Assembly: GCA_965371515.1 (NCBI GenBank)
Contig: CBDUYR010000002.1
Span: 50,203 to 114,202 of the forward strand
Reading direction: 5' to 3'
Source of the DNA: an uncultured bacterium
GTDB taxonomy: Bacteria > Krumholzibacteriota > Krumholzibacteriia > Krumholzibacteriales > Krumholzibacteriaceae
Length of the DNA stretch: 64,000 nt
The translations under genes were made by a program, and so were the position numbers. The notes beneath the pieces were generated by a model, which searched no databases, was not told where the DNA came from, and was given only the letters and a program-made list of their open reading frames with translations. Positions 1 to 64,000 of this stretch are shown here, piece by piece (the stretch's first letter is position 1; each line of letters starts with the position of its first letter).

Positions 1-173
1 CCTATGATCTTGATCTCTCCGAGGGCCTCGTCGATGAGACTGATCAGGTTCTCGTCCGTGAGGATCAGGGGAACGAGCATGTACGGAAAGACTACGCCGT
101 CGTTTATCGGTATGACGGCGAGTTCTTCGGGTATGTCCCCGACCGGATCGTGTTCTATCACTGATTCGTTCAA
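1..173 (-). CDS. lon: ATP-dependent protease Lon, N-terminal fragment; runs off the window edge
   Basis: Minus-strand translation gives ...DIPEELAVIPINDGVVFPYMLVPLILTDENLISLIDEALGEIKII. This matches the conserved Lon N-terminus (E. coli [36 protein letters not shown]). There is no in-frame ATG. Candidate starts are TTG at 173 (GAGG 8 nt upstream) or GTG at 161. It lies immediately downstream of hsp20. The + strand ORF 4..240 is its antisense shadow. Confidence 0.55.
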   Translation of the reverse strand, partial: MNESVIEHDPVGDIPEELAVIPINDGVVFPYMLVPLILTDENLISLIDEALGEIKII

Positions 174-184
174 TTCCGTGACCT

Positions 185-574
185 CTACTCTATCTCTACC
201 TTTCGGGCACGGCTGGAGGGATCGGTTCTTGCGATCCTGACCTCCAGCATGCCGCGATCGTAACGCGCAGTTGTCTTTTCGTGATCTACGGGAACCGGCA
301 GGTCGATCTCCCTTGCGAACCTTCCTATCTGTATTTCTATCTGCTGGTACTGCTTCCTTCCATCGCAGCACGAGCTTCCCCTGACGCCGCCTATCCTCAG
401 TTTGCTGCCGTCCGTCACGATGTTGATCGTATCGCTGTCCATGCCGGCGATATCGACGATCACGATCACCTCTTCCATGGTAACGATAACGTCCGTCGGC
501 GGTTCCCAGGAAAGATCGGAGGGATACTTCATCCGGGCCTTCCCTGAACTTCGGCTTTCACGGTCGTTTCTCAT
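185..574 (-). CDS. Hsp20/alpha-crystallin family small heat shock protein
   Basis: ACD motifs W-P..DV.ET.EE..V..D.AGM...I.I and a C-terminal GMLEVRI. An alternative start at M15 (532) has GGAAGG 5 nt upstream. Confidence 0.75.
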   Translation of the reverse strand: MRNDRESRSSGKARMKYPSDLSWEPPTDVIVTMEEVIVIVDIAGMDSDTINIVTDGSKLRIGGVRGSSCCDGRKQYQQIEIQIGRFAREIDLPVPVDHEKTTARYDRGMLEVRIARTDPSSRARKVEIE

Positions 575-626
575 TGAAGGGCTTTACCTTTCGTCTTCCG
601 GACGTTCGGTTCTCCAGATGAAGTCG

Positions 627-655
627 AGGATAGAAAAGGCTGGAATCAAAGTCAA
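627..655 (-). promoter_or_regulatory. Putative sigma70-like promoter for hsp20-lon (TTGACT-N17-TATCCT)
   Basis: On the minus strand, -35 TTGACT lies at 650..655 and -10 TATCCT at 627..632 with a 17-nt spacer. TTGA submotifs are repeated nearby (TTGAATTGACTTTGATT). No CIRCE element and no clear sigma32 consensus. Confidence 0.3.
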
Positions 656-751
656 TTCAAAAGGCTGGATATGAAAAGACGGGATGCCCTCTTACCCCTG
701 TCCCTGCTGAAACTCCAGGTATGGATCAGCGGGCATCCCGTCCTCTGTGGT

Positions 752-1198
752 CTATTTCTTGCCCACGCCTATCGCCGGATCACTGCCGGGATATATGAGC
801 GGCTGTTCGTATCCGACAAGGCTGTAACTGGACAGTCTCTTCTCGTCGATATCCCAGTCGTACAGGATGTTGTCCTCGTCGAAATCGAGCATGTAGACGA
901 GCACCGAGCCTGCTCCCCTGTCCTGGATGTAGTAGATGAAGCGTTCCTCGTCATTCACGCTCGAGGTCAGGTAGACGTTCGGCATCCCCCAGGAGGCGAC
1001 GATCTCGTCTCCGTTCATTCCCCTTACGATCTCGCCGTTCCGGATGTTCTCCTGGAAGGCGCTCTCGGGATGACCCTCGATATAGATCTCCCTTGCCTCG
1101 CTGGATGTAAAATTCTCCCTCTCGATATGGGAAGTACAGGAACACCCTGAGACGAAGATCAGCAGGGGCATGGCGAAAAGAAGTGGCAGGTACCTCAT
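752..1198 (-). CDS. Lipoprotein, possibly BamE/SmpA-OmlA-like
   Basis: Signal peptide with lipobox (MRYLPLLFAMPLLIFVSGCS). The GMNGDEIVASWGMP segment resembles the BamE fold motif. The start was moved to the internal Met before the signal peptide. Confidence 0.5.
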   Translation of the reverse strand: MRYLPLLFAMPLLIFVSGCSCTSHIERENFTSSEAREIYIEGHPESAFQENIRNGEIVRGMNGDEIVASWGMPNVYLTSSVNDEERFIYYIQDRGAGSVLVYMLDFDEDNILYDWDIDEKRLSSYSLVGYEQPLIYPGSDPAIGVGKK

Positions 1199-1399
1199 TG
1201 CGCTCCCTCCTTGATGTTGGGAGTCCTCCACACACAATGCGCCGAAACCCTTTACGGCACATCGATTTCATGACATGAGAGCGATCAGCACGAGAAAACA
1301 CCACGGCCCTCTCGAGCTGCGGTGTCACAACTCCTGTCTCCTCGCGGTGGGGTCCGAAAGGACAAAAATCACCCCCTGTCAAATCACCTTTCATTATTA

Positions 1400-1428
1400 A
1401 GTATATTCCGCTTTCACGGGGTGTCAAT
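1400..1428 (-). promoter_or_regulatory. Near-consensus sigma70 promoter (TTGACA-N17-TATACT) for the lipoprotein gene 752..1198
   Basis: Minus strand: -35 TTGACA at 1423..1428, -10 TATACT at 1400..1405, 17-nt spacer. This implies a ~190-nt 5'UTR that contains the direct repeat AAATCACC-N7-AAATCACC (+ coordinates 1366..1388). Confidence 0.45.
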
Positions 1429-2943
1429 GGGGACCGGGAAAGCCTCGTAGAGAACAAGCGTGACCCCGGGCAGATAATATTCCGCGGAACGGTTCATACT
1501 GGTCTCGAGGTGATCGACGATATGACCCTCGGCATCGGTGTCCCACACCCTGCAGCTGACCAGCCAGACTCTCCTGCGCCCTTCTGTCAGCCGGCGGAAT
1601 TTCTCCTCGATGCCGTCACGGTCAAGATGCGCGGCATAGATCGATTTCACGGGCCGGCTTCCGCGGTAATAGTGCCGTACCGCTCTCTCCATCCCCGGGG
1701 CAAGGATTACATCGCCTGGCATGTCCGCATCCGAGATGATCTCGACTGCGCCCCTGATATCATCCCTCGAGTACCTGGGCTCGAAGTGATAATGCATCAC
1801 CGAAAAAAGCATCAGTGCGCACAGGGCCGATGTCGCCGCGACACGCGCTGTCCTGGCGCGTGGGATCCCGTGTGCGATGATCGCGATGAACAGCGGGAAA
1901 GCGCACATGAGGTACCGTACGTTGAGGACCTTTATCTTGAGGATCGCCGCTGCAGTCACGAGTCCGATCGTCGCCGACAAAACGCAGATATAGAGGGCGG
2001 CCCTGCGTTCCCTGAACAGCCTGGCCAGACCGTTTACTGCGGCCGCTCCGAACAGCAACGCCGCAAGGGCTATCTGCAGGCCGTACCTGCCGAGCAGGGA
2101 GGACACCGTTACCGATTCATGCAGTTCCCGGAGATCCGGACCGTATGAGAATCCCATGGCAAAGGCGAAAAGACCGTACGGATATGCCATCAGTTCCGAC
2201 AGGCCGGCACCCTCCATCCTGTAGACGACCGGGCGGCTCGATGCTACCACCGCCCTTATCCTCCTGAGAAAGAAGAACTCCCTGTATATCCATGGAGAGA
2301 CGATGACAAGCGTGACTAAGGCGGCGAGCGCTCCGTATCTCAGGTGGTTCCCCCTGAGCCTGCCCGTCACCACCATGTACAGGGCAAGTCCGGCGCAGAG
2401 GAAAACCGCCATGAAATGCGACAGACAGGCGAGTCCGAGGGCCAGGCCAAGCAGAAGACCGCTCCGGAACGAAGGCTTCTCGTCGAAACGGCTGAAGGCA
2501 AGCAGGGAAAGGACGACAAACATCGTGAGGAACGAGTAGAACCGCAGCTCCTGGGAATAGTAGATGTTGAAAGGGTTGACAGCCATCAGGAGGGCTCCGG
2601 CCAGGGCGGTGCTCTCATTCGACTCGCGCCTGAGCCAGAAATAGATGAGGATCACTGTCACGACCCCGGCCAAGGCTCCCGGAGCGCGCAGCCAGGCCTC
2701 CGAGGAAGATGCCAGCGCCCAGAAATGCATAGCCAGCGAATAGAGCGGCCCGTGAACGTCCCACAACAGTTTGACGCCGTAGGGGATCCCTCCTTCCGGC
2801 GACGAATAAGACCCGATCGTGAGGATCTCGTCGAGCCAGAACGACTGATGACCAAGCCGGAAAAACCTCAGCACGGCGGCCAGCACGGCGACTGCCGTCA
2901 ACACCGCAAGATTTCTGCTGTCTCCTCCTGTATTCCTCATCAT
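1414..2943 (-). CDS. GT-C superfamily glycosyltransferase (ArnT/PMT-like, GT39/GT83 family), polytopic membrane protein
   Basis: 509 aa with many TM helices. The N-terminal region (LRFFRLGHQSFWLDEILTIG... YSQELRFYSF) is typical of ArnT-like 4-amino-arabinose/mannosyl transferases. Confidence 0.7.
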   Translation of the reverse strand: MMRNTGGDSRNLAVLTAVAVLAAVLRFFRLGHQSFWLDEILTIGSYSSPEGGIPYGVKLLWDVHGPLYSLAMHFWALASSSEAWLRAPGALAGVVTVILIYFWLRRESNESTALAGALLMAVNPFNIYYSQELRFYSFLTMFVVLSLLAFSRFDEKPSFRSGLLLGLALGLACLSHFMAVFLCAGLALYMVVTGRLRGNHLRYGALAALVTLVIVSPWIYREFFFLRRIRAVVASSRPVVYRMEGAGLSELMAYPYGLFAFAMGFSYGPDLRELHESVTVSSLLGRYGLQIALAALLFGAAAVNGLARLFRERRAALYICVLSATIGLVTAAAILKIKVLNVRYLMCAFPLFIAIIAHGIPRARTARVAATSALCALMLFSVMHYHFEPRYSRDDIRGAVEIISDADMPGDVILAPGMERAVRHYYRGSRPVKSIYAAHLDRDGIEEKFRRLTEGRRRVWLVSCRVWDTDAEGHIVDHLETSMNRSAEYYLPGVTLVLYEAFPVPIDTP

Positions 2944-3012
2944 TGTCCTTATACCCCCGCAGCGCGATTTTTTCCAGTTGAAAACGAGTTTATCGAAGCC
3001 GATACTCGATCC

Positions 3013-3912
3013 ATGGCGTCAGCAGAGAAAAAAGATACGACGATCTACATCGGGCCCGCAGGCTGGTCGTACGCCGACTGGGAAGGAGTTGTCTACCCTT
3101 CAGGCACAGGGTATGACAGGCTTCTCTACATGGCACGCTACTTTAACGTAATCGAGCTCAACAGCTCATTCTACCGGATCCCCGGGGAAAAGATGGTCTC
3201 CAGCTGGCGGGACAGGCTTTCGACCGTGCCCGGGTTCAGGCTCACCATCAAGGTCAACGGTAAGTTCACGCACGAGAGGGAGTACGTACCGAGCGAGCTG
3301 AAGGCATTCACAGCCCGTTTCTCCCCGCTGCACGAGGCTGGTATCTCTGGTCCCTTTCTCCTGCAGTTCCCCTGGTCTTTCAGAAACACCCCTCGATCGA
3401 GAGAATATCTAGAGAGACTGACTCCCTTCTTCGAGGGCCGTCCGACTGCTGTCGAGTTGAGACACGGCTCCTGGGACGACCCCGAAACACTCGACCTGCT
3501 GTCGAGGTGCGGCTTCGCGTTCTGCAACATCGACCAGCCGCTGATCGGCGATTCCTTCCCGCCGTCGTCATTCGTGACCGATCATGACACGGGCTACATC
3601 CGTCTCCACGGGAGGAACAGTAAGGACTGGTTCCGCAGCGGCGCCGGCCGCGACGCGAGGTACGACTATCTCTATTCACAGGAAGAGATGGAGGAATGGT
3701 CGAAACGTGCCAGCGAGATGATGGGCAGGGTCAGTTCGCTCTTCATAATCACGAACAATCATTTCAGGGGTCAGGCGCTGGTCAACGCCCTCCAGTTGAA
3801 GTCGATGCTCGAAGGAGGCCTGATCGAGGCTCCGGCTTCGCTCATGAGAACATTCGGATCTTTGAGGGATTTCGCCGCTCCCCTTCCCGGAGATGAGGAA
3901 CTCGACTTTTAG
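3013..3912 (+). CDS. DUF72 (UPF0759/YecE-like) family protein
   Basis: Starts IYIGPAGWSYADWEGVVYP, the hallmark N-terminus of DUF72. The start was set at ATG 3013 (MASAEKK). The upstream part of the long ORF 2344..3912 overlaps the opposite-strand GT39 gene and was discarded. Confidence 0.75.
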   Translation: MASAEKKDTTIYIGPAGWSYADWEGVVYPSGTGYDRLLYMARYFNVIELNSSFYRIPGEKMVSSWRDRLSTVPGFRLTIKVNGKFTHEREYVPSELKAFTARFSPLHEAGISGPFLLQFPWSFRNTPRSREYLERLTPFFEGRPTAVELRHGSWDDPETLDLLSRCGFAFCNIDQPLIGDSFPPSSFVTDHDTGYIRLHGRNSKDWFRSGAGRDARYDYLYSQEEMEEWSKRASEMMGRVSSLFIITNNHFRGQALVNALQLKSMLEGGLIEAPASLMRTFGSLRDFAAPLPGDEELDF

Positions 3913-3917
3913 GAAAG

Positions 3918-4493
3918 CTACCTCGTCAATATGCCCAGGAGCAGAACGAGCAGAAACAGTGCGACGTAAAACAGCAGCTTCTTCGGAGATAAATGGGACC
4001 CTTCTCCACCCACCTTCAACGTCATCTTTTTCTTCTGTTTCCTGGCCCTGACAAGGGGCGTAAGGCAGAACTGGCAGAACTCGTCGTCCTTCTTCAGTGG
4101 AAAGCCGCATTTGATACAGTTCTTTTCCTCGATTTCGACGATCTCCTGTTTCTCTTCGGGGATCTCGACCTCAGGCTTCACTTCTTCGGGATTGCAATCC
4201 TCTATGAAGCCGATGCCTCCGGCCTCTTCGATCAGTTCGAGCGCACCTCGAGCCTTCGATGCGATTTTCGTCTCTACGACCTTCTTCGGCAGGTCGCGAA
4301 GCATGAACTTTATCTTGGTAACGGGCGTGCTGGTCAGTATCCCATATTTGATGGCGAATGAATCGGGAGTCTCGATCTCTCGCTTTATCCCCTCGAGGGT
4401 GACCTTGTAGATCGTTTCTTTCGGTCTGACGTCTTTCTTATCATCACCATCTTTGGGCGTGGCAGATCTGTATATGGAATCCTGTACGGACAT
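3918..4493 (-). CDS. Hypothetical tail-anchored protein with a zinc-ribbon (CxxC...CxxC) and a C-terminal TM helix
   Basis: CIKCGFPL...CQFCLTPL, followed by a lysine-rich linker and a hydrophobic C-terminus (LLFYVALFLLVLLLGIL). No recognisable family. Confidence 0.5.
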   Translation of the reverse strand: MSVQDSIYRSATPKDGDDKKDVRPKETIYKVTLEGIKREIETPDSFAIKYGILTSTPVTKIKFMLRDLPKKVVETKIASKARGALELIEEAGGIGFIEDCNPEEVKPEVEIPEEKQEIVEIEEKNCIKCGFPLKKDDEFCQFCLTPLVRARKQKKKMTLKVGGEGSHLSPKKLLFYVALFLLVLLLGILTR

Positions 4494-4563
4494 AATACTC
4501 CCTTCGGGGTTATAGAAAGCATTATCCGTGCCACAGACAGTCGATCGGTTAAGCGAATCGGCG

Positions 4564-4596
4564 GGAAAAAAAGGGGCAGGAAACTATTCCTGCCCC
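4564..4596 (-). terminator. Rho-independent terminator after the FN3 lipoprotein gene
   Basis: Minus strand reads GGGGCAGGAA-tagt-TTCCTGCCCC followed by TTTTTTT (stem at + 4573..4580 and 4589..4596, A-run at 4566..4572). Confidence 0.7.
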
Positions 4597-4619
4597 ATTG
4601 AGAATTATTATTGAAACTG

Positions 4620-5015
4620 TTATCGCGTATTGATTACCGCACACTCCTCGCCGGCCCTCCAACCCTCTATCCCGAAGGTATCGACCGCTGACACCTGGTA
4701 GCAATACTCTACGTTGCCGACGAGCTTCGTGTCTGTGTATGTCAGGTCGGTCGTCGTCCCGGCCAGTTCGACCACGTCGAACGCGGCAAAGTAGTAATAG
4801 ACCCTGAATTCCTCCAGCGTCCCCATACTCTCCGGCGGGTAGTCCCACGATATCGTAGCCTGCTCCGTCCCCGGTGTGACCGTCAGCTCGGTCGGGGTCG
4901 GCGGAGCATCCACATCGAAGGGCGCAGGTTCCGTCCCGTGGTTATTCGAGCAGGAGACGAGGGCGGCAGCCGCGACAATCGTCAATGCCATTATCATCTT
5001 CTTCAGCATCGTCAT
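4620..5015 (-). CDS. Lipoprotein with a fibronectin type III-like domain
   Basis: Signal peptide plus lipobox (LVSCS). Contains TELTVTPGTEQATISWDYP...YCYQVSAVDTFGIEG, typical of FN3. Confidence 0.55.
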   Translation of the reverse strand: MTMLKKMIMALTIVAAAALVSCSNNHGTEPAPFDVDAPPTPTELTVTPGTEQATISWDYPPESMGTLEEFRVYYYFAAFDVVELAGTTTDLTYTDTKLVGNVEYCYQVSAVDTFGIEGWRAGEECAVINTR

Positions 5016-5021
5016 CGCCTC

Positions 5022-5501
5022 CTAGAACGAGAATGTCTTCACGACCATGAAACCATCCGGCCTGATCTCCATCGAGACAGGGGGAACGCTCGCCTCGGGG
5101 CCAAGCGTGATGTCGAGAATACTCCAGACGTACATTCCAGCCAGGACACCGATCGCAATGTTACGGTACCCGTAGATATCATCCGCATCATTCCAGCTGT
5201 CCGTCATCTGCGAGTAGTACTCAACGGCGTCCCCGATGTAGGCTGCCTGCGCGTACCCCCTCTGCGCCTCCTCATACGAATCTATGTGCCGATTGTACTG
5301 CAGGGTAAACCCGCTGATCACTGCGATCGAAACGAGCGCCGTTCCCATCATCACAGCGCCCCTCGTATACCGCCCGGTCGAGAACTGCCCCCACCCCGGG
5401 AATACGACCGACTTGATCACATCTTCGTTCCTTTCGGCGGCGGCGGCCAGAGACGGCAGCAGGAGCAATGCCAGGAGCACTGTCACCGCAATCTTTCTCA
5501 T
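5022..5501 (-). CDS. Secreted/membrane hypothetical protein, DUF5683-like
   Basis: Signal peptide (MRKIAVTVLLALLLLPSLAAAA) and a PGWGQF...Y..G motif with a following TM segment, as in DUF5683. The start was moved to the internal Met at 5501. Confidence 0.45.
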   Translation of the reverse strand: MRKIAVTVLLALLLLPSLAAAAERNEDVIKSVVFPGWGQFSTGRYTRGAVMMGTALVSIAVISGFTLQYNRHIDSYEEAQRGYAQAAYIGDAVEYYSQMTDSWNDADDIYGYRNIAIGVLAGMYVWSILDITLGPEASVPPVSMEIRPDGFMVVKTFSF

Positions 5502-5617
5502 CCTGAATCCTTTCTCCAGGTCATTTCGTTTACGGCTCTTATCCGTTATGTACGAATTTCCGGCGAAAATGTTACATCGCCATACTATAACCTCTTGAGG
5601 ACTGGAACAATAGCCGA

Positions 5618-5646
5618 TTGACATGTTTCGGGAAAGCACTTAGTTT
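5618..5646 (+). promoter_or_regulatory. Putative sigma70 promoter for the ABC operon (TTGACA-N17-TAGTTT)
   Basis: Perfect -35 TTGACA at 5618..5623, a 17-nt spacer and -10 TAGTTT at 5641..5646, about 50 nt upstream of the ATG at 5697. Confidence 0.4.
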
Positions 5647-5696
5647 TATGTCTGCTGCACGCTGGCGAGCAGCCGGCTTCATCGTGGAGGACGGAT

Positions 5697-6647
5697 TTGA
5701 TCCGAATAAGGGAACTGTCAAAATATTACGGGATTACGAAGGCTGTGGATAACCTCTCCTTTACTGTCGAGAGAGGCGAAGTCCTCGGTTTTCTCGGGCC
5801 GAACGGCGCCGGCAAGACCACCACGATGAAAATACTCGCCTGCTACCTTCCCCCTTCTTCCGGTACGGCGGAGATCTTCGGATCCGACATACTGAATGAT
5901 TCGATGGCGGTAAGGAAGAGGATCGGCTACCTCCCCGAAAAGAATCCCCTCTACACCGACATGGACGTCCGCTCCTTCCTCGAGTTCGCTGCCCGCCTGA
6001 AGGGCGTGGAAAGAGAGTCGCTGAACGGTTCGGTGGGCGCAGTCATAGAGAGATGCGGGCTCGGGGAAGTGAGGCGCAGGAAGATCGGCAACCTCTCAAA
6101 GGGATTCCAGCAGAGGGTAGGAATCGCCCAGGCGATCGTGAACGATCCGGAGCTGCTGATCCTCGACGAGCCGACGATCGGCCTCGACCCGAGGCAGATA
6201 ATCGACATCAGAACGCTGATCAAGGAACTGGGCAGGGAGAGGACCGTCATACTCAGCTCACACATCCTCCCCGAGGTAAGCCAGGTCTGCGACAGGATAA
6301 TCATTATCAACAACGGACGTCTCGTGGCCGTCGATTCCCCGGACAACCTCCGCAACAGGCTCAAGAAATCCTCGATGACCAAGGTCCGCATTGCCGGATC
6401 AGCCGATCCGGCCGACACCGAACGTGTCATCCTGTCAGTCGAGGGGACGCGCATGATCCGGATCGAGGAACCGGGCGGAGACGGGTCCGCACTTATCACG
6501 GTCGAATCGTCTTCCGATTCCGATATCCGCAGCGCTCTCGCGAAAAGACTCGTCGAGGAGGATATACCCCTGCTCGAGATCTACAGCGAGGAACTCTCCC
6601 TGGAGGACATCTTCATCAGGCTCGTTACCGAGGAGGGCAACGCATGA
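5697..6647 (+). CDS. ABC transporter ATP-binding protein (GldA-like)
   Basis: Walker A GPNGAGKTT, ABC signature LSKGFQQRV, Walker B LLILDEPT. First gene of the four-gene GldA/GldF/GldG/DUF4340-type cassette. Confidence 0.9.
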   Translation: MIRIRELSKYYGITKAVDNLSFTVERGEVLGFLGPNGAGKTTTMKILACYLPPSSGTAEIFGSDILNDSMAVRKRIGYLPEKNPLYTDMDVRSFLEFAARLKGVERESLNGSVGAVIERCGLGEVRRRKIGNLSKGFQQRVGIAQAIVNDPELLILDEPTIGLDPRQIIDIRTLIKELGRERTVILSSHILPEVSQVCDRIIIINNGRLVAVDSPDNLRNRLKKSSMTKVRIAGSADPADTERVILSVEGTRMIRIEEPGGDGSALITVESSSDSDIRSALAKRLVEEDIPLLEIYSEELSLEDIFIRLVTEEGNA

Positions 6648-7414
6648 GCATAACCTCCGCGATATACGGCAGGGAACTGAGATACTTTTTCCAGTCGGTG
6701 ACAGCGTATGTGGTCATCTTTATGTTTCTGGTAGTGTCAGGCGGATTCTTCTACTTCATCTTCCGTGCCTACAACCTGATGTCCCTGCAGTCGTTGCAGA
6801 GCGCATTCGCGCCGGGGGGCCTGAACCTCATCGACGGAGTGATGCGGCCGCTGCTCGGCAACATCAGCATCATGATCCTGCTCTTCCTGCCCCTTCTCAC
6901 GATGAGACTGATGGCCGAGGAAAAGAAGCAGGGAACCTTCGAACTCCTCTCCACATACCCCGTCTCCGACATAGCCATCGTATCGGGCAAGTTTCTCGCG
7001 GCGCTGACTGTATACGCGATAATGCTCGGCTGCACTCTGCTGTATCCAGGGATGCTCTTCTTATACGCCGAACCGGAGATCGTACCCATCGTCACGGGAT
7101 ACCTCGGTCTTCTGCTCATGGGCACCGCTTTCATCGCAATCGGTACATTTTTTTCTTCACTTACCTCCAACCAGATCATCGCCGGCGTAGCCACCTTCAG
7201 CACTTTCCTCTTCTTTCTCCTGATCGGCTGGGGCGTCCCGTTTGTCGGACCGAAGTTCGCGGAGGTTCTCGCGCAGGTATCTATCCTCTATCATTTCGAA
7301 TCTTTCTCAAAGGGAGTGATCGAGACGAGCGACGTGACATACTATATCTTCCTCGCTGCCTTTTTCCTGTTTCTGACGGTGAGGTCTCTCGAATCAACCA
7401 GGTGGAAAAGCTGA
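6644..7414 (+). CDS. ABC-2 family permease (GldF-like)
   Basis: 256-aa polytopic protein. Its start overlaps the preceding stop (ATGA at 6644..6647). The N-terminal part of the annotated ORF 6053..7414 is a shadow inside the ATPase gene. Confidence 0.8.
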   Translation: MSITSAIYGRELRYFFQSVTAYVVIFMFLVVSGGFFYFIFRAYNLMSLQSLQSAFAPGGLNLIDGVMRPLLGNISIMILLFLPLLTMRLMAEEKKQGTFELLSTYPVSDIAIVSGKFLAALTVYAIMLGCTLLYPGMLFLYAEPEIVPIVTGYLGLLLMGTAFIAIGTFFSSLTSNQIIAGVATFSTFLFFLLIGWGVPFVGPKFAEVLAQVSILYHFESFSKGVIETSDVTYYIFLAAFFLFLTVRSLESTRWKS

Positions 7415-8964
7415 TGGGCAGCGTAATTTATAAAGTGCTCGGCGCTGCCGGTCTCGTCCTGATCGTCATCGGGGGAATAGTCTACGGGATCTTCTACACG
7501 AGCGGGTGGCCCGCCGTACTCCCCCTCGCCCTCGGCATTGTGCTGACCATAGGGGCTTTCGCCGGTGGATACCGTTCCGAAAGATCGGAAGGATCGAGAC
7601 GAACCGCCCGATACGGAATAAGCGCTGGCCTTTCCGCCATAACGGTGGCTGCTATCCTGATCTTCCTCCAGACACTGTCTTTCAGGCATACTTCTACGAT
7701 CGATCTTACGAGCAACCGGCGTTTTTCCCTCTCATCCCAGACAGAAAAGGTCCTCGGCGCACTTGAAACACCCGTGCACCTCACTGGATTCTACAAGGAG
7801 ACGAGCCAGGACAGGGTCGTGCTGCAGGACCTGCTCGAGAGTTATTCGGCGCGCAAACCGGCCGTGACATTTATCTTCATCGATCCCGACAAGTATCCAA
7901 CTAAAGCACGAGAGTATGGAGTCACAAAACCAGGCATACTATTCGTAGAAACCGGCGAGGCGCGTGAAGAACTCGAGAATCCTGACGAGCAGCGTTTGAC
8001 AAACGCAATCGCCAGGGTGACTTCCGGCAGTGTGAAGACGGTCTGCTTCCTCACCGGCCATGGGGAAAAGTCGGTTTTCGAGACGGGGCCCCACGGTATC
8101 AGCGGTCTGATGGAGGCGCTCCATATGGAAAATTTCGAGGTCCGTGACATCCTCGCTCTCAGCGCCGAGAAGATTCCGGAGGAGTGTGACATCCTCATCG
8201 CCGCCGGTCCTGAGAAGGACATAGTCAAGCATGAGCAGAATGTGATCCTCGACTACCTGGTCGGCGGCGGACGTGCCCTCTTCCTCGTCGATCCGATGAC
8301 CGAGATCACAAACATCGAGGGGATACTGGCAGCCTACGGAATAATTCTCGGCGACGACGTTATCGTAGACATGCAGGGAAAACTACTTGCGGGCAACTTT
8401 CTCACTCCTGTTGTGAACAGTTACGGCAAGCATCCGATAACCGACGGATTCCGGCATTTCACATTCTTCCCTCAGGCACGGTCTGTCATCGCGCTGGCGG
8501 ATACACCTCCATCTCTGGTGGTTACGGCCCTTTGCCGGACAAATGAAGGTACCTATTCCGAGACCGATATGTCGACCCTGCTCGAGGGCCAGACGCAGTA
8601 CGATCCCTCGGAGGACACCAAGGGGCCGATCGACATCGCCGTGGCCTCGGCCATGGGATTCAGCCCTGATTCCATGTCCACGGTCATTGAATCCCGCGTG
8701 GTCGTTTTCGGCGACAGCGATTTCGCCGGGAACTCCAACCTTCGTCTTTCGGGAAACAGGGATCTTCTACTCAATACGATCCTCTGGCTCGCCGAGGCGG
8801 AAGACATGATCTCGATCAGGCCGACCGACAACCTGCAGCAGCCCGTCCTGCTGACAGCTGCCCAGGGACGTTTCGTCTTCTGGATCCCGGTCGTTGCCCT
8901 TCCTGCACTGGTACTGCTCACCGGAGCGGCGATCCTCACGTGGAGAAAGAAAACCGTCCGGTAG
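7402..8964 (+). CDS. GldG-like ABC-type auxiliary component (ABC_transp_aux family)
   Basis: 520 aa, with TM helices at the N and C termini and a large extracytoplasmic domain. This is the typical third gene of the GldAFG cassette. Confidence 0.7.
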   Translation: MEKLMGSVIYKVLGAAGLVLIVIGGIVYGIFYTSGWPAVLPLALGIVLTIGAFAGGYRSERSEGSRRTARYGISAGLSAITVAAILIFLQTLSFRHTSTIDLTSNRRFSLSSQTEKVLGALETPVHLTGFYKETSQDRVVLQDLLESYSARKPAVTFIFIDPDKYPTKAREYGVTKPGILFVETGEAREELENPDEQRLTNAIARVTSGSVKTVCFLTGHGEKSVFETGPHGISGLMEALHMENFEVRDILALSAEKIPEECDILIAAGPEKDIVKHEQNVILDYLVGGGRALFLVDPMTEITNIEGILAAYGIILGDDVIVDMQGKLLAGNFLTPVVNSYGKHPITDGFRHFTFFPQARSVIALADTPPSLVVTALCRTNEGTYSETDMSTLLEGQTQYDPSEDTKGPIDIAVASAMGFSPDSMSTVIESRVVVFGDSDFAGNSNLRLSGNRDLLLNTILWLAEAEDMISIRPTDNLQQPVLLTAAQGRFVFWIPVVALPALVLLTGAAILTWRKKTVR

Positions 8965-8977
8965 TGGAGGTCCCGAT

Positions 8978-10300
8978 ATGAAGGGGCGCAGCCTCATCAT
9001 CCTGATCGCCGTTCTCGTCATTGTGGCCGGGTATTTCTTCCTCGTCGAGGAGAAGCAGCACCGGGACACTGCAGATGCGAAGAGGACCTCTCGAATGCTC
9101 CTGCCGTACGGCCCTCTCGACATCGATGCCGTCTCCTTTATCAATCCATACGGCGAGACGATAATGTGGGAAAGGGACGGCGAGGGATGGATGATAACAT
9201 TTCCCGTTACCGATATCGGCGAGAAGAGTACTATCGACATGTTCCTCGGCCAGATCGCTCCCGGGCGGAAGCTCGAGGAGTTTGCCGACGTGACCGACCT
9301 CTCCTCTTACGGGCTCGCTCCGCCTTACGCCACCGTCATCATCGAGAGCGAAAAGTACGGAAGGACCGATACCGTTCATGTTGGCGGGAAGACTCCCACA
9401 AGCTTCAGGTCATACGTGACTCTCGGATCGTCAGGGAATGTAGTGGTGACCCGCGAGCTCGCCCGCAACGTGATGCAGAAGAAGCTGTTTCACCTGAGGG
9501 ACAAGAACTTCATCGCCCCGGCCGACAGGAACATCACATCGTTTTCAATCGTCTCGGGCGGAAACCTTCTCGCCTTTCAGCGGTCGGGAAACTCCTGGAA
9601 GGTAGCCGGCTCGACGCTGACAGTCGACCGCAACGTCCTTGAACCCTGGGTTACCGGGCTGGCCTCCGCCCTTGTATACGAATTCGCCTCCGAGAACCTG
9701 GCCGACACCCTTCTGTTCGGGATAGGCGATCCTCACAGGTCAACCGTCCTCAATACCGCAAGCGGTGAATCGATCAGGATATCGTTCGGCAGGCGCAGGG
9801 ATTCCCTTGTTCCGGTCGTCAGGTCGGGGCGCAAAAATGTGATGATGATAAAGGCCGGATTCCTGGACGCGTTCCACTGGACGGACGACCGCCTCATCGT
9901 CATGAACCTCTCCCTCGTAAAACCGGGAGAGGTCGGCGCCCTCCAGTGGGAGACCCCCGATACCATCGCCTCGTGGAGTATGGAGGACGGCGTATGGATG
10001 ACGCGTGGGGACGACCCCACCCCCGTCGACCAGGAAGCCTTGAAGTATCTGCTGATGTATCTTCGATCGGCGACCTTCGAAAGTCTCGTGACAGACCGAG
10101 AACTCGTATCCGCGGCGAAACCGGACATCATGATCACCCTTGGAGACAGGTCAGGCGAGGTGTTCGACATCATATCGCTATACCGTTTCGAGGACGGGAC
10201 TGCCGGGGGCATTTCGCTTTCTGGCGGAAACGCCGGCCATATCAGCGAGGGAACGCTTGCGGAGATCCACCGGGCATATTCGGCGATTATCATCCGTTAG
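8978..10300 (+). CDS. DUF4340 domain protein (usual partner of GldG-like proteins)
   Basis: 441 aa from ATG 8978, with an N-terminal TM anchor (LIILIAVLVIVAGYFF). Gene order matches the conserved GldG-DUF4340 pairing. Confidence 0.6.
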   Translation: MKGRSLIILIAVLVIVAGYFFLVEEKQHRDTADAKRTSRMLLPYGPLDIDAVSFINPYGETIMWERDGEGWMITFPVTDIGEKSTIDMFLGQIAPGRKLEEFADVTDLSSYGLAPPYATVIIESEKYGRTDTVHVGGKTPTSFRSYVTLGSSGNVVVTRELARNVMQKKLFHLRDKNFIAPADRNITSFSIVSGGNLLAFQRSGNSWKVAGSTLTVDRNVLEPWVTGLASALVYEFASENLADTLLFGIGDPHRSTVLNTASGESIRISFGRRRDSLVPVVRSGRKNVMMIKAGFLDAFHWTDDRLIVMNLSLVKPGEVGALQWETPDTIASWSMEDGVWMTRGDDPTPVDQEALKYLLMYLRSATFESLVTDRELVSAAKPDIMITLGDRSGEVFDIISLYRFEDGTAGGISLSGGNAGHISEGTLAEIHRAYSAIIIR

Positions 10301-10351
10301 ACCGGGACAACTGCAGTATCACCTTTTGAGATATTCTGCTATATTTAATGC

Positions 10352-11482
10352 GTGATGAACGATTCTCAGGCAACGATATCGAGAAGGGATTTTCTTTCCT
10401 GCACGGCGGGAATGATAGCGGCTGGCGCCGCTCTTGGAGGTGCGGCATTCGCCGATGACGGCGGGCCGCATCCGGCTCGGTACTGGGAAAAGCTCGAGGA
10501 CGGCCGCGTCCGCTGCACTCTCTGCCCCCATCGATGTACGATCTCCGACGGCAGGCGGGGCGCATGTAGAGTCAGAGAGAATCGCGGCGGGGTCCTCTAT
10601 TCCCTCTCGTGGGGAAGGCCGTGCGCCCTTCACATCGATCCGATCGAGAAGAAGCCGTTCTACCATTTCCTGCCCGGCTCCATCTCCCTCTCGATGTCGA
10701 CGGTGGGATGCAACATGACATGCCGTTTCTGCCAGAACTGGCAGATCTCGCAATCATCTCCCGAGGACATCGATACCGAGAGTGTGAGTCCGGGATTCTT
10801 CGCGAAAAAAGCCACAAAATCGGGCGCTTCTTCCATAGCATTCACCTACGGGGAGCCGGTCGTCTTCATCGAGTACGCGATGGATATTGCGGCGGCCGCC
10901 AGGGAATCAGGCGTAAAGAGCGTGGTCGTCACCAACGGATATATCGAGCAGGAGCCACTAGCCGATCTCTGTTCATCGGTCGACGCGATCAAGGTCGATC
11001 TCAAGGCCTTCGAGGACGGATACTACAGGAAGATATGCGGTGCCGGGCTCGACCCCGTTCTGCGCTCCCTCGTGGAGATCAGATCCCGTGGCGTATGGCT
11101 CGAGATCGTCTACCTTATGATTCCGACGCTCAACGACAACGCGGAGACGATCGGCAGGATGGCCGCCTGGATAGAGGCCGAACTCGGGCCTGACGTTCCG
11201 GTCCATTTCTCGAGGTTCCATCCCGCCTACCGCCTTCCGGACCTCCCTCCGACACCCGTCTCTTCGCTCGACGCGGCAAGGGCAAGATGTCTCGACGCCG
11301 GATTGAACTACGTCTATATCGGCAACGTAGCCGGTCACGAGGGCGGCTCGACATTCTGCCGTTCATGCTCGAATAAGATTATTGACAGGTCCGGGTACAC
11401 AATACTTTCCATCGAGATGGACGGAGACAAATGCCGGTTCTGCGGGACCGCCCAGCCCGGAGTGTGGAGGAAAGATTCATGA
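10352..11482 (+). CDS. AmmeMemoRadiSam system radical SAM enzyme (PFL-AE-like) with an N-terminal twin-arginine (Tat) signal peptide
   Basis: Radical SAM CX3CX2C motif CNMTCRFCQNW. Overall similarity to the PFL-activase-like AmmeMemoSam radical SAM family. N-terminus SRRDFLSCTAGMIAAGAALGGAAFA-DD is a canonical Tat signal with an AxA cleavage site. Confidence 0.8.
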   Translation: MMNDSQATISRRDFLSCTAGMIAAGAALGGAAFADDGGPHPARYWEKLEDGRVRCTLCPHRCTISDGRRGACRVRENRGGVLYSLSWGRPCALHIDPIEKKPFYHFLPGSISLSMSTVGCNMTCRFCQNWQISQSSPEDIDTESVSPGFFAKKATKSGASSIAFTYGEPVVFIEYAMDIAAAARESGVKSVVVTNGYIEQEPLADLCSSVDAIKVDLKAFEDGYYRKICGAGLDPVLRSLVEIRSRGVWLEIVYLMIPTLNDNAETIGRMAAWIEAELGPDVPVHFSRFHPAYRLPDLPPTPVSSLDAARARCLDAGLNYVYIGNVAGHEGGSTFCRSCSNKIIDRSGYTILSIEMDGDKCRFCGTAQPGVWRKDS

Positions 11483-12990
11483 GGATACGCGTGGCTACCG
11501 GAGGGCTGATATTTATACTGATCCTTGCTGCGGCCGGTACTGATATTGCCGGCCTGAAAGGAAGCGATATGGTTAAATCGATCAGAAAACCGGCCGTTGC
11601 CGGACAGTTCTATTCTTCAGAACCGGAAGCGCTCCGCAGGGAGATAGAGAAATACATCGGCGAGGCCGATCCACCGGCCCTGGAGGACGACATATTCGCC
11701 CTCATATCTCCTCACGCCGGATACGTGTATTCGGGGCATGTAGCTGCATGGGGCTATTCGCTCCTCGATGAGGGGAGTTTCGAGACCGTCGTAATCATCT
11801 CTCCCTGCCATGTCGATTACTTCCGTTTCGCCTCGATCTACGACGGCGACGCCTACGAGACTCCGCTCGGCCTTGTGGAGATCGATAAAGAGCTCTCTGA
11901 GGAGATCGCTTCGCGCAGCGACCTCGTGAGGATCGGCCCGGACGGACATGGTACGGGGTCCCGCGGAAGGGGCGAGCACTCGCTCGAGGTGCAGATCCCC
12001 TTCCTGCAGGTCGCCCTGGGGGATTTCAGGATCGTGCCGATAGTGATGGGTGACCAGTCCGCCGATGTAGTGCAAGGCCTGGGAGAAGCGCTCTCAGGGG
12101 CACTCGAGGGCCGCAACGTACTGATCGTCGCCAGTACCGATCTATCCCATTTCCATGACGACGCCTCGGCAAGGAAGCTCGACGGCGAGTTCATAGAGAA
12201 ACTCGAGGCTTTCGACGCCGGAGGCCTCATGCACTCGATCGATGCGGGAAAGACCGAGGCGTGCGGCGGCGGACCATCGGCGGCGGCGATGATAGCCTCT
12301 GCCAGTCTCGGCGGCAGAGACTGCAAGGTACTGCAATACGCCAATTCCGGTGACGTCTCTGGTGACAGGGGAAGTGTCGTCGGTTACGTCTCCGCCGTCA
12401 TCACGGGAATCCGCGGTAAAAGCGACGGTGACGACGTCGACAGGGAGACGAGGATATTCCTCCTGCGTTACGCCAGGTCGGTCATCCGCAAGAATCTCGG
12501 CATGGAGACAGAGGAGATCGAGAGACCTGACTCGCCCCTCCTCATGGAGAAGCGCGGAGGATTCGTCACTCTCAAGAAGAACGGCAGGCTCAGGGGCTGC
12601 ATCGGATATATCGAGGCTGTCAAACCTCTTCTCGATACGGTCGGCGAGATGGCTTACTCGGCGGCATTCAGCGACCACAGGTTCGACCAGGTCAGGAAGG
12701 AAGAGGTCGACGACCTGGCGATCGAGATATCGGTACTCAGCCCGGTGCGCGAGACAACGGACCCTTCGGAAATCGAAGTCGGGAGGCATGGGATCATAAT
12801 ATCGGCAGGAGGGCGGCGGGGGCTCCTCCTTCCCCAGGTGGCGGTCGAATACGGCTGGGACAGGGACACGTTTCTCGACCAGACGTGCGTCAAGGCCGGT
12901 CTCTCTCCCGGCGCCTGGAAGGATGCCGGTACCACTATAGAGATTTTCAGCGCCGAGATATTCTCCGAAAAGGAGATGGGATTACGTTGA
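11479..12990 (+). CDS. Fused AmmeMemoRadiSam system protein B (Memo-like) and protein A (AMMECR1 domain), with an N-terminal signal peptide or anchor
   Basis: The start ATG at 11479 overlaps the radical SAM stop (ATGA). N-terminal hydrophobic segment MRIRVATGGLIFILILAAAG. Then the Memo N-terminus (IRKPAVAGQFYSSEPEAL ... ISPHAGYVYSG). The C-terminal ~190 aa carry the AMMECR1 motif (GGFVTLKKNGRLRGCIGYIE). Confidence 0.8.
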   Translation: MRIRVATGGLIFILILAAAGTDIAGLKGSDMVKSIRKPAVAGQFYSSEPEALRREIEKYIGEADPPALEDDIFALISPHAGYVYSGHVAAWGYSLLDEGSFETVVIISPCHVDYFRFASIYDGDAYETPLGLVEIDKELSEEIASRSDLVRIGPDGHGTGSRGRGEHSLEVQIPFLQVALGDFRIVPIVMGDQSADVVQGLGEALSGALEGRNVLIVASTDLSHFHDDASARKLDGEFIEKLEAFDAGGLMHSIDAGKTEACGGGPSAAAMIASASLGGRDCKVLQYANSGDVSGDRGSVVGYVSAVITGIRGKSDGDDVDRETRIFLLRYARSVIRKNLGMETEEIERPDSPLLMEKRGGFVTLKKNGRLRGCIGYIEAVKPLLDTVGEMAYSAAFSDHRFDQVRKEEVDDLAIEISVLSPVRETTDPSEIEVGRHGIIISAGGRRGLLLPQVAVEYGWDRDTFLDQTCVKAGLSPGAWKDAGTTIEIFSAEIFSEKEMGLR

Positions 12991-12999
12991 GGTTGACGG

Positions 13000-15198
13000 T
13001 CAGGCGCGGCCCGTAGCGATCTTTCGTGTAAGTATCAGGGCCGCCGCGCAGTGTATCGAAGCGGCCGTCGCGGCCGTCCACGCAAGCCCAGAAAGAGGCA
13101 GCAGCAGGGTTCCGGCAATCAGCCCTCCGGCGCACGCACCGAACATGTCCCACGAATAGAACAGTGCGGGAGGCGCGGCCGCTTCCGCTGGCCATGCCGT
13201 CTCGACGACTGTCCTGTAATAGAATCCCGTCAGCAGTCCGCCCGCTGTCGACAGGGCCGTGAATCCTGCAGTCCCCATCAGATGCCCGCTCCCCGCACCG
13301 GCCTGAAGCCGGAGCCAGACAGGGACAAGGAGTGCCGTCACTGCCATCAGGATATGGCAGACAGCCAGCCTGGAAACTCCCTTCCCCTTCCGTCGTCCGC
13401 CGGCATATGCCCCGAGAGCGGCTCCCGCCATGAACAGGGAGGTCAGCAGCACGAGCGTGTGGTAGAGTATCCCCGAGAACGACTGGTAGGCAAGCATCAC
13501 TGACAGCTGAACCGTCATGCTGCACAGCCCCGTCAGGAACACCGCTGTTTTAGCCGCGGCACCACCCCTCACCAGTATCCCTGTAAGTATGGCGGCGGCA
13601 AGGATCACCGACGGCAGCACCCAGGATGGAAGATCCAGAATGGTTTCGAGAAACCTCACTGTCGCCGTTCCCGACTTCCAGCCGCGCAGTACCAGTTCAA
13701 AAGGCACCAGGACAGGATGTATGTCTGTGTTCAACCGTCGCGGCGCATCGGCCAGCGCGGAAGAGAGGTACTCTCTTCTCTCCTCCGAGATCCTGTAGGG
13801 CAGTTCGTCGAGTGCGAGAAGGCGCCCTCCGAGACCTCTCTCCACGAGTCTTCCCGGGATATCTCCCGAGTCGACCGGGCTGTCTGACGCGATGAAGAAA
13901 ACAGTCCCGCCCGGCACAATGTCGACATATTCGAATGCCGAACTGAGAGTCTCCTCGATTATTTTCAGCACAGCGGCATTCCTGGCGGAGAGGAAGTTCT
14001 CGGAGGATCCGTGCCGCACTGTCAGGATCCCCCCGGCAGAGAGGCTGTTCCGCGCAGACTCGAAGAATTCCGCGGTGAAATATCTGTTCCACCTGAGATT
14101 GATGGGCTCGGGGACGTTGACAATGATTACATCGTACGGTCCCGAGCCGCGGATCAGGAAACGGCCGTCACCCTTCAGGCCCCTTGCGCCAGGTGGTTTT
14201 CTCTCATCTCCGACAGCCCTGCCTACAGCCCCGGACAGCTGCCCGTCGAGTTCGACCCAGTCGACCCTCTCGATGCCGGGATGGCTCAGCGCCTCTTTTA
14301 GCCCTCTCCCCGGCCCTCCGCCGATCATCAGGATATCAACAGGCGCGTCATGAGCCAGCAGCGGTATATGGACCCCTTCACCAGCTCTCTCCATATCCGG
14401 ATAACTGAGAAGCCTCGCTCCTCCGGAGAAGACCGATACGGTCTCCCTGTCCCTCGTCACGCACAGCTCCGCATACCTCGATGGAACGACCTCGACTACC
14501 TCGTACCCCTTGAAAACGATCGACAGACTCGCACTGTCGAGATAAGGCGCCGCCAGGATCCCCGCCACCGCAAACGAGAGTGCTATCGCCCATACCGCGC
14601 GCCTTCCCTTCATGGAAGTAGAGAGGAAGACAGCCGTCACCAGCGCCGACACGCAGAACGACGCCTCGAGCTGTGTGAGAAATGCGAAGAAGAGGATGGA
14701 GAGGAGTACACCACCTACGATCGAGCCGGCCGCTTCCATTATGTAGGCCGAAGAGATACCGGCGGAGATCCCCTCTCGGGGATCCTTCATCACCGCGCTC
14801 GCGGAGTTGTAGACCGCGCCGTACAGAAGCCCGAAAGGAGCGGTAGCAACGAGGATGAATCCCGCGGCGGGGAGGATATCGGGAATGGAACCCGGCGGAT
14901 CGACGAGCACGCTCCTGCCCAGCCGTATCATCAGAACGATGAGGGGAACGGAAAAAGCGAGTGAGAGCGAGAGTCCGCCGAACGCTTTTTCGATGCTCGC
15001 GGAACCTGGCCGTAGGATCCGTCCACCGAGAAGGCCGCCGGCCCCGATCCAGAAGAGCCACGAGGAAAGCGCCAGTCCCAGTACCAGCTCAGTGCCCGTC
15101 ACGACCCCGAGCAGCTCTCTTATAAAAAGTGTCTGCGCGCAGACGGCGCATGCCCCTAGTACAATGACTCTTGCTCGTCTGTGATTCCTGTCTCTCAT
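13000..15198 (-). CDS. Polytopic membrane protein with a central spermidine synthase-like (PABS/aminopropyltransferase) domain flanked by two related TM blocks
   Basis: 732 aa. The central domain has MIGGGPGRGLKE ... VIIVNVPEP, a PABS-type SAM-dependent fold. The N-terminal and C-terminal TM regions resemble each other (LGACAVCAQTLF...GAGGLLGGR versus LTGLCSMTVQLS...GAALGAYAGGR). Confidence 0.65.
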   Translation of the reverse strand: MRDRNHRRARVIVLGACAVCAQTLFIRELLGVVTGTELVLGLALSSWLFWIGAGGLLGGRILRPGSASIEKAFGGLSLSLAFSVPLIVLMIRLGRSVLVDPPGSIPDILPAAGFILVATAPFGLLYGAVYNSASAVMKDPREGISAGISSAYIMEAAGSIVGGVLLSILFFAFLTQLEASFCVSALVTAVFLSTSMKGRRAVWAIALSFAVAGILAAPYLDSASLSIVFKGYEVVEVVPSRYAELCVTRDRETVSVFSGGARLLSYPDMERAGEGVHIPLLAHDAPVDILMIGGGPGRGLKEALSHPGIERVDWVELDGQLSGAVGRAVGDERKPPGARGLKGDGRFLIRGSGPYDVIIVNVPEPINLRWNRYFTAEFFESARNSLSAGGILTVRHGSSENFLSARNAAVLKIIEETLSSAFEYVDIVPGGTVFFIASDSPVDSGDIPGRLVERGLGGRLLALDELPYRISEERREYLSSALADAPRRLNTDIHPVLVPFELVLRGWKSGTATVRFLETILDLPSWVLPSVILAAAILTGILVRGGAAAKTAVFLTGLCSMTVQLSVMLAYQSFSGILYHTLVLLTSLFMAGAALGAYAGGRRKGKGVSRLAVCHILMAVTALLVPVWLRLQAGAGSGHLMGTAGFTALSTAGGLLTGFYYRTVVETAWPAEAAAPPALFYSWDMFGACAGGLIAGTLLLPLSGLAWTAATAASIHCAAALILTRKIATGRA

Positions 15199-15662
15199 GT
15201 CAGGGAGCGCTGATCGTCGAAATAATCTTCCTCGAACACCTTCTTGAAATCGAAGACATCGTCAAATTCCTCTATTGAATCCTCTTCGCTGCTTTCCAGC
15301 AGATTTGCGGCTATCAGGCCAAAGACGATGTTTCCTATGTCCCTCGTCGTATAGATTCCCCAGTGGTTGAGCACTTCTTTCGCCATCGGTCCGAACTGCC
15401 TCGAGGAGATCACCGTCAGCCCCTCGAGCAGCTCCTCGCCGGAAATATGCCTGTCGACGTGAAGCATCTTTATCGTGGCTTCGACTCCGGACAGCACAAA
15501 GCGCCAGGCGTACTTTTCGTATCTGCCGTCGGCGCTCGCAGCATCATCGACCTCCCGCCACCTGTCGGAATCGTGTCTCAATCCCCCGCCCCTTCCCTGT
15601 GCCCGTATGTAGTTGCCGGCCCCCTGCCGGACCCCCTTCTCAGTATCGTCCCGTGTTCCCAT
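15195..15662 (-). CDS. Small acidic hypothetical protein; the true start is probably internal
   Basis: The ORF overlaps the nadB 3' end by 85 nt, so a later start (e.g. Met at ~15464) is more likely. The acidic C-terminus EEDSIEEFDDVFDFKKVFEEDYFDD stands out. Its stop overlaps the start of the downstream membrane gene (ATGA-type coupling). Confidence 0.35.
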   Translation of the reverse strand: MGTRDDTEKGVRQGAGNYIRAQGRGGGLRHDSDRWREVDDAASADGRYEKYAWRFVLSGVEATIKMLHVDRHISGEELLEGLTVISSRQFGPMAKEVLNHWGIYTTRDIGNIVFGLIAANLLESSEEDSIEEFDDVFDFKKVFEEDYFDDQRSLT

Positions 15663-17200
15663 GAAGGATCCCTGTCGGGCCAGTCCATATTGTAATGCAG
15701 GCCGCGCGATTCCTTTCTCCTGGAGGCCGATTCGACTACGAGCGAACTGACCAGCGCGATATTCCGCAACTCTACCATGTCGCTCGAGATGCCATACTCA
15801 TCGAAGAGCATCCTGACGGTCTGGCTGATCTGGCCTATCCTCTGCCTGGCGATGTGGAGGCGTTCGTCCGACCTGACGATGCCGACGTAATCCCACATTA
15901 CCCTTCTGGCCAGGTCCCAGTCATGATCGAGTATCACGGTCTCCAGCACTTTCGGATCGGCAGCGACAGGAACATCCTCTCCGGAGAGTTCATATCGGTC
16001 TTTCTCCATCTCCCCGGCCAGTTTTGCAGCACAGCGCGCGGCGCTCACGAGCGACTCGAGCAGCGAATTGCTCGCGAGCCTGTTGGCTCCGTGGCAGCCT
16101 GAACAGGCGACCTCACCTATGGCATAGAGCCCTTCGAGTGCAGTCGTCCCGTCGATGCGGGCCTTCACCCCTCCAACCATGTAATGCGCGGCCGGGACGA
16201 CCGGGATAGGCTCGGCGCCTATATCTATGCCAAATTCAAGGCATGTCTCGCAGACGAACGGAAAGCGCTGCCTGAGCCAGTCACCCGGTCTGTGAGAGAT
16301 GTCCAGCAGGACGTACTTATCTCCGCTGCGTTTCATCTCGCTGTCGATAGCCCTGGCTACGATATCACGCGGGGCAAGCTCAGCGCGCTGATCGTAGTCT
16401 TTCATGAACTCCCTGCCGTCGAGGCTCCGCAGCACTGCTCCTTCTCCCCTCAATGCCTCGGAGATCAGCCGGGACTTGGCGTCGGGGTGATAGAGACAGG
16501 TGGGATGGAACTGCACGAACTCGAGGTTTTCGATCTCCGCACCTGCGGCGTAGGCCATCGCTATGCCGTCGCCCGTGGCGACGTCGGGATTCGAGGTGTA
16601 GAGGTATATCTTTCCCGCTCCGCCTGTAGCAAGAACGGTGTTCGACGCAAGATATGTACGGATCTCCCCGTCGCCCGGTATCGCGTGACATCCGCGCACC
16701 CTGCCGCCCCTGTCTACGACGAGGTCGACGGCAAGCCTGTTCTCTTCGAGCTCTATCCGGGGATTCGACGCGCAGGCTTCAAGCAATGTATCCTCAAGTT
16801 CCCTGCCGATCAGATCGCTGAAGTGTACTATCCGCGGCCTCGTGTGGCCGCCTTCCCGTCCGAGCTGGAGGTCTCCGCTGCTGTCGTCTCTCGAGAACCT
16901 CACTCCGAGATCGATCAGCTCCTCGATCCTGTCCGGCCCCTCGCGGACCATCATCTCGACAGCTTCACTGTCGCAGAGACCGCCGCCGGCCTCGATCGTG
17001 TCCTTTATGTGCAGCTCGAACGAATCCCTGACCCTGTCCATGACCGAAGCTATCCCGCCCTGTGCATACTTCGTATTGGACTGATCCGCCCCCTTCTTCG
17101 TCAGCACCCTCACGTCCGCGTAAGCGGAGGCCTTCAGGGCGAAGAACAGCCCCGCGGCGCCGCTTCCGATCACCAGTATGTCGCTTCTCACAGGTTCCAA
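15578..17200 (-). CDS. nadB: L-aspartate oxidase
   Basis: FAD-binding N-terminus DILVIGSGAAGL, with succinate dehydrogenase/fumarate reductase flavoprotein-like motifs throughout. 540 aa. Confidence 0.9.
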   Translation of the reverse strand: MEPVRSDILVIGSGAAGLFFALKASAYADVRVLTKKGADQSNTKYAQGGIASVMDRVRDSFELHIKDTIEAGGGLCDSEAVEMMVREGPDRIEELIDLGVRFSRDDSSGDLQLGREGGHTRPRIVHFSDLIGRELEDTLLEACASNPRIELEENRLAVDLVVDRGGRVRGCHAIPGDGEIRTYLASNTVLATGGAGKIYLYTSNPDVATGDGIAMAYAAGAEIENLEFVQFHPTCLYHPDAKSRLISEALRGEGAVLRSLDGREFMKDYDQRAELAPRDIVARAIDSEMKRSGDKYVLLDISHRPGDWLRQRFPFVCETCLEFGIDIGAEPIPVVPAAHYMVGGVKARIDGTTALEGLYAIGEVACSGCHGANRLASNSLLESLVSAARCAAKLAGEMEKDRYELSGEDVPVAADPKVLETVILDHDWDLARRVMWDYVGIVRSDERLHIARQRIGQISQTVRMLFDEYGISSDMVELRNIALVSSLVVESASRRKESRGLHYNMDWPDRDPSWEHGTILRRGSGRGPATTYGHREGAGD

Positions 17201-17435
17201 GGCTTCCCGCTTTCCTGATACTCGATAATAGAGAATAGGTGTTTCTCACCGCAACGTAAAGAAGTGCATTATGCATTTATACGGTCACCGCCCATGTACC
17301 AGCCCACCACCTGTGCTATAACACAATGATAATCCTGCACATACATATACGTATGGCCGCAGGAATCTGGCACAAACATTGCGTAGTGAGCGTTGAAACA
17401 CCATGTAATCAGTTAACACATCAGGAGGTTACCCG

Positions 17436-18059
17436 ATGTCAGTGAGGAAGATGAGTATTGTCGCAGCCGTTATGCTTATAGTAGGCGCCGCCGTAATGTT
17501 CGGTTGTGACAACAAGCCGGATAATTACACTACCCGGGCCATAATTTACGTCAGTTATTTGAACGACGGAGAGCCCTACATGTGCGATGTCCTTGAACAG
17601 GGCGATTCTCTCTATTACGAGGATACCTTTACTCTGAAACTCGAGGACGATTTCATAACCGAGGACAAGGTAAAGGTGACGTTCCACAACAGGCCATACA
17701 ACGGTATTATCGAGCCCGCTCTGTCGCTGGGTGATTTCCTTGTCACGGGATATACCGTAGAGTTCGTCCCGACCGACGGGAGTCCCGTTCCTTTGAGCAG
17801 CTTCACGGGCAACATGAGCGTCCTCATCCCGGCCAACGAGATGATCGATGCGTATATCGTTCTCGTGCCCTTCGGCGCGAAAACGGTCGATCCCCTGCTT
17901 TCGATGCAGTACACGAACCAGGAGTTCTACACCAACGCGAGGATCACGTTCAGGGGCCACGAGGTCCAGACGACAAGGGAGATCAGCTTCGAGGCCGGAC
18001 TCCATGTCAACTTCGGCGATCCTCTCATAACGAAGATGAACAAGGATGATTTCAACTAG
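17436..18059 (+). CDS. Hypothetical lipoprotein
   Basis: Signal peptide with lipobox (VMFGC). No recognisable family. A lone plus-strand gene with its own terminator. Confidence 0.5.
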   Translation: MSVRKMSIVAAVMLIVGAAVMFGCDNKPDNYTTRAIIYVSYLNDGEPYMCDVLEQGDSLYYEDTFTLKLEDDFITEDKVKVTFHNRPYNGIIEPALSLGDFLVTGYTVEFVPTDGSPVPLSSFTGNMSVLIPANEMIDAYIVLVPFGAKTVDPLLSMQYTNQEFYTNARITFRGHEVQTTREISFEAGLHVNFGDPLITKMNKDDFN

Positions 18060-18099
18060 GCCGCTCGACTAACAGGGTAACCGGTGTTTTATAGAGAGG

Positions 18100-18131
18100 C
18101 GGCCGTTCTCCGGAAGGGGAGCGGCCGTTTT
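18100..18131 (+). terminator. Rho-independent terminator after the lipoprotein gene
   Basis: CGGCCG-tt-CTCC-ggaagg-GGAG-CGGCCG followed by TTTT (18100..18131). Confidence 0.6.
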
Positions 18132-18157
18132 CCATATCCTGCGGAGTACTCTTTGAA

Positions 18158-19228
18158 TCACAACACAGACTTGAGCAGTTCCTCCATCCCCTCTACTTCC
18201 AACTTCATATTCAGTCTCAGCAGTCTCGTCCCCTCCGGGAAGAGCGCCGCTACCTTGCCCCAGTCCTTCTCCGTCGTGACGAAAACGCTCCCCGTCCCGA
18301 CCTCTTCAATCATTTCCACTATATCCTGTGCGGTATAGGCATGGTGATCGTCGAACCTGAACGATACAGCCGGGTCCAGTCCGTACTCTATCGCGGTCCT
18401 CTCGAACGATTCCGGCCTGGCGATACCACAGAACAGAGTTATATCCGCTCCTCCGAGTCCGGCCGCTTCCACCCTCTCGTCACTGCGTCCGGCGAGCGAG
18501 GCTGGAAAATGTCTCGCAAAGAAGACAGGCGTATCCTTCACGTACCGGGCGGCCTTCTTCGGGACTGTCCGGTCGTTCGCTCTTGTGAAGATCACAGCTC
18601 CGGCCCTCAATACTGCCGATTCAGGCTCCCTGAGCGTCCCGTACGGCAGCAGCCTTCCGTCAGCGAAAGGCCTCTCGGCATCGAGGAGAAGGACGTCGAG
18701 ATCCTTCGGCAGCGAGGTCTTGTGATATGCGTCGTCGAGAATCACATGGGTCGGACCGACGGCCTCCGAGACAGCCCTGATCCCTCTCCCTCTGTCCCTG
18801 TCCACGGCAAGCGGCAGACCGGCCCTGATGTAGAGTACGGCCTCGTCGCCCAGTTCCCGGGCAGCCTCAGATTCTTCTCCGCCCGGCCACATGACATATC
18901 CCGCGGGGAGTCCGGGTCCTCCATCCGCGGCGCAGGGCAGTGCAAGAGCGCCTCCCTCGCGAGTCGCGCGTCCGCCGTAGCCCCGGGTAACTACAGCGGG
19001 CACCATCCCTCTTTCCCTGAGCGCGGATGCGATTGCCAGGACGCACGGCGTCTTGCCGCCGCCGCCCACCTCGATATTTCCCACTGATATTATCTTCGGT
19101 CCTCCTGCAGTCGCGTGTGAAGCCTGTGCCGGAGTCGTACGGACGTACAGTCCGTAAAATACGGAAAGGGCAAACCGGAGCGGGCCGAGCAGGGACCATC
19201 CGTCCTTTCCCATAAATATCCGCATACG
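18158..19228 (-). CDS. lpxK: Tetraacyldisaccharide 4'-kinase
   Basis: P-loop ISVGNIEVGGGGKTP matches LpxK. The start was set at the internal Met (19228) to avoid a 44-nt overlap with the upstream gene. Confidence 0.85.
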   Translation of the reverse strand, partial: RMRIFMGKDGWSLLGPLRFALSVFYGLYVRTTPAQASHATAGGPKIISVGNIEVGGGGKTPCVLAIASALRERGMVPAVVTRGYGGRATREGGALALPCAADGGPGLPAGYVMWPGGEESEAARELGDEAVLYIRAGLPLAVDRDRGRGIRAVSEAVGPTHVILDDAYHKTSLPKDLDVLLLDAERPFADGRLLPYGTLREPESAVLRAGAVIFTRANDRTVPKKAARYVKDTPVFFARHFPASLAGRSDERVEAAGLGGADITLFCGIARPESFERTAIEYGLDPAVSFRFDDHHAYTAQDIVEMIEEVGTGSVFVTTEKDWGKVAALFPEGTRLLRLNMKLEVEGMEELLKSVL

Positions 19229-19241
19229 TCTCGTATAGCGT

Positions 19242-19925
19242 TCAACTATCCTCATGCGGCCATACATCCTCGCCGGTATAACCAATATCCCTGTCGAGGC
19301 GGGATGTCAGCTCGCCCAGTCTCGTCTCGAGCTCGATCCTGAAGCGCTCCCTCTCCTCCGCCCCGGTCCCTGCAGGAACGATAAGAGGTTCGCCGTACTC
19401 GACTATCACCTTCGCGAACGGAGCGGGGACCTGGAACCTGTCCCATGAACGGAAGATCTTTCTCCCGCGCGCCGTATCCGATATAGGCACGACAGCGGAC
19501 GCTGCAAGGCGGCTGAGTTCTGTCGCCCCCTGCTGCACCCTGCCGCGCGGTCCCTTCGGGCCGTCAACCGTCAATCCAACATCATAGCCTTCGGCCAGGA
19601 CTCCCCTGAGCTCCCTCAGCGCCCTGGCTCCGCCTCGCGTCGTCGATCCCTTGAGATGCCCGAATCCGAGCCATTCGATAGTCTTCCCCATCAGGTCGCC
19701 ATCGTAGTGTTCGGAAGCGAGTATGCGTATCTTTCTGTTCCTGTGGGTCCAACTGAGCACAAGGAGCCTCCCGTGCCAGAATGCAAATATCAGCCTCTCT
19801 GACATCTTCCGTGCCCTGTCGAGATTCTCGCCGCCCCTTATCTCTATTCGCCAGGTGACGCCGAGGATCCTGATCAGTACGGAGGCGAAAAAACTCGTTA
19901 CCTTCACGTTCAGTCTGATCTTCAT
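19242..19925 (-). CDS. DUF374 family protein (LPLAT-superfamily acyltransferase-like, often linked to kdtA/lpxK)
   Basis: 227 aa with the FAFWHGRLL motif. It sits between lpxB and lpxK, as is typical for DUF374. Confidence 0.6.
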   Translation of the reverse strand: MKIRLNVKVTSFFASVLIRILGVTWRIEIRGGENLDRARKMSERLIFAFWHGRLLVLSWTHRNRKIRILASEHYDGDLMGKTIEWLGFGHLKGSTTRGGARALRELRGVLAEGYDVGLTVDGPKGPRGRVQQGATELSRLAASAVVPISDTARGRKIFRSWDRFQVPAPFAKVIVEYGEPLIVPAGTGAEERERFRIELETRLGELTSRLDRDIGYTGEDVWPHEDS

Positions 19926-21058
19926 CGGTGGCCGGACCTTCCCTGGTCTCCGGCCATCGCCAGAGCTCTCTCCGCGAGATGGTCCATCCCGTTTTCCCGG
20001 CGGAGCGAATTTCTCAGCGAGAGGAGCCGTCCCGAGATCTCCCCGTATCGCTTCCCGTCTCCCAGGATCAAATCAGCCTCGGCCGCTATCCTGCCGGGAA
20101 CAACATCAGCCTGGATCAGTTCGGGAACGACAGTTTCTCCAGCGAGCACGTTGGGCATTGCTATCCACGGGATAGTCACCATCGTCCTCGCCAGTAGATA
20201 AGTCAGTGCCGAGGTCCTGTATATGACGACCATCGGTGTGCCAGACATCGCCGTCTGAAGGGTCACGGTACCGGACGACGCGATAACCAGGCCCGCCCCG
20301 GCCAGCTCTTCCGTACCTTTCCTCGTGATGGTCATGTACTCTTTCATATCTTCCGGAATCGCGAGAAGCCCGTCTTCTATCAGTGGAGCGGCTCCCAGCC
20401 GAAACCTCGCCCGCGGCCAGCCGTCGTGGAGCTTGCGAGCCGCCCCGAGCAACGGCTCGAGATGATTCGTCACTTCCTGCCTTCTGCTGCCCGGAAAGAG
20501 CAGAATATCGAACGGCTCGTCCATACCGGGCGCCTGCTTCGTGCCGGACGGGGCATCTATCTCCTCGAGCATAGGGTGGCCGGCGAAGAAGACCGGGATC
20601 CCTCTCTTCCTGTAGTAATCGACCTCGAACGGAAGGATGACGGCCATCAGGTCTACGACCTTTTTCATCTTTCTCGTCCTCCATCCCGCCCACGCCCAGA
20701 CCTGCGGGCTTATAAAATAAAGAACGGGCACACCCCTGCCCTTCGCCTTCGCGGCGATCCTCAGGTTCATTCCGGGATAGTCGACTGGTATGTATAGATC
20801 GATCTCACCGCCTGAGAGCAGATCGCTCAGCTTCCGTTCGAGCCGCCTTATCTTCGGCAGGCCGGAGACGATCTCCGAGAATCCCATGAAGGCGTAATCC
20901 TCGATCGAGAATCTCACGTCGGCGCCCGCCGTGGCCATCGCCTCTCCTCCCATGGCGATGAATCTCGTGTCGGGTGCCCTGGTCCTTATCGCGGAAATCA
21001 GCGCTGCGGCGTGGTGATCGCCGCTCGTCTCACCGCTGGTTATCAGTATCGTCTTCAT
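19922..21058 (-). CDS. lpxB: Lipid-A-disaccharide synthase
   Basis: N-terminus ILITSGETSGDHHAAALI is characteristic of LpxB. 378 aa. Confidence 0.9.
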   Translation of the reverse strand: MKTILITSGETSGDHHAAALISAIRTRAPDTRFIAMGGEAMATAGADVRFSIEDYAFMGFSEIVSGLPKIRRLERKLSDLLSGGEIDLYIPVDYPGMNLRIAAKAKGRGVPVLYFISPQVWAWAGWRTRKMKKVVDLMAVILPFEVDYYRKRGIPVFFAGHPMLEEIDAPSGTKQAPGMDEPFDILLFPGSRRQEVTNHLEPLLGAARKLHDGWPRARFRLGAAPLIEDGLLAIPEDMKEYMTITRKGTEELAGAGLVIASSGTVTLQTAMSGTPMVVIYRTSALTYLLARTMVTIPWIAMPNVLAGETVVPELIQADVVPGRIAAEADLILGDGKRYGEISGRLLSLRNSLRRENGMDHLAERALAMAGDQGRSGHR

Positions 21059-22032
21059 CCGCCGGGGCGGTCCTTCCTGAGCCGCACGAGGATCATATCG
21101 GCGATTTCGAGAGCATTCAGCGCCTGTTTTCCGGTCACTACCGGTTCGTGCATCCCCTGCGCCGCCTCGATGAACGAATAGATCTCCTTCATGAGAGGCT
21201 CACCATCGTCGACCGCGGTATCGATCTGACTGATAAAGGCCATCGGATCGGAGGCGAGGTCCTCCACAGGCACATCCGCCGCCTTACCGAACGCTTCGAC
21301 AGACCGTGCCCTCAGATCAGCCGACACGTAGAGGTTCTCCTCGAAGAGTCGCATCTTTCTCAACGGCTCGCGCGATACCCTGCTGGCTGTCAGGTTGGCG
21401 ACGCACCCTCCCCCGAATTCGAGCCGCGCGTTGACTATGTCGGGAGAGCCGGTAAGCACGCTGGCCCCCGACGCGCGGAGCTCGACAATACGGTCTCCCT
21501 CGAGCAGCGACAGGACAAGATCGATATCGTGGATCATAAGGTCGACGACTACCGATACATCCGTCCCTCTCGGTGTGAATGTACCGAGCCTGTGGCACTC
21601 TATGAACATCGGATTCCGAACGAGGCCTGCTGCGGCCTCGAAAGCTCCATTGAACCTCTCTATATGGCCGACCTGCAGCACGAGCCCCGCCTTCGCCGCC
21701 GCATCCACCATCTCCCTGCCCTCCGCCGGGCTGGCGGCAAGCGGCTTCTCGACCAGGACGTGGACTCCTTCGGCGAAGGCTTCAAGCGCGAGCGGATGAT
21801 GAACGGTGGCCGGCGTGCAGATGCTCACCACGTCGCATTTCCCAAGCAGCTCTGAGGGACTGCCGCATACCTGCGCCCCCCACTTCTTCGCAATCTCTTT
21901 CGCCTTTGAACCGTCTGAATCCTGAAGAAATACCTCGTCGATATCCTTTGACGATGTATAGATCCTCGCATGGTGATTACCGAGACTTCCGGTACCGATC
22001 ACTCCGGCCTTTAATCTCCGGGACTCGCCCAT
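21055..22032 (-). CDS. Gfo/Idh/MocA family NAD(P)-dependent oxidoreductase embedded in the lpx cluster (candidate GnnA-type UDP-GlcNAc 3-dehydrogenase)
   Basis: Rossmann N-terminus KAGVIGTGSLGNHHARIY. Typical Gfo/Idh/MocA core (EKPLAAS...VGHIERFN). It sits between lpxA and lpxB, which is where gnnA is found in GlcN3N-lipid A producers. Confidence 0.7.
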   Translation of the reverse strand: MGESRRLKAGVIGTGSLGNHHARIYTSSKDIDEVFLQDSDGSKAKEIAKKWGAQVCGSPSELLGKCDVVSICTPATVHHPLALEAFAEGVHVLVEKPLAASPAEGREMVDAAAKAGLVLQVGHIERFNGAFEAAAGLVRNPMFIECHRLGTFTPRGTDVSVVVDLMIHDIDLVLSLLEGDRIVELRASGASVLTGSPDIVNARLEFGGGCVANLTASRVSREPLRKMRLFEENLYVSADLRARSVEAFGKAADVPVEDLASDPMAFISQIDTAVDDGEPLMKEIYSFIEAAQGMHEPVVTGKQALNALEIADMILVRLRKDRPGG

Positions 22033-22063
22033 CGTGCACCCCGCTTTTCGATGTATGTGGTGA

Positions 22064-22840
22064 TCAGAGAGTTATTCCGCGCTGCGACCCGCGTATGAAA
22101 TCGAGTAACATGTCGATCTCGGGACTCGCCTCCATCTCGATCTCCATCCGCTCGATCGCCTGGGATACATTCAGCCCGCTCCGGCAGATCAGCCTGTACG
22201 CGGCCTTGATCTGATCGAGCTGGGAATCCTCGAATCCCCTCCGCTTCAGGCCAACCATGTTCAGGCCCGTGACCTTCGGAGGAGTTCCGGCGACCTTGAC
22301 GAACGGCAGCACGTCCTTTGCAATACGGCTCCCGCCCCCTGTGAAGGAGTGGGCGCCGATCCTTACGAACTGGTGAACTGGTACGAGACCCCCTAATATG
22401 GCGTATTCGTGCACCGACACGTGCCCGGCGAGATTGACAGCGTTGGCAAGTACGACGTTGTCACCGATGACACAGTCGTGAGCGACATGGGAATAGGCCA
22501 TCAGCAGGCACCCGCTTCCGACTACGGTCGAGTCTCCCTCTTCGGTGGCTGCGTTGACCGTAACGTATTCCCTGATCATATTGTTGTCGCCGATCCTGGT
22601 GAAAGTCCTGGCTCCGTGGTACTTCAGGTCCTGCGGCGGGGTACCCAGCGCGGCCCCGTGAAAGATCGTGTTCCCTGCGCCGAGAGTCGTATGTCCGTCG
22701 ATCAGGACGTTGCTCCCGACGACCGTCCCGTCCCCTATCTTCACGTTCGGGCCGATGATCGAGTACGGTCCCACATTGACATTCTCACAGAGCTCCGCCC
22801 CCTCATGCACTATTGCCGCTCCGTGTACTTCGATTGACAT
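22064..22840 (-). CDS. lpxA: Acyl-ACP--UDP-N-acetylglucosamine O-acyltransferase
   Basis: Left-handed beta-helix hexapeptide repeats and an LpxA C-terminal helical domain. 258 aa. Confidence 0.9.
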   Translation of the reverse strand: MSIEVHGAAIVHEGAELCENVNVGPYSIIGPNVKIGDGTVVGSNVLIDGHTTLGAGNTIFHGAALGTPPQDLKYHGARTFTRIGDNNMIREYVTVNAATEEGDSTVVGSGCLLMAYSHVAHDCVIGDNVVLANAVNLAGHVSVHEYAILGGLVPVHQFVRIGAHSFTGGGSRIAKDVLPFVKVAGTPPKVTGLNMVGLKRRGFEDSQLDQIKAAYRLICRSGLNVSQAIERMEIEMEASPEIDMLLDFIRGSQRGITL

Positions 22841-22850
22841 CGCTTCCCCG

Positions 22851-24185
22851 CTATCTCTTCACTATTGTGGACGAAAGATCAGCCTCTGCCACAACGTTGC
22901 CGTTGACATATGCCTTGCCCCTCATCTTGCAGAAATTCCTCTTCAGCGACAGCATTTCGAGCTCGAACCTCAGCTGATCCCCTGGAAGGACCGGCTTTCG
23001 GAACTTCGCCCTGTCGATCTTCGCGAAGTAGACCAGATAATTCTCCGGATTTTTAACGCTGGAGAGAAGGAGTATTCCCCCGACCTGCGCCATCGCCTCG
23101 ATGATGAGGACCGCAGGCATGATCGGGTGTCCGGGGAAGTGCCCGACAAAGAAGGGCTCATTTATCGTCACGTTCTTGATCCCGACCACACGCTTGTTGT
23201 CCTCGAGCTCGATTATCCTGTCAACGAGGAGGAAGGGATACCTGTGGGGCATTATGTCCATGATCGTGTTTATATCCCAATGCCCGGCGCCGGGTCCCAA
23301 GGCGGATCGCTGCTTGTCCTTCATGTCCTGCGCAAGTAGCTTCGCAAAGGGCAGGTTATAATTGTGTCCCGACCTGATCGCGATGATATGCCCCTCTATC
23401 GGAGCACCTGCAAGTGTGAGATCACCTATGATGTCGAGTATCTTGTGCCTTACGAACTCGTCAGGGAAACGGAGCGGGCCCTCGTTCATGATCCCGTTCT
23501 CGTCGACAACGACGGCGTTGTCCAGGCTGCCTCCCTTTATGAGCCCCTCCTTGCGGAGCATCTCGACATCCGACATCAGGGCGAAGGTCCTGGAAGGGGC
23601 GATTTCCGAAGCGAATGTATCGGAATCTATATCGAGGGAAAAGTACTGCGTGCCGATGAACTCGCTTTCGTACTCGATCGTATAGCTCACCCTGAATCCA
23701 TCGTATGGCAGGGCCATAAGCTCCACATCGTCCTTGTAATACGAAACCGGCGTGGTGATCTTGAGGTATTTTACCGGAACGCCCTGGTTCTCTGTTCCGG
23801 CGGCCTTTATCGATTCGACAAGTTCAATTACGCTGCCGTCGGCGGGCTCAGGCGGCTCATCTGCATCGATGTCGATCACGAGGTTGTCGACCTGCATGCC
23901 CGATGCGGCGGCGAGGATATGCTCTACCGTGTGGATCTGGGTGCCGTCCCTCGCCAGCGTAGTATTCCTCTTCACCTCGCCCGGAGCGATATACTCCGCC
24001 CTCGCGGGAATTTCGACGACAGGATCGAGATCGATCCGCCTGAATACGATCCCTGTCCCGACGGGAGCCGGTTTGAACACGGTATGGACCTTCGCCCCCG
24101 TGTGTATGCCGATACCCTGGAATGTAAACTGTTTCTTAATCGTCCTCTGCTGCCGGACCACTTCCCTTTCCTTTCTCCAGAGCAT
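22851..24185 (-). CDS. lpxC/fabZ: Bifunctional UDP-3-O-acyl-GlcNAc deacetylase / 3-hydroxyacyl-ACP dehydratase (LpxC-FabZ fusion)
   Basis: The N-terminal half is LpxC ([18 protein letters not shown] ... HTVEHILAA). The C-terminal ~150 aa is the FabZ hotdog fold ([13 protein letters not shown] ... [13 protein letters not shown]). The start is uncertain, because the annotated ORF overlaps the lpxD 3' end. Confidence 0.85.
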
Positions 24186-25197
24186 CCACCCTGTTCTGCA
24201 GGTTGCGGAATTCTTTGAGGAGATCGGGCAGACGTGCGGTAGCAGCGCAGATCTTGCGGGCAAACGAATGTTCGCGGGCGGGATATCCCGAAACGCTGGT
24301 CCCGGACGGAATGCTCTTGGTGACGCCTCCCTGGGCGCCCACGCTCACTCCGTCGCCGATCTTTATATGACCGACAAGCCCTGCCTGTCCCGCCAGGACC
24401 ACGTTCTTTCCCAGCTCGGTGCTGCCGGAGATCCCTGCCTGGGCTGCAATCACCGAGTTTTCGCCGATTACGACGTTATGAGCTATCTGCACGAGGTTAT
24501 CCAGCTTCGAACCGCGCCCGACAAGTGTTACTCCCATTGTGGCCCTGTCTATCGTAGTATTGGCGCCGATCTCCACATCTTCCTCGATTCTTACGATCCC
24601 GATCTGCGGTATCTTGTGATGTTCCGTCCCGTCGCTTGCGTATCCGAATCCGTCGCTGCCTATCACCGCTCCCGAATGGATTATCACCCTGTTCCCGATC
24701 TCACACTTCTCCCTGATCGTCACGTGGGGATAGATAAGGCAGTCGTTCCCGATCTTTACTCCTTCGTTGATGCACGCGAGCGGGAGGATCGTAGTCCGGT
24801 CGCCGATGCGGACGTTATCCTCGAGGACAACATACGCCCCGATCGATATCTCCTTGCCGAGCTTCACGCTGTCAGGGATTATCGCGGTAGGGTCCACCTC
24901 GCGGCTGTACTTCTCGAGCGGGGTCTCGGAGAAGAGCCTCACGACCTTGAGAAAGGCCAGATAAGGATTTTCAATACTGATGATGGCCCCGTCGAAACTG
25001 CCGTTTCCGCCCGCGGCGATCACGGCCGACGCGTTTGTCGACGCGAGATACGTCTCGTATTTCGGATTCGCGAGAAATGTGATCTCGCCGGGGACGGCCT
25101 CCCTGATGCCGGCGACTCCCCGGATCTCTACAGATCCGTCGCCGACAACCTTGCCTCCGACTATCCCGGCGATCTTTTCTATACTGTAATAAGGCAT
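24136..25197 (-). CDS. lpxD: UDP-3-O-(3-hydroxyacyl)glucosamine N-acyltransferase
   Basis: LpxD N-terminal domain followed by long hexapeptide-repeat beta-helix. 353 aa. Confidence 0.9.
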
Positions 25198-25311
25198 CTG
25201 CTGTACCGTTCCATTATTGACATTATTCCCTGATTATCAGCAAACATTATACGCCGGTACCGGGAAAAGCAACCAATATTATACCGTCAGGGCGATACGA
25301 CACGACGCAAC

Positions 25312-25848
25312 TTATTGTGTAATCTCCATTTGCGCCTCAAGACGTGCGATGATCATGTCGGTGATGTCTATCTCCTTGTCCGCATAGACGATCACACCCT
25401 GCGAAGAGTCGAGAACGAGCGTAAATCCCTCTTCTTCGGCTACTATTTCGATGATGCCGTTGATCTTCTCGACGATAGGCTCGGTAAGTTCCTTGTTCCG
25501 CCTGGCAGCCTCGCCGTTCTCCCCGAAGATGTCCTGCATGAACTTCTGGTATTCCTTCATCCTCTGGTCGAAGATGAGCTTCTTTTCCTCGAGCTTCTCC
25601 GCGCTGAGCATGAGGCTCTGGCTCTGGATCTCTTCCCTCATCCGGGCCAGATCGGCCTCCATCTCCTCGGCCTGCTTTTTCCAGATCTCAACCTCTTTCT
25701 TGTAGACCTCCTCGGCCTCGATCGTCTCCTTGAAATTGGCGAATATCTTGACCGTGTCGATATAACCGATCTTTACTTCCGCCACCGCAGGAACGGCCGC
25801 CGCCGTCAGTATGCAGAGCGCCAGGACGATCAGCGTGAGCTTTCTCAT
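25312..25848 (-). CDS. skp: Periplasmic chaperone Skp (OmpH family)
   Basis: Signal peptide followed by a long coiled-coil-rich sequence (IGYIDTVKIF...). It lies between bamA and lpxD, the usual Skp position. Confidence 0.8.
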   Translation of the reverse strand: MRKLTLIVLALCILTAAAVPAVAEVKIGYIDTVKIFANFKETIEAEEVYKKEVEIWKKQAEEMEADLARMREEIQSQSLMLSAEKLEEKKLIFDQRMKEYQKFMQDIFGENGEAARRNKELTEPIVEKINGIIEIVAEEEGFTLVLDSSQGVIVYADKEIDITDMIIARLEAQMEITQ

Positions 25849-25919
25849 ACAGTACCTCCTTCTATCCTGTTTCGGATTTCCTGAAAAATAATGGACTTCT
25901 CTCGTGACGTAAACCTTTA

Positions 25920-28166
25920 TTAGAAGAACGTACCAAATGTAAAATGAGGCTCCCAGGCCGGGCCGCCGAACTTGTCGAACCCGTATCCGTAGTCGAACCC
26001 GAGGTTACCCATGCCGGGCATCTCGATCCTGATACCCGCGCCCAGCCCCCGTCTCATGTTGTAGATGTTCGCCTCTGTCATCGAGTTCCACGTGTTTCCG
26101 ACATCGTAGAACACGAGTCCCCAGACCATCTGCGAGAAGGGGAAAACGAGCTCCTGAGTGATCTTGGTCATGAACGTTCCGCCGACGAACGGATTGTTCC
26201 CATAAGGCACGATCTCGAAGAAATCGTATCCCCTCATGGCGAACCGCCTGTTTCCGCCGAGCCGGTACTTCTCGTAATCCTCCACCTTCTGGCCGCCGTA
26301 GCCGTGGATGCCCGCCGCGTCCAGGCCGAGATGAAAGGTAACCTTCCAGAAGAGGCGCTTGAACCAGGAGATCGCCGCGCTGTTCCTTATGAACTGAACG
26401 TTGCCTCCGAAGACCCCGCCGGCCAGTTCGGTGTTCCAGGTGATGACCGAGCCCCTTGTCGGGTGGAAGGGATTGTCGGTCGAGTTTCTCACAATGCTCA
26501 GTGTAACAGTGCTTTTATTCAGCGGCCATCCTACCTGCCGCAGCGACCCGCTCTCCGGGTAAGCCTCGTCGAAATTGGAGAGGTTAACCTTCTCGAACCT
26601 GTACCCGAGGAAGAACCTCGTGTAGTCGAGCATCGGGAGCTGGCGCCCGCCGCGTATCGAGAATCCGGTCCTCGTATCCTTGTAGTACTGCTGGCTGACC
26701 CTGTCCTGCACCCAGTCGAACAAGTTGAGCGTCATGGACCATTTCGTGTCGAAGAAATAAGGCTCGGTGTACCGGAGGTTGAGATTCTTGCGGTACCTGC
26801 CGAACTCCCAGTCGAATCCGATCGTTTTCCCACGGCCGAGGAAGTTGTTCTCCTGCATGCCGAGAAAACCGGTCAGCCTGTTGAGCTGCGAGAACCCGAA
26901 CCCGGCCCTGAAGCTCCCCGTCTGCTTCTCTTCGACGTCGATCAGGAGGTTGATGTCGCCCTCGTCCCCGACCGGCTCGGTGTCTATCTTCGGCGGACCG
27001 TTAAAATACCCCAGCTGGAATACATCGCGAATGCTGCGCTGAACGTTCTGCAGGATGAACCTGTCGCCCGGATAGACATCGAGCTCGCGGCGTATGACGT
27101 TCTCGAAAGTCTTCGTGTTGCCCGTGATCCTGATCTCGCGTATCGAGGCGGGCTGGTTCTCGATGATCTCGAGGTCGACGTCGATCATCCTCCGCCGTTT
27201 CGTCTGGTTGGGGATGACGCGGCTCCAGATGTAGCCGTTCTCCCAGTAGACCGAGTTGATGCCCATGTTGGTCATTTCCATGGCATGCATGGAGAAAGGC
27301 TCGCCCTCGACAAGCATGATCAGGTTCTCTATCTCATGGTCCAGGACCTCTTCGTTCCCGCCCCAGCTGATCTCGCCGACGTAGTATCGGTTCCCCTCGT
27401 GGATCCTTATGTAGATGTCAACCCGACGGCCATCCTGGACTATCTCGATATGATCGACCGACACCGTCACGTCGAGATACCCTTCGTCGCGGTATATGGT
27501 GAGGATGTTCTCGATGTCCTCATCTAGAACCTTTGGTTTGTAGTCCCCTCCCCTGAACCACGAGTCGGCCTTGCTCTCCATCATGCCGAGGAGGTCCTTC
27601 GAACTGAACGCTCCGTTGCCGAGGATGTCGATGTGGCGGATCTTGACCTTCTCGCCCTCGTCGATCCTGTAAGTCACGTAGATCTTGTGTTCTTCCCTCG
27701 AAGGGACCCTGTCGACTTCTATCCTCGCCCCGTTGTAACCTTTTTCGGCATAGAGATCCCTGATGGCGGTGATGTCCCTCGTTATCATCGCCGGACGGGC
27801 AAAATACCCCTCGCGGGTGGAGATCTTGGCCCTTATGTCGTTTTCCTTTATCTTGCGGTTCCCCTCCACTACAACCGCCTTGACCCGCGGGTACTCCTCG
27901 ACGACGATTGTCAGGACGGCCTTCCCGCCCTCCTCGTAGTAGTACGCCTGAACGTCGGCGAAATCCTTCGTCCTCACCAGCCGCTTGATCCCCTGGGAGA
28001 CTTTCTCTGCTACGAATATGTCTCCGGCCTTAACGCCGAGGATCGATTGGACCTTCGTATCGGTCACGAATACATTGCCCTCGACATCAACCCTGTCGAC
28101 CTCGATCGAGAGGGCCTGGGAGGAGGCCGTAAGTATGATAAACAATGCAGTAAAAAGAGTTTTCAT
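25920..28166 (-). CDS. bamA: Outer membrane protein assembly factor BamA
   Basis: 748 aa with a signal peptide, POTRA-like repeats and a C-terminal beta-barrel ending FTFGTFF. Confidence 0.9.
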   Translation of the reverse strand: MKTLFTALFIILTASSQALSIEVDRVDVEGNVFVTDTKVQSILGVKAGDIFVAEKVSQGIKRLVRTKDFADVQAYYYEEGGKAVLTIVVEEYPRVKAVVVEGNRKIKENDIRAKISTREGYFARPAMITRDITAIRDLYAEKGYNGARIEVDRVPSREEHKIYVTYRIDEGEKVKIRHIDILGNGAFSSKDLLGMMESKADSWFRGGDYKPKVLDEDIENILTIYRDEGYLDVTVSVDHIEIVQDGRRVDIYIRIHEGNRYYVGEISWGGNEEVLDHEIENLIMLVEGEPFSMHAMEMTNMGINSVYWENGYIWSRVIPNQTKRRRMIDVDLEIIENQPASIREIRITGNTKTFENVIRRELDVYPGDRFILQNVQRSIRDVFQLGYFNGPPKIDTEPVGDEGDINLLIDVEEKQTGSFRAGFGFSQLNRLTGFLGMQENNFLGRGKTIGFDWEFGRYRKNLNLRYTEPYFFDTKWSMTLNLFDWVQDRVSQQYYKDTRTGFSIRGGRQLPMLDYTRFFLGYRFEKVNLSNFDEAYPESGSLRQVGWPLNKSTVTLSIVRNSTDNPFHPTRGSVITWNTELAGGVFGGNVQFIRNSAAISWFKRLFWKVTFHLGLDAAGIHGYGGQKVEDYEKYRLGGNRRFAMRGYDFFEIVPYGNNPFVGGTFMTKITQELVFPFSQMVWGLVFYDVGNTWNSMTEANIYNMRRGLGAGIRIEMPGMGNLGFDYGYGFDKFGGPAWEPHFTFGTFF

Positions 28167-28346
28167 CGTTCCTTATCCACTGATCCCCGTCTGAATCCGG
28201 TGAATGCTAGCACAGCCCTTCACGGCCTGCAAAGATAAAAGACGAGCCGGTCAGAAAGCGGGCCGCACTCCCGCCGTGCTCAGGGGCCAGTCAAAGATAT
28301 GACACCCGGGCCACAGGGGAAAGCCCGTTTCTCCGGCTTTTCGAAA

Positions 28347-28371
28347 GGCCCCGGGATCCATTCCCGGGGCC
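28347..28371 (-). terminator. Stem-loop downstream of clpC, possible terminator
   Basis: GGCCCCGGGA-tccatt-CCCGGGGCC, a perfect 9-10 bp GC stem. The flanking T-run is weak on both strands. Confidence 0.4.
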
Positions 28372-28428
28372 TATAGTTTTCTACATTTCATGGAGAATAC
28401 GGTTCCAGTTATTCTCGCTCGGAGCGGC

Positions 28429-30897
28429 CTATTCCGCCTTGCATGAATCGACCTTCTTCTTTTCTACTATGAAAATAAGATGGTCCGAAGAGGGATCCGA
28501 GGTGATCTTCAGACTATCATTCCTGCTTATCTCCCCACCGAGCATCTTCTCGCTCAGCGGGTCCTCGAGTAATTTCTGGATAGCCCTCTTGAGCGGCCTC
28601 GCACCGAGGGCCGGATCGTAACCCTTGCCGATTATGAATCTCTTTGCTTCCTCGGTGATCTTGAAATCGAGGTTCATCGCCTCGAGCCTGCCGTAGAGGT
28701 CCGTCAGGAGGATCTCGATGATCTCCATCAGGTCGCTGCGGTCGAGCTGCCTGAAGACGATCATCTCGTCGATCCTGTTGATGAATTCCGGGTTGAATAT
28801 CTGCTTGGTGGCCTCCATGATCTTGTTCTTCATGTAGTCGTAACCGGCATCGGTGGCTCCGTCCTCGGAAACGAAGCCCATACCCTTCTTTCCCTTCACT
28901 TCCTTGGCGCCGGCGTTCGAGGTCATGATAAGGACCGTGTTTCTGAAATCGACCCTGCGGCCGAACGAATCGGTCAGGTTGCCCTCCTCGAGGATCTGCA
29001 GGAGGAGGTTGAAGACGTCGGGATGCGCCTTCTCGATCTCGTCGAGAAGGACCACGGAGTAGGGTTTGCGCCTTACCTTCTCGGTCAGCTGCCCACCCTC
29101 TTCGTAGCCGACGTATCCCGGAGGAGCGCCGATAAGCCTTGATATAGCGAACTTCTCCATGTACTCCGACATGTCTATCTGGATCAGTGCGACCTCGCTC
29201 TCGAACAGTGTGGCCGACAGCGTCCTGGCCAGCTCGGTCTTGCCGACACCCGTCGGGCCGAGGAACACGAACGAGCCTATCGGCCTCCGCGGATCGCGCA
29301 GGCCGGCCCTGTTGCGCCTTACAGCCCTGGCGACTGCCTTGAGTGCCGGTTCCTGGCCGATGACCCTCTTGCGCAACTCGTCCTCGAGGTTGAGGAGTTT
29401 GACCGTCTCCTCCTCCTCGACGTCGGCGACGGGAATGCCGGTCATTTCGGAGATCACGTTGGCAATGTCCTTCGCGGTGACTACCGATTCGCTCTCCCGC
29501 CTCGACTCGGTCCATTCCCTGTGCCTCTCCTTCAGAGCGGCGCGAAGCTCCTTCTCCTGGTCCCTGAACGAGGCGGCTTTCTCGAACTCCTGCGCCTGGA
29601 TCGAGGATTCCTTCTCCTTGGAGATCTCCTCGATCTGCCCCTCCATATCCCTCAGTTCCTCAGGGATCGTGGTCACCGAGAGCCTCGCCCTCGCACCGGC
29701 CTCGTCTATCACGTCGATAGCCTTGTCGGGCAGGAAGCGCCCCTGTATATATCTCTGGCTGAGATGCACTGCCTGGCTGATCGCATCGTCGGTAAATTTC
29801 GTTCTGTGATGGGCCTCGTACTTGTCGCGAAGCCCCAGGATGATCAGGACCGTCTCGTCTTCGGTGGGCGGATTGATCATGATCGACTGGAACCTTCGTT
29901 CCAGAGCACCGTCCTTCTCGATGTGCTTGCGGTACTCGTCGAGCGTGGTCGCCCCTACGCACTGTATCTCGCCCCTCGCGAGAGCCGGTTTGAGCATATT
30001 CGAGGCGTCTATCGCCCCCTCCGCTCCTCCGGCACCGACGATCGTATGTATCTCGTCGATGAAGATTATTATCTGGTCGTTATCGTGTATCTCGGCGATG
30101 ATATTTTTAAGCCGTTCCTCGAACTGTCCTCTGTACTTTGTTCCTGCTACAACAGATGCGAGATCGAGTGTTGTTATCCTCTTGTTCTTGAGAAGCTCGG
30201 GCACCTTGTTGGCAATGATCTTCTGGGCCAGGCCCTCGATAATGGCGGTCTTGCCAACGCCCGGCTCTCCTATCAGCACGGGGTTGTTCTTTTTTCTCCT
30301 GCAGAGTATCTGGATTATCCTGCCGATCTCCTTGTTCCTGCCTATGATCGGATCGAGCTTGTTGTCCCTCGCAAGCTCTGTGAGGTCCCGTCCGAACTGG
30401 TCCAGGGTCGGGGTCTCGCTCTTCGCCTGCTTTGCCCGGTCGGAGCCGTGCCCGGCGCCGCCCTGGTGGATCATCTTCATGATCTCCTCGCGGACCCTCT
30501 TCCGGTCGACGCCCAGTTCGAGCAGAACGCGCGCGGCGACTCCTTCGCCTTCCCGGATCAGCCCGAGAAGAAGATGCTCGGTGCCTACATAATTGTGCCC
30601 GAGGAGCCTGGCTTCCTCTATCGAGAGTTCGAGCACTCGCTTGCCCCTCGGCGTCAGCGGCACCTCGCCCAGCGTCAGCGTATCGCCGCTGGGCCGGACA
30701 ATACTCTCTATCGCCTGCTGAATCTGGTCGAGGTCGAGGTCGAGTTTCTGCAGCACCCGCGAGGCGATCCCTTCACCCTCGCGCACGATGCCGAGCAGAA
30801 GATGCTCAGTACCTATGTAATCGTGCTGAAGCCTGTTCGCCTCGTCTCGCGCGAGGTATATGACCTTTCTGACCCGCTCTGTGAACTTGTCGTTCAT
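28429..30897 (-). CDS. clpC: ATP-dependent Clp protease ATP-binding subunit ClpC (Clp/Hsp100 class, two AAA+ modules, UVR motif)
   Basis: Duplicated Clp_N repeat (GTEHLLLGI/GTEHLLLGL). Walker A GEPGVGKT and GPTGVGKT. 822 aa. Confidence 0.9.
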   Translation of the reverse strand: MNDKFTERVRKVIYLARDEANRLQHDYIGTEHLLLGIVREGEGIASRVLQKLDLDLDQIQQAIESIVRPSGDTLTLGEVPLTPRGKRVLELSIEEARLLGHNYVGTEHLLLGLIREGEGVAARVLLELGVDRKRVREEIMKMIHQGGAGHGSDRAKQAKSETPTLDQFGRDLTELARDNKLDPIIGRNKEIGRIIQILCRRKKNNPVLIGEPGVGKTAIIEGLAQKIIANKVPELLKNKRITTLDLASVVAGTKYRGQFEERLKNIIAEIHDNDQIIIFIDEIHTIVGAGGAEGAIDASNMLKPALARGEIQCVGATTLDEYRKHIEKDGALERRFQSIMINPPTEDETVLIILGLRDKYEAHHRTKFTDDAISQAVHLSQRYIQGRFLPDKAIDVIDEAGARARLSVTTIPEELRDMEGQIEEISKEKESSIQAQEFEKAASFRDQEKELRAALKERHREWTESRRESESVVTAKDIANVISEMTGIPVADVEEEETVKLLNLEDELRKRVIGQEPALKAVARAVRRNRAGLRDPRRPIGSFVFLGPTGVGKTELARTLSATLFESEVALIQIDMSEYMEKFAISRLIGAPPGYVGYEEGGQLTEKVRRKPYSVVLLDEIEKAHPDVFNLLLQILEEGNLTDSFGRRVDFRNTVLIMTSNAGAKEVKGKKGMGFVSEDGATDAGYDYMKNKIMEATKQIFNPEFINRIDEMIVFRQLDRSDLMEIIEILLTDLYGRLEAMNLDFKITEEAKRFIIGKGYDPALGARPLKRAIQKLLEDPLSEKMLGGEISRNDSLKITSDPSSDHLIFIVEKKKVDSCKAE

Positions 30898-30936
30898 TTG
30901 CCCCGCTCTTCCTTTCCCCAGGTGGACCCGGCGCCG

Positions 30937-31998
30937 TCAGGACGCCTTCAGTCTCGACCTGATGTAATCAGCTCTGCTCCTGTCCCTGTCGTCCGGTCCC
31001 ATGACCTTTTCGTAGAGCATCTGGAGATGCATCGGCTGGATCATAATCAGCATCTCGTTGAGATCGGACAGGCCCGTGTCGGTGACGATCCCGAGCCCAA
31101 CGCCGAGACGGACTGCCGAGAGAAGCCCCATCGCTTCCCTGGAATCGAGCATCCTCGCATTCCTCAGGAGACCGTAGGCCCTCCAGATCTTATCTTCGAG
31201 CAAACTCCGTGCCTCTTTGAGAAGGGTCTCACGTGCTTTTTTCTCGAATTCGAGTACTTTTCGTATATGTGAATCCATATTCTTCACTGTATCAGACTCT
31301 GACAGTCCGAGAGTAATCGAGTTCGATATCTGAAAGAAATTGCCTGCCGCTTCGCCTCCCTCCCCATAACCGCCCCTTACACTTAGCCTTACGTGCTTGA
31401 GTCCGTCCGAGACCTGCCTGATGTCACCGTTCTGTACCAGTCCAGGGAGGTGGACCATCACCGAGACCCGCAGCCCGGTCCCGACATTGGTGGCGCAGGC
31501 CGTCAGATATCCGAAATGGTCGGAAAATGCAAATTCAAGGCTTCCGTCAAGCTCATCGTCGAGACGGCTCACGCTCTCGAACGCCGCGCTCAGCGCCAGT
31601 CCCGACTCGAAAGACTGGAGCCTGAGATGATCCTCCTCGTTTACCATAACGCTGAGCTTCTCGCTCCTGACGACCGCCAGGCCGCGGTTGTTGAATTTCC
31701 TCACCATATCCTGCGATACGAGCCTTCTCTCCGCGAGGATCATGCGCTCCGGCTCGGCCGTATCGTTCATGTCGAGGAATATCGAGCCCTTCATCGATGG
31801 TGCAAGCGCGAGCGCGTCCCTTACCTCGTCGCGGACCGAGGCGAGCTCAGATGCCTCCGCGCAGTTAGTGAATGTCCTTCCATCGATGTTGCGTGCCAGC
31901 CTCAAGCGTGTGGCAAGGACGAGCTCGCTCTCCTCGCCTCCCTCGGTCAGCCAGGACGCGGGGTTCTTGAGAAGCATATGCAGCTGCTTCTGTTTCAA
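30937..31998 (-). CDS. mcsB: Protein-arginine kinase McsB (ATP:guanido phosphotransferase family)
   Basis: 353 aa with McsB-like motifs (EEDHLRLQ ... CATNVGTGLR). Translationally coupled to mcsA. Confidence 0.85.
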   Translation of the reverse strand: MKQKQLHMLLKNPASWLTEGGEESELVLATRLRLARNIDGRTFTNCAEASELASVRDEVRDALALAPSMKGSIFLDMNDTAEPERMILAERRLVSQDMVRKFNNRGLAVVRSEKLSVMVNEEDHLRLQSFESGLALSAAFESVSRLDDELDGSLEFAFSDHFGYLTACATNVGTGLRVSVMVHLPGLVQNGDIRQVSDGLKHVRLSVRGGYGEGGEAAGNFFQISNSITLGLSESDTVKNMDSHIRKVLEFEKKARETLLKEARSLLEDKIWRAYGLLRNARMLDSREAMGLLSAVRLGVGLGIVTDTGLSDLNEMLIMIQPMHLQMLYEKVMGPDDRDRSRADYIRSRLKAS

Positions 31999-32498
31999 TG
32001 CTTTTCCATCCCCTTCTTCAGATCGGCGATCTCGTCCCTGAGCACGGCGGCCCTCTCGTAGTTCTCCAGCTCCACGGAGATACTCAGTTCGTCCTCGAGG
32101 GCGCGAATCCTGCGCCTTGCGTTGACCTTCTCGGTGCAGTACCTGCGCGGAGATTTGCCGAGGTGCCTGGCGTTTCCATGAATCCTCTTCAGGACCTTCG
32201 CGATATCCTCCCCGAACGAATCATAGCATTTCGAGCATCCCAGTCCGGCGGACTTACTGAATGCCGCGTACGTCCTCCCGCAGTGGCTGCACTTCCTCCT
32301 CGGCCCGCTCTTCTCCATCAGGGCGCTGTTGACCAGCCCGGCGAGGAGGTCGGTCTTCTCGAAATTGCTCCTCTTCAGGTAGTCGAAACCTTTTGCCTCG
32401 GCGCAGGACCGGCATATATGGATCTTCACGACGTCGTTTCCTTCGACGTTGGTGAAATGTATAGTCGCGCTGTTCTTCCTGCAAAACTGGCAGATCAT
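31995..32498 (-). CDS. mcsA: McsA-like protein (zinc-finger plus UVR domain; activator of McsB)
   Basis: Cys pairs (CQFCRK...CRSCAE; CSHCGR...CSKCYD) and a C-terminal UVR motif (ENYERAAVLRDEIADLK). The start was set at the internal Met (32498), 7 nt after the lolD stop. Confidence 0.7.
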   Translation of the reverse strand: MICQFCRKNSATIHFTNVEGNDVVKIHICRSCAEAKGFDYLKRSNFEKTDLLAGLVNSALMEKSGPRRKCSHCGRTYAAFSKSAGLGCSKCYDSFGEDIAKVLKRIHGNARHLGKSPRRYCTEKVNARRRIRALEDELSISVELENYERAAVLRDEIADLKKGMEKH

Positions 32499-32505
32499 AT
32501 CTTCA

Positions 32506-33183
32506 TCACTCCACCGGCAGGAGCCTGCCTCCCTCAAGCATGAATCCCCTGTCGGCTCTGGCAAGGAGCTCCCTCTTGTGCGTTACCACGATGAATGTCT
32601 GGTTCTTGGAGCGACTCAGCTCGAATATCAGTGCGTGAAGCATTTCACTGTTGGCCTCGTCGAGATTCCCGGACGGTTCGTCGGCGAGAACTATCGCCGG
32701 ATCGTTCATCAGGGCCCTGGCCACAGCGATCCGCTGCTGCTCTCCGCCGGAAAGCTCGGCCGGCCTGTGCGTGAGCCTCTCGGCGAGTCCGACTTCCGCG
32801 AGAAGTTCCGCGGCCCTTTCGTGCGCGCCGTGATCGGTACCGCTCCTGAGAAGGGCGGGCATCATGACGTTTTCCAGGGCGTCGAATTCGGGGAGAAGGT
32901 AGTGAAACTGGAAGACGAACCCGAGATCCCTGTTCCTTATCGCGTTGAGCTCCCTGTCGGGCACGGCGAACGGGTTTTTCCCGCGGATCAGCACCTGGCC
33001 GCTGTCAGGAGTATCCAGAGTGCCCAGCACGTGCAGGAGAGTCGATTTTCCCGCGCCGGAGGCACCGAGTATCGCGACGACCTCTCCCCTTTCGGCCTCG
33101 AAATCGATTCCCCTGAGGACCTCGATATCTCCCTTGCGGCTCTTGAAGCTCTTCGTTACATTTTCTGCGCTGAGAATGCTCAT
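32506..33183 (-). CDS. lolD: Lipoprotein-releasing system ATP-binding protein (LolD/MacB-type ABC ATPase)
   Basis: Walker [10 protein letters not shown], signature [15 protein letters not shown], Walker [11 protein letters not shown]. Confidence 0.8.
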
Positions 33184-33242
33184 GACCTCTCACCTGTCTG
33201 AAATATACGTCCTGGCGCCTCGATGAGCAACCGTGCCATCCG

Positions 33243-34502
33243 TCAGTCGTAACGAATCGCGTCGAGGGGCGACATGTTGCACGCTTCCCAGCTCGGATAG
33301 ATGGTCGCCGCGATCGATATTATCAGTGCGGCGACAGATACCAGGACTACGTCGAAAGTCCTTACTGCCACCGGGAGCGTGTTGATGAAATAGACGTCGG
33401 CGGGCAGGTCGAGCTCGACTGCCGAGAGCAGGGCGCAGATGCCCAGTCCGGCGGCCATGCCGAGGATAGTCCCCAACACCCCTATGATCGTGCCCTCCAT
33501 CATGAATATCGACATTATCCCCCTCGAAGACGCCCCCATCGATCTCAGAATCCCTATCTCGCTGCGCTTCTCCATGATCACCATCGTCAGCATCCCGACG
33601 AGGTTGAAGGCGGCGATGAGTATTATCAGCGTCAGCAGCATGAACATCAGTACCTTCTCCACCTTGATGTAGCTGAAGAGGTTCCTGTTCATCCTGATCC
33701 AGTTGTTCATGCCGTAGGCGCCGCTCCTCTCGAGCCTGCTGTCGATCCGGTCCTCCATCTCCGCCGCCTTCCAGATATCGGACGTACGGACACCGATCCC
33801 CCTGGTCGACGCTTCGAAGTCAAAGAAATCCTCCGCCTCCCCGATATCGATATAGGCAAACCGCGAATCGAATTCGAACACACCGGTCTTGAAGAAACCG
33901 AGGACGCGGAACTCTCTTGTGCGCGGCTGTATCTCCCCCATCCTCATCTCTGCCGGCGCGCTTACGAGAGTGATGGTCTCGCCGAGGTATACCTTGAGGT
34001 CATCGCCGAGATCCTCACCGAGCACTACGCCGGGCAGGTCTCTGCCGTCTTCGAACCCCGTCGATTCGAAGGATCTGATCGGCGGTATGAACGAGTCGAC
34101 CACCGCAGAGACGTTCCGCTCTGCATCGAGATCGACACCCTTTACGATGACGCCCTTTGTCTTGACCCTCATCCCGGGGATCAGCTCGTAGAAGAGCAGG
34201 GCCTCGCCCCTTATAAACGGCGAGGCAGCGACCACTCCGTCCACCTCCTCCACGATGGCCGTGATGCTGTCTATCCCCGACCACGAGCCTGGCAGGCTGG
34301 CAAAGACGATCACGTGCGTGTTGAACTCGATTATCCGGCTGCGGAGCTCGCTCTCGAAACCGTTCATCAGCGAGAGGACCGTTATCAGAACAGCCACGCC
34401 GACGAGCGTTCCTCCGACGGCGATCATCGTCACGCGAGATACGAATCCGCTGCGGCGTCGGGCCCTGAGATACCTGAGCGCTATTGCCAGAGAGTAATGC
34501 AT
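33243..34502 (-). CDS. lolC: Lipoprotein-releasing system permease (LolC/LolE, FtsX-like)
   Basis: 419 aa with an N-terminal TM helix, a MacB-like periplasmic domain and a C-terminal FtsX 3-TM bundle. Confidence 0.8.
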   Translation of the reverse strand: MHYSLAIALRYLRARRRSGFVSRVTMIAVGGTLVGVAVLITVLSLMNGFESELRSRIIEFNTHVIVFASLPGSWSGIDSITAIVEEVDGVVAASPFIRGEALLFYELIPGMRVKTKGVIVKGVDLDAERNVSAVVDSFIPPIRSFESTGFEDGRDLPGVVLGEDLGDDLKVYLGETITLVSAPAEMRMGEIQPRTREFRVLGFFKTGVFEFDSRFAYIDIGEAEDFFDFEASTRGIGVRTSDIWKAAEMEDRIDSRLERSGAYGMNNWIRMNRNLFSYIKVEKVLMFMLLTLIILIAAFNLVGMLTMVIMEKRSEIGILRSMGASSRGIMSIFMMEGTIIGVLGTILGMAAGLGICALLSAVELDLPADVYFINTLPVAVRTFDVVLVSVAALIISIAATIYPSWEACNMSPLDAIRYD

Positions 34503-34509
34503 GCCTGCG

Positions 34510-36024
34510 TCAGCCGTCCCTTCCCGATTCGGGCCGCATCGCTGGAAAGAGAATGACGTCCCTGATGGAATGCGAATCGGTGAGAAGCATAACGAGACGG
34601 TCGATCCCGATACCCAGTCCCGCCGTCGGAGGCATCCCGTGTTCGAGAGCCCTGAGGTAGTCCTCGTCGACAGGGTGTGTCTCCTCGGCTCCCTCCTGCT
34701 TCATCCTCGTCTGCTGTTCGAAACGCTCCCGCTGGTCGATCGGGTCGTTGAGTTCGCTGAACGCGTTGCCCACCTCGAACCCGGCTATGTAAGGCTCGAA
34801 CCTCTCGACGAGACCCTTCTCGCTCCTGTGCGCCTTGGCGAGCGGCGACAGCTCGACCGGGTAGTCGGTTATGAAGACAGGCTGTATCAGGTGCGGCTCG
34901 ACCATCTCGGAGAAGATCTCGTCGATCAGGCCCGCCCGTCCCGAGACTCCCTCGATGTCTATGTCGAATTTTTTCGCCGTCTTGCGGAGCTCATCCTCTG
35001 AGGCCTCGCGAAGGTCCTTGCCCATCTTCTCCTCTATCGATTCGAAGAAGGGCAGCCTCTGCCACGGAGTGGCCAGATCGATCTCGTGCTCCCCGTACTT
35101 TATCTTCGTTGTCCCCAGCACCTCGTCGGCGAGCTTCCGGTACAGGGTCTCGACGAATTCCATCATGTCGTTGTAGTCCCAGTAGGCGGCGTAGCATTCG
35201 AGCATCGTGAACTCCGGGTTGTGCGACCTGTCCATACCCTCGTTCCTGAAATCCTTGCAGAACTCGTATACACGCTCCATCCCGCCAACGACCAGCCTCT
35301 TGAGGTAGAGCTCGTCGGCGATCCTGAGGTAGAGCCTCATGTCAAGGGCGTTGTGATGGGTGACAAACGGCCTCGCCATAGCGCCGCCGTATATCGGCTG
35401 CAGGATAGGTGTCTCGACCTCGAGAAAATCCCGCTCGTTGAGAAATGTCCTTATCGTGTCGATTATCCTCGACCTCGTCCTGAAGATCTCCATCACATCG
35501 TCGTTCACGATCAGGTCGATGTAACGCTGCCTGTACCTCAGCTCCTTGTCCTGCAGGCCGTGATACTTCTCGGGGAGCGGAAGAAGCGACTTGGACAGGA
35601 GCTCGAGCTCCTTCACCTTTATCGTCAGCTCTCCGGTCCTCGTTCTGAAGAGATGACCTGAGATCCCGACGATGTCGCCGACATCGAGGAGCCTGAAGAT
35701 CTTCCACGTCTTCTCGTCGACCTCGGCATCCTTGATATAGAACTGCAGGCTTCCCGTGCCGCCCTTGATGTTCCCGAACGACGTGTGGCCGTGCCCCCTT
35801 ATCGCCATTATCCGCCCCGCTACCGATGCCGACGCATCCTCGGCGGAAAGCGATTTCTCGTTCTCCATCGCTTCGGCCAGCGAATGCGTGCGCTCGAACC
35901 TGTAGGGATAGGGGGTTACTCCCAGCCCGCGAAGCTCCTCCAGCTTGCGGATCCGCTCGTCCCTCTCCCGGCCACCTTCCTTTTTTACCTTGTCGCTCAC
36001 CTTCAGTTCTTCCTTCCCTTCCAT
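34510..36024 (-). CDS. lysS: Lysine--tRNA ligase (class II)
   Basis: Class II motifs (FRNEGMDRSHNPEFTMLE ... GLGIGIDRLVMLLT) and an OB-fold N-terminus. 504 aa. Confidence 0.9.
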   Translation of the reverse strand: MEGKEELKVSDKVKKEGGRERDERIRKLEELRGLGVTPYPYRFERTHSLAEAMENEKSLSAEDASASVAGRIMAIRGHGHTSFGNIKGGTGSLQFYIKDAEVDEKTWKIFRLLDVGDIVGISGHLFRTRTGELTIKVKELELLSKSLLPLPEKYHGLQDKELRYRQRYIDLIVNDDVMEIFRTRSRIIDTIRTFLNERDFLEVETPILQPIYGGAMARPFVTHHNALDMRLYLRIADELYLKRLVVGGMERVYEFCKDFRNEGMDRSHNPEFTMLECYAAYWDYNDMMEFVETLYRKLADEVLGTTKIKYGEHEIDLATPWQRLPFFESIEEKMGKDLREASEDELRKTAKKFDIDIEGVSGRAGLIDEIFSEMVEPHLIQPVFITDYPVELSPLAKAHRSEKGLVERFEPYIAGFEVGNAFSELNDPIDQRERFEQQTRMKQEGAEETHPVDEDYLRALEHGMPPTAGLGIGIDRLVMLLTDSHSIRDVILFPAMRPESGRDG

Positions 36025-37116
36025 TTCAGATAACCTTCCATGAATTGATCTATATTGCCGTCCATAACGGCCTGGATATTCCCCGTCTGGACCCCGGTCC
36101 TGTGGTCCTTGACCATCGTATAAGGATGGAATACGTAGCTCCTGATCTGGTTACCCCAGGAAATATCCTTCTTCTCGCCGGCGGCCGCGGCCTGCTTCTC
36201 GGATTCTTCCTCCATCAGCCTGGTGTAGATACGCGATCGCAGGACCTTCATCACAATCTCCCTGTTCCTGTGCTGCGAGCGCTCGTTCTGGCACTGAACC
36301 ACTATCCCCGTGGGAAAATGGGTGATCCTCACCGCCGATGAGGTCTTGTTTACGTGCTGTCCACCCGCCCCGCTTGCCCTGTACGTGTCGATCCGGATGT
36401 CGTCGGGATTGATTTCAACCTCGATATTATCGTCGATCTCGGGATAGACATGCACGGCCGCGAAGGATGTGTGGCGCCTGTGATTGGCATCAAACGGCGA
36501 GATCCTCACGAGCCGGTGGATCCCGCTCTCCGACTTGAGCCTGCCGAACGCCAGCTCTCCATGCACTTCGATCGTCGCGTTCTTTATCCCGGCTTCGTCA
36601 CCGGGCTGCAGGTCGATCATCCTGAAGGTGTATCCCTTCCTCTCGAGGAACCTCGTATACATGCGCAGCAGCATCTCCGCCCAGTCCTGGGACTCGGTCC
36701 CGCCCGCTCCCGGATGGATGTTAAGTATCGCGTTTCCTCTGTCGTTCTCACCGGAGAGCAGGACGGCCATCTCGAACTCGGCCAGGTTCCTGCCGATCTT
36801 CTCGAGCTCCTCCCCGATGTCGGCCAGGATCGATTCGTCCTCCTCGCTGAGGGCGATCAGCTCCTTCAGGGAATCTATATCAGATTTTATCCTGTGGTAG
36901 GGATCGAGCCTGCTCTTCAGCGCCTTGAGCCTCAACATGAGTTTCTCAGCGCCTTCCCGGTTGTTCCAGAAATCGGGCACGGACATTTTCTTCTCTATCT
37001 CCGCCACCCCGGCCGTCATCGTCTCCAGGTCAAAGATACTCCTTGAGGCTAAGCAGCTTCTCTTCTGCCTTTGCGGCGGCTTCTGCCGCTTCCTTCGACG
37101 ACAACCTTTCCTGCAT
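36003..37116 (-). CDS. prfB: Peptide chain release factor 2, with a programmed +1 ribosomal frameshift
   Basis: Frame 0 reads ATG (37116) MQERLSSKEAAEAAAKAEEKLLSLKEYL-TGA. The motif AGGAG-TAT-CTT-TGA-C lies at 37029..37043. The +1 frame continues DLETMTAGVAE...SGAGGQHVNKT...GGQ, i.e. the 338-aa ORF 36003..37019. Confidence 0.9.
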
Positions 37117-37736
37117 CACCGTTTCCTCCGCAATCGATCGTATTCCTCTAGAAACTCGTCTCTTATGCGCGCCGCCTCTTTCCTGACCTCAGCGAGCGGG
37201 ATGTCGGTGTCCAGCCTTATACCGGCCTTCTCCCACTCCCTGAAAAGGTCCCTCTGGCGCTCGATGCGCAGTTCGGCCTCTTTCCTGTCGAAACCGTTCC
37301 TGCGCATCATCCTGCGGATGCGGACCTCTTCAGGCGCGTCTGTCAGCACCACGAGATCCGCCTTGAGTCTGAATTTATACTGCAAAAAGAGTACTGCATC
37401 AAGGACTATGTATTTCGAGGTCTCCGCGAGCTCCATGAGCCTTTCCCTCGCCATTTTCTTCACATAGGGGCGGATCAGGCTGTTCAGTCTGTCGAGCTTC
37501 TTCTGGTTGGAGAAGACCTCTCCGGCAAGCCTCAGGCGCGACACCTTCCCGTTGCCTGCCATGATCTCCGGACCGAACTCATCTCCGAGCTTCTCTATGA
37601 AATCTGGGTCCTCGAGCGCCGCATGGGCAAGCTCATCGGCATCGACGTAGACGCCGCCCCCTTCGGCCATCACTCTGGCGACCGTCGACTTTCCCGAGGC
37701 GATCGGCCCCGTCACCACTATGAGAGGTACATTCAT
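37116..37736 (-). CDS. coaE: Dephospho-CoA kinase
   Basis: P-loop VVTGPIASGKST. 206 aa. Its stop shares one base with the prfB ATG (TGATG). Confidence 0.85.
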   Translation of the reverse strand: MNVPLIVVTGPIASGKSTVARVMAEGGGVYVDADELAHAALEDPDFIEKLGDEFGPEIMAGNGKVSRLRLAGEVFSNQKKLDRLNSLIRPYVKKMARERLMELAETSKYIVLDAVLFLQYKFRLKADLVVLTDAPEEVRIRRMMRRNGFDRKEAELRIERQRDLFREWEKAGIRLDTDIPLAEVRKEAARIRDEFLEEYDRLRRKR

Positions 37737-40444
37737 CCGTGTGCCTCCAGCCAGTCGGCGCCGGTACCGACATCTACCTTCAGTGGAACGTCGAGCTCCA
37801 GGGCGGCCTCCATCTTCTCCCTTACAAGCTCGATCACCCGCTCCTTCTCGCCGAGCGGCACGTCGAATACAAGTTCGTCGTGGACCTGGAGTACCATCCT
37901 GGCCCCCAGTCCTTCCTCCGTGATCGCGGCATCGATATCTATCATCGCTATCTTGATCATGTCGGCGGCCGTACCCTGTATCGGCATGTTCACCGCGATC
38001 CGTTCGGCGAAGCTCCTCAGCCTGCCGTCGCCCGAATCTATCTCGGGGAGCGGGCGGCGCCTTCCGAGCAGCGTCTCCGAATAGCCCTTCTCCCTGGCGC
38101 TCTCCTTGGAGCTCTCTATGAAATCCCTGATCCCCGGATATTTATCGAAGTACTCGTCGATGAATCCCTTTGCCTCGTCGAAGGGAATCCTCAGCTGCTG
38201 GGAAAGCGCCCTCGGGCCCTGCCCGTACATCACCCCGAAGTTGATCGTCTTCGCTCCCGAGCGCATCTCGTGCGTCACTTCTTCCTCTGCTACCCCGAAG
38301 ATCCTCGCCGCCGTGCGTGTGTGTATGTCGGCCTCTTCCCTGAAGGCAGCCACCAGTTCCGGATCTTTCGAGAGGTGCGCCATTATCCTCAACTCTATCT
38401 GCGAGTAGTCGGCGTCGACCAGTATATTGCCCTTCCGGGGCACGAAAGCCCCCCTGATCCGCCTCCCCATCTCTGTCCTGATCGGGATATTCTGCAGATT
38501 TGGATCGCTCGACGACAGGCGTCCGGTGGCCGTCACCGTCTGGTTGAACGATGTGTGTATCCTTCCCGTCTTTCCGCTGACCAGTTTCGGCAGTGCATCG
38601 ATATAGGTTCCGGCGAGCTTGGCAAGCTGCCTGTACTCGAGTATCAGGCCCGCAATCACGTTCTCTACCGCCAGTTCGGTAAGGACCCTGACGTCGGTCG
38701 ACCAGCCCGTCTTCGTCTTCCTCGACGAAGGCAGCCCCAGTTTCTCGAAGAGGATATGCTGTAGCTGCTTCCCCGAGTTGATATTAAACGTCTCGCCGGC
38801 AAGGGCGTAGATCTCACCGGTTAGCCTGTCGACCTCGGTGGCGACCTTCCCGGAAAGCGCCTTCAACCTCTTCGTGTAGACTCCCATCCCCTCGAGCTCC
38901 ATCCTCTTGAGGACGAAGCTCAGGGGCATCTCGATATCGGTGAAGAGCTTCCCCGCGTCGGTCCCTTCGAGGTCGGGCTCGAAGGACTCCCGCAGCCGGA
39001 GCGTAAAGTCGGCGTCCTCGCAGGCGTATTCTGTAAGCTTCCCGGGGGAGACCGTCCTGATATCCTTCGTCCGGTCGCCCTTCTCGAAGAGTTCCTTGTA
39101 AGGGATCATCCTGTGGCGGAAATAGTCCATCGCGAGGTTGTCGAGCGAATGCGAGCGCCTCGACGGATCGATGCAGTACGACGCTATCATCGTGTCCCAG
39201 GTCACGTTTCCAACGGGCAGCCCGTGTGCCTCCAGTACCTTCAGATCGTACTTTATATTGTGCCCGGTCTTCTCCGTCGCATCGCTTTCCAGGACCGGGC
39301 CGAGCACCTCCCTCACCTTCTCCAGCGGAATGCCCGGGGAATCTCCTTCAATGTCGAAGAGCCCCGTAGTTTCCATTTGCTCACGTGACTCCACGGGAAC
39401 GAAGAAGGCCCGTCCTTCCTCGCAGCAGAACGAGATCCCCACGAGTTCGGCCTCGAGAGGATCGAGAGACGTCGTCTCCGTATCCAGCGCGAAACCGCCC
39501 GCCTCGGTGAGGATGGAAGCAAGGTTCTGGAGACCCGCCTCGTCGACCATGCTGTAATCAGCCGATGAGGCCGAAACGCTCCGCCCGAGATCGAGCTCCT
39601 TTATCACCTGGTTGAACTCAAGATCGAGAAGCATGTCGAGAAGGGCCTCGTCGTCCCTCTCCCTCTTCCCGAGCTGGTCAATGGTGACATCGAGTGGTAC
39701 ATCGATCAGGGTCACAAGATCCCTCGACATCAGCGCGTCCTCTCTGCCCGCTTCTATCTTCCTTCGCACGTGGGCCGGCTCGATCTCCCCGCTCCTCTCG
39801 AATATAGCGTCCAGTGAGCCGAAATCCTGGAGGAGCTTCAGCGCCGTCTTCTCGCCTATCCCCTTCACTCCGGGTATGTTGTCCACGCTGTCCCCCATCA
39901 GGGCGAGCAGATCGACGATCTGGTCCGGCCGGAGACCGTATTTCCGCGCGACCATGTCGGGGCCCGACACGTCGGCAAGATTGGTTCCCTTGCCGGGACG
40001 GATGATCCTGACCCGGTCGGAGAGAAGCTGGAAGAGATCCTTGTCACCCGACACTATCCTCACGTCCATACCGCTCGTCTCGGCCTCACCGGCAAGAGTG
40101 GCGATAATGTCGTCCGCCTCGTAACCCGGCTTTACGACGACCGGTATCCCCATCGCCTCGAGCATCTCGACGATAACGGGAAACTGGGGGGACAGATCGT
40201 CAGGCATCTCCTCCCTGTTCGCCTTGTAGTCGGAGTATTCCCTGTGGCGCCCGGTCTCCTCTTCGCTGTCGAATACGCAGACTAGCATCTCCGGATCGTA
40301 GCGCTCGACAAGCTGCAGAACCGTCCGCAGGAATCCGTATACTGCGCTGGTGTTCTCTCCGCGCGAGTTCGTCAGCGGATTTCGTATGAATGCGAAATAC
40401 GACCTGTAGGCGATGGCGTGCCCGTCGATCAGGAATAGTGCCAT
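37733..40444 (-). CDS. polA: DNA polymerase I
   Basis: 903 aa with a 5'-3' exonuclease N-terminus, a 3'-5' exonuclease-like region and a family A polymerase core (RSGAKTINFGVMYGQGP; QVHDELVFD). Confidence 0.9.
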   Translation of the reverse strand: MALFLIDGHAIAYRSYFAFIRNPLTNSRGENTSAVYGFLRTVLQLVERYDPEMLVCVFDSEEETGRHREYSDYKANREEMPDDLSPQFPVIVEMLEAMGIPVVVKPGYEADDIIATLAGEAETSGMDVRIVSGDKDLFQLLSDRVRIIRPGKGTNLADVSGPDMVARKYGLRPDQIVDLLALMGDSVDNIPGVKGIGEKTALKLLQDFGSLDAIFERSGEIEPAHVRRKIEAGREDALMSRDLVTLIDVPLDVTIDQLGKRERDDEALLDMLLDLEFNQVIKELDLGRSVSASSADYSMVDEAGLQNLASILTEAGGFALDTETTSLDPLEAELVGISFCCEEGRAFFVPVESREQMETTGLFDIEGDSPGIPLEKVREVLGPVLESDATEKTGHNIKYDLKVLEAHGLPVGNVTWDTMIASYCIDPSRRSHSLDNLAMDYFRHRMIPYKELFEKGDRTKDIRTVSPGKLTEYACEDADFTLRLRESFEPDLEGTDAGKLFTDIEMPLSFVLKRMELEGMGVYTKRLKALSGKVATEVDRLTGEIYALAGETFNINSGKQLQHILFEKLGLPSSRKTKTGWSTDVRVLTELAVENVIAGLILEYRQLAKLAGTYIDALPKLVSGKTGRIHTSFNQTVTATGRLSSSDPNLQNIPIRTEMGRRIRGAFVPRKGNILVDADYSQIELRIMAHLSKDPELVAAFREEADIHTRTAARIFGVAEEEVTHEMRSGAKTINFGVMYGQGPRALSQQLRIPFDEAKGFIDEYFDKYPGIRDFIESSKESAREKGYSETLLGRRRPLPEIDSGDGRLRSFAERIAVNMPIQGTAADMIKIAMIDIDAAITEEGLGARMVLQVHDELVFDVPLGEKERVIELVREKMEAALELDVPLKVDVGTGADWLEAHG

Positions 40445-40459
40445 CCCTGCCCTCCATGG

Positions 40460-41053
40460 TCAGATGTCAGAATACAGTCCCCTGGTTTCTATATACCGCT
40501 CGACCGGTCCAGGCACGAGGTACCTGATCGTCCGTCCCTCCCGGACCCGGCTCCTTATCTCACTCGCGGAGATCGTGTTGGAGCCCGTCTCGAGGATTAT
40601 CACTGCCGCTCCGGCGGGAGGCGCGGGAAGATCGCCGCTGCCCGGACGTGTCATCGAGATTATCGTCGCGTTGTCGAATATCGCGTCGGGATTCCGCCAC
40701 TTCCCCATCTCCGAGAGGGAGTCGCTGCCTACGATCAGGTGAAGCCGCTCCCTGCCGTACCCGGCGTTCGAGTAATGAAGTACCGATTCCCATGTATAGG
40801 ATTGCCCTTCGGATCCCTCTATAAGGGAGAGCTCGAACAGTTCGTTCCCCTCGATTGCGAGGCGGACCATCGCGATGCGATCCTCGAAAGGTGAGAGCGT
40901 CCTGCCTGTCTTGTGCGGGGGTGCGGCTGTCGGCACGAAGAGTACCCTGTCCAGGCCGGCGAAATCAGCCGCCATCTGCGCGAGGATCAGGTGCCCGGTA
41001 TGCACAGGATCGAAAGACCCCCCGAACAGTCCTATCCTTTCTTCGTCAGCCAC
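40460..41053 (-). CDS. nadD: Nicotinate-nucleotide adenylyltransferase
   Basis: Starts GLFGGSFDPVHTGHL, an HxGH-type nucleotidyltransferase. 197 aa. Confidence 0.85.
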   Translation of the reverse strand: MADEERIGLFGGSFDPVHTGHLILAQMAADFAGLDRVLFVPTAAPPHKTGRTLSPFEDRIAMVRLAIEGNELFELSLIEGSEGQSYTWESVLHYSNAGYGRERLHLIVGSDSLSEMGKWRNPDAIFDNATIISMTRPGSGDLPAPPAGAAVIILETGSNTISASEIRSRVREGRTIRYLVPGPVERYIETRGLYSDI

Positions 41054-41861
41054 CAGAATTCTCTTTCGAAAGTTTCTTCAGCCGCGCCGAGGCCGATCTC
41101 TTCTCCGAGAAATCGTGCTTCGACCTTACGGCTCTGCTGTACGATTCCGCCGCTATGCCGTTCTCGCCATTCGCCTGCTGGATGTACCCGATGTAGTACC
41201 AGCTCCTGCCGGCCCACCGCGAATCGGGATACTGGTCGATTACTTTCCTGAAGTATATCTCCGCCGCACCGTAATGCTTCCTTTTGAAATATAACTTCGC
41301 GCTCTGATAGGCCTTCTTCCCGAGCACATCATGGATATCGTTCCGGACCTTAAGGGCCTCTTCCTTGCGCGGACTGTCGGGGAAAATATCGAGGAAACGT
41401 TCGATCCGGGCAAGAGCCTCGTACGAATGGGTCTGGTCCCTTTCTGCCCTTTGCGTCATCTCGAAGGCGCACATACCCTCGAGGAAAAAAGCGTCGTCGA
41501 CATACTCGCTGTATCCGTAATCCGCGATCAGTATCCTGTATTCGACGGAGGCGATGGCATACTCTCTGGCGCCCCTGTACGATTCTGCCAGCATGAACTG
41601 AGCGTAGTCGCCCCTCTCATCCCCGGCGAAGACGGCGAGGAAGTCCTTGTACTCCATCCCTGCCTGCGCATACTTCTTCCTCGCAAAGAAGTCGTCCGCG
41701 ATCCGCAGCTTCTCGTCGGGAACGTTTACACTGCGGGTCGAGTACGGCCCGCCGCATGAGACGAGCGCAGACGCGCACACGATCAGGACAGCCAGTCCCC
41801 TAACGGAGGTTTTTCTTTCTCTCCGCTTCAATCCTCTCGATCCTTTCCTTGGCCTTTTCAA
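41046..41861 (-). CDS. bamD: Outer membrane protein assembly factor BamD (YfiO-like TPR lipoprotein)
   Basis: Lipobox LVSCG and TPR-like helices. The annotated start overlaps the upstream TPR gene by 62 nt, so the true start may be a downstream TTG. Confidence 0.6.
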   Translation of the reverse strand: MKRPRKGSRGLKRRERKTSVRGLAVLIVCASALVSCGGPYSTRSVNVPDEKLRIADDFFARKKYAQAGMEYKDFLAVFAGDERGDYAQFMLAESYRGAREYAIASVEYRILIADYGYSEYVDDAFFLEGMCAFEMTQRAERDQTHSYEALARIERFLDIFPDSPRKEEALKVRNDIHDVLGKKAYQSAKLYFKRKHYGAAEIYFRKVIDQYPDSRWAGRSWYYIGYIQQANGENGIAAESYSRAVRSKHDFSEKRSASARLKKLSKENSGG

Positions 41862-42738
41862 CGAGCCTTCCGCTCGATCCGAGGTTAAGGTTCACGACTT
41901 CGGTGTAATAGCGCACGGCCATCGAGTAGTCCGCTCTCGATTCGTATATCTCCGCAAGCAGGAAGTTGGCCTTCTCCCTGACGAGCGGATTTCCCGCCGT
42001 CGCCGCCAGTTCGCCGAGGATCCGTTCGGCCTCTTCGGGCTCACCGCCCGACAGCATCTCCCTGCCCGAATCGAGAAGGAGATTCTCGAGCTTCCACTGT
42101 GCCGTGCTTCTCATCCTGCTCTCGGGATACCGGTCCTGAAACTCCCTGTAGAGCTGGATCGCCTCGAGAGTATCGCCGTACCCCTCGTACGCAGCTCCCA
42201 GATCCATCATAACTACCGCGGCGCCGGCCGTGTCGGGATATTGCCCGAGGAAGACGGTATAGTAATCTATCGCCCCCCGGTAGTCCTTCCTGTCGAGCAT
42301 CAGATCTCCGGCAATCCCGTTGAACCGGCCGAAATCGAGATCCTTCCCGTAGATCACCGCCTGGATGATGAACCGGCTTCCCTTCTTCACCAGTCCTTTT
42401 TCGAGATTCTCGAGTGCTTCGTCCCTCAGCACGCCGGCTATCATCGGGGCCCACGTCGAGTCGCTGCTGAACACCTCGGCGAAGCTGTCCGAGGCCTCGG
42501 CCTCTATATCGAGCTTCATATAAGATTTGCCTGTCAGGAAGAGGAGCTCAGGCGTACACTCGCCGCCCCGGCGAAAGTGAAGCCTCGTGATGAAAAGAGC
42601 CTCACGGAAGTTACCCTTCGCATATTCCTCCTCGGCCTGCTCGAACACTGTTTTATTTCCGCACGAGGCCGCGGCAGTGGTCATCATGGCAAGCCCGAGG
42701 CATGCGAGCCTTCTGAAGTGACGTCGGAAGACTATCAT
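41800..42738 (-). CDS. TPR-repeat lipoprotein
   Basis: Signal peptide with lipobox (AAASCG), followed by multiple TPR-like repeats. Confidence 0.5.
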   Translation of the reverse strand: MIVFRRHFRRLACLGLAMMTTAAASCGNKTVFEQAEEEYAKGNFREALFITRLHFRRGGECTPELLFLTGKSYMKLDIEAEASDSFAEVFSSDSTWAPMIAGVLRDEALENLEKGLVKKGSRFIIQAVIYGKDLDFGRFNGIAGDLMLDRKDYRGAIDYYTVFLGQYPDTAGAAVVMMDLGAAYEGYGDTLEAIQLYREFQDRYPESRMRSTAQWKLENLLLDSGREMLSGGEPEEAERILGELAATAGNPLVREKANFLLAEIYESRADYSMAVRYYTEVVNLNLGSSGRLVEKAKERIERIEAERKKNLR

Positions 42739-42750
42739 CCGCCTCCCGGT

Positions 42751-43440
42751 TCAGTTGGAATCCTGATTTGAGAAGAACAGGTATACCAGGCCCACGACGA
42801 TCCCGGTGACGATGACAGGTTCGACGAACCTGCCCCACCGGATCTCGTCTCTGACCGGCATGGTGAAATCGTGCGCGGGATCCTCTACGCGTTCAAGCAG
42901 CGAATACGCAATCCTGTCCTCGTACTTCTTTTGTGACTCTCCGACCCAGACGATCTCGCCTGTAGCGGAATCGAGCAGTTTGGCGAATATGCCCACTTCG
43001 GCAAGCCTTTCGACCTCTTTCGCCCCGACCCAGTAACTCCGGCCGATGTCCGGGTACTTTATGGAGTAACTTATGATCTGGTAGGAAAACACGTATTCGG
43101 AGACCGCCTCCTGCTCAGTGTCCGCGGTCTTGGAGGCGATTCGAAGACCTGCTTTCGTCATCTTCCTGACCAGTTCGTTCTCGAAGACGTTGTCGATGCC
43201 TGAGCTGATTCCCCCCTCTTTTCTGATAAGAAGGATGGTCTCTCTGGCGATCGAGGGCATGTTGCTGGTCAGTTCATCGAGAGCCTCACCGGCTATCTTC
43301 TCAAGGACCTCGTAGTTCGTTATCGTGTTTTCGCCGGTCCCATTGGGAGAGCTTACTGCAGGAAATGTCGTTATCAAAATGGCCAGACACAATATCGCTG
43401 CCATCCTGGCCAGAAATTTTTCGTCTCTGAAGCGATTCAC
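42751..43440 (-). CDS. Hypothetical exported protein with a C-terminal TM helix
   Basis: N-terminal signal (LARMAAILCLAILITTFPAVSS) and a C-terminal hydrophobic segment. No recognisable family. Confidence 0.45.
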   Translation of the reverse strand: MNRFRDEKFLARMAAILCLAILITTFPAVSSPNGTGENTITNYEVLEKIAGEALDELTSNMPSIARETILLIRKEGGISSGIDNVFENELVRKMTKAGLRIASKTADTEQEAVSEYVFSYQIISYSIKYPDIGRSYWVGAKEVERLAEVGIFAKLLDSATGEIVWVGESQKKYEDRIAYSLLERVEDPAHDFTMPVRDEIRWGRFVEPVIVTGIVVGLVYLFFSNQDSN

Positions 43441-43539
43441 GAAATACCTCCAATAGGGGCGTCCCGATCTGTTTATAAACGATACAGGCCGGAAAATTCC
43501 ACCTTAACGCAGAAATAATCAGCATTTACGGAGTCAATG

Positions 43540-44889
43540 TCAAATGAAATCTCCGGCGGGCCGGGCGAAAAGGTCGTACGCTTCGGATCGTTCCACGACG
43601 GCCCTTCCGATCGTCCCCGGAAGTGGTCCTGAACCCGCAAGCCAGGTTATCCCGTCGATCTCGGGAGCCTGTCCGTACCACCGTCCCGACACGGCCGTTT
43701 CCGTCCGGGTATCGACGAGCACATCTATTTCTCTCCCCTCCATTTCGGCGAGGATATCGGCGGAAATGTCGAATTGAAGCGAAGCGAGTTCCTCGAGCCT
43801 CTCGCTTACAACCTCGTCCGGCACCCGGTCATCGAGACGCGAGGCGGGCGTACCGCGCTCCGGCGACCACCTGAATATACCAGCGTGGTCGAACCTGTAC
43901 TCATCGATAAAGTCGACGAGGCGCCCGAAATCCTCTGCGGACTCGCCGGGGAATCCGGTCATCAGGGTCGTGCGTATCACGAGGTCCTCTACCGAGGATC
44001 TGAGGGTATCAAACATCCTGCGCAGGTCCCTCTCCGTATAACCTCTCCCCATCCGTAAGAGGACGGGGTCCGATACGTGCTGGATGGGGATATCGAGGTA
44101 CGGTATCACCTTCGTCGACCTGATGATCCCGGAGAGATTCTCCGCATCGACACGCGCCGGATGGAGATACATGAGCCTTATCCAGTCGAGGCCGCCGATA
44201 TCTGATATGTCTTCGAGAAGCGCCGGGAGGTCCTCACCGCTTCCCGTGTCTGTGCCCCAGGCGGTCGTATCCTGCGCGATGACGATCAGTTCCCTGACTC
44301 CTGCCCGAGCGAGCCGGGAAACCTCTTCCAGAATCCCTTCCCGCTTGCGGCTTGCCAGATCTCCCCTTATAGACGGGATCGTGCAGTAGCTGCACCTGTT
44401 CGAGCACCCCTCGGATATCTTCAGGTAGGCGGAGTGCGGCGGAGTGAACAGCCTCCTTCCCGCCTCCCCCGGGACCGGACCGGCCACGGCGTCAGCCAGG
44501 CCGTCCATCGACTCAACGTCGAGAAATATATCAACCTCGGGCATGAGACCCTCGAGTCTCGCGCCCTCCCTGGTGACAAGACATCCCAGCACCGCGAGGA
44601 GCTGCCAGTCCTCCCTCGCGGCGGCGATCTCCAGGATCTGCTCCACCGATTCCTCTTCCGCCGCCTCGATGAAGGCACAGGTAGTCACGACGAGCAGCCC
44701 TGCCCCGGCTGGATCGACTGCCTCGGACCATCCCGCCGCCTCGAGGCGGGCCGCGACCCTTTCCGCATCCACCAGATTCTTGGGACAACCGAGATTGTAG
44801 AAATGGTAGGTCGCCGGACGGTCGATGTTATCTGCTTCCTTCGTATTCTTCACGACTGATGAGGACTTCCCGGGCCTTGCTGCCTTCAA
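43540..44889 (-). CDS. rimO: Ribosomal protein S12 methylthiotransferase (radical SAM MTTase)
   Basis: MTTase N-domain (YHFYNLGCPKN), radical SAM motif (YLKISEGCSNRCSYCTIPSIRG) and a C-terminal TRAM-like domain. The annotated start overlaps the ftsK 3' end, so the true start is uncertain. Confidence 0.8.
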   Translation of the reverse strand: MKAARPGKSSSVVKNTKEADNIDRPATYHFYNLGCPKNLVDAERVAARLEAAGWSEAVDPAGAGLLVVTTCAFIEAAEEESVEQILEIAAAREDWQLLAVLGCLVTREGARLEGLMPEVDIFLDVESMDGLADAVAGPVPGEAGRRLFTPPHSAYLKISEGCSNRCSYCTIPSIRGDLASRKREGILEEVSRLARAGVRELIVIAQDTTAWGTDTGSGEDLPALLEDISDIGGLDWIRLMYLHPARVDAENLSGIIRSTKVIPYLDIPIQHVSDPVLLRMGRGYTERDLRRMFDTLRSSVEDLVIRTTLMTGFPGESAEDFGRLVDFIDEYRFDHAGIFRWSPERGTPASRLDDRVPDEVVSERLEELASLQFDISADILAEMEGREIDVLVDTRTETAVSGRWYGQAPEIDGITWLAGSGPLPGTIGRAVVERSEAYDLFARPAGDFI

Positions 44890-47005
44890 AGGGGCCGACT
44901 ACACCCGACTGTTCGAGCATGTCGATCAGCCTCGCCGCGCGGGCATAACCGACGCGGAGACGGCGCTGGATCAGCGAAATCGAGCCCTGCTGGTGAATAA
45001 TGACGAGCTCCCGCGCCTTTTCGAAGAGATCGTCGTCCACGTCGACGTCTTCCGAGTCTTCGCTCGCGGCCTTCTCTGAGAGGTCGATCTCCGCGCCCGG
45101 CCTGCCGAAATCCTTCCAGTAATCTGCGACGTTCTCCGCTTCCCTCTCTGAAATATAGGCGCCCTGGACCCGAACCGGCGAGGGGAGGTTCTTGGGCAGG
45201 TATAGCATGTCGCCATTGCCAAGCAGGGTCTCGGCGCCGTTCACGTCGAGGATCGTGCGCGAGTCGGTCTTCGATGTGACCTGGAAGGCTATCCTCGTCG
45301 GGAAGTTTGCCTTGATAAGGCCGGTTACCACATCTACCGAAGGCCTCTGCGTAGCGAATACCAGATGGATGCCTACGGCCCTGGCCATCTGGGAGAGCCT
45401 CGTGATAGGCGGGTATATCTCGTTGCCGAGCGAGACCATGAGGTCGGCCAGCTCGTCAATGATCGTCACGTAATAGGGCAGCCGGGTGAGCACCTCTTCC
45501 GTCTCCGGATGGTGGAGCTCTTCTGATTCGACTTTCCTGTTGAAGCTCTTGATGTTCTTTACCCCTAACTGGGCGAGGAGCCTGTATCGCCTGTCCATCT
45601 CTATGGTGAGCCAGTTGAGTACCTTCAGCGTCGGCCTCGCCTCTGTTATCACCGGATGGAGGAGGTGCGGAATATCGTTGTAAGTGATCAGCTCCAGCCG
45701 CTTGGGATCAACGAGTATGAACCTGCAGGTCGCCGGTGTGTGCGTGAAGAGAAGCGAGCAGATGATCGAATTGATGCAGACGCTCTTCCCGCTCCCCGTC
45801 GCGCCGGCGATGAGGAGATGAGGCATGTCGGCGATGTCGGCATAGTACGGCTCGCCTGTAACTGTCTTCCCGAGGACTACGGTCAGCCCATCTCGCCCCT
45901 CGGGGAAGAGCTCCATCATCTCCTTGAGAAGGACGAGCTTCGGCTCGGGGTTTGGGACCTCTATGCCGACGGCGCTCTTTCCCGGTATAGGCGCCTGTAT
46001 CCTCAATGACCTCGCGGCAAGGGCCAGTGACAGGTCATCAGCCCTGTTGGCGATCTGGCTCACCCTGACTCCGGCCGCGGGTACGTACTCGAAGGTCGTC
46101 ACGACAGGGCCTGGAAGCACCTTCTGGACCTTGCCCTTGAGGCCGTAGTCGAGAAGTTTCTCCTCGATCATCTCCGACCTCGCGATGAGGTCTTCCCTGC
46201 TGAACGTCACGGAGGACTCGTCGTAGTCGTCGAGCAGCGAAAGGTCAGGCAGCGGCGCGTTGTCGGCCGGTGTGGCCGCGGCGCCGGAAGGTCCCGGAGA
46301 TCCTTCGGCTTTCTCTGTCGTTTTCCTGGTTTTCGGAGCTCGAGGCCGACTCTCCGGGATATCGATGTATACCGGTTCTTCCTCGATATACGGCTCGGGC
46401 TCCCCGATCTCCTGTATCTCGGGCCCGGCAGCCGCCTTTTTCCTCTTCCTGTTTTTTGAACGCGGCTTTGCCGTCCTGCCGCCTCGGCTCAGCAGGGGGA
46501 ACGAGGGCTTCGGGATTCTCAGACCTCCGGATCTCTCGACGGCGGTCCTGATGCGTCCGAAGAAGAGCGTAACGAGGGTGACGAGTAGTGCCGCGAAGAG
46601 AATCAGTATCGAGCCGGTCCTGCCGAGCAACAGTTCGAGAAATCCGAGCATCCCGGTCCCGGCAGCTCCCGCCGCTTCCCGCGCCCCGAAACCGGCAGTC
46701 ATCGCCGACAGGATCATTGTCAACAACGCTCCCGATATGACGACGCGCTTCCTTTCCGAGAGGGCGCGTCCCGAAACGGTCAGCAGCCCCGTATAGAGGA
46801 GAACAAGCGGGACGATCCATGCAAATACCGATCCGAGGGACCATCTGAGCGAGATCACGAGCGTGGCCCCCACCGGTCCGCACCTGTTTCGTACGTTCAT
46901 GTCGAACGCATTGTCCTCGCTGTCATGTGACTGCAGCGCGGCCCCGACATAGATCGCAGCAACTATGAGGATCAGGCCGACCGCTATCTTTTTCTTCCCT
47001 GGCAC
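44828..47005 (-). CDS. ftsK: DNA translocase FtsK
   Basis: N-terminal TM helices, a Pro/Lys-rich linker, and a FtsK/SpoIIIE motor with Walker A (GATGSGKS) and a winged-helix gamma domain. Confidence 0.9.
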   Translation of the reverse strand: MPGKKKIAVGLILIVAAIYVGAALQSHDSEDNAFDMNVRNRCGPVGATLVISLRWSLGSVFAWIVPLVLLYTGLLTVSGRALSERKRVVISGALLTMILSAMTAGFGAREAAGAAGTGMLGFLELLLGRTGSILILFAALLVTLVTLFFGRIRTAVERSGGLRIPKPSFPLLSRGGRTAKPRSKNRKRKKAAAGPEIQEIGEPEPYIEEEPVYIDIPESRPRAPKTRKTTEKAEGSPGPSGAAATPADNAPLPDLSLLDDYDESSVTFSREDLIARSEMIEEKLLDYGLKGKVQKVLPGPVVTTFEYVPAAGVRVSQIANRADDLSLALAARSLRIQAPIPGKSAVGIEVPNPEPKLVLLKEMMELFPEGRDGLTVVLGKTVTGEPYYADIADMPHLLIAGATGSGKSVCINSIICSLLFTHTPATCRFILVDPKRLELITYNDIPHLLHPVITEARPTLKVLNWLTIEMDRRYRLLAQLGVKNIKSFNRKVESEELHHPETEEVLTRLPYYVTIIDELADLMVSLGNEIYPPITRLSQMARAVGIHLVFATQRPSVDVVTGLIKANFPTRIAFQVTSKTDSRTILDVNGAETLLGNGDMLYLPKNLPSPVRVQGAYISEREAENVADYWKDFGRPGAEIDLSEKAASEDSEDVDVDDDLFEKARELVIIHQQGSISLIQRRLRVGYARAARLIDMLEQSGVVGPFEGSKAREVLISREEYEGSR

Positions 47006-47070
47006 CCTGGCTCCATCGATGTAAAAGACAGAATCACTGGAAGCTGCCGCCGCTCACATAAACCTTTTTC

Positions 47071-48150
47071 TCAAGCGTCAGCCTTTTCTTTCCTTTTTCT
47101 ATCAATGATCTCCCGGAAGGTAAAGCAGTTTTTAACCGGATCGCCTGTCAGGACAGCCGAGATGACAGCAAGCCCGTCCGCCCCAGCGTCGAGGACGCTG
47201 CGGGCGTTCTCCGGCCCTATTCCGCCTATCGCGACTATCGGAAGGCCTGTCGAACGCCTGGCCGACGCGAGTGCATCGAGCCCCACGGCAATCTCATCGC
47301 CCTTCGTAAAAGTCGGGAAAACCGCCCCCACGGCGACATAATCGAGAACATCTACAGGAGCCGCGGCGATGTCTCCGGGCGAGCGCACGCTAAGCCCGAT
47401 GATTCGCGCGGGACCCAGCATCGCCCTGGCCTCGGAAGGATCGGCGTCGGACGAACCCAGATGGACCCCTCCCGCCCCGGTCTCGGCTGCCAGCTCGGGG
47501 AGATCGTTGACAATGAGGGGGATACCTGCCTTCTCCGCTATTGGTATGACTGCAGCGAGATCGCGCCGCATGGCGGAGACGGAGATATCCTTCGCCCTGT
47601 ACTGGATCATGCCGCTCCCGCCCTCGACGAGTGCGGCGGCCGCGCCTGCCACTTCGCCTTCCGCCACGATCGACCTGTCGATGAATGTGTATAGGAAAGG
47701 AAGTTCCGGAAAGGGCCGGTCCGGCGTACCGGCCGCCACGAAAACCTTCTCCAGCTCATAGACCCTGAATCGCAGGCCCTTCGCTATCCGTGCCCCGTCG
47801 GGACTGACGAGCTTGCCGAATTCCTCGATCACCCTCAGTCCCTCTTCCGCCCTGAAGAAATTGGCTCGTGCCGTTCCGGCCAGCGATTCCCGCCTCTCTT
47901 CAGACGGTGTGGAGAACTTTCCCCCCACATCCCCGGCGCTGTCGCGGAAACGGGTCGTGTCGGACGAAAACATGCCGGAAAGCGCCCTTATCTCGTGCCG
48001 GAGCTCCTTGGCAATCCTCGTCAATCCCTCAGCCCCAAAGACAAACCTGGCAATCTCCTCGACGACCCTGATACCCTCGGCGCACCTGTTGATGTTGGCA
48101 TCGATTATCCTCAGAACGACGGCATCGTTTTCGGGGTGATTATCGAGCAT
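47071..48150 (-). CDS. thiE: Thiamine-phosphate synthase with an N-terminal extension of unknown function
   Basis: The C-terminal ~210 aa match ThiE (GGVHLGSSD ... IGLSVRSPGD ... AVGAVFPTFTK ... IVAIGGIG). The N-terminal ~140 aa (LRIIDANINRCAEGIRVVEEIARFV) is not assigned. The start was set at the internal Met (48150), because the upstream Arg-rich stretch is unlikely to be coding. Confidence 0.7.
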   Translation of the reverse strand: MLDNHPENDAVVLRIIDANINRCAEGIRVVEEIARFVFGAEGLTRIAKELRHEIRALSGMFSSDTTRFRDSAGDVGGKFSTPSEERRESLAGTARANFFRAEEGLRVIEEFGKLVSPDGARIAKGLRFRVYELEKVFVAAGTPDRPFPELPFLYTFIDRSIVAEGEVAGAAAALVEGGSGMIQYRAKDISVSAMRRDLAAVIPIAEKAGIPLIVNDLPELAAETGAGGVHLGSSDADPSEARAMLGPARIIGLSVRSPGDIAAAPVDVLDYVAVGAVFPTFTKGDEIAVGLDALASARRSTGLPIVAIGGIGPENARSVLDAGADGLAVISAVLTGDPVKNCFTFREIIDRKRKEKADA

Positions 48151-48179
48151 GGCGATTCTTCCTGGAAAAATCCCCGGAA

Positions 48180-48911
48180 TCAGGGCTCGATGAGACCCTG
48201 TACGAGTTCGGGGACATTCCGGATGCTGCCCCTTCGGGAGCAGTATGCGATGTCTTTTCCGTATCCGAGTCCGATAAGCTGCCTGCCCCTGTCGGTTGAC
48301 CGCATGTACTCCTCGATGTCGTCGCCGTACCTGTCGGCCAGGATCATGGCCATTGACGCGGAATCGTCGAGAGAGCTTGTGTCGACCGGCGGCAGGAGGG
48401 CGCCGAGAAGCATCCCCGCGCACAAAAGGTCCTCACCCGCTATCCTGCCATGGTTTCCACTGCATATGATAACGAGATCGCTCTGACCGGAGATCTCTTC
48501 CGCGACGGCATCCACGTTCAGGATCGAGCAAATGATCACCCTGCCCGCCTTGGAGGCAGCCGCCGCTATCGCGGGAGTACCGTTCGATGTGGCGAGGATT
48601 ATCGTCCTTCCCGCTATCTTCTCTCCTTCGAGCTCGGAAGGCGAATTGAAGAGATCGAAGCCCTCTATAGGCATCCCCTTCTGCTCGCCGGCAAGGAGCT
48701 TGTCCCCCCTGTCGGAGAGGCTCACCAGTCTCGTGGCAGTCTCGATGCTCTCGACCGGCAGGATCCTCGCGGCACCGTTATCCAGGGCGGCCAGTATCGT
48801 ACTGGTAGCCCTGAGGACGTCGATCACTACGACGACGGCCCCATGGTAGTTTTCACCGGTCGCCTCTCCGGCCGTCGCAAAGAACCGGATCCCGCCCTTT
48901 GTTGAGCTCAT
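48180..48911 (-). CDS. 2-phosphosulfolactate phosphatase (ComB) family protein
   Basis: VVVIDVLRATSTI and an overall ComB-like layout. 243 aa. Confidence 0.6.
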   Translation of the reverse strand: MSSTKGGIRFFATAGEATGENYHGAVVVVIDVLRATSTILAALDNGAARILPVESIETATRLVSLSDRGDKLLAGEQKGMPIEGFDLFNSPSELEGEKIAGRTIILATSNGTPAIAAAASKAGRVIICSILNVDAVAEEISGQSDLVIICSGNHGRIAGEDLLCAGMLLGALLPPVDTSSLDDSASMAMILADRYGDDIEEYMRSTDRGRQLIGLGYGKDIAYCSRRGSIRNVPELVQGLIEP

Positions 48912-50248
48912 CTTTCCGTCCTCTCAATGAACGAAGTGTCGAAATCAACGCTTATGAACCGTTCGTGCCTGAGTATCCAGAGGTGAAACGAAATCGTCGT
49001 CGGCACGCCCTCGATCACGCACTCCTCCAGCGACCTGATCATACGGGTCCGCGCCTCCTCTCTCGTCTCGCCCCATGTGATGATCTTTGCGAGGAGCGAA
49101 TCGTAGTACGGGGGCACTGTGTATCCGGCGTAGAGGTGGGAATCTACTCTGACCCCCGGCCCTCCCGGGGGATGATAGAACGTCACGAGTCCGGGGGCAG
49201 GCTTGAAATCATTCTCCGGATCCTCCGCGTTGATCCGGCATTCGATCGCGTGGCCGCTTATGCTGCAATGTCCTTCGAGCAGCGGGCTCTCCCCCGTCGA
49301 GGCGAGCCTTATCTGTTCCTTGATCAGATCGACTCCGGCGACCATCTCCGTCACCGGGTGCTCCACCTGGACCCTCGTGTTCATCTCGAGAAAGTATATG
49401 TTTTCTTCGGAATCGACGAGGAACTCCACTGTTCCTAGCGACCCGTACCTGACATACTCGGCGCCCCTGATCGCATAGTCGAGTATCTTCTCCCGTGTTT
49501 CTTCGGAGATGCCCGGCGCGGGTGATTCCTCGATAAGCTTCTGGTGTCTTCTCTGTATGCTGCATTCCCGCTCGCGCAGATGAACGACCCGTCCCTTCCC
49601 GTCGCCGAATATCTGTACTTCGATGTGCCGCGGGCTCTCGAGATATTTCTCCAGATAGAGGCCGCCGTCACCGAAAGAAGCCTCCGCCTCCGCGCCGGCC
49701 GCATGTAATAGCGAGGACAGTTCTTCAGGTTCGCGGACGATCCTGATCCCCCTGCCCCCTCCACCCGCGACGGCCTTTATCATGACGGGGTATCCGATCT
49801 GGCCGGCGAGCTTCAAGGCCTCTTCCTCACCTTCGACAACGCCTTCGCTGCCGGGTATGATCGGAATCTCCGCCTCGTTCATCAACCTCCTGGCCTCCGA
49901 CTTGTGGCCCATCTTCTCCATCAGCGCCGGAGCGGGCCCGATCCAGTCGATGTTGCAGGACATGCAGACCTCGGCAAAGTACGGGCTCTCGGCGAGAAAA
50001 CCGTATCCGGGATGGATGGCGTCGGCTCCGGTGATCTCAGCCGCAGCAATCAGCCTGGGAATGTTGAGGTAGCTCTCAACGGGCTGGGGCCCGCCGATGC
50101 ATACATCCTCGTCGGCCAGTTTGACATGGAGGGATTCCGAGTCGGCCTCCGAATGCACGGCGACCGCCTTGATGCCCAGCTCCCTGCAGGCACGGATTAC
50201 CCGCAGGGCGATCTCGCCCCTCGCGGCTATCAGAATTTTATTGTACAT
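48908..50248 (-). CDS. accC: Acetyl-CoA carboxylase biotin carboxylase subunit
   Basis: ILIAARGEIALRVIRACRELGI with an ATP-grasp core. 446 aa. Confidence 0.9.
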   Translation of the reverse strand: MYNKILIAARGEIALRVIRACRELGIKAVAVHSEADSESLHVKLADEDVCIGGPQPVESYLNIPRLIAAAEITGADAIHPGYGFLAESPYFAEVCMSCNIDWIGPAPALMEKMGHKSEARRLMNEAEIPIIPGSEGVVEGEEEALKLAGQIGYPVMIKAVAGGGGRGIRIVREPEELSSLLHAAGAEAEASFGDGGLYLEKYLESPRHIEVQIFGDGKGRVVHLRERECSIQRRHQKLIEESPAPGISEETREKILDYAIRGAEYVRYGSLGTVEFLVDSEENIYFLEMNTRVQVEHPVTEMVAGVDLIKEQIRLASTGESPLLEGHCSISGHAIECRINAEDPENDFKPAPGLVTFYHPPGGPGVRVDSHLYAGYTVPPYYDSLLAKIITWGETREEARTRMIRSLEECVIEGVPTTISFHLWILRHERFISVDFDTSFIERTER

Positions 50249-50257
50249 AGACCCGTT

Positions 50258-51397
50258 CTAGAGTTCGCCGATGGAACTACCACCGACCGCCTCGGTGTTC
50301 TCGAAGTTATCCCAGGTCTTATCGCTCGTGGCCTGGATTCCCTTGAGACGCAGAGCGAACTCGTGAGGGTTGGAACTGTTCTTCATCGCTTCTTCCATGC
50401 TGATTCTTCCGTCGGTCAGAAGCTGCATCAGCGACTGGTCGAAACTCTGCATCCCGTGGGATGAGACACCCTCCCTGATCGCCTGCTGAATCATGGGCGC
50501 TTTTTCAGGGTCAATAATATACTCCCGAATAGTGGATGTTACAACCATAACTTCCACCGCGGGGACCCTGCCTTTGCCCTCTTTCACGGGTATGAGGCGC
50601 TGAGAGATCACAGCCTGTAGTGTAGAAGAGAGGAGATATCTGATCTCCTGGTGCTGATGGGGTGGGAAGAACGAGATGACGCGGTTGATCGTCTGTGTGG
50701 CGTCGATAGTATGCAGCGTCGACATGACCAGATGGCCTGTATCGGCCGCCATGAGAGCAATCTCCATCGTCAGGGCATCACGGATCTCTCCGACGAGGAT
50801 GACGTCGGGATCCTGCCTGAGGATGTGCCTGAGCGCCTCGTGAAACGACGATGTATCGCTTCCTATCTCGCGCTGGTTGATGATGCTCTTCTTGTCCTGG
50901 TGAAGGAATTCGATCGGATCCTCGATCGTGATGATGTTCTTGTTGGCGTTTTCGTTGATCTCCCTGACCATCGCGGCGAGAGTCGTCGACTTTCCGCTGC
51001 CGACCGTTCCGGTAACGAACATCAGCCCTCTCTGCATCATCGCCAGACCCTTGAGCATCTCGGGAAGATCGAGCTCGTCGACAGACTTGATCTCGACGGG
51101 AACGTGCCTGAAAACCATGGCGATCGATCCGCGCTGAACGTAGAAGTTAGCCCTGAACCTGGCGAGGCCGGAGACGCCGAACGCGAAATCGACTTCCCGC
51201 GTGTTCTTGAAGCGATCCTTCTGGGGAGGCGTGAGGATCTGCTCAGCTATCGCTTCCATATCCTTCGGAGCGGGCCTTTCGAAATCGAGATGGATCAGTT
51301 TTCCGTCGACCCTTGTCACGGGCGGAAGGCCCGCCTTCAGATGTAGATCGGAGCCGCCTTTTGCAATCATTGCTTCGAGGATGCTCTTGATGTTCAT
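50258..51397 (-). CDS. pilT: PilT/PilU family type IV pilus retraction ATPase
   Basis: Walker A GTVGSGKSTT and PilT-type Asp/His boxes. 379 aa with a short C-terminal extension. Confidence 0.8.
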   Translation of the reverse strand: MNIKSILEAMIAKGGSDLHLKAGLPPVTRVDGKLIHLDFERPAPKDMEAIAEQILTPPQKDRFKNTREVDFAFGVSGLARFRANFYVQRGSIAMVFRHVPVEIKSVDELDLPEMLKGLAMMQRGLMFVTGTVGSGKSTTLAAMVREINENANKNIITIEDPIEFLHQDKKSIINQREIGSDTSSFHEALRHILRQDPDVILVGEIRDALTMEIALMAADTGHLVMSTLHTIDATQTINRVISFFPPHQHQEIRYLLSSTLQAVISQRLIPVKEGKGRVPAVEVMVVTSTIREYIIDPEKAPMIQQAIREGVSSHGMQSFDQSLMQLLTDGRISMEEAMKNSSNPHEFALRLKGIQATSDKTWDNFENTEAVGGSSIGEL

Positions 51398-51536
51398 CCC
51401 TGCACCTTCCCTTGAGCGATAAGTCGAAACGACGGCATTGCCCGGTTACGACTAACGCATTATTATTCAACAAATTGTATCCTGACGCCGGAATCCGGAG
51501 CGATCCCGGTTGTGCTGGAAGGTAATTTTGCAAGTA

Positions 51537-52003
<467 letters not shown>

Positions 52004-52004
<1 letters not shown>

Positions 52005-52561
52005 TAAACCCGCTCTATGTATTTACCCGTCCGCGTGTCTACCTTTAGGACGTCGCCCGTCTCGATGAACAGAGGGACGGTCACAGTCGCCCCCGTCTCG
52101 AGCTTTGCCGGCTTGGAGCCTCCCTGTGCGGTATCGCCGCGTAGCCCGGGCTCCGTCTCGGACACTTCGAGCTCGACGAATGTCGGGAGTTCCACCGCTA
52201 TGGGAGTCTCGCCGTCGAGCAGTACCGAGATCTCCATGCTCTCCTTCAGGTATGGGAGCAGGTCCTCGAGCAGGTCTCGGGCAAGCGGGAACTGCTCGTA
52301 GGTCTCAAGGTTCATCACATAGAAGAGATCGTCGCTCCTGTAAAGATACTGGTAAGTATGCCTGTCCACGCGAACCTTGGTTATCTTCTCTCCCGCCCTG
52401 AAGGTCTTGTCTATTACCGCCCCTTCCGGGATCTTCTTCAGTTTCGTCCTGACAAACGCCCCACCCTTGCCGGGCTTAACATGCTGGAACTCCACTATGG
52501 AGTATAGCTGCCCGTCCATCCTCAGTATGAGCCCGTTCCTGAAATCGCTGGTATCTGCCAA
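52004..52561 (-). CDS. efp: Elongation factor P
   Basis: 185 aa with the [14 protein letters not shown] loop and three OB domains. Confidence 0.9.
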
Positions 52562-52575
52562 GGTTTTCCTTCCCT

Positions 52576-53562
52576 TTACTTCTCGCCGTCCATCGGATCG
52601 TCCTGCATCCCCTTGAGCCAGTTCCTGAAGTTGTCCATGCCTTCCCGTTCGCCTTCCTCGCCGGGCGCTTCCTCGGAAGGCTTTTCCTCAGTCGAATCCT
52701 TGCGATCGGCCTCCTCGAGTTCCCTCGCTACCGCCTCGAGCTCATCCTCGTCACCCGGTACCGAGCCTTCACGCACGATCCCGTCATCGTCACCCTCATC
52801 CTCCACGGGCGCTTCTTCTTTCTCGCTGTCCGGAGAACCAGTGCCCGGCCCGGCCGTGTTCTCTATCATGTCGTCGCTGATGTCGTCGATCGAGATTGAC
52901 ATCACCTCTTCGTCGAACGTCTTTTCCAGCTCCTTGTTCGACGATTCGATCATAGACTCTATCTTTCCGATCATCTCTGAGGCTTCCTTGTTGTCCGGTT
53001 CCTCCTCGATTATTTCTTTATAGATCTTGAGGGCCTTGTTGTAGTAACCCTGCGCTGCGTAGATGCCGGCGAGCGTCATCGTGGCCAGTTCGTCCGGCTG
53101 CCCGTCCTTCCTGATACTCTCGTGGTCACTGAGATCGATCTCCCTCTCGCGGAATTCATTCTCGAGCCCCTTGAGCCTTTCGGATACATCCTCGTTCGTC
53201 GGATCGATCGCGAGGATCTTGCGGTAGTACAATATCGACTGATCCCTGTCGCCCTCGGACATCAGGATATCGCCCATGAACTTCAGGGCTACCATGTTCT
53301 CCGAATCGATCTCTATCACGCGCTCGAATTCGGCGCGGGACCGCTCGGTCGCACCCTTGTCGTAGAAGCATTTTCCGAGTATAATATGCGCACTGGCGTA
53401 GTCGGGATACGCTTCGAGGCCTTTCTCGCAGAGCTCGATAGCCTTTTCCACGTCTCCGCTCTTGCGATATGCGTCGGCCAGTGGCGCGAAGATCCTCGAC
53501 TCCGGAGCGCTGTCGTATCTTCCCTGCAGATGCTTTATCTCAGCACTGAGATCGTTGTTCAT
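52576..53562 (-). CDS. TPR-repeat protein with an acidic C-terminal tail
   Basis: Several TPR units (AIELCEKGLEAYPDYASAHIILGKCFY ...) and a Glu/Asp-rich C-terminus. Confidence 0.5.
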   Translation of the reverse strand: MNNDLSAEIKHLQGRYDSAPESRIFAPLADAYRKSGDVEKAIELCEKGLEAYPDYASAHIILGKCFYDKGATERSRAEFERVIEIDSENMVALKFMGDILMSEGDRDQSILYYRKILAIDPTNEDVSERLKGLENEFREREIDLSDHESIRKDGQPDELATMTLAGIYAAQGYYNKALKIYKEIIEEEPDNKEASEMIGKIESMIESSNKELEKTFDEEVMSISIDDISDDMIENTAGPGTGSPDSEKEEAPVEDEGDDDGIVREGSVPGDEDELEAVARELEEADRKDSTEEKPSEEAPGEEGEREGMDNFRNWLKGMQDDPMDGEK

Positions 53563-53653
53563 ATACAGCCTTTCCGCTCTGGTCCCGATTCGGCTATCAG
53601 GCTATCAGAGGGTATATACCCCTGTCAAGTGCAGTAAGACCGGAGTGCTGCCA

Positions 53654-54673
53654 TCAATTCACCCTGAAAGTCTCGGCCACGGCGACGGCCTCCCTGAGGA
53701 GCATGTGCTTGTTGAATCCGGGCGCGTAGACGAGGCAGTCGACGAGCCAGATCTTGCCCTTGACCCTGTCGTAGACAAAGAAACAGATGAAAGGCCCTCC
53801 GTACATATCCACACTGCTCTCCCAGTAGCCATCCATTCTGACTGCTGTGTACGGGCCGAACTCGTCGACACTCCATGACACGAGCTCGGGGCGCATCACT
53901 TCCTTGTCATGTATCCCGTATACGATCTTTGCCCGGAAATCATAGAGCGCCGTGGAATCGGACGGCGAAACCGACTTCTTGTTCCAGGAAAGCCAGGATA
54001 TCGTAATCCCCCTGTGCGGATAATCCCTGATGATCTCCACACCGGGAAGACCTCCCCAATCCCTGTTCAGTTTGTAATCGTCCGGTACTCTTATGGCGAA
54101 TCCGTATTTTGTCTTCAGGTCCGCCCCTGTCTCGTACTTCTCCCTGAGAAGGAGATTTTCCCTCAGCCTTTTCCTGTTCGCCTTCTCTATTATGTCGCGG
54201 ATCAGCTGACCGTTCTCCTCAGTCACTTTCCGCAGTCTCTCGGGTGACGATGCCGTAATGATCACGGTAAGCTGTCCCTTTACCGGATAGTCCATCCTCT
54301 GGAATATTTGGTTCTTCCCCTCGAGTACCTTTCTCACACTGTTTGTCCCGATAAAGTTCTCTATCAGCTGGCCTGTGCGCCCCTGCCTGACGACGCCATA
54401 TATGACCATGTTCTTGGTGGGAGGTTCCCTGTCGAACTCGTACGCTGAGACCATGCGGAGCTTGAACTGGATCTCCAGCTTTGAATAGTAGTCAATGGGA
54501 TGCTGCAGAGTCCTGATTATATCGTCGTTCGATCCCCCGGGTTCACCGGATTCGGTGACCAGTACGATATTGCTGTAGGAGCCGGGCGGGACAAAAATGG
54601 ATCTGTTTCCGCAGGATGGGACCAGCAACAAAACACATGCCAGTAGGGCTGCCGCAAAGGGTCCGGATCTCAT
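53654..54673 (-). CDS. Hypothetical lipoprotein (possibly DUF4837-like)
   Basis: Signal peptide with lipobox (LLLVPSCGN). About 330 aa with no catalytic motifs. The family assignment is tentative. Confidence 0.45.
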   Translation of the reverse strand: MRSGPFAAALLACVLLLVPSCGNRSIFVPPGSYSNIVLVTESGEPGGSNDDIIRTLQHPIDYYSKLEIQFKLRMVSAYEFDREPPTKNMVIYGVVRQGRTGQLIENFIGTNSVRKVLEGKNQIFQRMDYPVKGQLTVIITASSPERLRKVTEENGQLIRDIIEKANRKRLRENLLLREKYETGADLKTKYGFAIRVPDDYKLNRDWGGLPGVEIIRDYPHRGITISWLSWNKKSVSPSDSTALYDFRAKIVYGIHDKEVMRPELVSWSVDEFGPYTAVRMDGYWESSVDMYGGPFICFFVYDRVKGKIWLVDCLVYAPGFNKHMLLREAVAVAETFRVN

Positions 54674-54779
54674 ATCTACCTCCTGCATGGAAACATACGG
54701 GCAACCGCCGAAACGGGCAAGAAAAAAGGCGCTCCCGCCTGGAAGCGCCGAATGGGGCTCTGGGGAATGATGTTACCGT

Positions 54780-55454
54780 TTATCTTTTTCCGCTTCGGCC
54801 GCCAGACCTCTGCTTAAGGAGCAGCCTCTGCATATATGTGTTCTGCAGCCTCAGTCGCTCGACCTGCCGCCTGAGGAGCTCGTTCTCCCGGAGCAGGTAA
54901 TCCATCCTCGGATCGGAAGCCATGCTGAACGGGAGCTGTCTCGAAGTCTCCTCCAGTGGGACGTCTCCGAGGTAATCGTCCGAAACATACTGGATCCCCG
55001 CGGGGTACCCGGTCTGTGTAAAACGCACCTCGCCATGCTTCCCGGGAGCGCTCGTCCTGATCGTCTCCCGCGCGAGTCTCTCTCCGTCTGTAATGTCCCC
55101 GGCATCCCTTCCCGCCAGCATCCACGCCCCGGCCAGGGCAATAACGAGGGTCGCGGCGGTCGCAGCGATGAACTTCGATCCCCAGACCCATCCACCGACC
55201 TCGGCGGTAACCCTGCTCCGCATCGCTTTCGATTTCTCCATCGCGATCCTGCGCTTGAGGTTCCACTCGAAGTTCTCCGATACCTCGATCTCGCCCAGAT
55301 TGCCGAGCATCTCCAGACACCCGTCCATCTCGCCGCAGAATTCAGCGCATTCCGGGCACTGGTTCAAGTGCTCCTGGAGACGCATCCTCGCGGCCTCGTC
55401 GAGCGTTCCGTCACGGTTCCGGCAGAAGTAATCCCTTGCTGTCCTGCATCTCAT
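54780..55454 (-). CDS. Anti-sigma factor (zf-HC2 type, single TM)
   Basis: N-terminal HxxxCxxC motif (HLNQCPECAEFC), a central TM helix, and a position immediately downstream of an ECF sigma gene. Confidence 0.65.
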   Translation of the reverse strand: MRCRTARDYFCRNRDGTLDEAARMRLQEHLNQCPECAEFCGEMDGCLEMLGNLGEIEVSENFEWNLKRRIAMEKSKAMRSRVTAEVGGWVWGSKFIAATAATLVIALAGAWMLAGRDAGDITDGERLARETIRTSAPGKHGEVRFTQTGYPAGIQYVSDDYLGDVPLEETSRQLPFSMASDPRMDYLLRENELLRRQVERLRLQNTYMQRLLLKQRSGGRSGKR

Positions 55455-55455
55455 G

Positions 55456-56127
55456 TCAATTCCCCTTGAATCTCAGATCGTTACCCAGAAGCGGTGAAAC
55501 CGCCTTCTTGAAATGCATCCTTCCTCGGTTGATCCGCGATCTGACCGTGCCGAGCTTCAGACCGGTCGTGGCCGCGATCTCCTCGTAACTCAGCCCGTTG
55601 ATCTCCCTGAGGACAAATGCAGGGCGGTACCTGGAAGGTATCTTCTCTATGGCCTGCTGGATCAGCTCCTGGAGTTTTTTCCGGTCCACCGTCTCCTCCG
55701 GTGTGGGCGACTTGTCCTTGATGTCGACCCATCTTCCGTCCTCTCCTCCGTTGTTCTCGGTCCACATGCTGATCGTCCTCGGCCTTCTCTTGATATTCCT
55801 TATCCTGTTCCTGACGAGGTTCGTCGCTATTGTGTAGAGCCATGTCGAGAACCTCGCAATTGTCCTGTACTTGTCGGCGTGCATATATGCTCTTACGAAA
55901 GCCTCCTGGACAAACTCTTCCGCCTCGCTCTCGTTCCCCAACATCCTGTACAGGTATGAGTACAGCCTGTTCTTGTATCTTCCGACGAGTATGTCGAACG
56001 CCTGGTTCTGGCCCTCCTGGACCAGCAGGATCAACTCCTCATCAGTTCTCTCGGTGAACCTCTTCCGGTTCCCCTTCAGCGGCTCGTGCAGGTTCAAACC
56101 TTCGTCTCCCTTATCCTTGTCCTTCAC
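55456..56127 (-). CDS. ECF-type RNA polymerase sigma factor (sigma-70 family, regions 2 and 4)
   Basis: Region 2 (FDILVGRYKNRLYSYLYRML ... FSTWLYTIATNLVRNRIR) and region 4 HTH (LSYEEIAATTGLKLGTVRSRINRGR). Confidence 0.85.
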   Translation of the reverse strand: MKDKDKGDEGLNLHEPLKGNRKRFTERTDEELILLVQEGQNQAFDILVGRYKNRLYSYLYRMLGNESEAEEFVQEAFVRAYMHADKYRTIARFSTWLYTIATNLVRNRIRNIKRRPRTISMWTENNGGEDGRWVDIKDKSPTPEETVDRKKLQELIQQAIEKIPSRYRPAFVLREINGLSYEEIAATTGLKLGTVRSRINRGRMHFKKAVSPLLGNDLRFKGN

Positions 56128-56177
56128 CAGGTTACTACCCCGCTGCGTCCGACTTGTTCCAATTCAGTTCCTTTTTT

Positions 56178-56918
56178 TCACCGGCCGGCTTCCGAGGCCT
56201 CCCCGGATCTCCCGACCGACACTACGGTCATCGACAGCCTCTCGCTGCCTCCCATCCTCTCGCAGACTATCCTCTCCGGATAGCCTCCGAGCCTCCCGGT
56301 GGACTCGTACCTGTATCTTGCCTCGTAACATCCTTTTCCATCGACCGAGCAGATCCTGAGCCGTAACGGGCCTCTGCCATCCTCGCCCTCGATTTCGAGC
56401 TGACGCCCCCTCCACTCACCCGCAAGCGTCCAGCTGTCGCCTGAAACCGTCGACCGGGCGTTTACAATGTCTTCCCGTCGCGGCGCTCCGAGAAGCATGA
56501 ATACGATCACGTCCTCCGGTATTATCTCAAACTCGAAATGTGTCGACAGATGTGCGAGCGTCTCGACGCTTCCCCTGAACACACCTCTTTCATGGTCCTG
56601 GATCGCGATCGAATCGCCGGCGACGTAGATCGTCGCGTCCTCCCTGTACGAGCCAAAGAGGCTCGTGTGCACGAAATCTATCTGTACCGAACCGTCGGGC
56701 GAGCGAAAGATCGCGCATGTCCCCTTGATCCTGTATTTCGGCAGATCCAGTCTCACGCGGGCGATGATCTCGAGCTGACCGTCCGACATCGAGGCCTGAG
56801 GCGGGAAATACGCTTCGAGCACACCCTCGTCTGCGGGCACGGGTTGACCGGCCGGCGGCGAGTTTGCACACGATCCCGCGATCATGAGGATGAGAACAAT
56901 ACTGGAAAGCCTATTCAA
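56178..56918 (-). CDS. Hypothetical lipoprotein (LolB/DUF4292-like fold possible)
   Basis: Signal peptide with lipobox (IAGSCAN). About 240 aa and beta-rich. The family assignment is tentative. Confidence 0.4.
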   Translation of the reverse strand: MNRLSSIVLILMIAGSCANSPPAGQPVPADEGVLEAYFPPQASMSDGQLEIIARVRLDLPKYRIKGTCAIFRSPDGSVQIDFVHTSLFGSYREDATIYVAGDSIAIQDHERGVFRGSVETLAHLSTHFEFEIIPEDVIVFMLLGAPRREDIVNARSTVSGDSWTLAGEWRGRQLEIEGEDGRGPLRLRICSVDGKGCYEARYRYESTGRLGGYPERIVCERMGGSERLSMTVVSVGRSGEASEAGR

Positions 56919-58653
56919 CCTTCATCTCCGCCCTCGAGGCGGCACTGCGGGCCTCGCGCACCTTGTCCTCTATCTCGGGACGATCCGGGTCCACCTCCAC
57001 CGACCGGTTGTACGACTCGAGGGCCGGCTCGGGCTGCCCGAGCTCCATGTACGTATCGCCGATATGTTCCCAGATCACGGGGTCGTCCGCCACGATCTCC
57101 GATGCTCCCAGAAGTATCTCCAGCGCGTCGGAGAACTCCCCCTTCCTGTACTTCACCCATCCGAGAGAGTCGAGATAATACCCGTTCCCCGGATCCTCGT
57201 CGAGAGCCCTTGTGATCAGATCTTCGGCGAACTCGAGGCTGTCGCCCTTGACGGCGAGAAGATATCCGTAGAAGTTGTTGATGCTTGCATCATCCGGTTC
57301 GTTGCCGTATACAACCCTGATGCAGCGTATCGCGTCGTCATACCTGCCCATATCCTCGTAAAGTGCTGCCAGTTCGAGCAGGACGTCCCTGTTTTCGGGC
57401 GAGAGTTTCTCCGCGGCGGTGAGGAACTGCTCCGCCCTCTCGCGGTCGTCGATCTTCCTGTACACGGTTCCAATCACGAAATTGTCGGAATACTTTGTGC
57501 GGTCCATCCGCCTGATCGCTTCCCTGAGATAGATCGTGCCCTCTACGCTCGTGAATCTCTTGTCTTCTTCAGGACTCGACGGTTCACCGGCCAGCCCGTT
57601 GGCGAGCAGGACGAGGCCGATGTGATTGCTGAAGACGTCTGGCTCGATCTCAACGAGCCGCTCGAGATACTCGAATGCAGTCCTGAAGTTACCCCTGTCC
57701 ATCTCGATCTCCGCAACCGCCCGCATTATCGGCGGCTTCTCTCCGAGAGTGGCCAGCAGTTCCCGAAAGACGCTCAGTGCCTCTTCATGCCTGCCGAGTC
57801 CGTAGTAGAAACGTCCGAGTATGAGCCTGCCGTTCTCGCCCAGCTTGCGCTCCTCGTAAAGCGGTTCGAGAAGCTCGACCCCCTCCTCGAGCCGGCCTTC
57901 CTCGAGGTAGAGCCTCGAAAGCTCCATTACGGCGGTACGGTTGCCGGGATCGAGCTCGAGCGCGTCTTCGAATGCCTTCGCCGCACCCTCGATGTCTCCA
58001 TAGTGAAGGAGTATCGAGCCGAGCGCGAGGTGCGAGCCGGCGAATCCCGGATTTACCTCTACCGCTGCCCTGAGAGACTCGACCGCCCTTTCGACATCTC
58101 CAATGTCGGCATATATGAGACCCAGCCTGTAATGGACGAAGAGATCGCCCGGGTCGAGATCGCGCGCCCGCTCGAGAGCGGCGCGTGCTGCGTCGATGTC
58201 CTTGTTTTCGAGATGTATCCTGGCGAGAAACTTGTATACTTCGAACTGCGACACATCCTCGCTGTTCCTGATGCTTTCGAGAAGCTCGATCGCCTTGTCC
58301 CTGTTCTGTTCCTCGTATTCTATCTCGGCTAGGATCAGCCGCGCGTTGGAGTCATATATCCCCTTCTCTATCAGCCTGCCGACATACTTGCGGGTCTCGT
58401 CGAACTTGCCCAATTCCAGGGTCACCCTTGCAAGAGCGAAGTTTATCCTCGAATTGTCCGGTTCGTACTTTTCCGCCTCTGCGTAGTACACGTAGGCAAG
58501 CACGAGATCGTTGCTCAATTCCATGAACGATCCGCGCATGTAATAGGCCTGCGCTCTCCGGTCCACACGTTCCTGGGCCGTTCCGACGGAGGGCGCGAAG
58601 CCGACCGCGGCGACGATAAGGAGTATTCTCCCGTATCTCAGTAATGCACTCAT
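56911..58653 (-). CDS. Large TPR-repeat protein with a signal peptide
   Basis: More than 10 TPR units. The start was moved to the internal Met before the signal peptide (MSALLRYGRILLIVAAVGFA), which clears the FadL promoter. Confidence 0.55.
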   Translation of the reverse strand: MSALLRYGRILLIVAAVGFAPSVGTAQERVDRRAQAYYMRGSFMELSNDLVLAYVYYAEAEKYEPDNSRINFALARVTLELGKFDETRKYVGRLIEKGIYDSNARLILAEIEYEEQNRDKAIELLESIRNSEDVSQFEVYKFLARIHLENKDIDAARAALERARDLDPGDLFVHYRLGLIYADIGDVERAVESLRAAVEVNPGFAGSHLALGSILLHYGDIEGAAKAFEDALELDPGNRTAVMELSRLYLEEGRLEEGVELLEPLYEERKLGENGRLILGRFYYGLGRHEEALSVFRELLATLGEKPPIMRAVAEIEMDRGNFRTAFEYLERLVEIEPDVFSNHIGLVLLANGLAGEPSSPEEDKRFTSVEGTIYLREAIRRMDRTKYSDNFVIGTVYRKIDDRERAEQFLTAAEKLSPENRDVLLELAALYEDMGRYDDAIRCIRVVYGNEPDDASINNFYGYLLAVKGDSLEFAEDLITRALDEDPGNGYYLDSLGWVKYRKGEFSDALEILLGASEIVADDPVIWEHIGDTYMELGQPEPALESYNRSVEVDPDRPEIEDKVREARSAASRAEMKVE

Positions 58654-58733
58654 CTTTCTTATTATACCTGACACGGAGCCCGCGGGCAAAAACAAACGAC
58701 CGCCATCACCGTAAAGCGCTCCTTCGTAGTTCG

Positions 58734-58762
58734 TTGACTTGCGTGCGGCCATATTCTATACT
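58734..58762 (+). promoter_or_regulatory. Near-consensus sigma70 promoter (TTGACT-N17-TATACT) for the FadL-like gene
   Basis: -35 at 58734..58739, -10 at 58757..58762, 17-nt spacer, about 50 nt upstream of the ATG at 58815. Confidence 0.45.
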
Positions 58763-58814
58763 TTAAATGCTGTTCGCCACAATGATATGACAGCCCCTGA
58801 AAGGATGACCGGTA

Positions 58815-60143
58815 ATGATGCATACCAGGAAAATATTGACGGCAGCGTCAATGCTTCTGCTTGTTCTCGCACTCCCGGCTGCCTCCGGGGCCCAGCTCAT
58901 GGGAGTACTCACCCTCGAGAGGCTCTCCACTCTGGACACATGGGGAACGGGAGCCAAAGCCTGGGGGATGGGCGGCGCCTATATCTCGATAAGTGATGAC
59001 GCTCTGGGGCTGATCTACAACCCGGCCGGTATTGCGCGTTCGAGTGGCAGGGAGGTCTCGTTCGGCATGCACCAGCTCTGGCAGGACATCGACGAGAACT
59101 ACGACGGCACCATGACGGGCACGCAGGGTTCGTACACTGCCTTCGGCCATATCGCTGCTATCTTCCCCTACGAGACCTACACCACCGACCTGAAGTTCGG
59201 ATTCGGCGTCTTCAGGGTCGGCTCATCGAACCTCGAATACGTCAAGGAGGCACCGAGGCCTGACCTCGGCGGCGACGTGAAAAACGTCTTCCTCCAGACC
59301 GGAAACATATATCACTACAAATTCGCCGTCGCGGGGAATATATCGAGAAACATAGCTGTCGGCGGGACATTCGTCATCTGGGACGAATCGCTGGACTTCA
59401 CCGAGGAGCTCTCGTTTTCCGGGGCGGGAGATTCAACGTACGCGTTCACCGACAACGTCACTGCCGACCTCGACGGCTACAGTTTTGAATTCGGCATCAT
59501 CGCCAGGCTGAGCACATTCTTCCATGCCGGGCTCGTGTTCTCTACGCCCGCCTGGATCACTTATCAGGGATCTGGTTCCAACTATTACGACGGCACTTTT
59601 CAGAACGGATCGGAATGGTCATACGATCCCTTTCCATTCTACGGCGAGGAGAAGTTCACCCTCCCGATGAATTTCCGTTTCGGCACGTCGCTTCAGGCCG
59701 AGAACCTGGTCGTAGCACTCGACATCTCGTACACAGATTACAGGCAGACCGAGTACAACGGACAGAGGATATACTACGAGAACGATCCCACGGTAGACGT
59801 CCTCCGGCAGGTCTGGTCGTACAGGGCCGGGGCGGAGCTGACGCTCCCATGGACCTCTCTCTCACTCAGAGCCGGATATATGTACCTGCCATTGCCGTTC
59901 ATGGGTATGGACGAGCTCAGATATATGACAGAGGACAACGAATACGAGCCTGTAACCGAGTGGGACTTCACGACGACAAAGGAGGATAGGCATTACTACA
60001 CGGCCGGTATCGGATACGTCTTCGACGATGTCCTCGCACTCGACGTCGCGGTGTCAAGGGGCGGCTTCGAGAGGTCGACCATCTGGCTGACCGATAAGAG
60101 GGTCAGCACCGAATTCATCGTTTCGGCCGCATACAGGTTCTGA
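58815..60143 (+). CDS. FadL/OmpP1/TodX family outer membrane hydrophobic-compound transport protein
   Basis: Signal peptide, an N-terminal hatch motif (GTGAKAWGMGGAYISISDDALGLIYNPAGIA) and a beta-barrel ending with an aromatic residue (AAYRF). Confidence 0.7.
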   Translation: MMHTRKILTAASMLLLVLALPAASGAQLMGVLTLERLSTLDTWGTGAKAWGMGGAYISISDDALGLIYNPAGIARSSGREVSFGMHQLWQDIDENYDGTMTGTQGSYTAFGHIAAIFPYETYTTDLKFGFGVFRVGSSNLEYVKEAPRPDLGGDVKNVFLQTGNIYHYKFAVAGNISRNIAVGGTFVIWDESLDFTEELSFSGAGDSTYAFTDNVTADLDGYSFEFGIIARLSTFFHAGLVFSTPAWITYQGSGSNYYDGTFQNGSEWSYDPFPFYGEEKFTLPMNFRFGTSLQAENLVVALDISYTDYRQTEYNGQRIYYENDPTVDVLRQVWSYRAGAELTLPWTSLSLRAGYMYLPLPFMGMDELRYMTEDNEYEPVTEWDFTTTKEDRHYYTAGIGYVFDDVLALDVAVSRGGFERSTIWLTDKRVSTEFIVSAAYRF

Positions 60144-60162
60144 TCAGCAGAAAACAACTCCG

Positions 60163-61068
60163 CTATTTGAGGGACGGTTCCGGCCGTCCTTTTTCTTTTG
60201 TGCCCGTGTCGTGCAGAATCCTGCAGAGCTCCTCGAGCAGCAGGACAAATCTCGGGCCGGGGATCGCTGCATACCTTCCTGTGAGAATATACAGCCTTCC
60301 CTTACCTACGGCCTCGAGGAGGTCGAAAGATTCCCAGTCGGAAGCTATCGCATCGGCGGACAAGCCTCTCTCCTTTGCTCCGGGAACGATCTCTATGATC
60401 ACGTCGGGTTTCAGGTGAACTAGACTCTCCGGTGAGAGCAGCGGATACGCAGGAGAAGCCGTGGTCACGACGTTTCTACCGCCCGCCGCACGGAGAAGCT
60501 CGTCGTACCAGGTGCCTTTCCCCGCAGCGTACACCTCCGCGGGAACAACACCGTACTGCCGGTCCACTACGATAAGCACTCCCGGCCTCTCGCCGTCATC
60601 GCCTGCAGGGCATGCCGAAACGCAGATCGCCTCGAGAGAATCAGCCAGCTGCGCACCTCTCTCCTCCACCCCGCACTTTTCACCTATCGTCCTTACTGTC
60701 CCTATGATCTCGGAGATCGTCTCGTTGGGAACAGTGAGATGCTCGATGCCCAGTTCGTCGAGAAATAAACGCAGCCTCTCGTGCGCGGGCAACACGATCA
60801 CGAGGTCCGGTTCGAGAGAGACGATCGCCTCGATGTTGGGATCGAAGTAACCCCCGATTCCGGGTTTCTCCACGGCTTCCGGCGGCCAGGTACAGAACCG
60901 GGTGACGCCGGCCACCTCTTCCCCGAGCCCCAGAGCGTAGAGTGTCTCAGTGATGTTGGGAGCGAGTGAGACGATCCTGCTGTACTCCGACGCAGTAAGA
61001 TGCGCCGTCATGGATAGAATCGCTGAGGAAATGATCGTGAGAATGAATGCAGCCGTCCCTGTTCTCAT
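60163..61068 (-). CDS. BtuF/TroA-like (cluster A) periplasmic substrate-binding protein; orphan (no permease or ATPase nearby)
   Basis: Signal peptide; IVSLAPNITETLYALGLGEEVAGVT and a later PDLVIV segment match the cobalamin/siderophore binding protein fold. Confidence 0.65.
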   Translation of the reverse strand: MRTGTAAFILTIISSAILSMTAHLTASEYSRIVSLAPNITETLYALGLGEEVAGVTRFCTWPPEAVEKPGIGGYFDPNIEAIVSLEPDLVIVLPAHERLRLFLDELGIEHLTVPNETISEIIGTVRTIGEKCGVEERGAQLADSLEAICVSACPAGDDGERPGVLIVVDRQYGVVPAEVYAAGKGTWYDELLRAAGGRNVVTTASPAYPLLSPESLVHLKPDVIIEIVPGAKERGLSADAIASDWESFDLLEAVGKGRLYILTGRYAAIPGPRFVLLLEELCRILHDTGTKEKGRPEPSLK

Positions 61069-61556
61069 CAGTCTGTCTTGCGGCTGATTCCTCTGAGGAT
61101 GGAGAGGTACGCGTCGTCGAGCTTAGAAAGCATATCCTCGGAGAGACCCCCTCCTGTCTCCATGATCTGCGTGTAATACTGTTCGAGGTATCTGCAGAGA
61201 AAAACGTTCTGCCTCTCTATCTGATCGTCGATCAGCTTGAGGGCCTCGGCGCGGCTCGCGAGGACAGCTTCGTCCTCTTCCCTGTTCGATGCGTTGTGGA
61301 AGTAATCGTTGAGGAGCTGCAGCCAGTACGTATCGTGCCTGCCGCCGTTGTCGAAAACACAGCCTGGTTCGTCTATGAGGAAACAGTATCCGTACACGAA
61401 ATATGAGCAGTTGAGCATTCCCTGCAGAAAGAGGCGCCTGTGGCAATCGATCGTCATCTCGTCGAGATTGCAGGGGAGATTACATTCCTCGCAGAAGGCC
61501 TCGGTGTCCCCGCCGAAGGTGAACGGAAGGTTGGTCGCCTTGGATTTATCTCCCAT
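61068..61556 (-). CDS. Cys-rich hypothetical protein co-transcribed with the BtuF-like binding protein
   Basis: 162 aa with Cys clusters (CEECNLPCN...C; CSYFVYGYC). No signal peptide. Its stop abuts the binding-protein start. Confidence 0.45.
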   Translation of the reverse strand: MGDKSKATNLPFTFGGDTEAFCEECNLPCNLDEMTIDCHRRLFLQGMLNCSYFVYGYCFLIDEPGCVFDNGGRHDTYWLQLLNDYFHNASNREEDEAVLASRAEALKLIDDQIERQNVFLCRYLEQYYTQIMETGGGLSEDMLSKLDDAYLSILRGISRKTD

Positions 61557-61569
61557 CTTTCCCTCTCTC

Positions 61570-62325
61570 CTAGTGGATGCGCCTGAGCTTCTTGAGAGCC
61601 TCCTTGGCGGCTATCTGCTCGGCGTCCTTCTTGCTTTTTCCCCTGCCCTTTCCCGTGACGCCGTGCCCGGCCCTTACCTCGACGATGAATATCTTGTCAT
61701 GTTCAGGGCCTGTTGTCGACCTTATCCTGTATTTGGGATATGTTTTGAACCTGCTCTGGGTCCATTCCTGCAGGTGGCTCTTGTAATTGACATGGTCCGT
61801 ATGATCGATAATTACGTCTACGTCGTCGAGAATGACCTTCTCCACCATTGCCCTGGCGCTCTCGAGGCCGTCGTCCAGATAGATGCCTCCAATTATCGCC
61901 TCGAGAACAGCCGTCTGGATCGAATCCTGCCCGTGCACTCCTCCCTTGAATGCGTTGTCGCTCAATATGACATGATCTTTCAGATCGATCGCCTCGGCCT
62001 TCTTCGACAGCACGGTCTGGCTTACGAGCAGGGATTTCTTCTGGGTGAGCTGGCCTTCGTTCTCCTCGGGAAAGTTCCTGACGAGGAAATCTGTCGTGAC
62101 CAGCGCGAGTACGGAATCGCCGAGAAATTCCAGCCTCTCGTAGGTAATGCCCTCTTCGCCCGGCTTCAGCTCGCCGAGCACGGAACGATGGGTAAGCGCC
62201 TCTATAACGAGTTTTCTGTTGCGGAATCTGTAGCCGATCTTCTCTTCGAGCAGGGGAATGTGCTCAGGGCCGTCGACTTCGACCGGCCTGAATAATCTTC
62301 TGAATGCATCAAGGAACATGGCCAT
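61570..62325 (-). CDS. rnc: Ribonuclease III
   Basis: RNase III signature ERLEFLGDSVL and a C-terminal dsRBD. 251 aa. Confidence 0.9.
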   Translation of the reverse strand: MAMFLDAFRRLFRPVEVDGPEHIPLLEEKIGYRFRNRKLVIEALTHRSVLGELKPGEEGITYERLEFLGDSVLALVTTDFLVRNFPEENEGQLTQKKSLLVSQTVLSKKAEAIDLKDHVILSDNAFKGGVHGQDSIQTAVLEAIIGGIYLDDGLESARAMVEKVILDDVDVIIDHTDHVNYKSHLQEWTQSRFKTYPKYRIRSTTGPEHDKIFIVEVRAGHGVTGKGRGKSKKDAEQIAAKEALKKLRRIH

Positions 62326-62341
62326 TTGTCCCGATTGCTCT

Positions 62342-63583
62342 TTACTGCTCGAATCTCTTCAATAGAAGGCTTACGTTGTGCCCGCCAAAACCGAAGGAAT
62401 TGCTCAGCACGTATTCGAGCTTTTTGCCGATTGCTTTCTTCGGTACGTGGTTGAGCTGGCACACCGGATCGATGTTTTCCAGGTTGGCAGTCGGCGGAAT
62501 CGTCTGCTCGAGCATGGCCTTGACGCACATGATGAACTCGAAAGCAGCGGCAGCGCCGAGCATGTGTCCCGAGCACGATTTGGTAGAGCTGACGTGGGGG
62601 CTATTCATCTCACCGAATATTGTCCTGACAGCTTCAGCTTCCGATTTGTCGTTGTACTGCGTCGACGTTCCATGGGCGTTGATGTATCCAATAGCGTCCG
62701 GCTCGATACCCGCGTCGCGAATGGCCATCCTCATCGACTCGACCGCGCCGGCTCCGCCCGGTGCCGGAGACGTGATGTGATAGGCATCTCCCGTCATCCC
62801 GACACCGACCAGTTCGGCAACTATCTCAGCCCCGCGGGCCCTGGCATACTCGAGATCCTCGAGCAGGACGAGCGCGGCCCCCTCGGCCATTACAAAGCCG
62901 TCCCTGTCGACGTCGAACGGGCGGCTCGCCCCCTTCGGATCGTCGTTGCGCGTGGACAGGGCCTTCATCGAACAGAAGCCTCCGAGAGCCATCGGCGAGA
63001 TCGTCCCCTCTGTGCCGCCGGTCAGGATCGCTTTCGCATAGCCCTGCTTGATCATCATGAACGATGTCGCTATTCCGTGCCCCGCCGAGGCACACGCCGA
63101 TACGGTGGCGAAATTGGGCCCCTTCAGCCCGTACCTGATCGATACGAGCCCCGATGACATGTCGACTATCATCATGGGAATAAAGAAGGGACTGATCTTC
63201 GCGGGTCCCTTGCTGACGTAGTTTGAGTGCTGCTTTTCGAAGGTCCGAATGCCTCCGATCCCCGACGCGATGATGGTCCCGACATCATTACCATCGTAAC
63301 CGGTCTCCTCGAGAGACTTCATCGCCTCGGCCGAAGCGGCCATGGCAAGTTGCGAGGAGCGGTCCATTCGCTTCGATTCCTTGCGGTCGATATACTCGAG
63401 CGGATCGAAATCCCTGACTTCGCCTGCGATCTGTGATGTATATTCGCTGACATCAAACGCGGTGATCGTATCGTAGCCCGGTATTCCCGCCGAGACGTTC
63501 TTCCAGTTCTCCTCGACGGTTTTTCCGCAGCAACTAACCACGCCCATGCCTGTTACGACCACTCTTCCGCCATCGGTGGACAC
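62342..63583 (-). CDS. fabF: 3-oxoacyl-ACP synthase II
   Basis: KAS II active-site regions (SACASAGHGI; the HGTST His box; GHMLGAAA). 413 aa. Confidence 0.9.
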   Translation of the reverse strand: MSTDGGRVVVTGMGVVSCCGKTVEENWKNVSAGIPGYDTITAFDVSEYTSQIAGEVRDFDPLEYIDRKESKRMDRSSQLAMAASAEAMKSLEETGYDGNDVGTIIASGIGGIRTFEKQHSNYVSKGPAKISPFFIPMMIVDMSSGLVSIRYGLKGPNFATVSACASAGHGIATSFMMIKQGYAKAILTGGTEGTISPMALGGFCSMKALSTRNDDPKGASRPFDVDRDGFVMAEGAALVLLEDLEYARARGAEIVAELVGVGMTGDAYHITSPAPGGAGAVESMRMAIRDAGIEPDAIGYINAHGTSTQYNDKSEAEAVRTIFGEMNSPHVSSTKSCSGHMLGAAAAFEFIMCVKAMLEQTIPPTANLENIDPVCQLNHVPKKAIGKKLEYVLSNSFGFGGHNVSLLLKRFEQ

Positions 63584-63628
63584 TTTACCCCCCTGATCTC
63601 ATGATAGTTCGAAGTCAGCCGGCGACGG

Positions 63629-63868
63629 CTACTCGGTCACGTGCGCCTTGATATAATCTACGGCCTCGCCGACCTTCGTGATCTTTTCCGCCTCTTCGTC
63701 GGGGATCTCCACCCCGAATTCTTCCTCGAGAGCCATCACGAGCTCGACGGTATCGAGCGAATCGGCCCCGAGATCGTCTATGAAAGACGCCGCCGTTGTA
63801 ATCTGGTCCTGGTTAACGGAAAGCTGATCCTCTACGACCTTCTTTACTCTTTCTTCTACTGTACTCAT
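63629..63868 (-). CDS. acpP: Acyl carrier protein
   Basis: Phosphopantetheine site [21 protein letters not shown]. The start was set at the internal Met (MSTVEER). Confidence 0.9.
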
Positions 63869-63900
63869 GCCCCCACTTACCTCCTTGTCTTGTTTCCCCG

Positions 63901-64000
63901 TCAACGTGCCATGACCATACCGCCGTCACAGTTTATTACCTGACCCGTGACGTACGCACCCAGCTCCGATACGAGAAACAGCACGACATTTGCGACATCG
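63901..64000 (-). CDS. fabG: 3-oxoacyl-ACP reductase, C-terminal fragment (runs off the window)
   Basis: Minus-strand translation ...[32 protein letters not shown]-stop is a typical FabG/SDR C-terminus, upstream of acpP. Confidence 0.75.

Follow-up and report, generated by a model that had tools for sequence, protein, structure and literature searches.

Gene content of the block

The window, a stretch of 64,000 nucleotides from a Krumholzibacteriota MAG, carries six consecutive plus-strand genes between positions 5697 and 12990. These genes, their neighbours and two promoter-like elements are listed below.

5022-5501, minus strand: DUF5683 membrane protein (PF18935), divergent left flank, 159 aa in the public call
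5618-5646, plus strand: sigma70-like element TTGACA-N17-TAGTTT, read from the sequence, in the 195-nt divergent intergenic region between the DUF5683 and ABC ATPase genes
5697-6647, plus strand: GldA-like ABC ATPase subunit, 316 aa, TTG start after a GGAGG Shine-Dalgarno sequence
6644-7414, plus strand: GldF-like ABC-2 permease, 256 aa, about 6 TM helices by hydropathy, 4-nt overlap with the ATPase stop
7414 (or 7402)-8964, plus strand: GldG-like auxiliary protein, 516-520 aa, TM-anchored at both termini
8978-10300, plus strand: DUF4340 protein, 440 aa, anchored by a single N-terminal TM helix, the remainder predicted to be periplasmic and beta-rich
10337-10345, plus strand: TGCTATATT, an element like an extended -10 that is conserved in close relatives, located within the 51-nt spacer and preceding the rSAM start codon by 6-9 nt
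10352/10355-11482, plus strand: AmmeMemoRadiSam radical SAM enzyme (rSAM), 375-376 aa, putative N-terminal Tat-type signal ISRRDFLSCTAGMIAAGAALGGAAFA/DD
11479-12990, plus strand: Memo-AMMECR1 fusion, 503 aa, corresponding to AmmeMemoRadiSam proteins B and A, hydrophobic N-terminus (signal or anchor)
13000-15198, minus strand: SpeE-like polytopic membrane protein, 732 aa, right flank, convergent with Memo-AMMECR1 at a 9-nt gap

Our ORF list and the public annotation of the identical contig (L167, offset 2977) give the same gene set, and every assignment in the block is borne out by Pfam and NCBIfam. The original prediction, which had placed six plus-strand genes of these identities here, overlapping or at most 51 nt apart and bordered by minus-strand genes on both sides, is correct in all these points. 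Most neighbours in the block overlap by 1-4 nt, as do the rSAM stop and the Memo-AMMECR1 start (ATGA), or are 13 nt apart; the exception is the 51-nt junction between the DUF4340 and rSAM genes. The block resembles a single operon in its common strand, its short gaps and the lack of any plus-strand terminator-like site in a scan of its interior. That junction divides it into unit 1 (5697-10300) and unit 2 (10352-12990). The DUF5683 gene, which is collinear throughout the clade described below, belongs to neither unit.

About 170 related loci were compared. The set seeded with the rSAM comprises the best 80 of at least 579 relatives, and the set seeded with the GldG-like protein the best 80 of 183.

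The ABC cassette

The first three products exceed the Pfam gathering scores of PF00005 (ATPase, 108.5 bits), PF12698 (permease, 43 bits; PF12679 was also matched) and PF09822 (GldG-like protein, 108 bits; PF23357 was also matched). Hydropathy assigns about 385 aa of the GldG-like protein to a large domain predicted to be periplasmic, and a search of the PDB by sequence found no relative. The fourth product matches PF14238 with 69.2 bits against a gathering threshold of 25, and P0052 is 100% identical to it across 440 aa.

The adjacent ATPase, ABC-2 permease and TM-anchored PF09822 protein have the same three-part design as GldA, GldF and GldG of Flavobacterium johnsoniae, and the Gld models are the top NCBIfam matches. 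However, the scores lie far below the equivalog cutoffs, none of which is reached (TIGR03522 GldA, 318.4 bits versus 402.6; TIGR03518 GldF, 138 versus 288.5; TIGR03521 GldG, 81.2 versus 389.85). Judged by these values the cassette proteins are GldAFG-like and not orthologues. In contrast to F. johnsoniae, the cassette has DUF4340 as a fourth gene, and no evidence of gliding genes was seen nearby in the window and short contigs. We know of no substrate for the F. johnsoniae transporter.

The order ATPase, ABC-2 permease and PF09822 protein recurs in about 79 metagenome loci (best 80 of 183 GldG relatives). A DUF4340-like ORF follows directly, within 150 nt, after the GldG-like gene in 20 of 23 distant cassettes. 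The cassette is therefore widespread, as had been stated before, and self-contained as well.

The sigma70-like element upstream of the block was missed by the consensus promoter scan because its -10 hexamer TAGTTT shares just 3 of the 6 bases of TATAAT. Nevertheless ATTGACA...TTAGTTT is kept in seven relatives (L001, L002, L083, L086, L085, L003 and L004). Since this conservation extends down to about 63-65% ATPase identity, the element is more than a chance match, and we regard the promoter proposed at this site as real.

Unit 1 would accordingly be read as a self-contained four-gene ABC-2 exporter cassette whose translationally coupled genes have their own promoter at 5618-5646. In it the GldA-like ATPase would power the GldF-like permease, while two anchored proteins would work at the periplasmic face, the GldG-like one fixed in the membrane by both ends and the DUF4340 one by its N-terminus. 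By likeness to other ABC-2 exporters, an envelope compound of the lipid or glycan type is the probable substrate.

The AmmeMemoRadiSam genes and their putative export signals

The two genes of unit 2 score above the cutoffs of all three AmmeMemoRadiSam models. The rSAM obtains 407.4 bits with TIGR04337 (cutoff 220; the model begins at residue 42), contains CNMTCRFC as the CxxxCxxC cluster motif and has PflA as its nearest solved relative. The adjacent fusion obtains 279.5 bits with TIGR04336 (protein B, cutoff 26) and 185.5 with TIGR04335 (protein A, cutoff 99), and matches PF01875 and PF01871 with 213 and 190 bits. Genomic contexts of Memo, AMMECR1 and radical SAM genes are attributed to Burroughs et al. 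(2019, JBC 294:10211), as cited in PMC7159879. The version found here differs from the system defined by these models in that Memo and AMMECR1 are fused, the rSAM has a predicted Tat-type signal, the fusion begins with a predicted signal or anchor, and a SpeE-like polytopic membrane protein recurs as an extra partner. Memo and AMMECR1 share one frame without a stop in 55/55 loci with both matches (best 80 of at least 579), and most of these fusions have a signal or lipobox-like N-terminus.

The rSAM N-terminus ISRRDFLSCTAGMIAAGAALGGAAFA/DD combines the features expected of a Tat substrate, namely S/T-R-R-x-F-L, a moderately hydrophobic h-region and an AxA cleavage site in a cofactor-containing protein. 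Close and distant relatives share ISRRDFL in-frame, with a Gly/Ala-rich h-region and then an AxA site behind it. Under a stricter rule 62 of the 80 best rSAM homologues (of at least 579), from many phyla, carry a Tat-like signal and 11 more a hydrophobic anchor; a CxxCH motif follows the signal in 34 of the 80. With the Tat motif on the rSAM and the signal or anchor on the fusion, both proteins look exported, in line with the earlier suggestion. The public rSAM start at 10412, which would widen the junction to 111 nt, was rejected: it loses the conserved ISRRDFL, and L001 and L086 have Leu or Phe at the position of its Met.

It could be argued that the two proteins are cytoplasmic or sit at the inner face, for instance with the rSAM starting at 10412, and are an ordinary enzyme pair beside a transporter. 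The protein of the public call lacks the RR motif, and radical SAM chemistry requires a low-potential reductant besides SAM; to our knowledge neither is known from the periplasm. However, the in-frame conservation of the signal, the exchanged Met, the same architecture or an anchor in the homologues just counted, the CxxCH motifs and the nearly constant signal or lipobox-like N-termini of the fusions all speak against it, and make a cytoplasmic location very improbable. The partner proteins moreover include FMN_bind, a domain typical of extracytoplasmic redox systems (PMC8238504).

We prefer to see unit 2 as an AmmeMemoRadiSam system that would work outside the cytoplasm. Tat would presumably export the Fe-S enzyme once it has been folded and loaded with clusters inside the cell, and the Memo-AMMECR1 fusion would carry a Sec-type signal or an anchor. 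Tat-exported Fe-S redox proteins are likewise cofactor-containing proteins with an SRRxFL signal, but the exported protein here would be a radical SAM enzyme, for which no example was found in the literature searched.

The SpeE-like partner

The convergent gene at 13000-15198 encodes a domain with the spermidine-synthase fold (about aa 230-485), which is preceded by seven TM helices and followed by six to seven more. PF01564 is matched above its cutoff (44.2 bits). The AF2 model has a pLDDT of 88.4 and a pTM of 0.91, and its top Foldseek matches are SpeE structures, with 1uir and 3anx at E values of about 1e-11.

This protein is a conserved cross-phylum partner of the AmmeMemoRadiSam genes. 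Among the best 80 of at least 579 rSAM relatives it adjoins the system in 36 of 55 complete loci and is present in 27 of the 34 loci flanked on each side by 3 kb or more. It is on the same strand in 24 loci, in some of them just 5-50 nt downstream of Memo-AMMECR1, and in reverse look-ups (L160, L163) homologues of 25-30% identity still stand beside rSAM and Memo-AMMECR1.

The fold is shared with SpeE and the membrane-anchored PRK03612, a glycine-rich loop and the acidic residues for ribose and adenine binding (E316, D318, D344) are kept, and a homologue, P0029, is named 'fused MFS/spermidine synthase' by NCBI. However, the protein stays below every SpeE equivalog cutoff (best PRK03612, 91.1 versus 472). 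Catalysis by SpeE depends on two acidic positions, an Asp in a D-x-x-D-P motif and a further residue in the GGG(D/E)G loop. When HMMER aligns the window protein with Thermus SpeE (1uir), GGGEG corresponds to GGGPG and IIDLTDP to IVNVPEP; the first Asp, which we take to be the catalytic one, is an Asn here. What is kept of SpeE is the fold and the adenosyl-binding residues. The protein differs further from SpeE in its genomic tie to AmmeMemoRadiSam rather than polyamine genes, and in the insertion of the domain between two TM bundles, where it is predicted to face the periplasm when the positive-inside rule is applied to the predicted model. The partner of unit 2 would hence be a protein of 13-14 TM helices with a putatively periplasmic adenosyl-binding domain.

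In other phyla the SpeE-like partner is fused to or stands beside PF04205 FMN_bind and PF12801 Fer4_5 domains, which recall the ApbE-flavinylated FMN_bind and NapH-NosR-type electron-transfer modules (PMC8238504). In contrast to such modules, no FMN_bind or Fer4_5 gene lies beside the window genes.

The junction between the DUF4340 and rSAM genes

The extended -10-like element in the 51-nt spacer is the only intergenic match to TGNTATAWT in the window. TTCTGCTATATT is invariant in the window and in L001, L002, L083 and L086, with variable flanking bases, and L084, L164 and L165 have TGGTATATT or TGATATATT at the same junction, so that TGnTATATT is conserved there in 8 loci. It is probably an internal promoter, which by its distance from the start codon would yield a leaderless or near-leaderless rSAM/Memo-AMMECR1 transcript. 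This conservation suggests that at least part of the transcription of unit 2 is autonomous, and the block would not have the lack of internal promoters expected of a single operon. Unit 2 could be transcribed alone from this element as a leaderless-type mRNA.

An independent promoter together with a terminator at this junction had been named as evidence that would speak against the original prediction. A conserved promoter-like element is present and a terminator is not, nor was a stable hairpin found at 10285-10365 (z = -0.39). Since no terminator follows the DUF4340 gene, read-through into the rSAM gene is possible, and judging from the sequence it probably also occurs.

The largest same-strand gap is always found at this junction, except in L090 and L094, where rSAM homology starts about 3 nt past the DUF4340 stop and the junction looks tightly packed. 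The gap measures 38-51 nt in the window and the close relatives L001, L002, L083 and L086, and about 59-120 nt in most of the more divergent ones (L084, L004, L093, L095, L164-L166). In L003 the junction has grown to 3,455 nt with three antisense genes between DUF4340 and rSAM, and the detached rSAM gene has its own TTGAAA-N15-TATATC on the 5' side.

The units might also form an operon of convenience, co-transcribed by read-through and co-regulated as envelope genes with no common substrate, like nadB and the SpeE-like gene on the other strand. The short spacer and the missing terminator and hairpin would fit, and 4-nt overlaps join nadB, a Minf_1886-family ORF and the SpeE-like gene, so that tight packing of unrelated genes is normal in this genome. 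We regard this arrangement as quite unlikely, as the conserved TGnTATATT suggests partly autonomous transcription.

Conservation of the gene order and the two proposed units

Adjacency of the cassette and the AmmeMemoRadiSam genes is kept only in one Krumholzibacteriota-like clade. Within it, the gene order is retained in all assessable members (L001-L004, L081, L083, L084, L086, L090, L093-L095, L164 and L165), down to 33-37% DUF4340 identity, and at a GldG identity of at least 45% the rSAM lies downstream in 8/8 metagenome loci (among the best 80 of 183). Outside it, among the best 80 of at least 579 rSAM relatives, the cassette adjoins the rSAM in L001-L004 and in none of the other 76 loci. 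The sole other GldG match in this set (L005) lies 6.7 kb from the AmmeMemoRadiSam genes on the opposite strand, and in a second Krumholzibacteriia MAG (L018) these genes stand between CHAT-TPR, DUF362 and PD40 genes, without the cassette. Likewise, AmmeMemoRadiSam genes follow in 0/42 distant cassettes (GldG identity below 45%; best 80 of 183), whose downstream neighbours vary (Peptidase_S13, Bat/VWA genes, NusA). Rarer co-occurrences are possible among relatives beyond these two sets. The adjacency which was to be looked for in related genomes is thus present within the clade and absent outside it.

The clade is collinear over about 18-20 kb, a stretch which includes nadB (a true equivalog with 633 bits versus a cutoff of 629), lpxK, lpxB and DUF72. 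Therefore the adjacency is no better conserved than that of unrelated neighbours.

The original prediction saw one functional module in the block. In such a module the six genes would be one operon, the exported rSAM and Memo-AMMECR1 would make or modify an envelope component, and the transporter would export this component or supply a precursor or cofactor across the inner membrane. The shared strand, the gaps of at most 51 nt, the lacking terminator, the order kept in every assessable clade member and the tight junction in L090 and L094 are in its favour, and by hydropathy all six products are membrane or periplasmic proteins, which is compatible with cooperation. However, the comparative data already weaken this reading. 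No linkage across lineages was seen in the two sets of best 80 relatives (0/76 and 0/42), the distant cassettes have changing neighbours, the units are parted in L003, a promoter-like element is conserved at the junction, and within the clade the linkage does not exceed the background collinearity with nadB, lpxK and DUF72. A single dedicated module is on this evidence rather unlikely.

In our opinion the 7.3-kb block probably consists of two neighbouring, separable gene units. Their juxtaposition would have arisen once in the Krumholzibacteriota lineage and persisted within the long collinear region; it may also represent a lineage-specific functional recruitment.

A possible extracytoplasmic AmmeMemoRadiSam variant

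The widespread, apparently extracytoplasmic AmmeMemoRadiSam variant is the more interesting feature of this locus, rather than its linkage to the ABC genes. As a tentative idea, the genes at 10352-12990 and the convergent SpeE-like gene may constitute a widespread radical SAM system that acts outside the cytoplasm, with a Tat-exported rSAM, a Memo-AMMECR1 protein anchored at the outer face of the inner membrane and a SpeE-like domain which delivers or holds an adenosyl cofactor. The ABC cassette might then be recruited to it in the Krumholzibacteriota clade. If this is true, the FMN_bind/Fer4_5 modules fused to or beside the SpeE-like protein in other phyla could supply the reductant.

Gene content of the block

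The original prediction joined six co-directional plus-strand ORFs between 5697 and 12990 into one functional module, in which a GldA/GldF/GldG-like ABC cassette with a DUF4340 protein is coupled to the AmmeMemoRadiSam system, i.e. a radical SAM enzyme (rSAM) and a Memo-AMMECR1 fusion. The six ORFs were found as described, and their identities were upheld by Pfam and NCBIfam.

Genes of the block and its flanks (positions in the window; scores in bits)
5022-5501, minus strand: DUF5683 gene, left flank of the block
5697-6647, plus strand: block gene 1, ABC_tran ATPase; top NCBIfam match GldA, 318 against a cutoff of 402.6
6644-7414, plus strand: block gene 2, ABC-2 permease; top NCBIfam match GldF, 138 against a cutoff of 288.5
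7414-8964, plus strand: block gene 3, PF09822/DUF7088 auxiliary protein; top NCBIfam match GldG, 81 against a cutoff of 389.85
8978-10300, plus strand: block gene 4, DUF4340 protein; 69
10352-11482, plus strand: block gene 5, AmmeMemoRadiSam radical SAM enzyme; TIGR04337, 407 against a cutoff of 220
11479-12990, plus strand: block gene 6, Memo and AMMECR1 in one protein; TIGR04336, 279.5, and TIGR04335, 185.5
13000-15198, minus strand: SpeE-like membrane protein of 732 aa, right flank of the block
15195-15581, minus strand: Minf_1886-family ORF of 128 aa, overlapping the SpeE-like gene by 4 nt; TIGR04138, 117.7
15578-17200, minus strand: nadB, overlapping the Minf_1886-family ORF by 4 nt

On L167, a public contig of identical sequence (offset 2977), independent gene calls match the coordinates of five of the six ORFs. 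The 440-aa DUF4340 protein, whose start is at 8978, is 100% identical to the database protein P0052. As the Gld scores stay below their cutoffs, the transporter resembles GldAFG without being its orthologue. Each AmmeMemoRadiSam component is a bona fide member of its family. Genes in the block overlap by 1-4 nt or are separated by 13 nt, with the 51-nt spacer between the DUF4340 and rSAM genes as the sole exception. No Rfam match was obtained for 4800-15800.

Conservation of the gene order

With the rSAM protein as query, the GTDB species genomes gave 80 loci, the best 80 of a longer list, and a metagenome scan with a GldG alignment yielded 79, likewise the best of a longer list. The window proteins were compared by tblastn with all loci of both scans, the contigs being mostly MAG or metagenome fragments. 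The nearest rSAM loci belong to Candidatus Krumholzibacteriota MAGs (L001 80%, L002 79%, L003 and L004 56-57%). The order ABC-permease-GldG-DUF4340-rSAM-Memo/AMMECR1 is kept throughout one clade of such relatives: in L001-L004, in all eight metagenome loci with a GldG identity of at least 45% which reach far enough downstream, and in L164 and L165, which were reached via DUF4340 homologues at 46-51% identity.

This conservation is not special to the block. Over about 18-20 kb the clade shares the gene order of the window (window positions of about 2344-22032 compared with L004, L090, L164 and L165), namely DUF72, two small ORFs (fn3 is listed there), DUF5683, the six block genes, the SpeE-like gene, the Minf_1886-family ORF, nadB, an ORF, lpxK, DUF374, lpxB and GFO/IDH/MocA. 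Because the collinearity extends to clearly unrelated neighbours, the adjacency of cassette and rSAM is conserved no better than those neighbours. With 633 bits (cutoff 629), the nadB product is a genuine L-aspartate oxidase, and the 4-nt overlaps that link this gene to the genes downstream indicate that unrelated genes are normally packed this tightly in the genome. Together with the Minf_1886-family ORF and the SpeE-like gene, nadB forms an apparent operon of unrelated functions which is kept across the clade. The collinearity persists although the relatives share only about 35-60% protein identity. The lpx genes within it indicate a diderm, LPS-containing envelope. The DUF72 ORF (2344-3912, plus strand) spans 522 aa when called mechanically, with the DUF72 domain at residues 251-488 and public calls of 299 aa; its long N-terminal extension is probably not translated.

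Loci outside the clade lack the link in both directions. None of the 76 non-clade rSAM-seeded loci from many phyla, among the best 80 relatives, has the cassette adjoining rSAM. The single other GldG match (L005) lies 6.7 kb from a lone rSAM gene on the opposite strand, and was rejected as chance. Conversely, no rSAM, Memo or AMMECR1 gene follows the cassette in the best-listed GldG-seeded loci with an identity below 45%, neither in the 42 which reach at least 1.7 kb downstream nor in the 22 which reach at least 5 kb. In another Krumholzibacteriia MAG (L018) the system is found amid CHAT-TPR, DUF362 and PD40 genes. In distant cassettes a DUF4340-like ORF follows GldG in 20 of 23 cases, and the neighbours beyond it vary (Peptidase_S13, BatA/BatD/VWA/TPR genes, NusA). 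With DUF4340 nearly constant and the later neighbours variable, the four-gene cassette is self-contained. In other phyla it is followed by a Peptidase_S13 D-Ala-D-Ala carboxypeptidase gene (six loci) or by BatD/BatA-VWA/TPR genes (four loci), at positions such as L136 7000-8499, L143 12955-14511 and L110 11443-15307; these differing envelope-related contexts might hint at the role of the cassette.

Even within the clade the two parts can be separated. In the Krumholzibacteriota MAG L003 three antisense genes (6601-9643, minus strand), namely two GDSL/SGNH-type hydrolases and a 140-aa ORF without Pfam match, are inserted between DUF4340 and rSAM, so that both units must be transcribed separately there. 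The adjacency that is otherwise always kept in the clade would also fit a clade-specific functional recruitment of the transporter to the AmmeMemoRadiSam system; in view of the background collinearity and the split in L003 we regard this as unlikely. The idea of one functional module is not supported. Two separable units, which are neighbours through lineage-specific collinearity, with the SpeE-like protein as the real partner of the system, are in our judgement the probable arrangement. The first unit would be a self-contained GldAFG-like/DUF4340 ABC-2 exporter, and the second an extracytoplasmic-type AmmeMemoRadiSam pair whose real partner would be encoded on the opposite strand. The reported ABC/AmmeMemoRadiSam coupling is thus best read as lineage-specific gene order, and this order gives no basis for assigning a function, be it to the GldAFG/DUF4340 exporters or to the AmmeMemoRadiSam system.

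Promoters and the DUF4340-rSAM junction

Upstream of the ABC ATPase gene TTGACA-N17-TAGTTT is found at 5618-5646. A consensus promoter scan left it uncalled, and its -10 element is weak. ATTGACA...TTAGTTT is kept together with a GGAGG Shine-Dalgarno sequence and a TTG start in relatives whose ATPase identity is as low as about 63-65%, and for this one reason, its conservation, the promoter proposed upstream of the block is credible.

The terminator scan revealed no plus-strand terminator-like site within the block, including the 51-nt spacer, so that read-through from the cassette, and with it the proposed co-transcription, is possible. Neither the junction nor the convergent gene ends gave an RNA fold better than that of shuffled sequence. 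A promoter-like element at the junction is, however, conserved. The spacer contains TGCTATATT at 10337-10345, an extended -10-like element, and a 12-nt block, TTCTGCTATATT, located 6-9 nt upstream of the rSAM start codon, does not differ between the window, L001, L002, L083 and L086, in contrast to the neighbouring intergenic bases. The more distant L084, L164 and L165 carry TGGTATATT or TGATATATT at the same junction, and in L003 the detached rSAM gene is preceded by a TTGAAA-N15-TATATC of its own. No Shine-Dalgarno sequence was seen upstream of the rSAM start, whereas the ATPase start has one. From these features we infer an internal promoter that would yield a leaderless-type rSAM/Memo-AMMECR1 transcript; promoter function, like the topology and export treated below, is deduced from sequence. 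The count of TGNTATAWT in the window (four observed against 0.95 expected) was dropped as evidence, since the other three matches lie inside ORFs; the conservation across loci counts instead. In most relatives no other same-strand gap is as large as that between DUF4340 and rSAM (38-120 nt; 3.4 kb in L003), and within each unit the genes overlap or have very short gaps. The junction is tight in L090 and L094, where rSAM homology begins about 3 nt past the DUF4340 stop.

The SpeE-like membrane protein

The recurrent partner of the AmmeMemoRadiSam genes is the convergent SpeE-like gene. Among L001-L080 a homologue adjoins the system in 36 of the 55 loci with rSAM, Memo and AMMECR1, and, across phyla, in 27 of the 34 whose flanks both extend to at least 3 kb, but only one of 25 lone-rSAM loci has one. 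In 24 loci it lies on the same strand as the system, in some starting 5-50 nt past Memo-AMMECR1. Reverse look-ups from distant SpeE-like homologues (25-30% identity) led again to rSAM and Memo-AMMECR1 in L160 and L163, and to rSAM and a polyprenyl synthase in L161.

The AlphaFold model of the protein is confident (pLDDT 88.4, pTM 0.91) and comprises seven TM helices, a spermidine-synthase fold and six or seven further TM helices (13-14 in total). Foldseek retrieved only SpeE structures for the soluble domain (1uir and 3anx, E ~1e-11) and no informative match for the TM bundles. The alternation of positively charged loops puts the N-terminus inside and would place the soluble domain in the periplasm. 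Both the glycine loop and the acidic residues for binding the adenosyl moiety are retained in this domain. In a HMMER alignment Thermus SpeE (1uir) has GGGEG and IIDLTDP, whereas the window protein has GGGPG and IVNVPEP. The first Asp of DLTDP, which we take to be the catalytic one, is thus replaced by Asn; if so, the protein is probably not a canonical aminopropyltransferase.

The SpeE-like homologues P0041, P0043 and P0044 are fused to FMN_bind (PF04205) and Fer4_5 (PF12801) domains, and the L163 cluster contains an FMN_bind gene (13197-13754). P0045 and L160 8001-11750 are also listed among such cases. Domains of this type mark extracytoplasmic electron-transfer systems (PMC8238504, in which neither Memo nor AMMECR1 nor spermidine synthase is mentioned). 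Their association suggests that electrons reach the exported rSAM across the membrane.

Export signals of the AmmeMemoRadiSam proteins

The exported character claimed for these proteins stands as a prediction from sequence signals. With ...ISRRDFLSCTAGMIAAGAALGGAAFA/DD at its N-terminus, the rSAM, a multi-cluster Fe-S protein, has a textbook Tat signal, and the TIGR04337 match begins only at residue 42. The public call starts at an internal ATG (10412; 7435 in L167) and gives 356 aa with the twin-arginine signal removed, which explains why a database look-up of the GTG-start protein found no match. This start was rejected, as the Tat motif is conserved in-frame in relatives and the Met at 10412 is not. 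The exported character of the family may be systematically obscured by automated annotation.

Among the best 80 relatives 62 rSAM homologues combine an RR motif with a hydrophobic stretch, with a start codon close by, and 11 have a hydrophobic anchor without RR. CxxCH, the haem c attachment consensus, occurs in the N-terminal extension between signal and catalytic core in 34 of the 80 (L007, L008, L010-L012, L016, L021 and 27 more of L001-L080); the window protein is without it. Memo and AMMECR1 share a single frame without stop in all 55 loci which have both, and most of these fusions have signal or lipobox-like N-termini.

Many bacterial phyla have the system as a predicted extracytoplasmic set of Tat-signal rSAM, signal-bearing Memo-AMMECR1 fusion and SpeE-like polytopic membrane partner, to which FMN_bind/Fer4_5 modules are sometimes added. 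Human homologues of Memo and AMMECR1 exist, and their biochemical function is unclear; the comparison gives a better-founded lead on this long-uncharacterised system. Such a radical SAM system, widespread and predicted to be periplasmic, with its SpeE-like partner in the membrane, would be of higher potential interest than the ABC linkage. If export is real, the question is how SAM and a low-potential electron reach rSAM outside the cytoplasm. The literature searched, with Burroughs et al. 2019 (the likeliest source on Memo contexts, cited in PMC7159879) outside its range, describes no exported radical SAM enzyme, no SpeE-like partner and no linkage of the cassette to AmmeMemoRadiSam.

Small ORFs of 49-82 aa, for which no counterpart was seen in the window, lie directly beside rSAM in three distant loci (L160 11832-12080, L161 11137-11319, L163 12009-12158) and could encode peptide substrates or accessory proteins.

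Follow-up and report, generated by a model that had tools for sequence, protein, structure and literature searches.

A candidate envelope-located variant of the AmmeMemoRadiSam system in a diderm bacterium

Genes and domains at the locus

The DNA analyzed here (the window) is a stretch of 64 kb, in which a radical SAM gene, a Memo-AMMECR1 fusion gene and a gene for a membrane protein lie side by side. Their features are as follows.

10355-11482, + strand: gene for a radical SAM enzyme of the AmmeMemoRadiSam type with a PFL-activase-like core, 375 aa (TIGR04337, PF04055, AF2 model)
10355-10453, + strand: predicted Tat signal peptide, radical SAM residues 1-33, with a likely signal peptidase I site, AFA-DD; outside the TIGR04337 model
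10379-10396, + strand: SRRDFL twin-arginine motif, residues 9-14; R10, R11 and F13 invariant
10709-10732, + strand: CNMTCRFC, the CX3CX2C motif for the radical SAM [4Fe-4S] cluster, residues 119-126
11479-12990, + strand: Memo-AMMECR1 fusion gene, 503 aa (TIGR04336, TIGR04335, PF01875, PF01871)
11479-11553, + strand: predicted signal peptide (Sec type) or anchor at the start of the fusion, MRIR / VATGGLIFILILAAAG / TDIAG; outside the family model
11557-11571, + strand: conserved internal ATG of the fusion (Met31, 11569-11571) after AAAGGAAG, a possible second start
11584-12402, + strand: Memo domain, residues 36-308, with SPHAGY, EHSLE, TDLSHF and ACGGG motifs
12460-12963, + strand: AMMECR1 domain, residues 328-495, with an LRGCIG motif
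13000-15198, - strand: conserved partner gene, tail-to-tail with the fusion gene, for a membrane protein of 732 aa with an MFS fold into which a spermidine-synthase-like domain is inserted
13639-14502, - strand: soluble domain of the partner resembling spermidine synthase, about residues 233-520, with a predicted periplasmic orientation (Foldseek, topology)

The radical SAM open reading frame runs from 10352 (GTG) or 10355 (ATG) to 11482 on the + strand, and the protein begins MNDSQATISRRDFLSCTAGMIAAGAALGGAAFADDGG. The NCBIfam model TIGR04337 (AmmeMemoSam_rS) gave it 407.4 bits (cutoff 220), with residues 41-373 aligned to model positions 1-335 of 349, and PF04055 gave 64.9 bits. Since the TIGR04337 model begins at residue 41, residues 1-40 are extra. 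The three cysteines of the CX3CX2C motif (C119, C123 and C126) are invariant among 41 homologues. The AlphaFold2 model had a pLDDT of 88.4, with values below 50 for residues 1-8 and 17-33 and mostly above 90 from about residue 41, and its best PDB match was PFL-AE (3cb8; TM-score on target 0.80, E 1.7e-13). No glycyl-radical enzyme was found in the neighborhood of the gene. The radical SAM gene is associated with both Memo and AMMECR1, as the next gene holds both domains, and this arrangement also occurs in close relatives.

The fusion gene starts at an ATG (11479) within an ATGA that contains the radical SAM stop codon, and its product begins MRIRVATGGLIFILILAAAG. Both halves scored well above their family cutoffs, with 279.5 bits for Memo (TIGR04336, cutoff 26) and 185.5 bits for AMMECR1 (TIGR04335, cutoff 99); the Pfam scores were 213 bits for PF01875 and 190 bits for PF01871. 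PDB relatives of the fusion are MEMO1 (3bcz, 7kq8) and PH0010 (1vaj). The original prediction had described a radical SAM enzyme with CNMTCRFC and a twin-arginine N-terminus, followed by a translationally coupled Memo-AMMECR1 fusion with an N-terminal hydrophobic signal or anchor. Both were found where it had placed them, the latter on the ATGA overlap and the TIGR04336 and TIGR04335 matches, and the family HMMs, with all three components above cutoff, bore out its claim of a complete AmmeMemoRadiSam set.

The third gene (13000-15198) lies outside the coordinates of the original prediction. Its product carries a spermidine synthase Pfam domain, with the corresponding overall fold, together with a twelve-helix MFS fold. 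Foldseek matched the soluble domain to 1uir, 3anx and 3o4f (TM-score on target 0.64-0.72), and the protein did not reach the equivalog scores of TIGR00417 (55.4 vs 249.55) or PRK03612 (91.1 vs 472). Residues G293, G298, E316, D318, D344 and G345 are nearly invariant. The family consensus reads N.P.P at the place of D..DP in SpeE, and we take the catalytic DxxD of SpeE to be replaced (N361, E364), the equivalence of positions being a reading of motifs and not a structure-based alignment. In a topology derived by hand, the soluble domain is bracketed by two hydrophobic helices (202-228 and 527-542) that come on top of the 12-helix MFS core, the positive-inside rule fits, and the SpeE-like domain is predicted to face outward. 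In a fused relative (L088), eight membrane segments, an even number, separate the SpeE-like domain from an FMN_bind domain. The SpeE-like gene of the window is convergent with the radical SAM operon and not co-transcribed with it. Of the 80 related loci, 32 have a gene for a SpeE-like membrane protein next door; such a gene also follows an FMN_bind-radical SAM fusion in L084. In four relatives (P0431 and P0433-P0435) a NapH-like (Fer4_5) module is joined to the SpeE-like protein itself, and three of them have FMN_bind as well.

Export signals in the locus and its relatives

Signals in this locus and its relatives were judged from sequence, homologue comparison and profile HMMs and are predictions only; all of the compared sequences come from metagenome assemblies. 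In the radical SAM enzyme, SRRDFLS agrees with the Tat consensus S/T-R-R-x-F-L-K at six of seven positions. The motif is followed by an h-region of mild mean hydropathy (1.53, vs 2.33 for the h-region of the adjoining fusion's Sec-type signal) and by AFA-DD, which was read by eye and, by the -3/-1 rule, is presumably the cleavage site. Of the window's 292 open frames with 100 aa or more, only 2 contained a relaxed Tat-like pattern with a hydrophobic stretch behind it, and the second of these was antisense and matched poorly. R10, R11 and F13 are invariant across the 41 aligned homologues (52-84% identity), among which conservation is 42% in the rest of the signal and 71% in the mature part. 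The enzyme did not reach the thresholds of the curated Tat HMMs (PF10518, 15.4 against 22.7; TIGR01409, 12.8 against 16.7; PF10399, 20.1 against 24). The only families that matched its N-terminus were Tat-signal models and a related Tat-target model, TIGR02811, all below cutoff, and a precomputed PF10518 match is present in four homologues.

By inspection, the N-terminus of the fusion has the positive n-region, hydrophobic h-region (10-16 residues) and polar c-region expected of a Sec signal; the signal contains no Cys, and no lipobox was found in it. The ATG of Met31 follows a purine-rich, Shine-Dalgarno-like motif (AAGGA, AAGG, GAGG or GGAG) both here and at six related loci, and Met31 is absent in other phyla. 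An internal start at Met31 could give a signal-less, cytoplasmic Memo-AMMECR1 isoform in this lineage.

In the orthologue survey, Tat signals were the norm for this section of the family: 107 of the 120 closest radical SAM homologues have the RR motif, as do about 65 of 80 species-level relatives, which represent at least 15 phyla; in eight others the N-terminus is of the Sec or TM type. A downstream start that would remove the RR motif was looked for among the homologues, and none is conserved, Met20 included. A hydrophobic N-terminus equivalent to that of the fusion is found in 96 of 120 fusion homologues, and all 44 assessable neighboring Memo(-AMMECR1) genes encode a signal or a lipobox (lipobox-like in 12, from other lineages). 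The Tat motif is missing from the canonical radical SAM enzymes of 325-350 aa. Of the 150 best cluster representatives, 86 lack an extension, about 36 carry a Tat signal and 10 show a hydrophobic N-terminus. A neighbor-joining distance tree built on 228 core sequences places about 95 canonical enzymes without a signal in a single block, and the remainder of the tree is made up of signal-bearing enzymes. The export signals of radical SAM relatives thus follow phylogeny, and the signal-bearing enzymes are a separate group. Six relatives (Nitrospirota loci L052, L060, L066, L067 and L072, and the L088 operon) pair a signal-less radical SAM enzyme with an apparently exported, often lipobox-bearing Memo-AMMECR1 protein, which indicates that the three proteins need not share one side of the membrane.

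Fusion proteins bear on the side of the membrane that the radical SAM domain occupies. In two relatives (P0262 and P0274), one N-terminal TM is followed by an FMN_bind domain with an SGAT flavinylation motif and then by the radical SAM domain, with no TM between. Flavinylated FMN_bind domains of the SGAT type are extracytosolic (PMC8238504). In three others (P0249, P0272 and L071) the entire triad follows a single N-terminal signal or TM; 13 signal-less three-domain fusions provide the cytoplasmic contrast. These fusions support an extracytoplasmic position of the radical SAM domain in such relatives. A further 11 relatives combine a Tat signal with an insert that has an invariant CxxCH and a second His. 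The redox modules fused or adjacent to relatives are FMN_bind, NapH-like (Fer4_5), DsbD_2 and a Tat-signal DUF362 protein; no genes for any of these four were found within the 64-kb window.

The window also encodes LpxA, LpxB, LpxC and LpxK (lipid A), BamA and a FadL-like protein. The host is diderm and hence has a real periplasm. The original prediction that the triad is exported is supported by this comparison, that is, by the RR motif in the enzyme's homologues, the signals of the fusion homologues and neighboring Memo genes, the fusions and the diderm host. With signals on all parts here and in relatives from at least 15 phyla, the chemistry of the triad probably takes place at the cell envelope. 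Based on these observations, we think it reasonably likely that the locus encodes an envelope-located variant of the AmmeMemoRadiSam system.

Proposed mechanism and alternative explanations

In the mechanism that we propose, the radical SAM enzyme would fold and gain its [4Fe-4S] cluster in the cytoplasm and then cross the membrane by Tat, and Memo-AMMECR1 would cross unfolded via Sec. The three proteins would act jointly on the outer side of the inner membrane, on a target that is embedded in the membrane or belongs to the envelope (for example a lipid, an isoprenoid or a lipid-linked intermediate), and electrons would be supplied by extracytoplasmic carriers of the kind that are built in or adjacent in relatives. 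Speculating from fold and topology only, the MFS part of the partner might move SAM or a related adenosyl compound outward, where it might reach both the partner's own outward nucleotide-binding domain and the radical SAM enzyme. It is possible, although we regard it as doubtful, that radical SAM chemistry here is truly extracytoplasmic, with the partner exporting and holding SAM or a related adenosyl sulfonium, the Tat-exported enzyme using it with envelope electrons, and Memo-AMMECR1 finishing the modification of a lipid, an isoprenoid or a lipid-linked intermediate of the envelope. We know of no SAM source outside the cytoplasm and of no radical SAM enzyme shown to work there. If true, it would mark the first case of a radical SAM pathway outside the cytoplasm and the first physical setting for identifying the substrate of the Memo/AMMECR1 pair. 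No description of an exported AmmeMemoRadiSam variant was found in the searchable literature, which did not extend to the main Memo-context analysis (Burroughs et al. 2019).

Alternatively, the proteins may arrive on the outer side of the inner membrane and keep their signals uncleaved as N-terminal anchors, as with the Rieske Tat signal, so that they would be tethered and not soluble. The best profile on the radical SAM N-terminus is indeed the Rieske Tat-anchor PF10399 (20.1 bits, below cutoff), TM-like N-termini with no obvious cleavage site occur in five relatives (L038, L041, L049, P0249 and P0262), and the conserved partner is itself embedded in the membrane. In the fusion, the c-region AAAG-TDIAG is a weaker peptidase site than the AxA of other lineages. 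Nevertheless, AFA-DD and its counterpart in close homologues (V/A/I-F/L-A, then acidic residues) fit the -3/-1 rule well, and the AxA sites or lipoboxes of many Memo-AMMECR1 partners point to processing; we therefore consider uncleaved anchors unlikely. Another explanation would place the radical step in the cytoplasm or limit it to one event: SAM could be bound and the enzyme reduced before export, with a single turnover on a partner to follow, or the target could be modified before or during export. Either way, the enzyme could do without SAM from an outside pool. The nearest characterized relative, pyruvate formate-lyase activase, converts one SAM into one long-lived protein radical, and Tat substrates are folded, cofactor-loaded proteins. 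Lineages that combine a cytoplasmic radical SAM enzyme with an exported Memo-AMMECR1 show, moreover, that the radical step is possible inside. This account is quite unlikely in our estimation, as the FMN_bind, NapH-like and DsbD_2 fusions and the CxxCH insert suggest a continuing electron supply at or across the membrane, and the partner bears a second adenosyl-binding fold, predicted to lie outside.

The twin-arginine motif could also be a remnant or an assembly tag, comparable to the vestigial Tat motif of NarG, with the enzyme remaining cytoplasmic at the membrane and Memo-AMMECR1 also made without a signal from its internal start. Such a role would accord with the sub-threshold Tat HMM scores, with the conserved internal Met and its upstream Shine-Dalgarno-like motif, and with the signal-less radical SAM enzymes that Nitrospirota pair with an exported partner. 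It is made highly improbable by the complete n-h-c architecture and peptidase site around the motif and by its retention in at least 15 phyla, where relatives that lack it substitute Sec signals or TM anchors and not nothing. The triple and FMN_bind fusions, moreover, put the radical SAM domain after a single N-terminal signal, and the internal Met of the fusion is missing outside this lineage. That both signals are artefacts of start-codon choice, with true starts at Met20 of the radical SAM frame (ATG 10412) and Met31 of the fusion frame (ATG 11569), is scarcely credible. Some gene callers do begin fusion homologues at the internal Met (13 of 120 start a few residues from the domain), and a few radical SAM homologues are annotated with no signal. 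Yet in over 100 homologues of each protein the upstream region is an open, in-frame stretch that looks like a signal; R10, R11 and F13 are invariant where Met20 is not conserved, and in other phyla the Memo-AMMECR1 protein has no internal Met.

Comparison with known systems

All domains of the canonical AmmeMemoRadiSam system (TIGR04335, A, AMMECR1; TIGR04336, B, Memo; TIGR04337, radical SAM) are present here above cutoff. As in that system, the genes are adjacent and translationally coupled, and the CX3CX2C, SPHAGY and LRGCIG motifs are intact. The canonical forms, which normally act within the cell, are enzymes of 325-350 aa with no N-terminal extension, or signal-less triple fusions. In contrast, every component here bears a predicted signal, Memo and AMMECR1 are fused, and there is an extra conserved neighbor, the membrane MFS-SpeE-like protein.

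PflA (3c8f/3cb8) is both the nearest solved structure and the nearest characterized sequence relative of the radical SAM enzyme, with which it has in common a partial TIM-barrel core and the cluster motif. The two are only about 16% identical, PflA is cytoplasmic, and the enzyme described here has extra N- and C-terminal Cys-rich segments. It also scored below the glycyl-radical activase models TIGR02493 (61.6 vs 231.75 bits) and TIGR02494 (57.9 vs 174.35 bits). With Tat-exported Fe-S proteins (hydrogenase small subunits, DmsB-type proteins and Rieske proteins) it shares an Fe-S cluster motif and a signal of the S/T-R-R-x-F-L type, which is expected on an Fe-S protein that is folded and cofactor-loaded before export. 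Those proteins transfer electrons, whereas this enzyme is of a class whose members use up SAM, which is a metabolite of the cytoplasm.

The extracytosolic, ApbE-flavinylated FMN_bind, NapH-like and DsbD systems use the same modules (SGAT or TGAT, Fer4_5 and DsbD_2) that join relatives of the enzyme and its partner. The survey of such systems by Meheust et al. 2021 (PMC8238504) makes no mention of radical SAM, Memo or AMMECR1. Unlike the flavinylated electron-transfer systems in that survey, the window analyzed here contains no such modules.

Radical SAM chemistry is likewise tied to an exported product in anaerobic sulfatase maturase, QhpD and the HXS system. In these three, as far as is known, the signal is on the substrate and the radical SAM enzyme stays inside, whereas here the predicted signal is on the radical SAM enzyme itself. 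In the HXS system, an effector active in the periplasm is matured by a radical SAM enzyme (PMC13128918).

Finally, the partner resembles membrane-bound spermidine synthases (PRK03612-like, PF01564) in its SpeE fold, nucleotide-binding glycine loop, acidic residues and polytopic architecture, and NCBI names one partner homologue 'fused MFS/spermidine synthase'. It differs from them in that its domain lies between the MFS halves, where two extra helices would place it outside, and in its genomic linkage to a radical SAM enzyme that is probably exported.

Predicted export signals of the two coupled proteins

The original prediction described a radical SAM gene with a Tat-like N-terminus, correctly in every detail, and a coupled downstream gene for a Memo-AMMECR1 fusion behind a hydrophobic N-terminal signal, which also holds. 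Searches with the family HMMs confirmed all three AmmeMemoRadiSam components (TIGR04337, TIGR04336 and TIGR04335). The genes discussed here are as follows:

5697-10300, + strand: ABC ATPase, ABC-2 permease, GldG-like auxiliary protein (TIGR03521, below cutoff) and DUF4340 protein, directly upstream
10355-11482, + strand: radical SAM enzyme, 375 aa (TIGR04337 profile match), with a GTG one codon 5′ at 10352
11479-12990, + strand: Memo-AMMECR1 fusion, whose start ATG lies inside the ATGA holding the radical SAM stop codon
Residues 36-308 of the fusion, + strand: Memo domain (TIGR04336)
Residues 328-495 of the fusion, + strand: AMMECR1 domain (TIGR04335)
13000-15198, - strand: MFS-SpeE-like partner, convergent with the operon; the window's member of a family of 700-800 aa proteins

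The radical SAM protein scored 407.4 bits against TIGR04337 in an NCBIfam profile search (cutoff 220), with its cluster motif CNMTCRFC intact; pyruvate formate-lyase (PFL) activase models scored far lower, well under their own cutoffs. The match starts at residue 41, and the 40 extra N-terminal residues, MNDSQATISRRDFLSCTAGMIAAGAALGGAAFADDGGPHP, were matched solely by Tat-signal or Tat-target models. Their SRRDFLS agrees with the Tat consensus at six of seven positions. After it come a mildly hydrophobic segment with a mean hydropathy of 1.53 and then AFA-DD, a likely cleavage site judged by hand. Scores of the curated Tat profiles were below threshold (PF10518, 15.4 vs 22.7; TIGR01409, 12.8 vs 16.7), as was that of the Rieske Tat-anchor model PF10399 (20.1 vs a cutoff of 24). 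Of the open frames in the window that are 100 aa or longer, 292 in total, 2 show a relaxed Tat-like pattern with a hydrophobic stretch after it; the second is a poor match in an antisense frame. An RR motif and, after it, a hydrophobic region are present in 107 of the 120 closest homologues, whose identities range from 54 to 98%; the remainder appear truncated or called from too late a start. R10, R11 and F13 are invariant across 41 aligned homologues, while conservation is 42% in the remainder of the signal versus 71% in the mature enzyme. Fixed R10, R11 and F13 within an otherwise variable segment is the pattern of a putative signal peptide selected for its properties, not its sequence. In the AlphaFold2 model, the mature part has a mean pLDDT of 88.4, and residues 1-8 and 17-33 fall below 50.

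The fusion preserves both the Memo motifs and LRGCIG of AMMECR1, and its extra N-terminus, MRIRVATGGLIFILILAAAGTDIAGLKGSDM, lies outside the family models. A short basic n-region precedes an h-region with a hydropathy of 2.33, compared with 1.53 in the radical SAM signal; such a basic n-region and strongly hydrophobic h-region is as would be expected for a Sec signal. A hydrophobic N-terminus was found in 96 of the 120 closest fusion homologues, commonly with an AxA-like site at its end, and another 13 were merely called from a conserved internal Met.

An artefact of start-codon choice would offer another explanation for the upstream signals, and some gene callers do begin the fusion protein at Met31. 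This explanation was rejected: more than 100 homologues of each gene keep the upstream signal, and the radical SAM gene has no conserved internal start that would remove its RR motif. The internal ATG of the fusion gene (Met31, position 11569 in the region 11557-11571) lies at the start of the Memo domain and is preceded by the purine-rich AAAGGAAG; in six related loci AAGGA, AAGG, GAGG or GGAG stands ahead of the equivalent ATG. Met31 is conserved in the Krumholzibacteria lineage and missing in other phyla. It could serve as a second start that yields a signal-less cytoplasmic isoform of the fusion, or could merely reflect conserved K-G codons.

Distribution and phylogeny of the signals

The Tat signal of the radical SAM partner recurs among its orthologues. 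A species-level scan using one genome per species gave 80 loci, for which upstream frames were re-read and twelve borderline cases were inspected by eye; all sequences are metagenome assemblies. The loci come from Krumholzibacteriia (by source names, the group of the window itself), Zixibacteria, KSB1, Omnitrophota, Poribacteria, Calditrichota, anammox and other Planctomycetota, Anaerolineae, Acidobacteriota, Aminicenantes, Eisenbacteria, Latescibacterota, Thermodesulfobacteriota, Elusimicrobiota, Nitrospirota and Bacteroidota. The signal-bearing radical SAM enzymes form a group that is coherent in phylogeny and spans at least 15 phyla, mostly anaerobic.

Table. N-terminus of the radical SAM enzyme in the 80 species-level loci
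Twin-arginine signal: about 65 of 80 (one an RK variant)
Sec or TM-type: 8 of 80 (one a Memo-AMMECR1-radical SAM triple fusion)
None: 5 of 80 (all Nitrospirota)
N-terminus runs off the contig: 2 of 80

In half of the loci (40/80), a Memo gene is found no more than 6 kb from the radical SAM gene, and this Memo is almost always fused to AMMECR1. Wherever the N-terminus of such a neighbour is on the contig (44 assessable proteins, counted by eye), it carries an N-terminal signal, and 12 of the 44 have a lipobox-like motif by inspection. In a real extracytoplasmic system, a protein that bears a cofactor is expected to travel by Tat and one that lacks a cofactor by Sec or the lipoprotein route. The predicted Tat signals on the radical SAM enzymes, combined with Sec signals or lipoboxes on Memo-AMMECR1, are the pattern expected of such a system.

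A search with the radical SAM core only against 1.84 billion cluster representatives returned 1639 clusters at E ≤ 1e-30. The best 150 of these comprise 86 canonical enzymes (325-350 aa, no extension), about 36 with Tat signals, 10 with hydrophobic N-termini, and longer fusions. In a rough neighbour-joining distance tree of 228 cores, interpreted from leaf order only, the signal-less enzymes form one contiguous block and the signal-bearers make up the remainder. The five signal-less Nitrospirota sequences nest among the signal-bearers, which suggests that they lost the signal secondarily. Four contigs of canonical signal-less enzymes were short or archaeal and held no Memo or AMMECR1 neighbours, and triple fusions among the cluster representatives were used as the signal-less control in their place. 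On an archaeal-looking contig (L087:1176-3473), the gene directly upstream of a canonical signal-less family member encodes an archaeal-type SAM synthetase (PF01941). Thirteen triple-domain fusions of 900-1150 aa lack a hydrophobic N-terminus. In contrast, one N-terminal signal or TM precedes all three domains in two cluster representatives (P0249, P0272) and locus L071, and these proteins have no other membrane segment.

Fusions to envelope modules and the MFS-SpeE-like partner

Representatives closely related to the radical SAM core were scanned for fusion architectures by Pfam and hydropathy. P0262 and P0274 consist of one N-terminal membrane segment, an FMN_bind domain with an SGAT flavinylation motif and the radical SAM domain. 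Behind a signal, FMN_bind domains are electron carriers outside the cytosol and receive their flavin from ApbE (PMC8238504). Since no membrane segment separates FMN_bind from the radical SAM domain in these two proteins, the latter should also lie on the outer side. NapH-like Fer4_5 membrane modules are added to the radical SAM core in P0254, P0260 and P0292, and a DsbD_2 membrane domain stands at the start of P0248, P0277 and P0292. The protein encoded at L084:3207-6352 belongs to these relatives fused to or preceded by FMN_bind, NapH-like or DsbD_2 modules. We also observed a signal and a beta-propeller (P0244) or a signal and a carbohydrate-binding-like domain (P0250) ahead of the radical SAM domain.

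In 11 loci from Anaerolineae, Acidobacteriota, Calditrichota and others (L015, L018, L044, L045, L046, L051, L061, L069, L073, L076, L079), as well as in P0243, a Tat signal is combined with an insert of about 30 residues that follows the signal and precedes the radical SAM core's first Cys-rich motif. The insert contains an invariant CxxCH and a second conserved His; these columns of the alignment are real sequence, and the final invariant Cys column is to be ignored, as the last 1-4 residues of four sequences were hand-padded. The insert looks like a c-type heme site, CxxCH plus His being a signature of covalent heme attachment. Such attachment happens only outside the cytoplasm, and a c-type heme site on a Tat substrate would itself be unusual.

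Besides Memo-AMMECR1, the most frequent neighbour in ORF clustering of the 80 loci is the 700-800 aa MFS-SpeE-like protein, present in 32 of them and in 18 of the 37 loci whose flanks reach 4 kb or more on each side. It contains a spermidine synthase domain (PF01564) that scores far under equivalog cutoffs. By our reading of the equivalences to SpeE, the family has kept nearly invariant both the glycine loop and the acidic residues with which SpeE holds the adenosyl moiety, and N.P.P replaces the catalytic DxxD segment. An MFS core comprises twelve helices, and each of its halves begins on the cytoplasmic side. The partner has two more, at 202-228 and 527-542, which are hydrophobic throughout and flank the SpeE-like domain, and all strongly basic loops fall on the same side as the N- and C-termini (topology assigned by hand); together, these features put the SpeE-like domain outside in the predicted topology. 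At L088, the partner continues into FMN_bind (TGAT) and into a NapH-like module; the CX3CP motifs of the latter must lie in the cytoplasm. With eight membrane segments counted back from this FMN_bind domain, the SpeE-like domain again falls on the outside. Four cluster representatives of the partner (P0431, P0433-P0435) are themselves fused to a Fer4_5 module, three of them also to FMN_bind, and at L084 the FMN_bind-radical SAM fusion is followed by a partner homologue (25% identical across the full length, E 3e-17). In the window, a 155-aa ORF with no Pfam match (15195-15662, - strand) lies between the partner and L-aspartate oxidase genes; its end overlaps the start of the partner gene, and in the near-identical contig L083 the gene call gives 128 aa.

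A DUF362 protein (PF04015) of about 330 aa is encoded directly upstream of the Tat-signal radical SAM gene in 20 of the 80 loci (L005, L007, L008, L010, L011, L023, L025, L026, L029, L032 and 10 more), and most of these proteins carry their own twin-arginine signal. The window contains no DUF362 gene and no FMN_bind, NapH-like or DsbD_2 match that would mark an electron donor or flavinylation gene. The ABC, GldG-like and DUF4340 genes upstream were considered as part of the system and rejected: their synteny is confined to close Krumholzibacteria relatives (L081-L083), and few of the 80 wider loci contain them.

A candidate envelope pathway and its relation to known systems

The window also encodes LpxK, LpxB, LpxA, an LpxC-FabZ fusion, BamA and a FadL-like protein, so the organism has an outer membrane and a periplasm. 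The LpxC ORF (22854-24263, - strand) includes a FabA/FabZ-like dehydratase domain. It shares a lipid A cluster with the genes for LpxA, a GFO/IDH-family oxidoreductase, LpxB and LpxK, at a distance of 3-11 kb from the radical SAM/Memo locus. At 28432-31998 (- strand), a ClpC-like AAA+ protein with a UVR motif adjoins an ATP:guanido phosphotransferase (McsB-like protein arginine kinase), a pair best known from Firmicutes, whereas the window organism is a diderm. No tRNA or Rfam match was found in the window, and around the locus promoter-like and terminator-like sites do not exceed their frequency in shuffled sequence.

Our analysis shows the membership in three families, the conserved export signals, the conserved linkage to the MFS-SpeE-like protein and the recurrent fusions of this group to envelope electron-transfer modules. 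In the pathway we propose, the radical SAM enzyme would have its cluster loaded in the cytoplasm and then be exported by Tat, with Memo-AMMECR1 probably exported by Sec. At the inner membrane's outer face, the system would act on a substrate that is embedded in the membrane or belongs to the envelope, with reduction presumably supplied by extracytoplasmic carriers. More speculatively, the MFS part of the partner might deliver SAM or a related compound to the outside. Against this pathway speak the convergent partner gene, which is not co-transcribed here, and the lack of an identifiable electron donor in the window. Six relatives also bear on it, in which a signal-less radical SAM enzyme of 324-326 aa stands beside the MFS-SpeE-like protein and an exported-type Memo-AMMECR1 with a signal peptide. 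Five are Nitrospirota loci (L052, L060, L066, L067, L072), where that signal peptide has a lipobox. The sixth is the L088 operon (L088:7001-13877), with an 82-aa ORF between the MFS-SpeE-like/FMN_bind/NapH-like fusion and the radical SAM gene. These relatives indicate that the three proteins need not share one side of the membrane; if we assume a membrane-spanning pathway or a flipping substrate, they would be reconciled with the proposed pathway.

To our knowledge, radical SAM enzymes are regarded as strictly confined to the cytoplasm, since they depend on SAM and on a low-potential electron. The signal-bearing group and its fusions to flavin, heme-type and thiol envelope modules argue for an exception to this rule, one that would surprise specialists in radical SAM enzymology. 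They raise a concrete question, the route by which SAM and electrons reach the membrane's outer face, to which the conserved MFS-SpeE-like neighbour is a testable answer. Memo and AMMECR1 have links to human disease, and the search for their substrate is narrowed and made more tractable: since all players of this variant are predicted to lie at the membrane or, in diderms, in the periplasm, an envelope or membrane-embedded target is indicated, not a cytoplasmic nucleotide or protein. Burroughs et al. 2019 (JBC) reportedly tied Memo contexts to the modification of nucleotide bases and of aliphatic isoprenoids, and the membrane setting fits the latter better.

In the full-text literature searched, we found no description of a Tat-exported or periplasmic radical SAM enzyme of any family, or of signals on Memo or AMMECR1. 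A survey of extracytosolic flavinylated systems makes no mention of radical SAM, Memo or AMMECR1 (PMC8238504). The variant with export signals appears undescribed in that literature; databases may already mark these Tat signals through automatic annotation. The radical SAM core is closest to PFL activase, both by sequence and by predicted structure. By curated family criteria, the locus is a member of AmmeMemoRadiSam; it differs from every described member in its location signals, its Memo-AMMECR1 fusion and its membrane partner.

Follow-up and report, generated by a model that had tools for sequence, protein, structure and literature searches.

A two-block MFS protein with an inserted spermidine-synthase fold adjoins signal-bearing AmmeMemoRadiSam enzymes and is a candidate accessory of their exported form

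MFS-PABS, encoded at 13000..15198 on the minus strand of the window (the whole 64-kb stretch of DNA that was analysed), is a membrane protein of 732 amino acids and 14 transmembrane (TM) helices in which a spermidine-synthase-fold (PABS-like) domain lies between two MFS halves. Genes of this type adjoin amrS, the radical SAM enzyme gene of the AmmeMemoRadiSam system, across phyla, and do so specifically where the enzyme bears an export signal. Comparison of sequences and gene neighbourhoods suggests that MFS-PABS serves the exported form of AmmeMemoRadiSam as its dedicated accessory, and that its conserved partner is the amrS set rather than nadB. Its role can be proposed tentatively, at somewhat less than an even chance: as an accessory of this kind, it may supply a radical SAM enzyme in the periplasm with SAM or another adenosyl compound, by export or by handing it over.

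The gene is a single reading frame. Residues 1-232 (14503..15198, minus strand) comprise the MFS N-half, TM1-6, and an extra helix, TM7, predicted to take the chain to the outer face; the PABS-like domain follows (13687..14502, minus strand; residues 233-504) and is predicted to be extracytoplasmic; two short interfacial helices, the re-entry helix TM8 and the MFS C-half, TM9-14, complete the protein (13000..13686, minus strand; residues 505-732 and the stop). The first-pass annotation had described one 732-aa product with a PABS core in its middle and TM regions on both sides, and the ORF and its motifs, MIGGGPGRGLKE at residues 291-302 and VIIVNVPEP at residues 357-365, were found as quoted. 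Its own doubt, that a sequencing error or frameshift might have joined two genes, can be set aside because the same intact, full-length ORF recurs in hundreds of genomes.

Hydropathy and an AF2 model (pLDDT 87.9, pTM 0.90) give an arrangement of 7+7 TM helices, with N-side helices at residues 6-30, 36-61, 68-98, 108-136, 143-173, 176-194 and 202-228 and C-side helices at residues 527-542, 546-575, 581-602, 607-635, 639-668 and 679-722. The internal duplication that had been proposed for the two blocks is visible only by profile-profile comparison: pairwise BLASTP finds no significant match between them (E=3.7), and hhalign pairs residues 2-199 with 544-728 at a probability of 98.2% (E=5.5e-14) and a score of 95, against scores of at most 34 for reversed and block-shuffled controls. 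The protein thus has the 12-helix core of two homologous six-helix halves that defines the MFS fold. Family-wide, the number of Lys and Arg residues per loop alternates between about 2-3 and 0-0.3, a bias that predicts an N-in, C-in protein with the PABS insert after seven helices; placed between TM7 and TM8, the PABS-like domain would lie on the periplasmic face. This predicted topology draws on the positive-inside rule, MFS convention and the FMN-domain fusions of some relatives. Over 84 relatives, Q22, R27, E37, W47, R92, Y152 and G158 of the N-half are invariant and Q572, Y579, D684 and G687 of the C-half nearly so.

The region of residues 233-504 passes the PF01564 threshold, and PDB profile matches agree on a PABS fold, in keeping with the first assignment; a generic methyltransferase core is rejected. 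Conservation among the 84 relatives indicates that the adenosyl-binding residues are retained, and that the residues for dcSAM specificity and aminopropyl catalysis are missing. E316 is present in 84/84 relatives and D318 and D344 in 83/84 each; G293-295 are nearly invariant, and D356, N371, R372, N490 and D492 invariant or nearly so. In PABS enzymes the acid of GGG[D/E]G shuts out the SAM carboxylate and binds the dcSAM amine; the corresponding position 296 is V36/L16/A14/I10 in the family and acidic in 0/84. The catalytic Asp site, position 361, is N57/D16/S6 (N361 in the window protein) and position 364 is D62/E15. In the motifs of the window protein, GGGPG stands for GGGDG, AGE for YHE and N-V-P-E-P for D-x-x-D-P. 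Compared with soluble SpeE (T. thermophilus 1UIR, T. maritima 1INL), MFS-PABS is therefore without the GGG[D/E]G acid and the YHE Tyr, mostly has Asn for the catalytic Asp, and carries its domain inserted in a transporter and predicted periplasmic instead.

These replacements bear directly on the earlier proposal of aminopropyl transfer onto an envelope substrate, which they do not support. If the protein were a true spermidine synthase, an aminopropyltransferase for polyamines bound to the membrane and perhaps acting on such a substrate, this would account for the PF01564 match, the 91-bit alignment of the N-half and core to PRK03612, the 'spermidine synthase' label given by JGI to relatives and the Asp at the catalytic position of 16/84 relatives. 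We nevertheless regard it as very improbable: the NCBIfam equivalog cutoffs for polyamine aminopropyltransferases are all missed widely (PRK03612 91.1 vs 472, PRK00811 65 vs 260, TIGR00417 55.4 vs 249.55), no speD or polyamine genes are adjacent, the predicted topology puts the domain on the far side of the membrane from cytoplasmic dcSAM, and true membrane SpeE keep all three of the features lost here. The single-block membrane SpeE of Ralstonia and Novosphingobium, for instance, retain YHE, GGGDG and DFPDP, and the Novosphingobium one lies two genes from speD. Since D364 (mostly D/E in the family), N371, R372, H277, N490 and D492 are conserved, the PABS-like domain may do more than bind a ligand and retain a catalytic activity, such as that of a SAM-using transferase.

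An MFS-like TM block followed by a PABS fold, as in the window protein, is known from the 'fused MFS/spermidine synthase' model NF037959 and from PRK03612 (NF002956), to which residues 6-421 of the window protein align. Both models describe a single block, whereas the window protein adds a second homologous block, which makes up the full 12-helix core of the MFS, and one further helix on either side of the insert; NF037959 (480 positions, one TM block, cutoff 40 bits) gives no match to it at E<=0.01, in line with the earlier remark that the architecture departs from that of the single-block fusions. Among the relatives P0029 (71.6) and P0039 (44.3) pass NF037959, P0031 (25.4) and P0044 (35.5) fall short, and distant relatives that pass bear NCBI's 'fused MFS/spermidine synthase' name. 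PRK03612-type proteins that were examined retain YHE, GGGDG and D-x-x-D-P, one of them two genes from speD, and the MFS-PABS family does not retain these motifs. With respect to MFS transporters of the DHA1/vesicular amine type (SotB 6KKI, VMAT2 9KQA, VAChT, NorA), the window protein has no Pfam MFS_1 match at E<=0.01 (the relative P0039 has a precomputed PF07690 match), and in MFS-PABS the linker between the halves gives way to TM7, an enzyme-fold domain of 270 aa that is predicted to be extracytoplasmic, and TM8. The two-block form had been thought unusual, but it is encoded by at least 574 species genomes.

All three AmmeMemoRadiSam components (TIGR04335, TIGR04336 and TIGR04337; amrA, amrB, amrS) adjoin MFS-PABS in the window, at 10352-12990 on its convergent side, where the first-pass annotation had overlooked them, and all pass curated cutoffs. 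The radical SAM enzyme amrS (10352..11482, plus strand; TIGR04337, 407 bits) bears a twin-arginine signal, SRRDFL...AFA, and a weak Pfam match to the TAT-signal model; as the TIGR04337 model begins at residue 42, residues 1-41 form an extension. Next comes a Memo-AMMECR1 fusion (AmmeMemoRadiSam B+A; 11431..12990, plus strand; TIGR04336 279 bits, TIGR04335 185 bits; Pfam Memo and AMMECR1), which probably starts at ATG 11479, in an ATGA overlap with the amrS stop. Its N-terminus, MRIRVATGGLIFILILAAAG, is a signal or anchor, and its stop lies 9 nt from that of the convergent MFS-PABS gene.

This co-localisation extends across phyla. The gene amrS adjoins MFS-PABS in 75/91 family loci, AMMECR1 in 62/91 and Memo in 60/91, the loci being phylogenetically non-independent and Acidobacteriota over-represented. 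The association covers at least ten phyla and several gene orders (convergent, co-directional, overlapping), with loci from Acidobacteriota, Krumholzibacteria, Omnitrophota, Zixibacteria, Thermodesulfobacteriota, Clostridia, Latescibacterota, Ignavibacteria and archaea among them; the window is placed in Krumholzibacteriota through named relatives that share 40-60% identity. About 15 loci have amrS and no Memo or AMMECR1 nearby, so the tightest link is with the radical SAM enzyme; around certain family members, among them L009, L014, L026 and L037, a distance of 10 kb contains no amrS.

As far as can be judged from its TIGR04337 boundaries and plasmid examples, AmmeMemoRadiSam in its usual form is a three-gene, signal-less set; here, in contrast, the enzymes bear export signals and are joined by MFS-PABS, and elsewhere also by Tat-DUF362, NapH-like and FMN_bind modules. 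Signal peptides were called solely from sequence motifs and hydropathy. An automatic classifier assigned Tat or Sec signals to 55/68 assessable amrS adjoining MFS-PABS and missed four further Tat motifs; it used an RR-motif rule, since hydropathy alone misses Tat signals with weak h-regions, and the rule misfiles L024, L033, L034 and L058. In seven further cases amrS is split, its Tat signal or anchor being encoded by a small ORF of its own, and 6/7 of these ORFs contain EA[RK]YY, the strand with which amrS begins. Precomputed PF10518 TAT_signal matches occur in some close amrS homologues, and in 58/60 Memo-AMMECR1 orthologues adjoining MFS-PABS the N-terminus carries a hydrophobic signal or a lipobox. 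The amrS enzyme itself would accordingly be an exported protein.

The specificity of the association was assessed in 80 metagenome loci seeded on amrS and scored where flanks reached at least 3 kb. MFS-PABS is found in 9/10 loci with a signal-bearing amrS vs 1/24 with a signal-less one (Fisher p=1.8e-6, loci treated as independent); the sole signal-less locus with MFS-PABS (L135) is of the split-signal type, and one Tat-amrS locus with full flanks (L150) is without MFS-PABS. A homologue search with the window amrS returned only close, signal-bearing relatives, and signal-less controls were taken from plasmid records and the metagenome scan. Near the signal-less amrS genes of Ideonella and Trichlorobacter replicons MFS-PABS is absent, and no plasmid record holds a full-length MFS-PABS homologue. 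MFS-PABS thus combines cross-lineage adjacency with specificity for signal-bearing amrS, two properties expected of a candidate fourth component of an exported AmmeMemoRadiSam subtype.

The split small ORFs suggest membrane-tethered complexes and, together with the loss of catalytic residues, could be taken to mean that the protein does not transport at all, the PABS-like domain being a pseudoenzyme that serves as scaffold or dock and tethers the exported enzymes to the membrane, and the MFS part a degenerate anchor. However, the whole 12-helix MFS core is kept, the adenosyl-binding residues are invariant, and some twelve polar or charged positions within the membrane (e.g. Q22, R27, E28, E37, R92, Y152, E155, Q572, Y579, D684) show little or no variation in 84 sequences. 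Such strong conservation is not expected for a passive anchor, and a scaffold therefore appears improbable.

On its upstream side MFS-PABS is joined to two other genes, a small acidic Minf_1886/TIGR04138 protein (15195..15581, minus strand; 116.8 bits vs a cutoff of 60) and nadB, encoding L-aspartate oxidase (15578..17200, minus strand; TIGR00551 545.8 bits vs 452.75; NF006567 equivalog 633.4 vs a cutoff of 629). The start/stop overlaps noted earlier for both junctions can be read in the sequence. ATGA at 15198-15195 holds the stop of the small protein and the start of MFS-PABS. The longest form of the small ORF, from ATG 15662 (155 aa), would overlap nadB by 85 nt; relatives have 121-133 aa, mostly 128, and 38 close relatives have exactly 128 aa, so a start at TTG 15581 fits, which gives 128 aa and overlaps the nadB stop by 4 nt (TTGA). 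The small protein appears to be a lineage-specific neighbour, translationally coupled to MFS-PABS here.

From these overlaps the first-pass annotation had deduced a coupled unit of nadB, small protein and membrane enzyme. The 4-nt overlaps do join the genes in the window, and the order is retained in relatives down to about 40% identity, but it occurs in 7/91 family loci, all from one Krumholzibacteria-like clade, whose loci also keep LpxB-DUF374-LpxK, the AmmeMemoRadiSam genes, DUF4340 and ABC genes in synteny, and it is missing from every other phylum that has the family. Moreover, the trio comes apart pairwise: in L178 the small protein and MFS-PABS stay together and three bsh-like genes separate them from nadB, L180 has nadB and the small protein without MFS-PABS, and L179 has the small protein alone. 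Coupling to nadB as a family trait is rejected on these grounds, and it is very unlikely that the three proteins function as a unit; a lineage-specific partnership could possibly link just the small protein with MFS-PABS.

What, then, might MFS-PABS contribute to an exported radical SAM enzyme? In the SAM-supply mechanism that we tentatively prefer, a complete MFS fold (6+6 helices), interrupted by TM7, the spermidine-synthase-fold domain and TM8, would carry SAM, a sulfonium cation, from the cytoplasm outward; the outward-facing PABS-derived domain would bind SAM and pass it to the exported enzyme, and may capture 5'-deoxyadenosine or methionine for return. SAM, or a similar adenosyl compound, is the ligand that we infer. 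SAM transporters are known in Rickettsia and Chlamydia (DMT-family carriers) and in mitochondria (SAMC), with DMT and mitochondrial carrier folds; they would share with MFS-PABS only the proposed movement of SAM, having unrelated folds and reportedly no attached SAM-binding domain.

The correlation with export would also be expected if the MFS part carried a pathway substrate. The MFS may export or flip a substrate or intermediate, for example a nucleoside-like or isoprenoid/lipid-linked one, to the outer face, where the PABS-like domain would join Memo, AMMECR1 and the radical SAM enzyme, either as a transferase of the SAM type or to hold the substrate. If the system were cytoplasmic, its substrate would not have to be exported, and in one locus (L004) a polyprenyl synthase adjoins MFS-PABS; the polar residues N371, R372, N490, D492 and H277, which lie outside the adenosyl site and are invariant, fit such a role and leave room for catalysis. 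In 2019, Burroughs and colleagues reportedly described Memo-AMMECR1-rSAM contexts, tied Memo to nucleotide-base and isoprenoid modification, a link that would suit this reading, and may already have noted the MFS-PABS partner. Against substrate export, the closest partner is the radical SAM enzyme, with Memo and AMMECR1 absent from the loci mentioned above, the canonical aminopropyl-transfer residues are gone, and an exported radical SAM enzyme needs a SAM source, of which the loci offer no other; we consider it rather unlikely. The SAM-supply reading has its own difficulties: L150 is without MFS-PABS and some family members are without nearby amrS, Rfam scans of the window and seven co-directional loci gave no SAM riboswitch and no other RNA family, and a SAM-regenerating radical SAM enzyme would need no supply.

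An enzyme of this kind outside the cytoplasm also needs electrons there, and the neighbours fit that need: in neighbourhoods clustered on greedy non-overlapping ORFs (antisense ORFs abound in GC-rich DNA), Tat-DUF362 recurs beside MFS-PABS in 42 loci and a NapH-like polyferredoxin in 15. In four relatives (P0041, P0043, P0044, L135) MFS-PABS is itself fused to FMN_bind and Fer4_5 (NosR/NapH/RnfG matches), resembling NosR/NapH conduits with a periplasmic FMN domain; beyond the C-terminus of the MFS part, a single TM helix leads to FMN_bind, with a TGATIS flavinylation motif, and a NapH/NosR-like Fer4_5. In these other lineages, electrons for exported AmmeMemoRadiSam could come from Tat-DUF362 and NapH/NosR-like modules, sometimes fused to MFS-PABS. 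The window's own lineage does not conform, since the 64 kb contain no DUF362 and no NapH-like gene and the window protein has no FMN_bind/Fer4_5 module, which also speaks against SAM supply. A complete extracytoplasmic radical-SAM pathway, with a Tat-exported radical SAM enzyme, exported Memo and AMMECR1, a dedicated SAM exporter and presenter and a transmembrane electron conduit (NapH/NosR-like, FMN, DUF362), is a prospect that we hold to be doubtful, with perhaps a third of the weight of belief behind it.

The 'spermidine synthase' label that MFS-PABS proteins carry in hundreds of genomes is very probably wrong. A search of one literature library found no paper on AmmeMemoRadiSam function, exported radical SAM enzymes or MFS/spermidine-synthase fusions. 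Radical SAM enzymes are regarded as cytoplasmic because they require Fe-S clusters, SAM and a low-potential reductant, and we know of no description of periplasmic radical-SAM chemistry or of a system for SAM export in bacteria. If the proposal is true, cells run radical-SAM chemistry in the periplasm, with a purpose-built supply line. MEMO1 and AMMECR1 belong to families that are conserved up to humans and reported to be disease-linked; an exported bacterial version would narrow the location of the Memo/AMMECR1 substrate to the envelope or periplasm, and would point to accessory proteins.

The 732-aa product encoded at 13000-15198 on the minus strand, referred to here as MFS-PABS, combines an MFS fold with a spermidine-synthase-like (PABS) domain that splits it. 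Both strings quoted in the first-pass annotation are present in this ORF; the domain in which they lie is not a canonical aminopropyltransferase. All NCBIfam equivalog cutoffs are widely missed (91 versus 472, 65 versus 260 and 55 versus 249.55). Little or no variation is seen among 84 distinct family members in the Gly-rich loop or at E316, D318, D344-G345 and D356; by alignment to SpeE these are the predicted adenosyl-binding positions. The acid of the GGG[D/E]G motif is absent from all 84, its place being taken by V, L, A or I, and the position of the catalytic Asp holds Asn in 57, Asp in 16, Ser in six, Ala in three and His in two; the window protein also lacks the tyrosine of the YHE motif. 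Two single-block membrane 'polyamine aminopropyltransferases' from Ralstonia and Novosphingobium, the latter encoded two genes away from speD, were aligned directly; they retain RDEYRYHE, GGGDG and VDFPDP, whereas the window protein reads PDMERAGE, GGGPG and VNVPEP. In PABS enzymes, binding of the aminopropyl amine and exclusion of the SAM carboxylate fall to the GGG[D/E]G acid and the catalytic Asp. Their loss alongside a retained adenosyl site argues for a domain that would bind SAM, or some other adenosyl compound, and transfer no aminopropyl group. A spermidine synthase label is very unlikely to be right in view of the missed cutoffs and replaced residues.

The proposed internal duplication of the two membrane blocks is borne out. 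BLASTP between them found no similarity, and profile-profile comparison of residues 1-232 with 505-732 gave a probability of 98.2%, E=5.5e-14 and a score of 95, against 16 for reversed controls and at most 34 for twenty block-shuffled controls. An AF2 model built from 33 sequences (pLDDT 87.9, pTM 0.90) predicts 14 helices; TM1-6 correspond to TM9-14 in hhalign, which leaves TM7 and TM8, the helices bordering the PABS-like insert, unpaired. Family-wide, the mean number of K+R is 2.1-3.0 in the N-terminus, L2-3, L4-5, L6-7, L8-9, L10-11 and the C-terminus, and 0-0.4 in L1-2, L3-4, L5-6, L9-10, L11-12 and L13-14. By the positive-inside rule this alternation places both termini in the cytoplasm, as in all MFS proteins, and with seven helices preceding it the PABS-like domain is thus predicted to be extracytoplasmic. 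A marker independent of K+R counts is offered by P0041, P0043, P0044 and the 1304-aa protein of locus L135, longer relatives that continue past the MFS C-terminus with one TM helix, then an FMN_bind domain and a NapH/NosR-type Fer4_5 membrane module. The FMN domains of NosR, RnfG and NqrC are extracytoplasmic; an FMN_bind domain outside, one helix after the MFS part, puts the MFS C-terminus inside. The TGATIS flavinylation motif can be read in the FMN_bind domain of the L135 fusion (12781-16695). The Fer4_5 fusions, 1144-1304 aa in length, also include P0045 (L011, 6001-9750), and FMN_bind precedes Fer4_5 in most of them, P0045 excepted; as judged from their domains, an electron conduit and MFS-PABS are here predicted to share one polypeptide.

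The same strand carries, upstream, a small acidic ORF that at its longest spans 15195-15662, and beyond it nadB (15578-17200); the first-pass annotation regarded these two and the 732-aa gene as one coupled unit with overlapping genes. The overlap between the small ORF and the 732-aa gene stands, an ATGA at 15198-15195 being common to the stop of one and the start of the other. The 85-nt overlap with nadB is probably an artefact of start choice in the longest ORF: the small protein belongs to TIGR04138 (Minf_1886; 116.8 bits, cutoff 60), and exactly 128 aa is the length of 38 among its closest relatives, which fits a TTG start at 15581 whose TTGA would overlap the nadB stop by 4 nt. The unit itself does not hold up beyond a single clade. 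In 91 loci (80 from genomes and 11 from earlier look-ups) searched by tblastn with the window proteins, NadB and the Minf_1886 protein each occur beside MFS-PABS in seven, all in the window's own clade. The trio is also separable: L178 has the small gene, MFS-PABS and the AmmeMemoRadiSam genes, with three bacillithiol-type genes separating nadB from the small gene; in L180, HSP20 and Lon follow the pair of nadB and the small gene, and MFS-PABS is absent; and L179 has the small gene without either partner. The intervening genes of L178 (1451-4957) are BshC-like, PIG-L and GT4. Synteny throughout the clade comprises LpxB-DUF374-LpxK, nadB, the small protein, MFS-PABS, AmmeMemoRadiSam, DUF4340 and ABC genes. 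The genes flanking the window cluster (8894-10300 and 17436-21058), labelled from the Pfam matches of syntenic relatives, are envelope-related: DUF4340 on one side, with ABC-type genes farther out in relatives, and a 207-aa putative lipoprotein, LpxK, DUF374 and LpxB on the other.

A pattern scan with one genome per species recovered full-length MFS-PABS relatives in at least 574 species. Among the 80 best-matching loci, Acidobacteriota are commonest, accompanied by Krumholzibacteria, Omnitrophota, Zixibacteriota, Thermodesulfobacteriota, Latescibacterota, Clostridia, Ignavibacteria, Nitrospirae, Poribacteria and Altiarchaeota. The recurrent partners are the AmmeMemoRadiSam genes, with the radical SAM enzyme amrS beside MFS-PABS in 75 of the 91 loci, AMMECR1 in 62 and Memo in 60. 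In about 15 loci amrS occurs with no Memo/AMMECR1, which makes the radical SAM enzyme the closest tie of MFS-PABS. Gene order varies by phylum: MFS-PABS and AmmeMemoRadiSam are convergent in Acidobacteriota and Krumholzibacteria, DUF362-amrS-MFS-PABS is co-directional in Zixibacteria, Ignavibacteria and Clostridia, amrS overlaps MFS-PABS in an Omnitrophota genome, and an archaeon has a co-directional MFS-PABS-amrS-Memo/AMMECR1 array. In the window, the convergent Memo-AMMECR1 and MFS-PABS stops are 9 nt apart (12988-13002), a gap with no space for a terminator hairpin; in L001, a relative at 65% identity, the two are separated by a gene (8650-10092) for a 480-aa product that matches HNH weakly. 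A Tat-signal DUF362 protein also recurs nearby (42 loci), as do a NapH-like polyferredoxin (15) and DUF6599 (11); none of the three was found in the 64-kb window. The Acidobacteriota cluster extends to all three (e.g. L017 15057-18272, L045 15127-18382, L043 14992-16029), often with a second, divergent DUF362 gene upstream of MFS-PABS. Tandem MFS-PABS paralogues occur in Thermodesulfobacteriota/Syntrophobacterales and one unclassified genome (L024 4209-6671 and 8181-10517; L033 1272-3734 and 5244-7580; L040 610-2883 and 5989-8406).

The partners carry predicted export signals. The N-terminus of the window amrS (10352-11482, plus strand), MMNDSQATISRRDFLSCTAGMIAAGAALGGAAFA, reads as a textbook twin-arginine signal and precedes residue 42, where the TIGR04337 model begins. 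Most amrS proteins beside MFS-PABS have a predicted twin-arginine signal, a few in Omnitrophota a Sec-type one, and a precomputed Pfam TAT_signal match exists for some close homologues. Seven seemingly signal-less proteins (L004/5, L008, L011, L060, L063, L086) are of a 'split' form. In six of these an adjacent same-strand small ORF supplies a Tat signal or anchor together with EA[RK]YY, which is the N-terminal strand of ordinary amrS proteins. Five of the six small ORFs are downstream of amrS, often with LAG or MAG as their last residues. In the case of L011, an 82-aa ORF upstream combines a hydrophobic anchor with a related 'EADWY' motif, without an RR motif. The small ORFs of L004 (9137-9319, minus), L008 (10009-10203, minus), L060 (5661-5843, minus), L063 (9524-9727, minus), L086 (12229-12483, minus) and L135 (10921-11160, plus) encode 50-85 aa with a Tat motif, except for the hydrophobic anchor of L063; all but that of L135 contain EA[RK]YY, and all but that of L063 are downstream of amrS. 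Such an arrangement points to hitch-hiker export through Tat or to tethering at the membrane. Of 60 Memo-AMMECR1 fusions beside MFS-PABS, 58 have a predicted signal or lipobox at the N-terminus; the window protein (11431-12990, plus strand) reads MRIRVATGGLIFILILAAAG there, and its probable start, the ATG at 11479, shares an ATGA with the stop of amrS. Two Tat-signal amrS proteins (L152, L164) have an extra segment between signal and radical SAM core, with CxxCH (CATCH, CAACH) and YCH(T/I)PHTG, which could be a haem-c or metal site.

The association is specific for signal-bearing amrS. A metagenome scan was seeded on amrS, with the signal-less Trichlorobacter protein as reference; the amrS N-terminus was classified per locus before MFS-PABS was sought in the same locus. 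Signal-less amrS occurred 23 times without and once with MFS-PABS, and signal-bearing amrS once without and nine times with it, MFS-PABS-negative loci being counted only with both flanks of at least 3 kb and positive loci at any flank length (Fisher's exact test, p=1.8e-6, treating loci as independent and ignoring phylogeny). The lone signal-less amrS with MFS-PABS, L135, is of the split type, its downstream small ORF containing TRRKFL, and its partner is the 1304-aa fusion. MFS-PABS was not found near signal-less amrS on the Ideonella and Trichlorobacter replicons, and plasmid records contained no full-length homologue. L150 is the only signal-bearing amrS locus with full 10-kb flanks and Memo/AMMECR1 that lacks MFS-PABS within 10 kb. 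A Segatella hominis plasmid (L094, 5459-7876) encodes an amrB (Memo-AMMECR1) with a clear signal peptide next to an amrS without one, and MFS-PABS was not found within 7 kb; this mixed case lies outside what a simple export model explains. The main rival to a role in SAM supply is that MFS-PABS exports or flips the pathway's own substrate, the domain acting as transferase or holder. The association data fit supply of SAM and export of substrate alike and separate neither; we consider substrate export rather unlikely.

NCBI already lists a model called 'fused MFS/spermidine synthase', and the AmmeMemoRadiSam trio has a name, though as a system it is uncharacterised. The searchable literature yielded no paper on the two-block split MFS with an external domain, the link of MFS-PABS to exported radical SAM enzymes or the split Tat-signal ORFs; the comparative-genomics study of Burroughs et al. 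2019 may overlap with these. An exported radical SAM enzyme would be short of two things outside the cytoplasm, SAM and reductant. Plausible conduits for the latter are the NapH/NosR-like, FMN_bind and Tat-DUF362 modules of these loci. For SAM, the loci hold one transporter, fused to a domain predicted to face outward, which retains a predicted adenosyl-binding site and has lost the features that reject the SAM carboxylate. Our tentative reading, one we would put at somewhat under even chances, is that MFS-PABS supplies SAM or another adenosyl compound, its predicted ligand, to the exported radical SAM enzyme. As far as the sequences of these loci indicate, MFS-PABS is apparently needed when, and only when, the radical SAM enzyme sits outside the cytoplasm.
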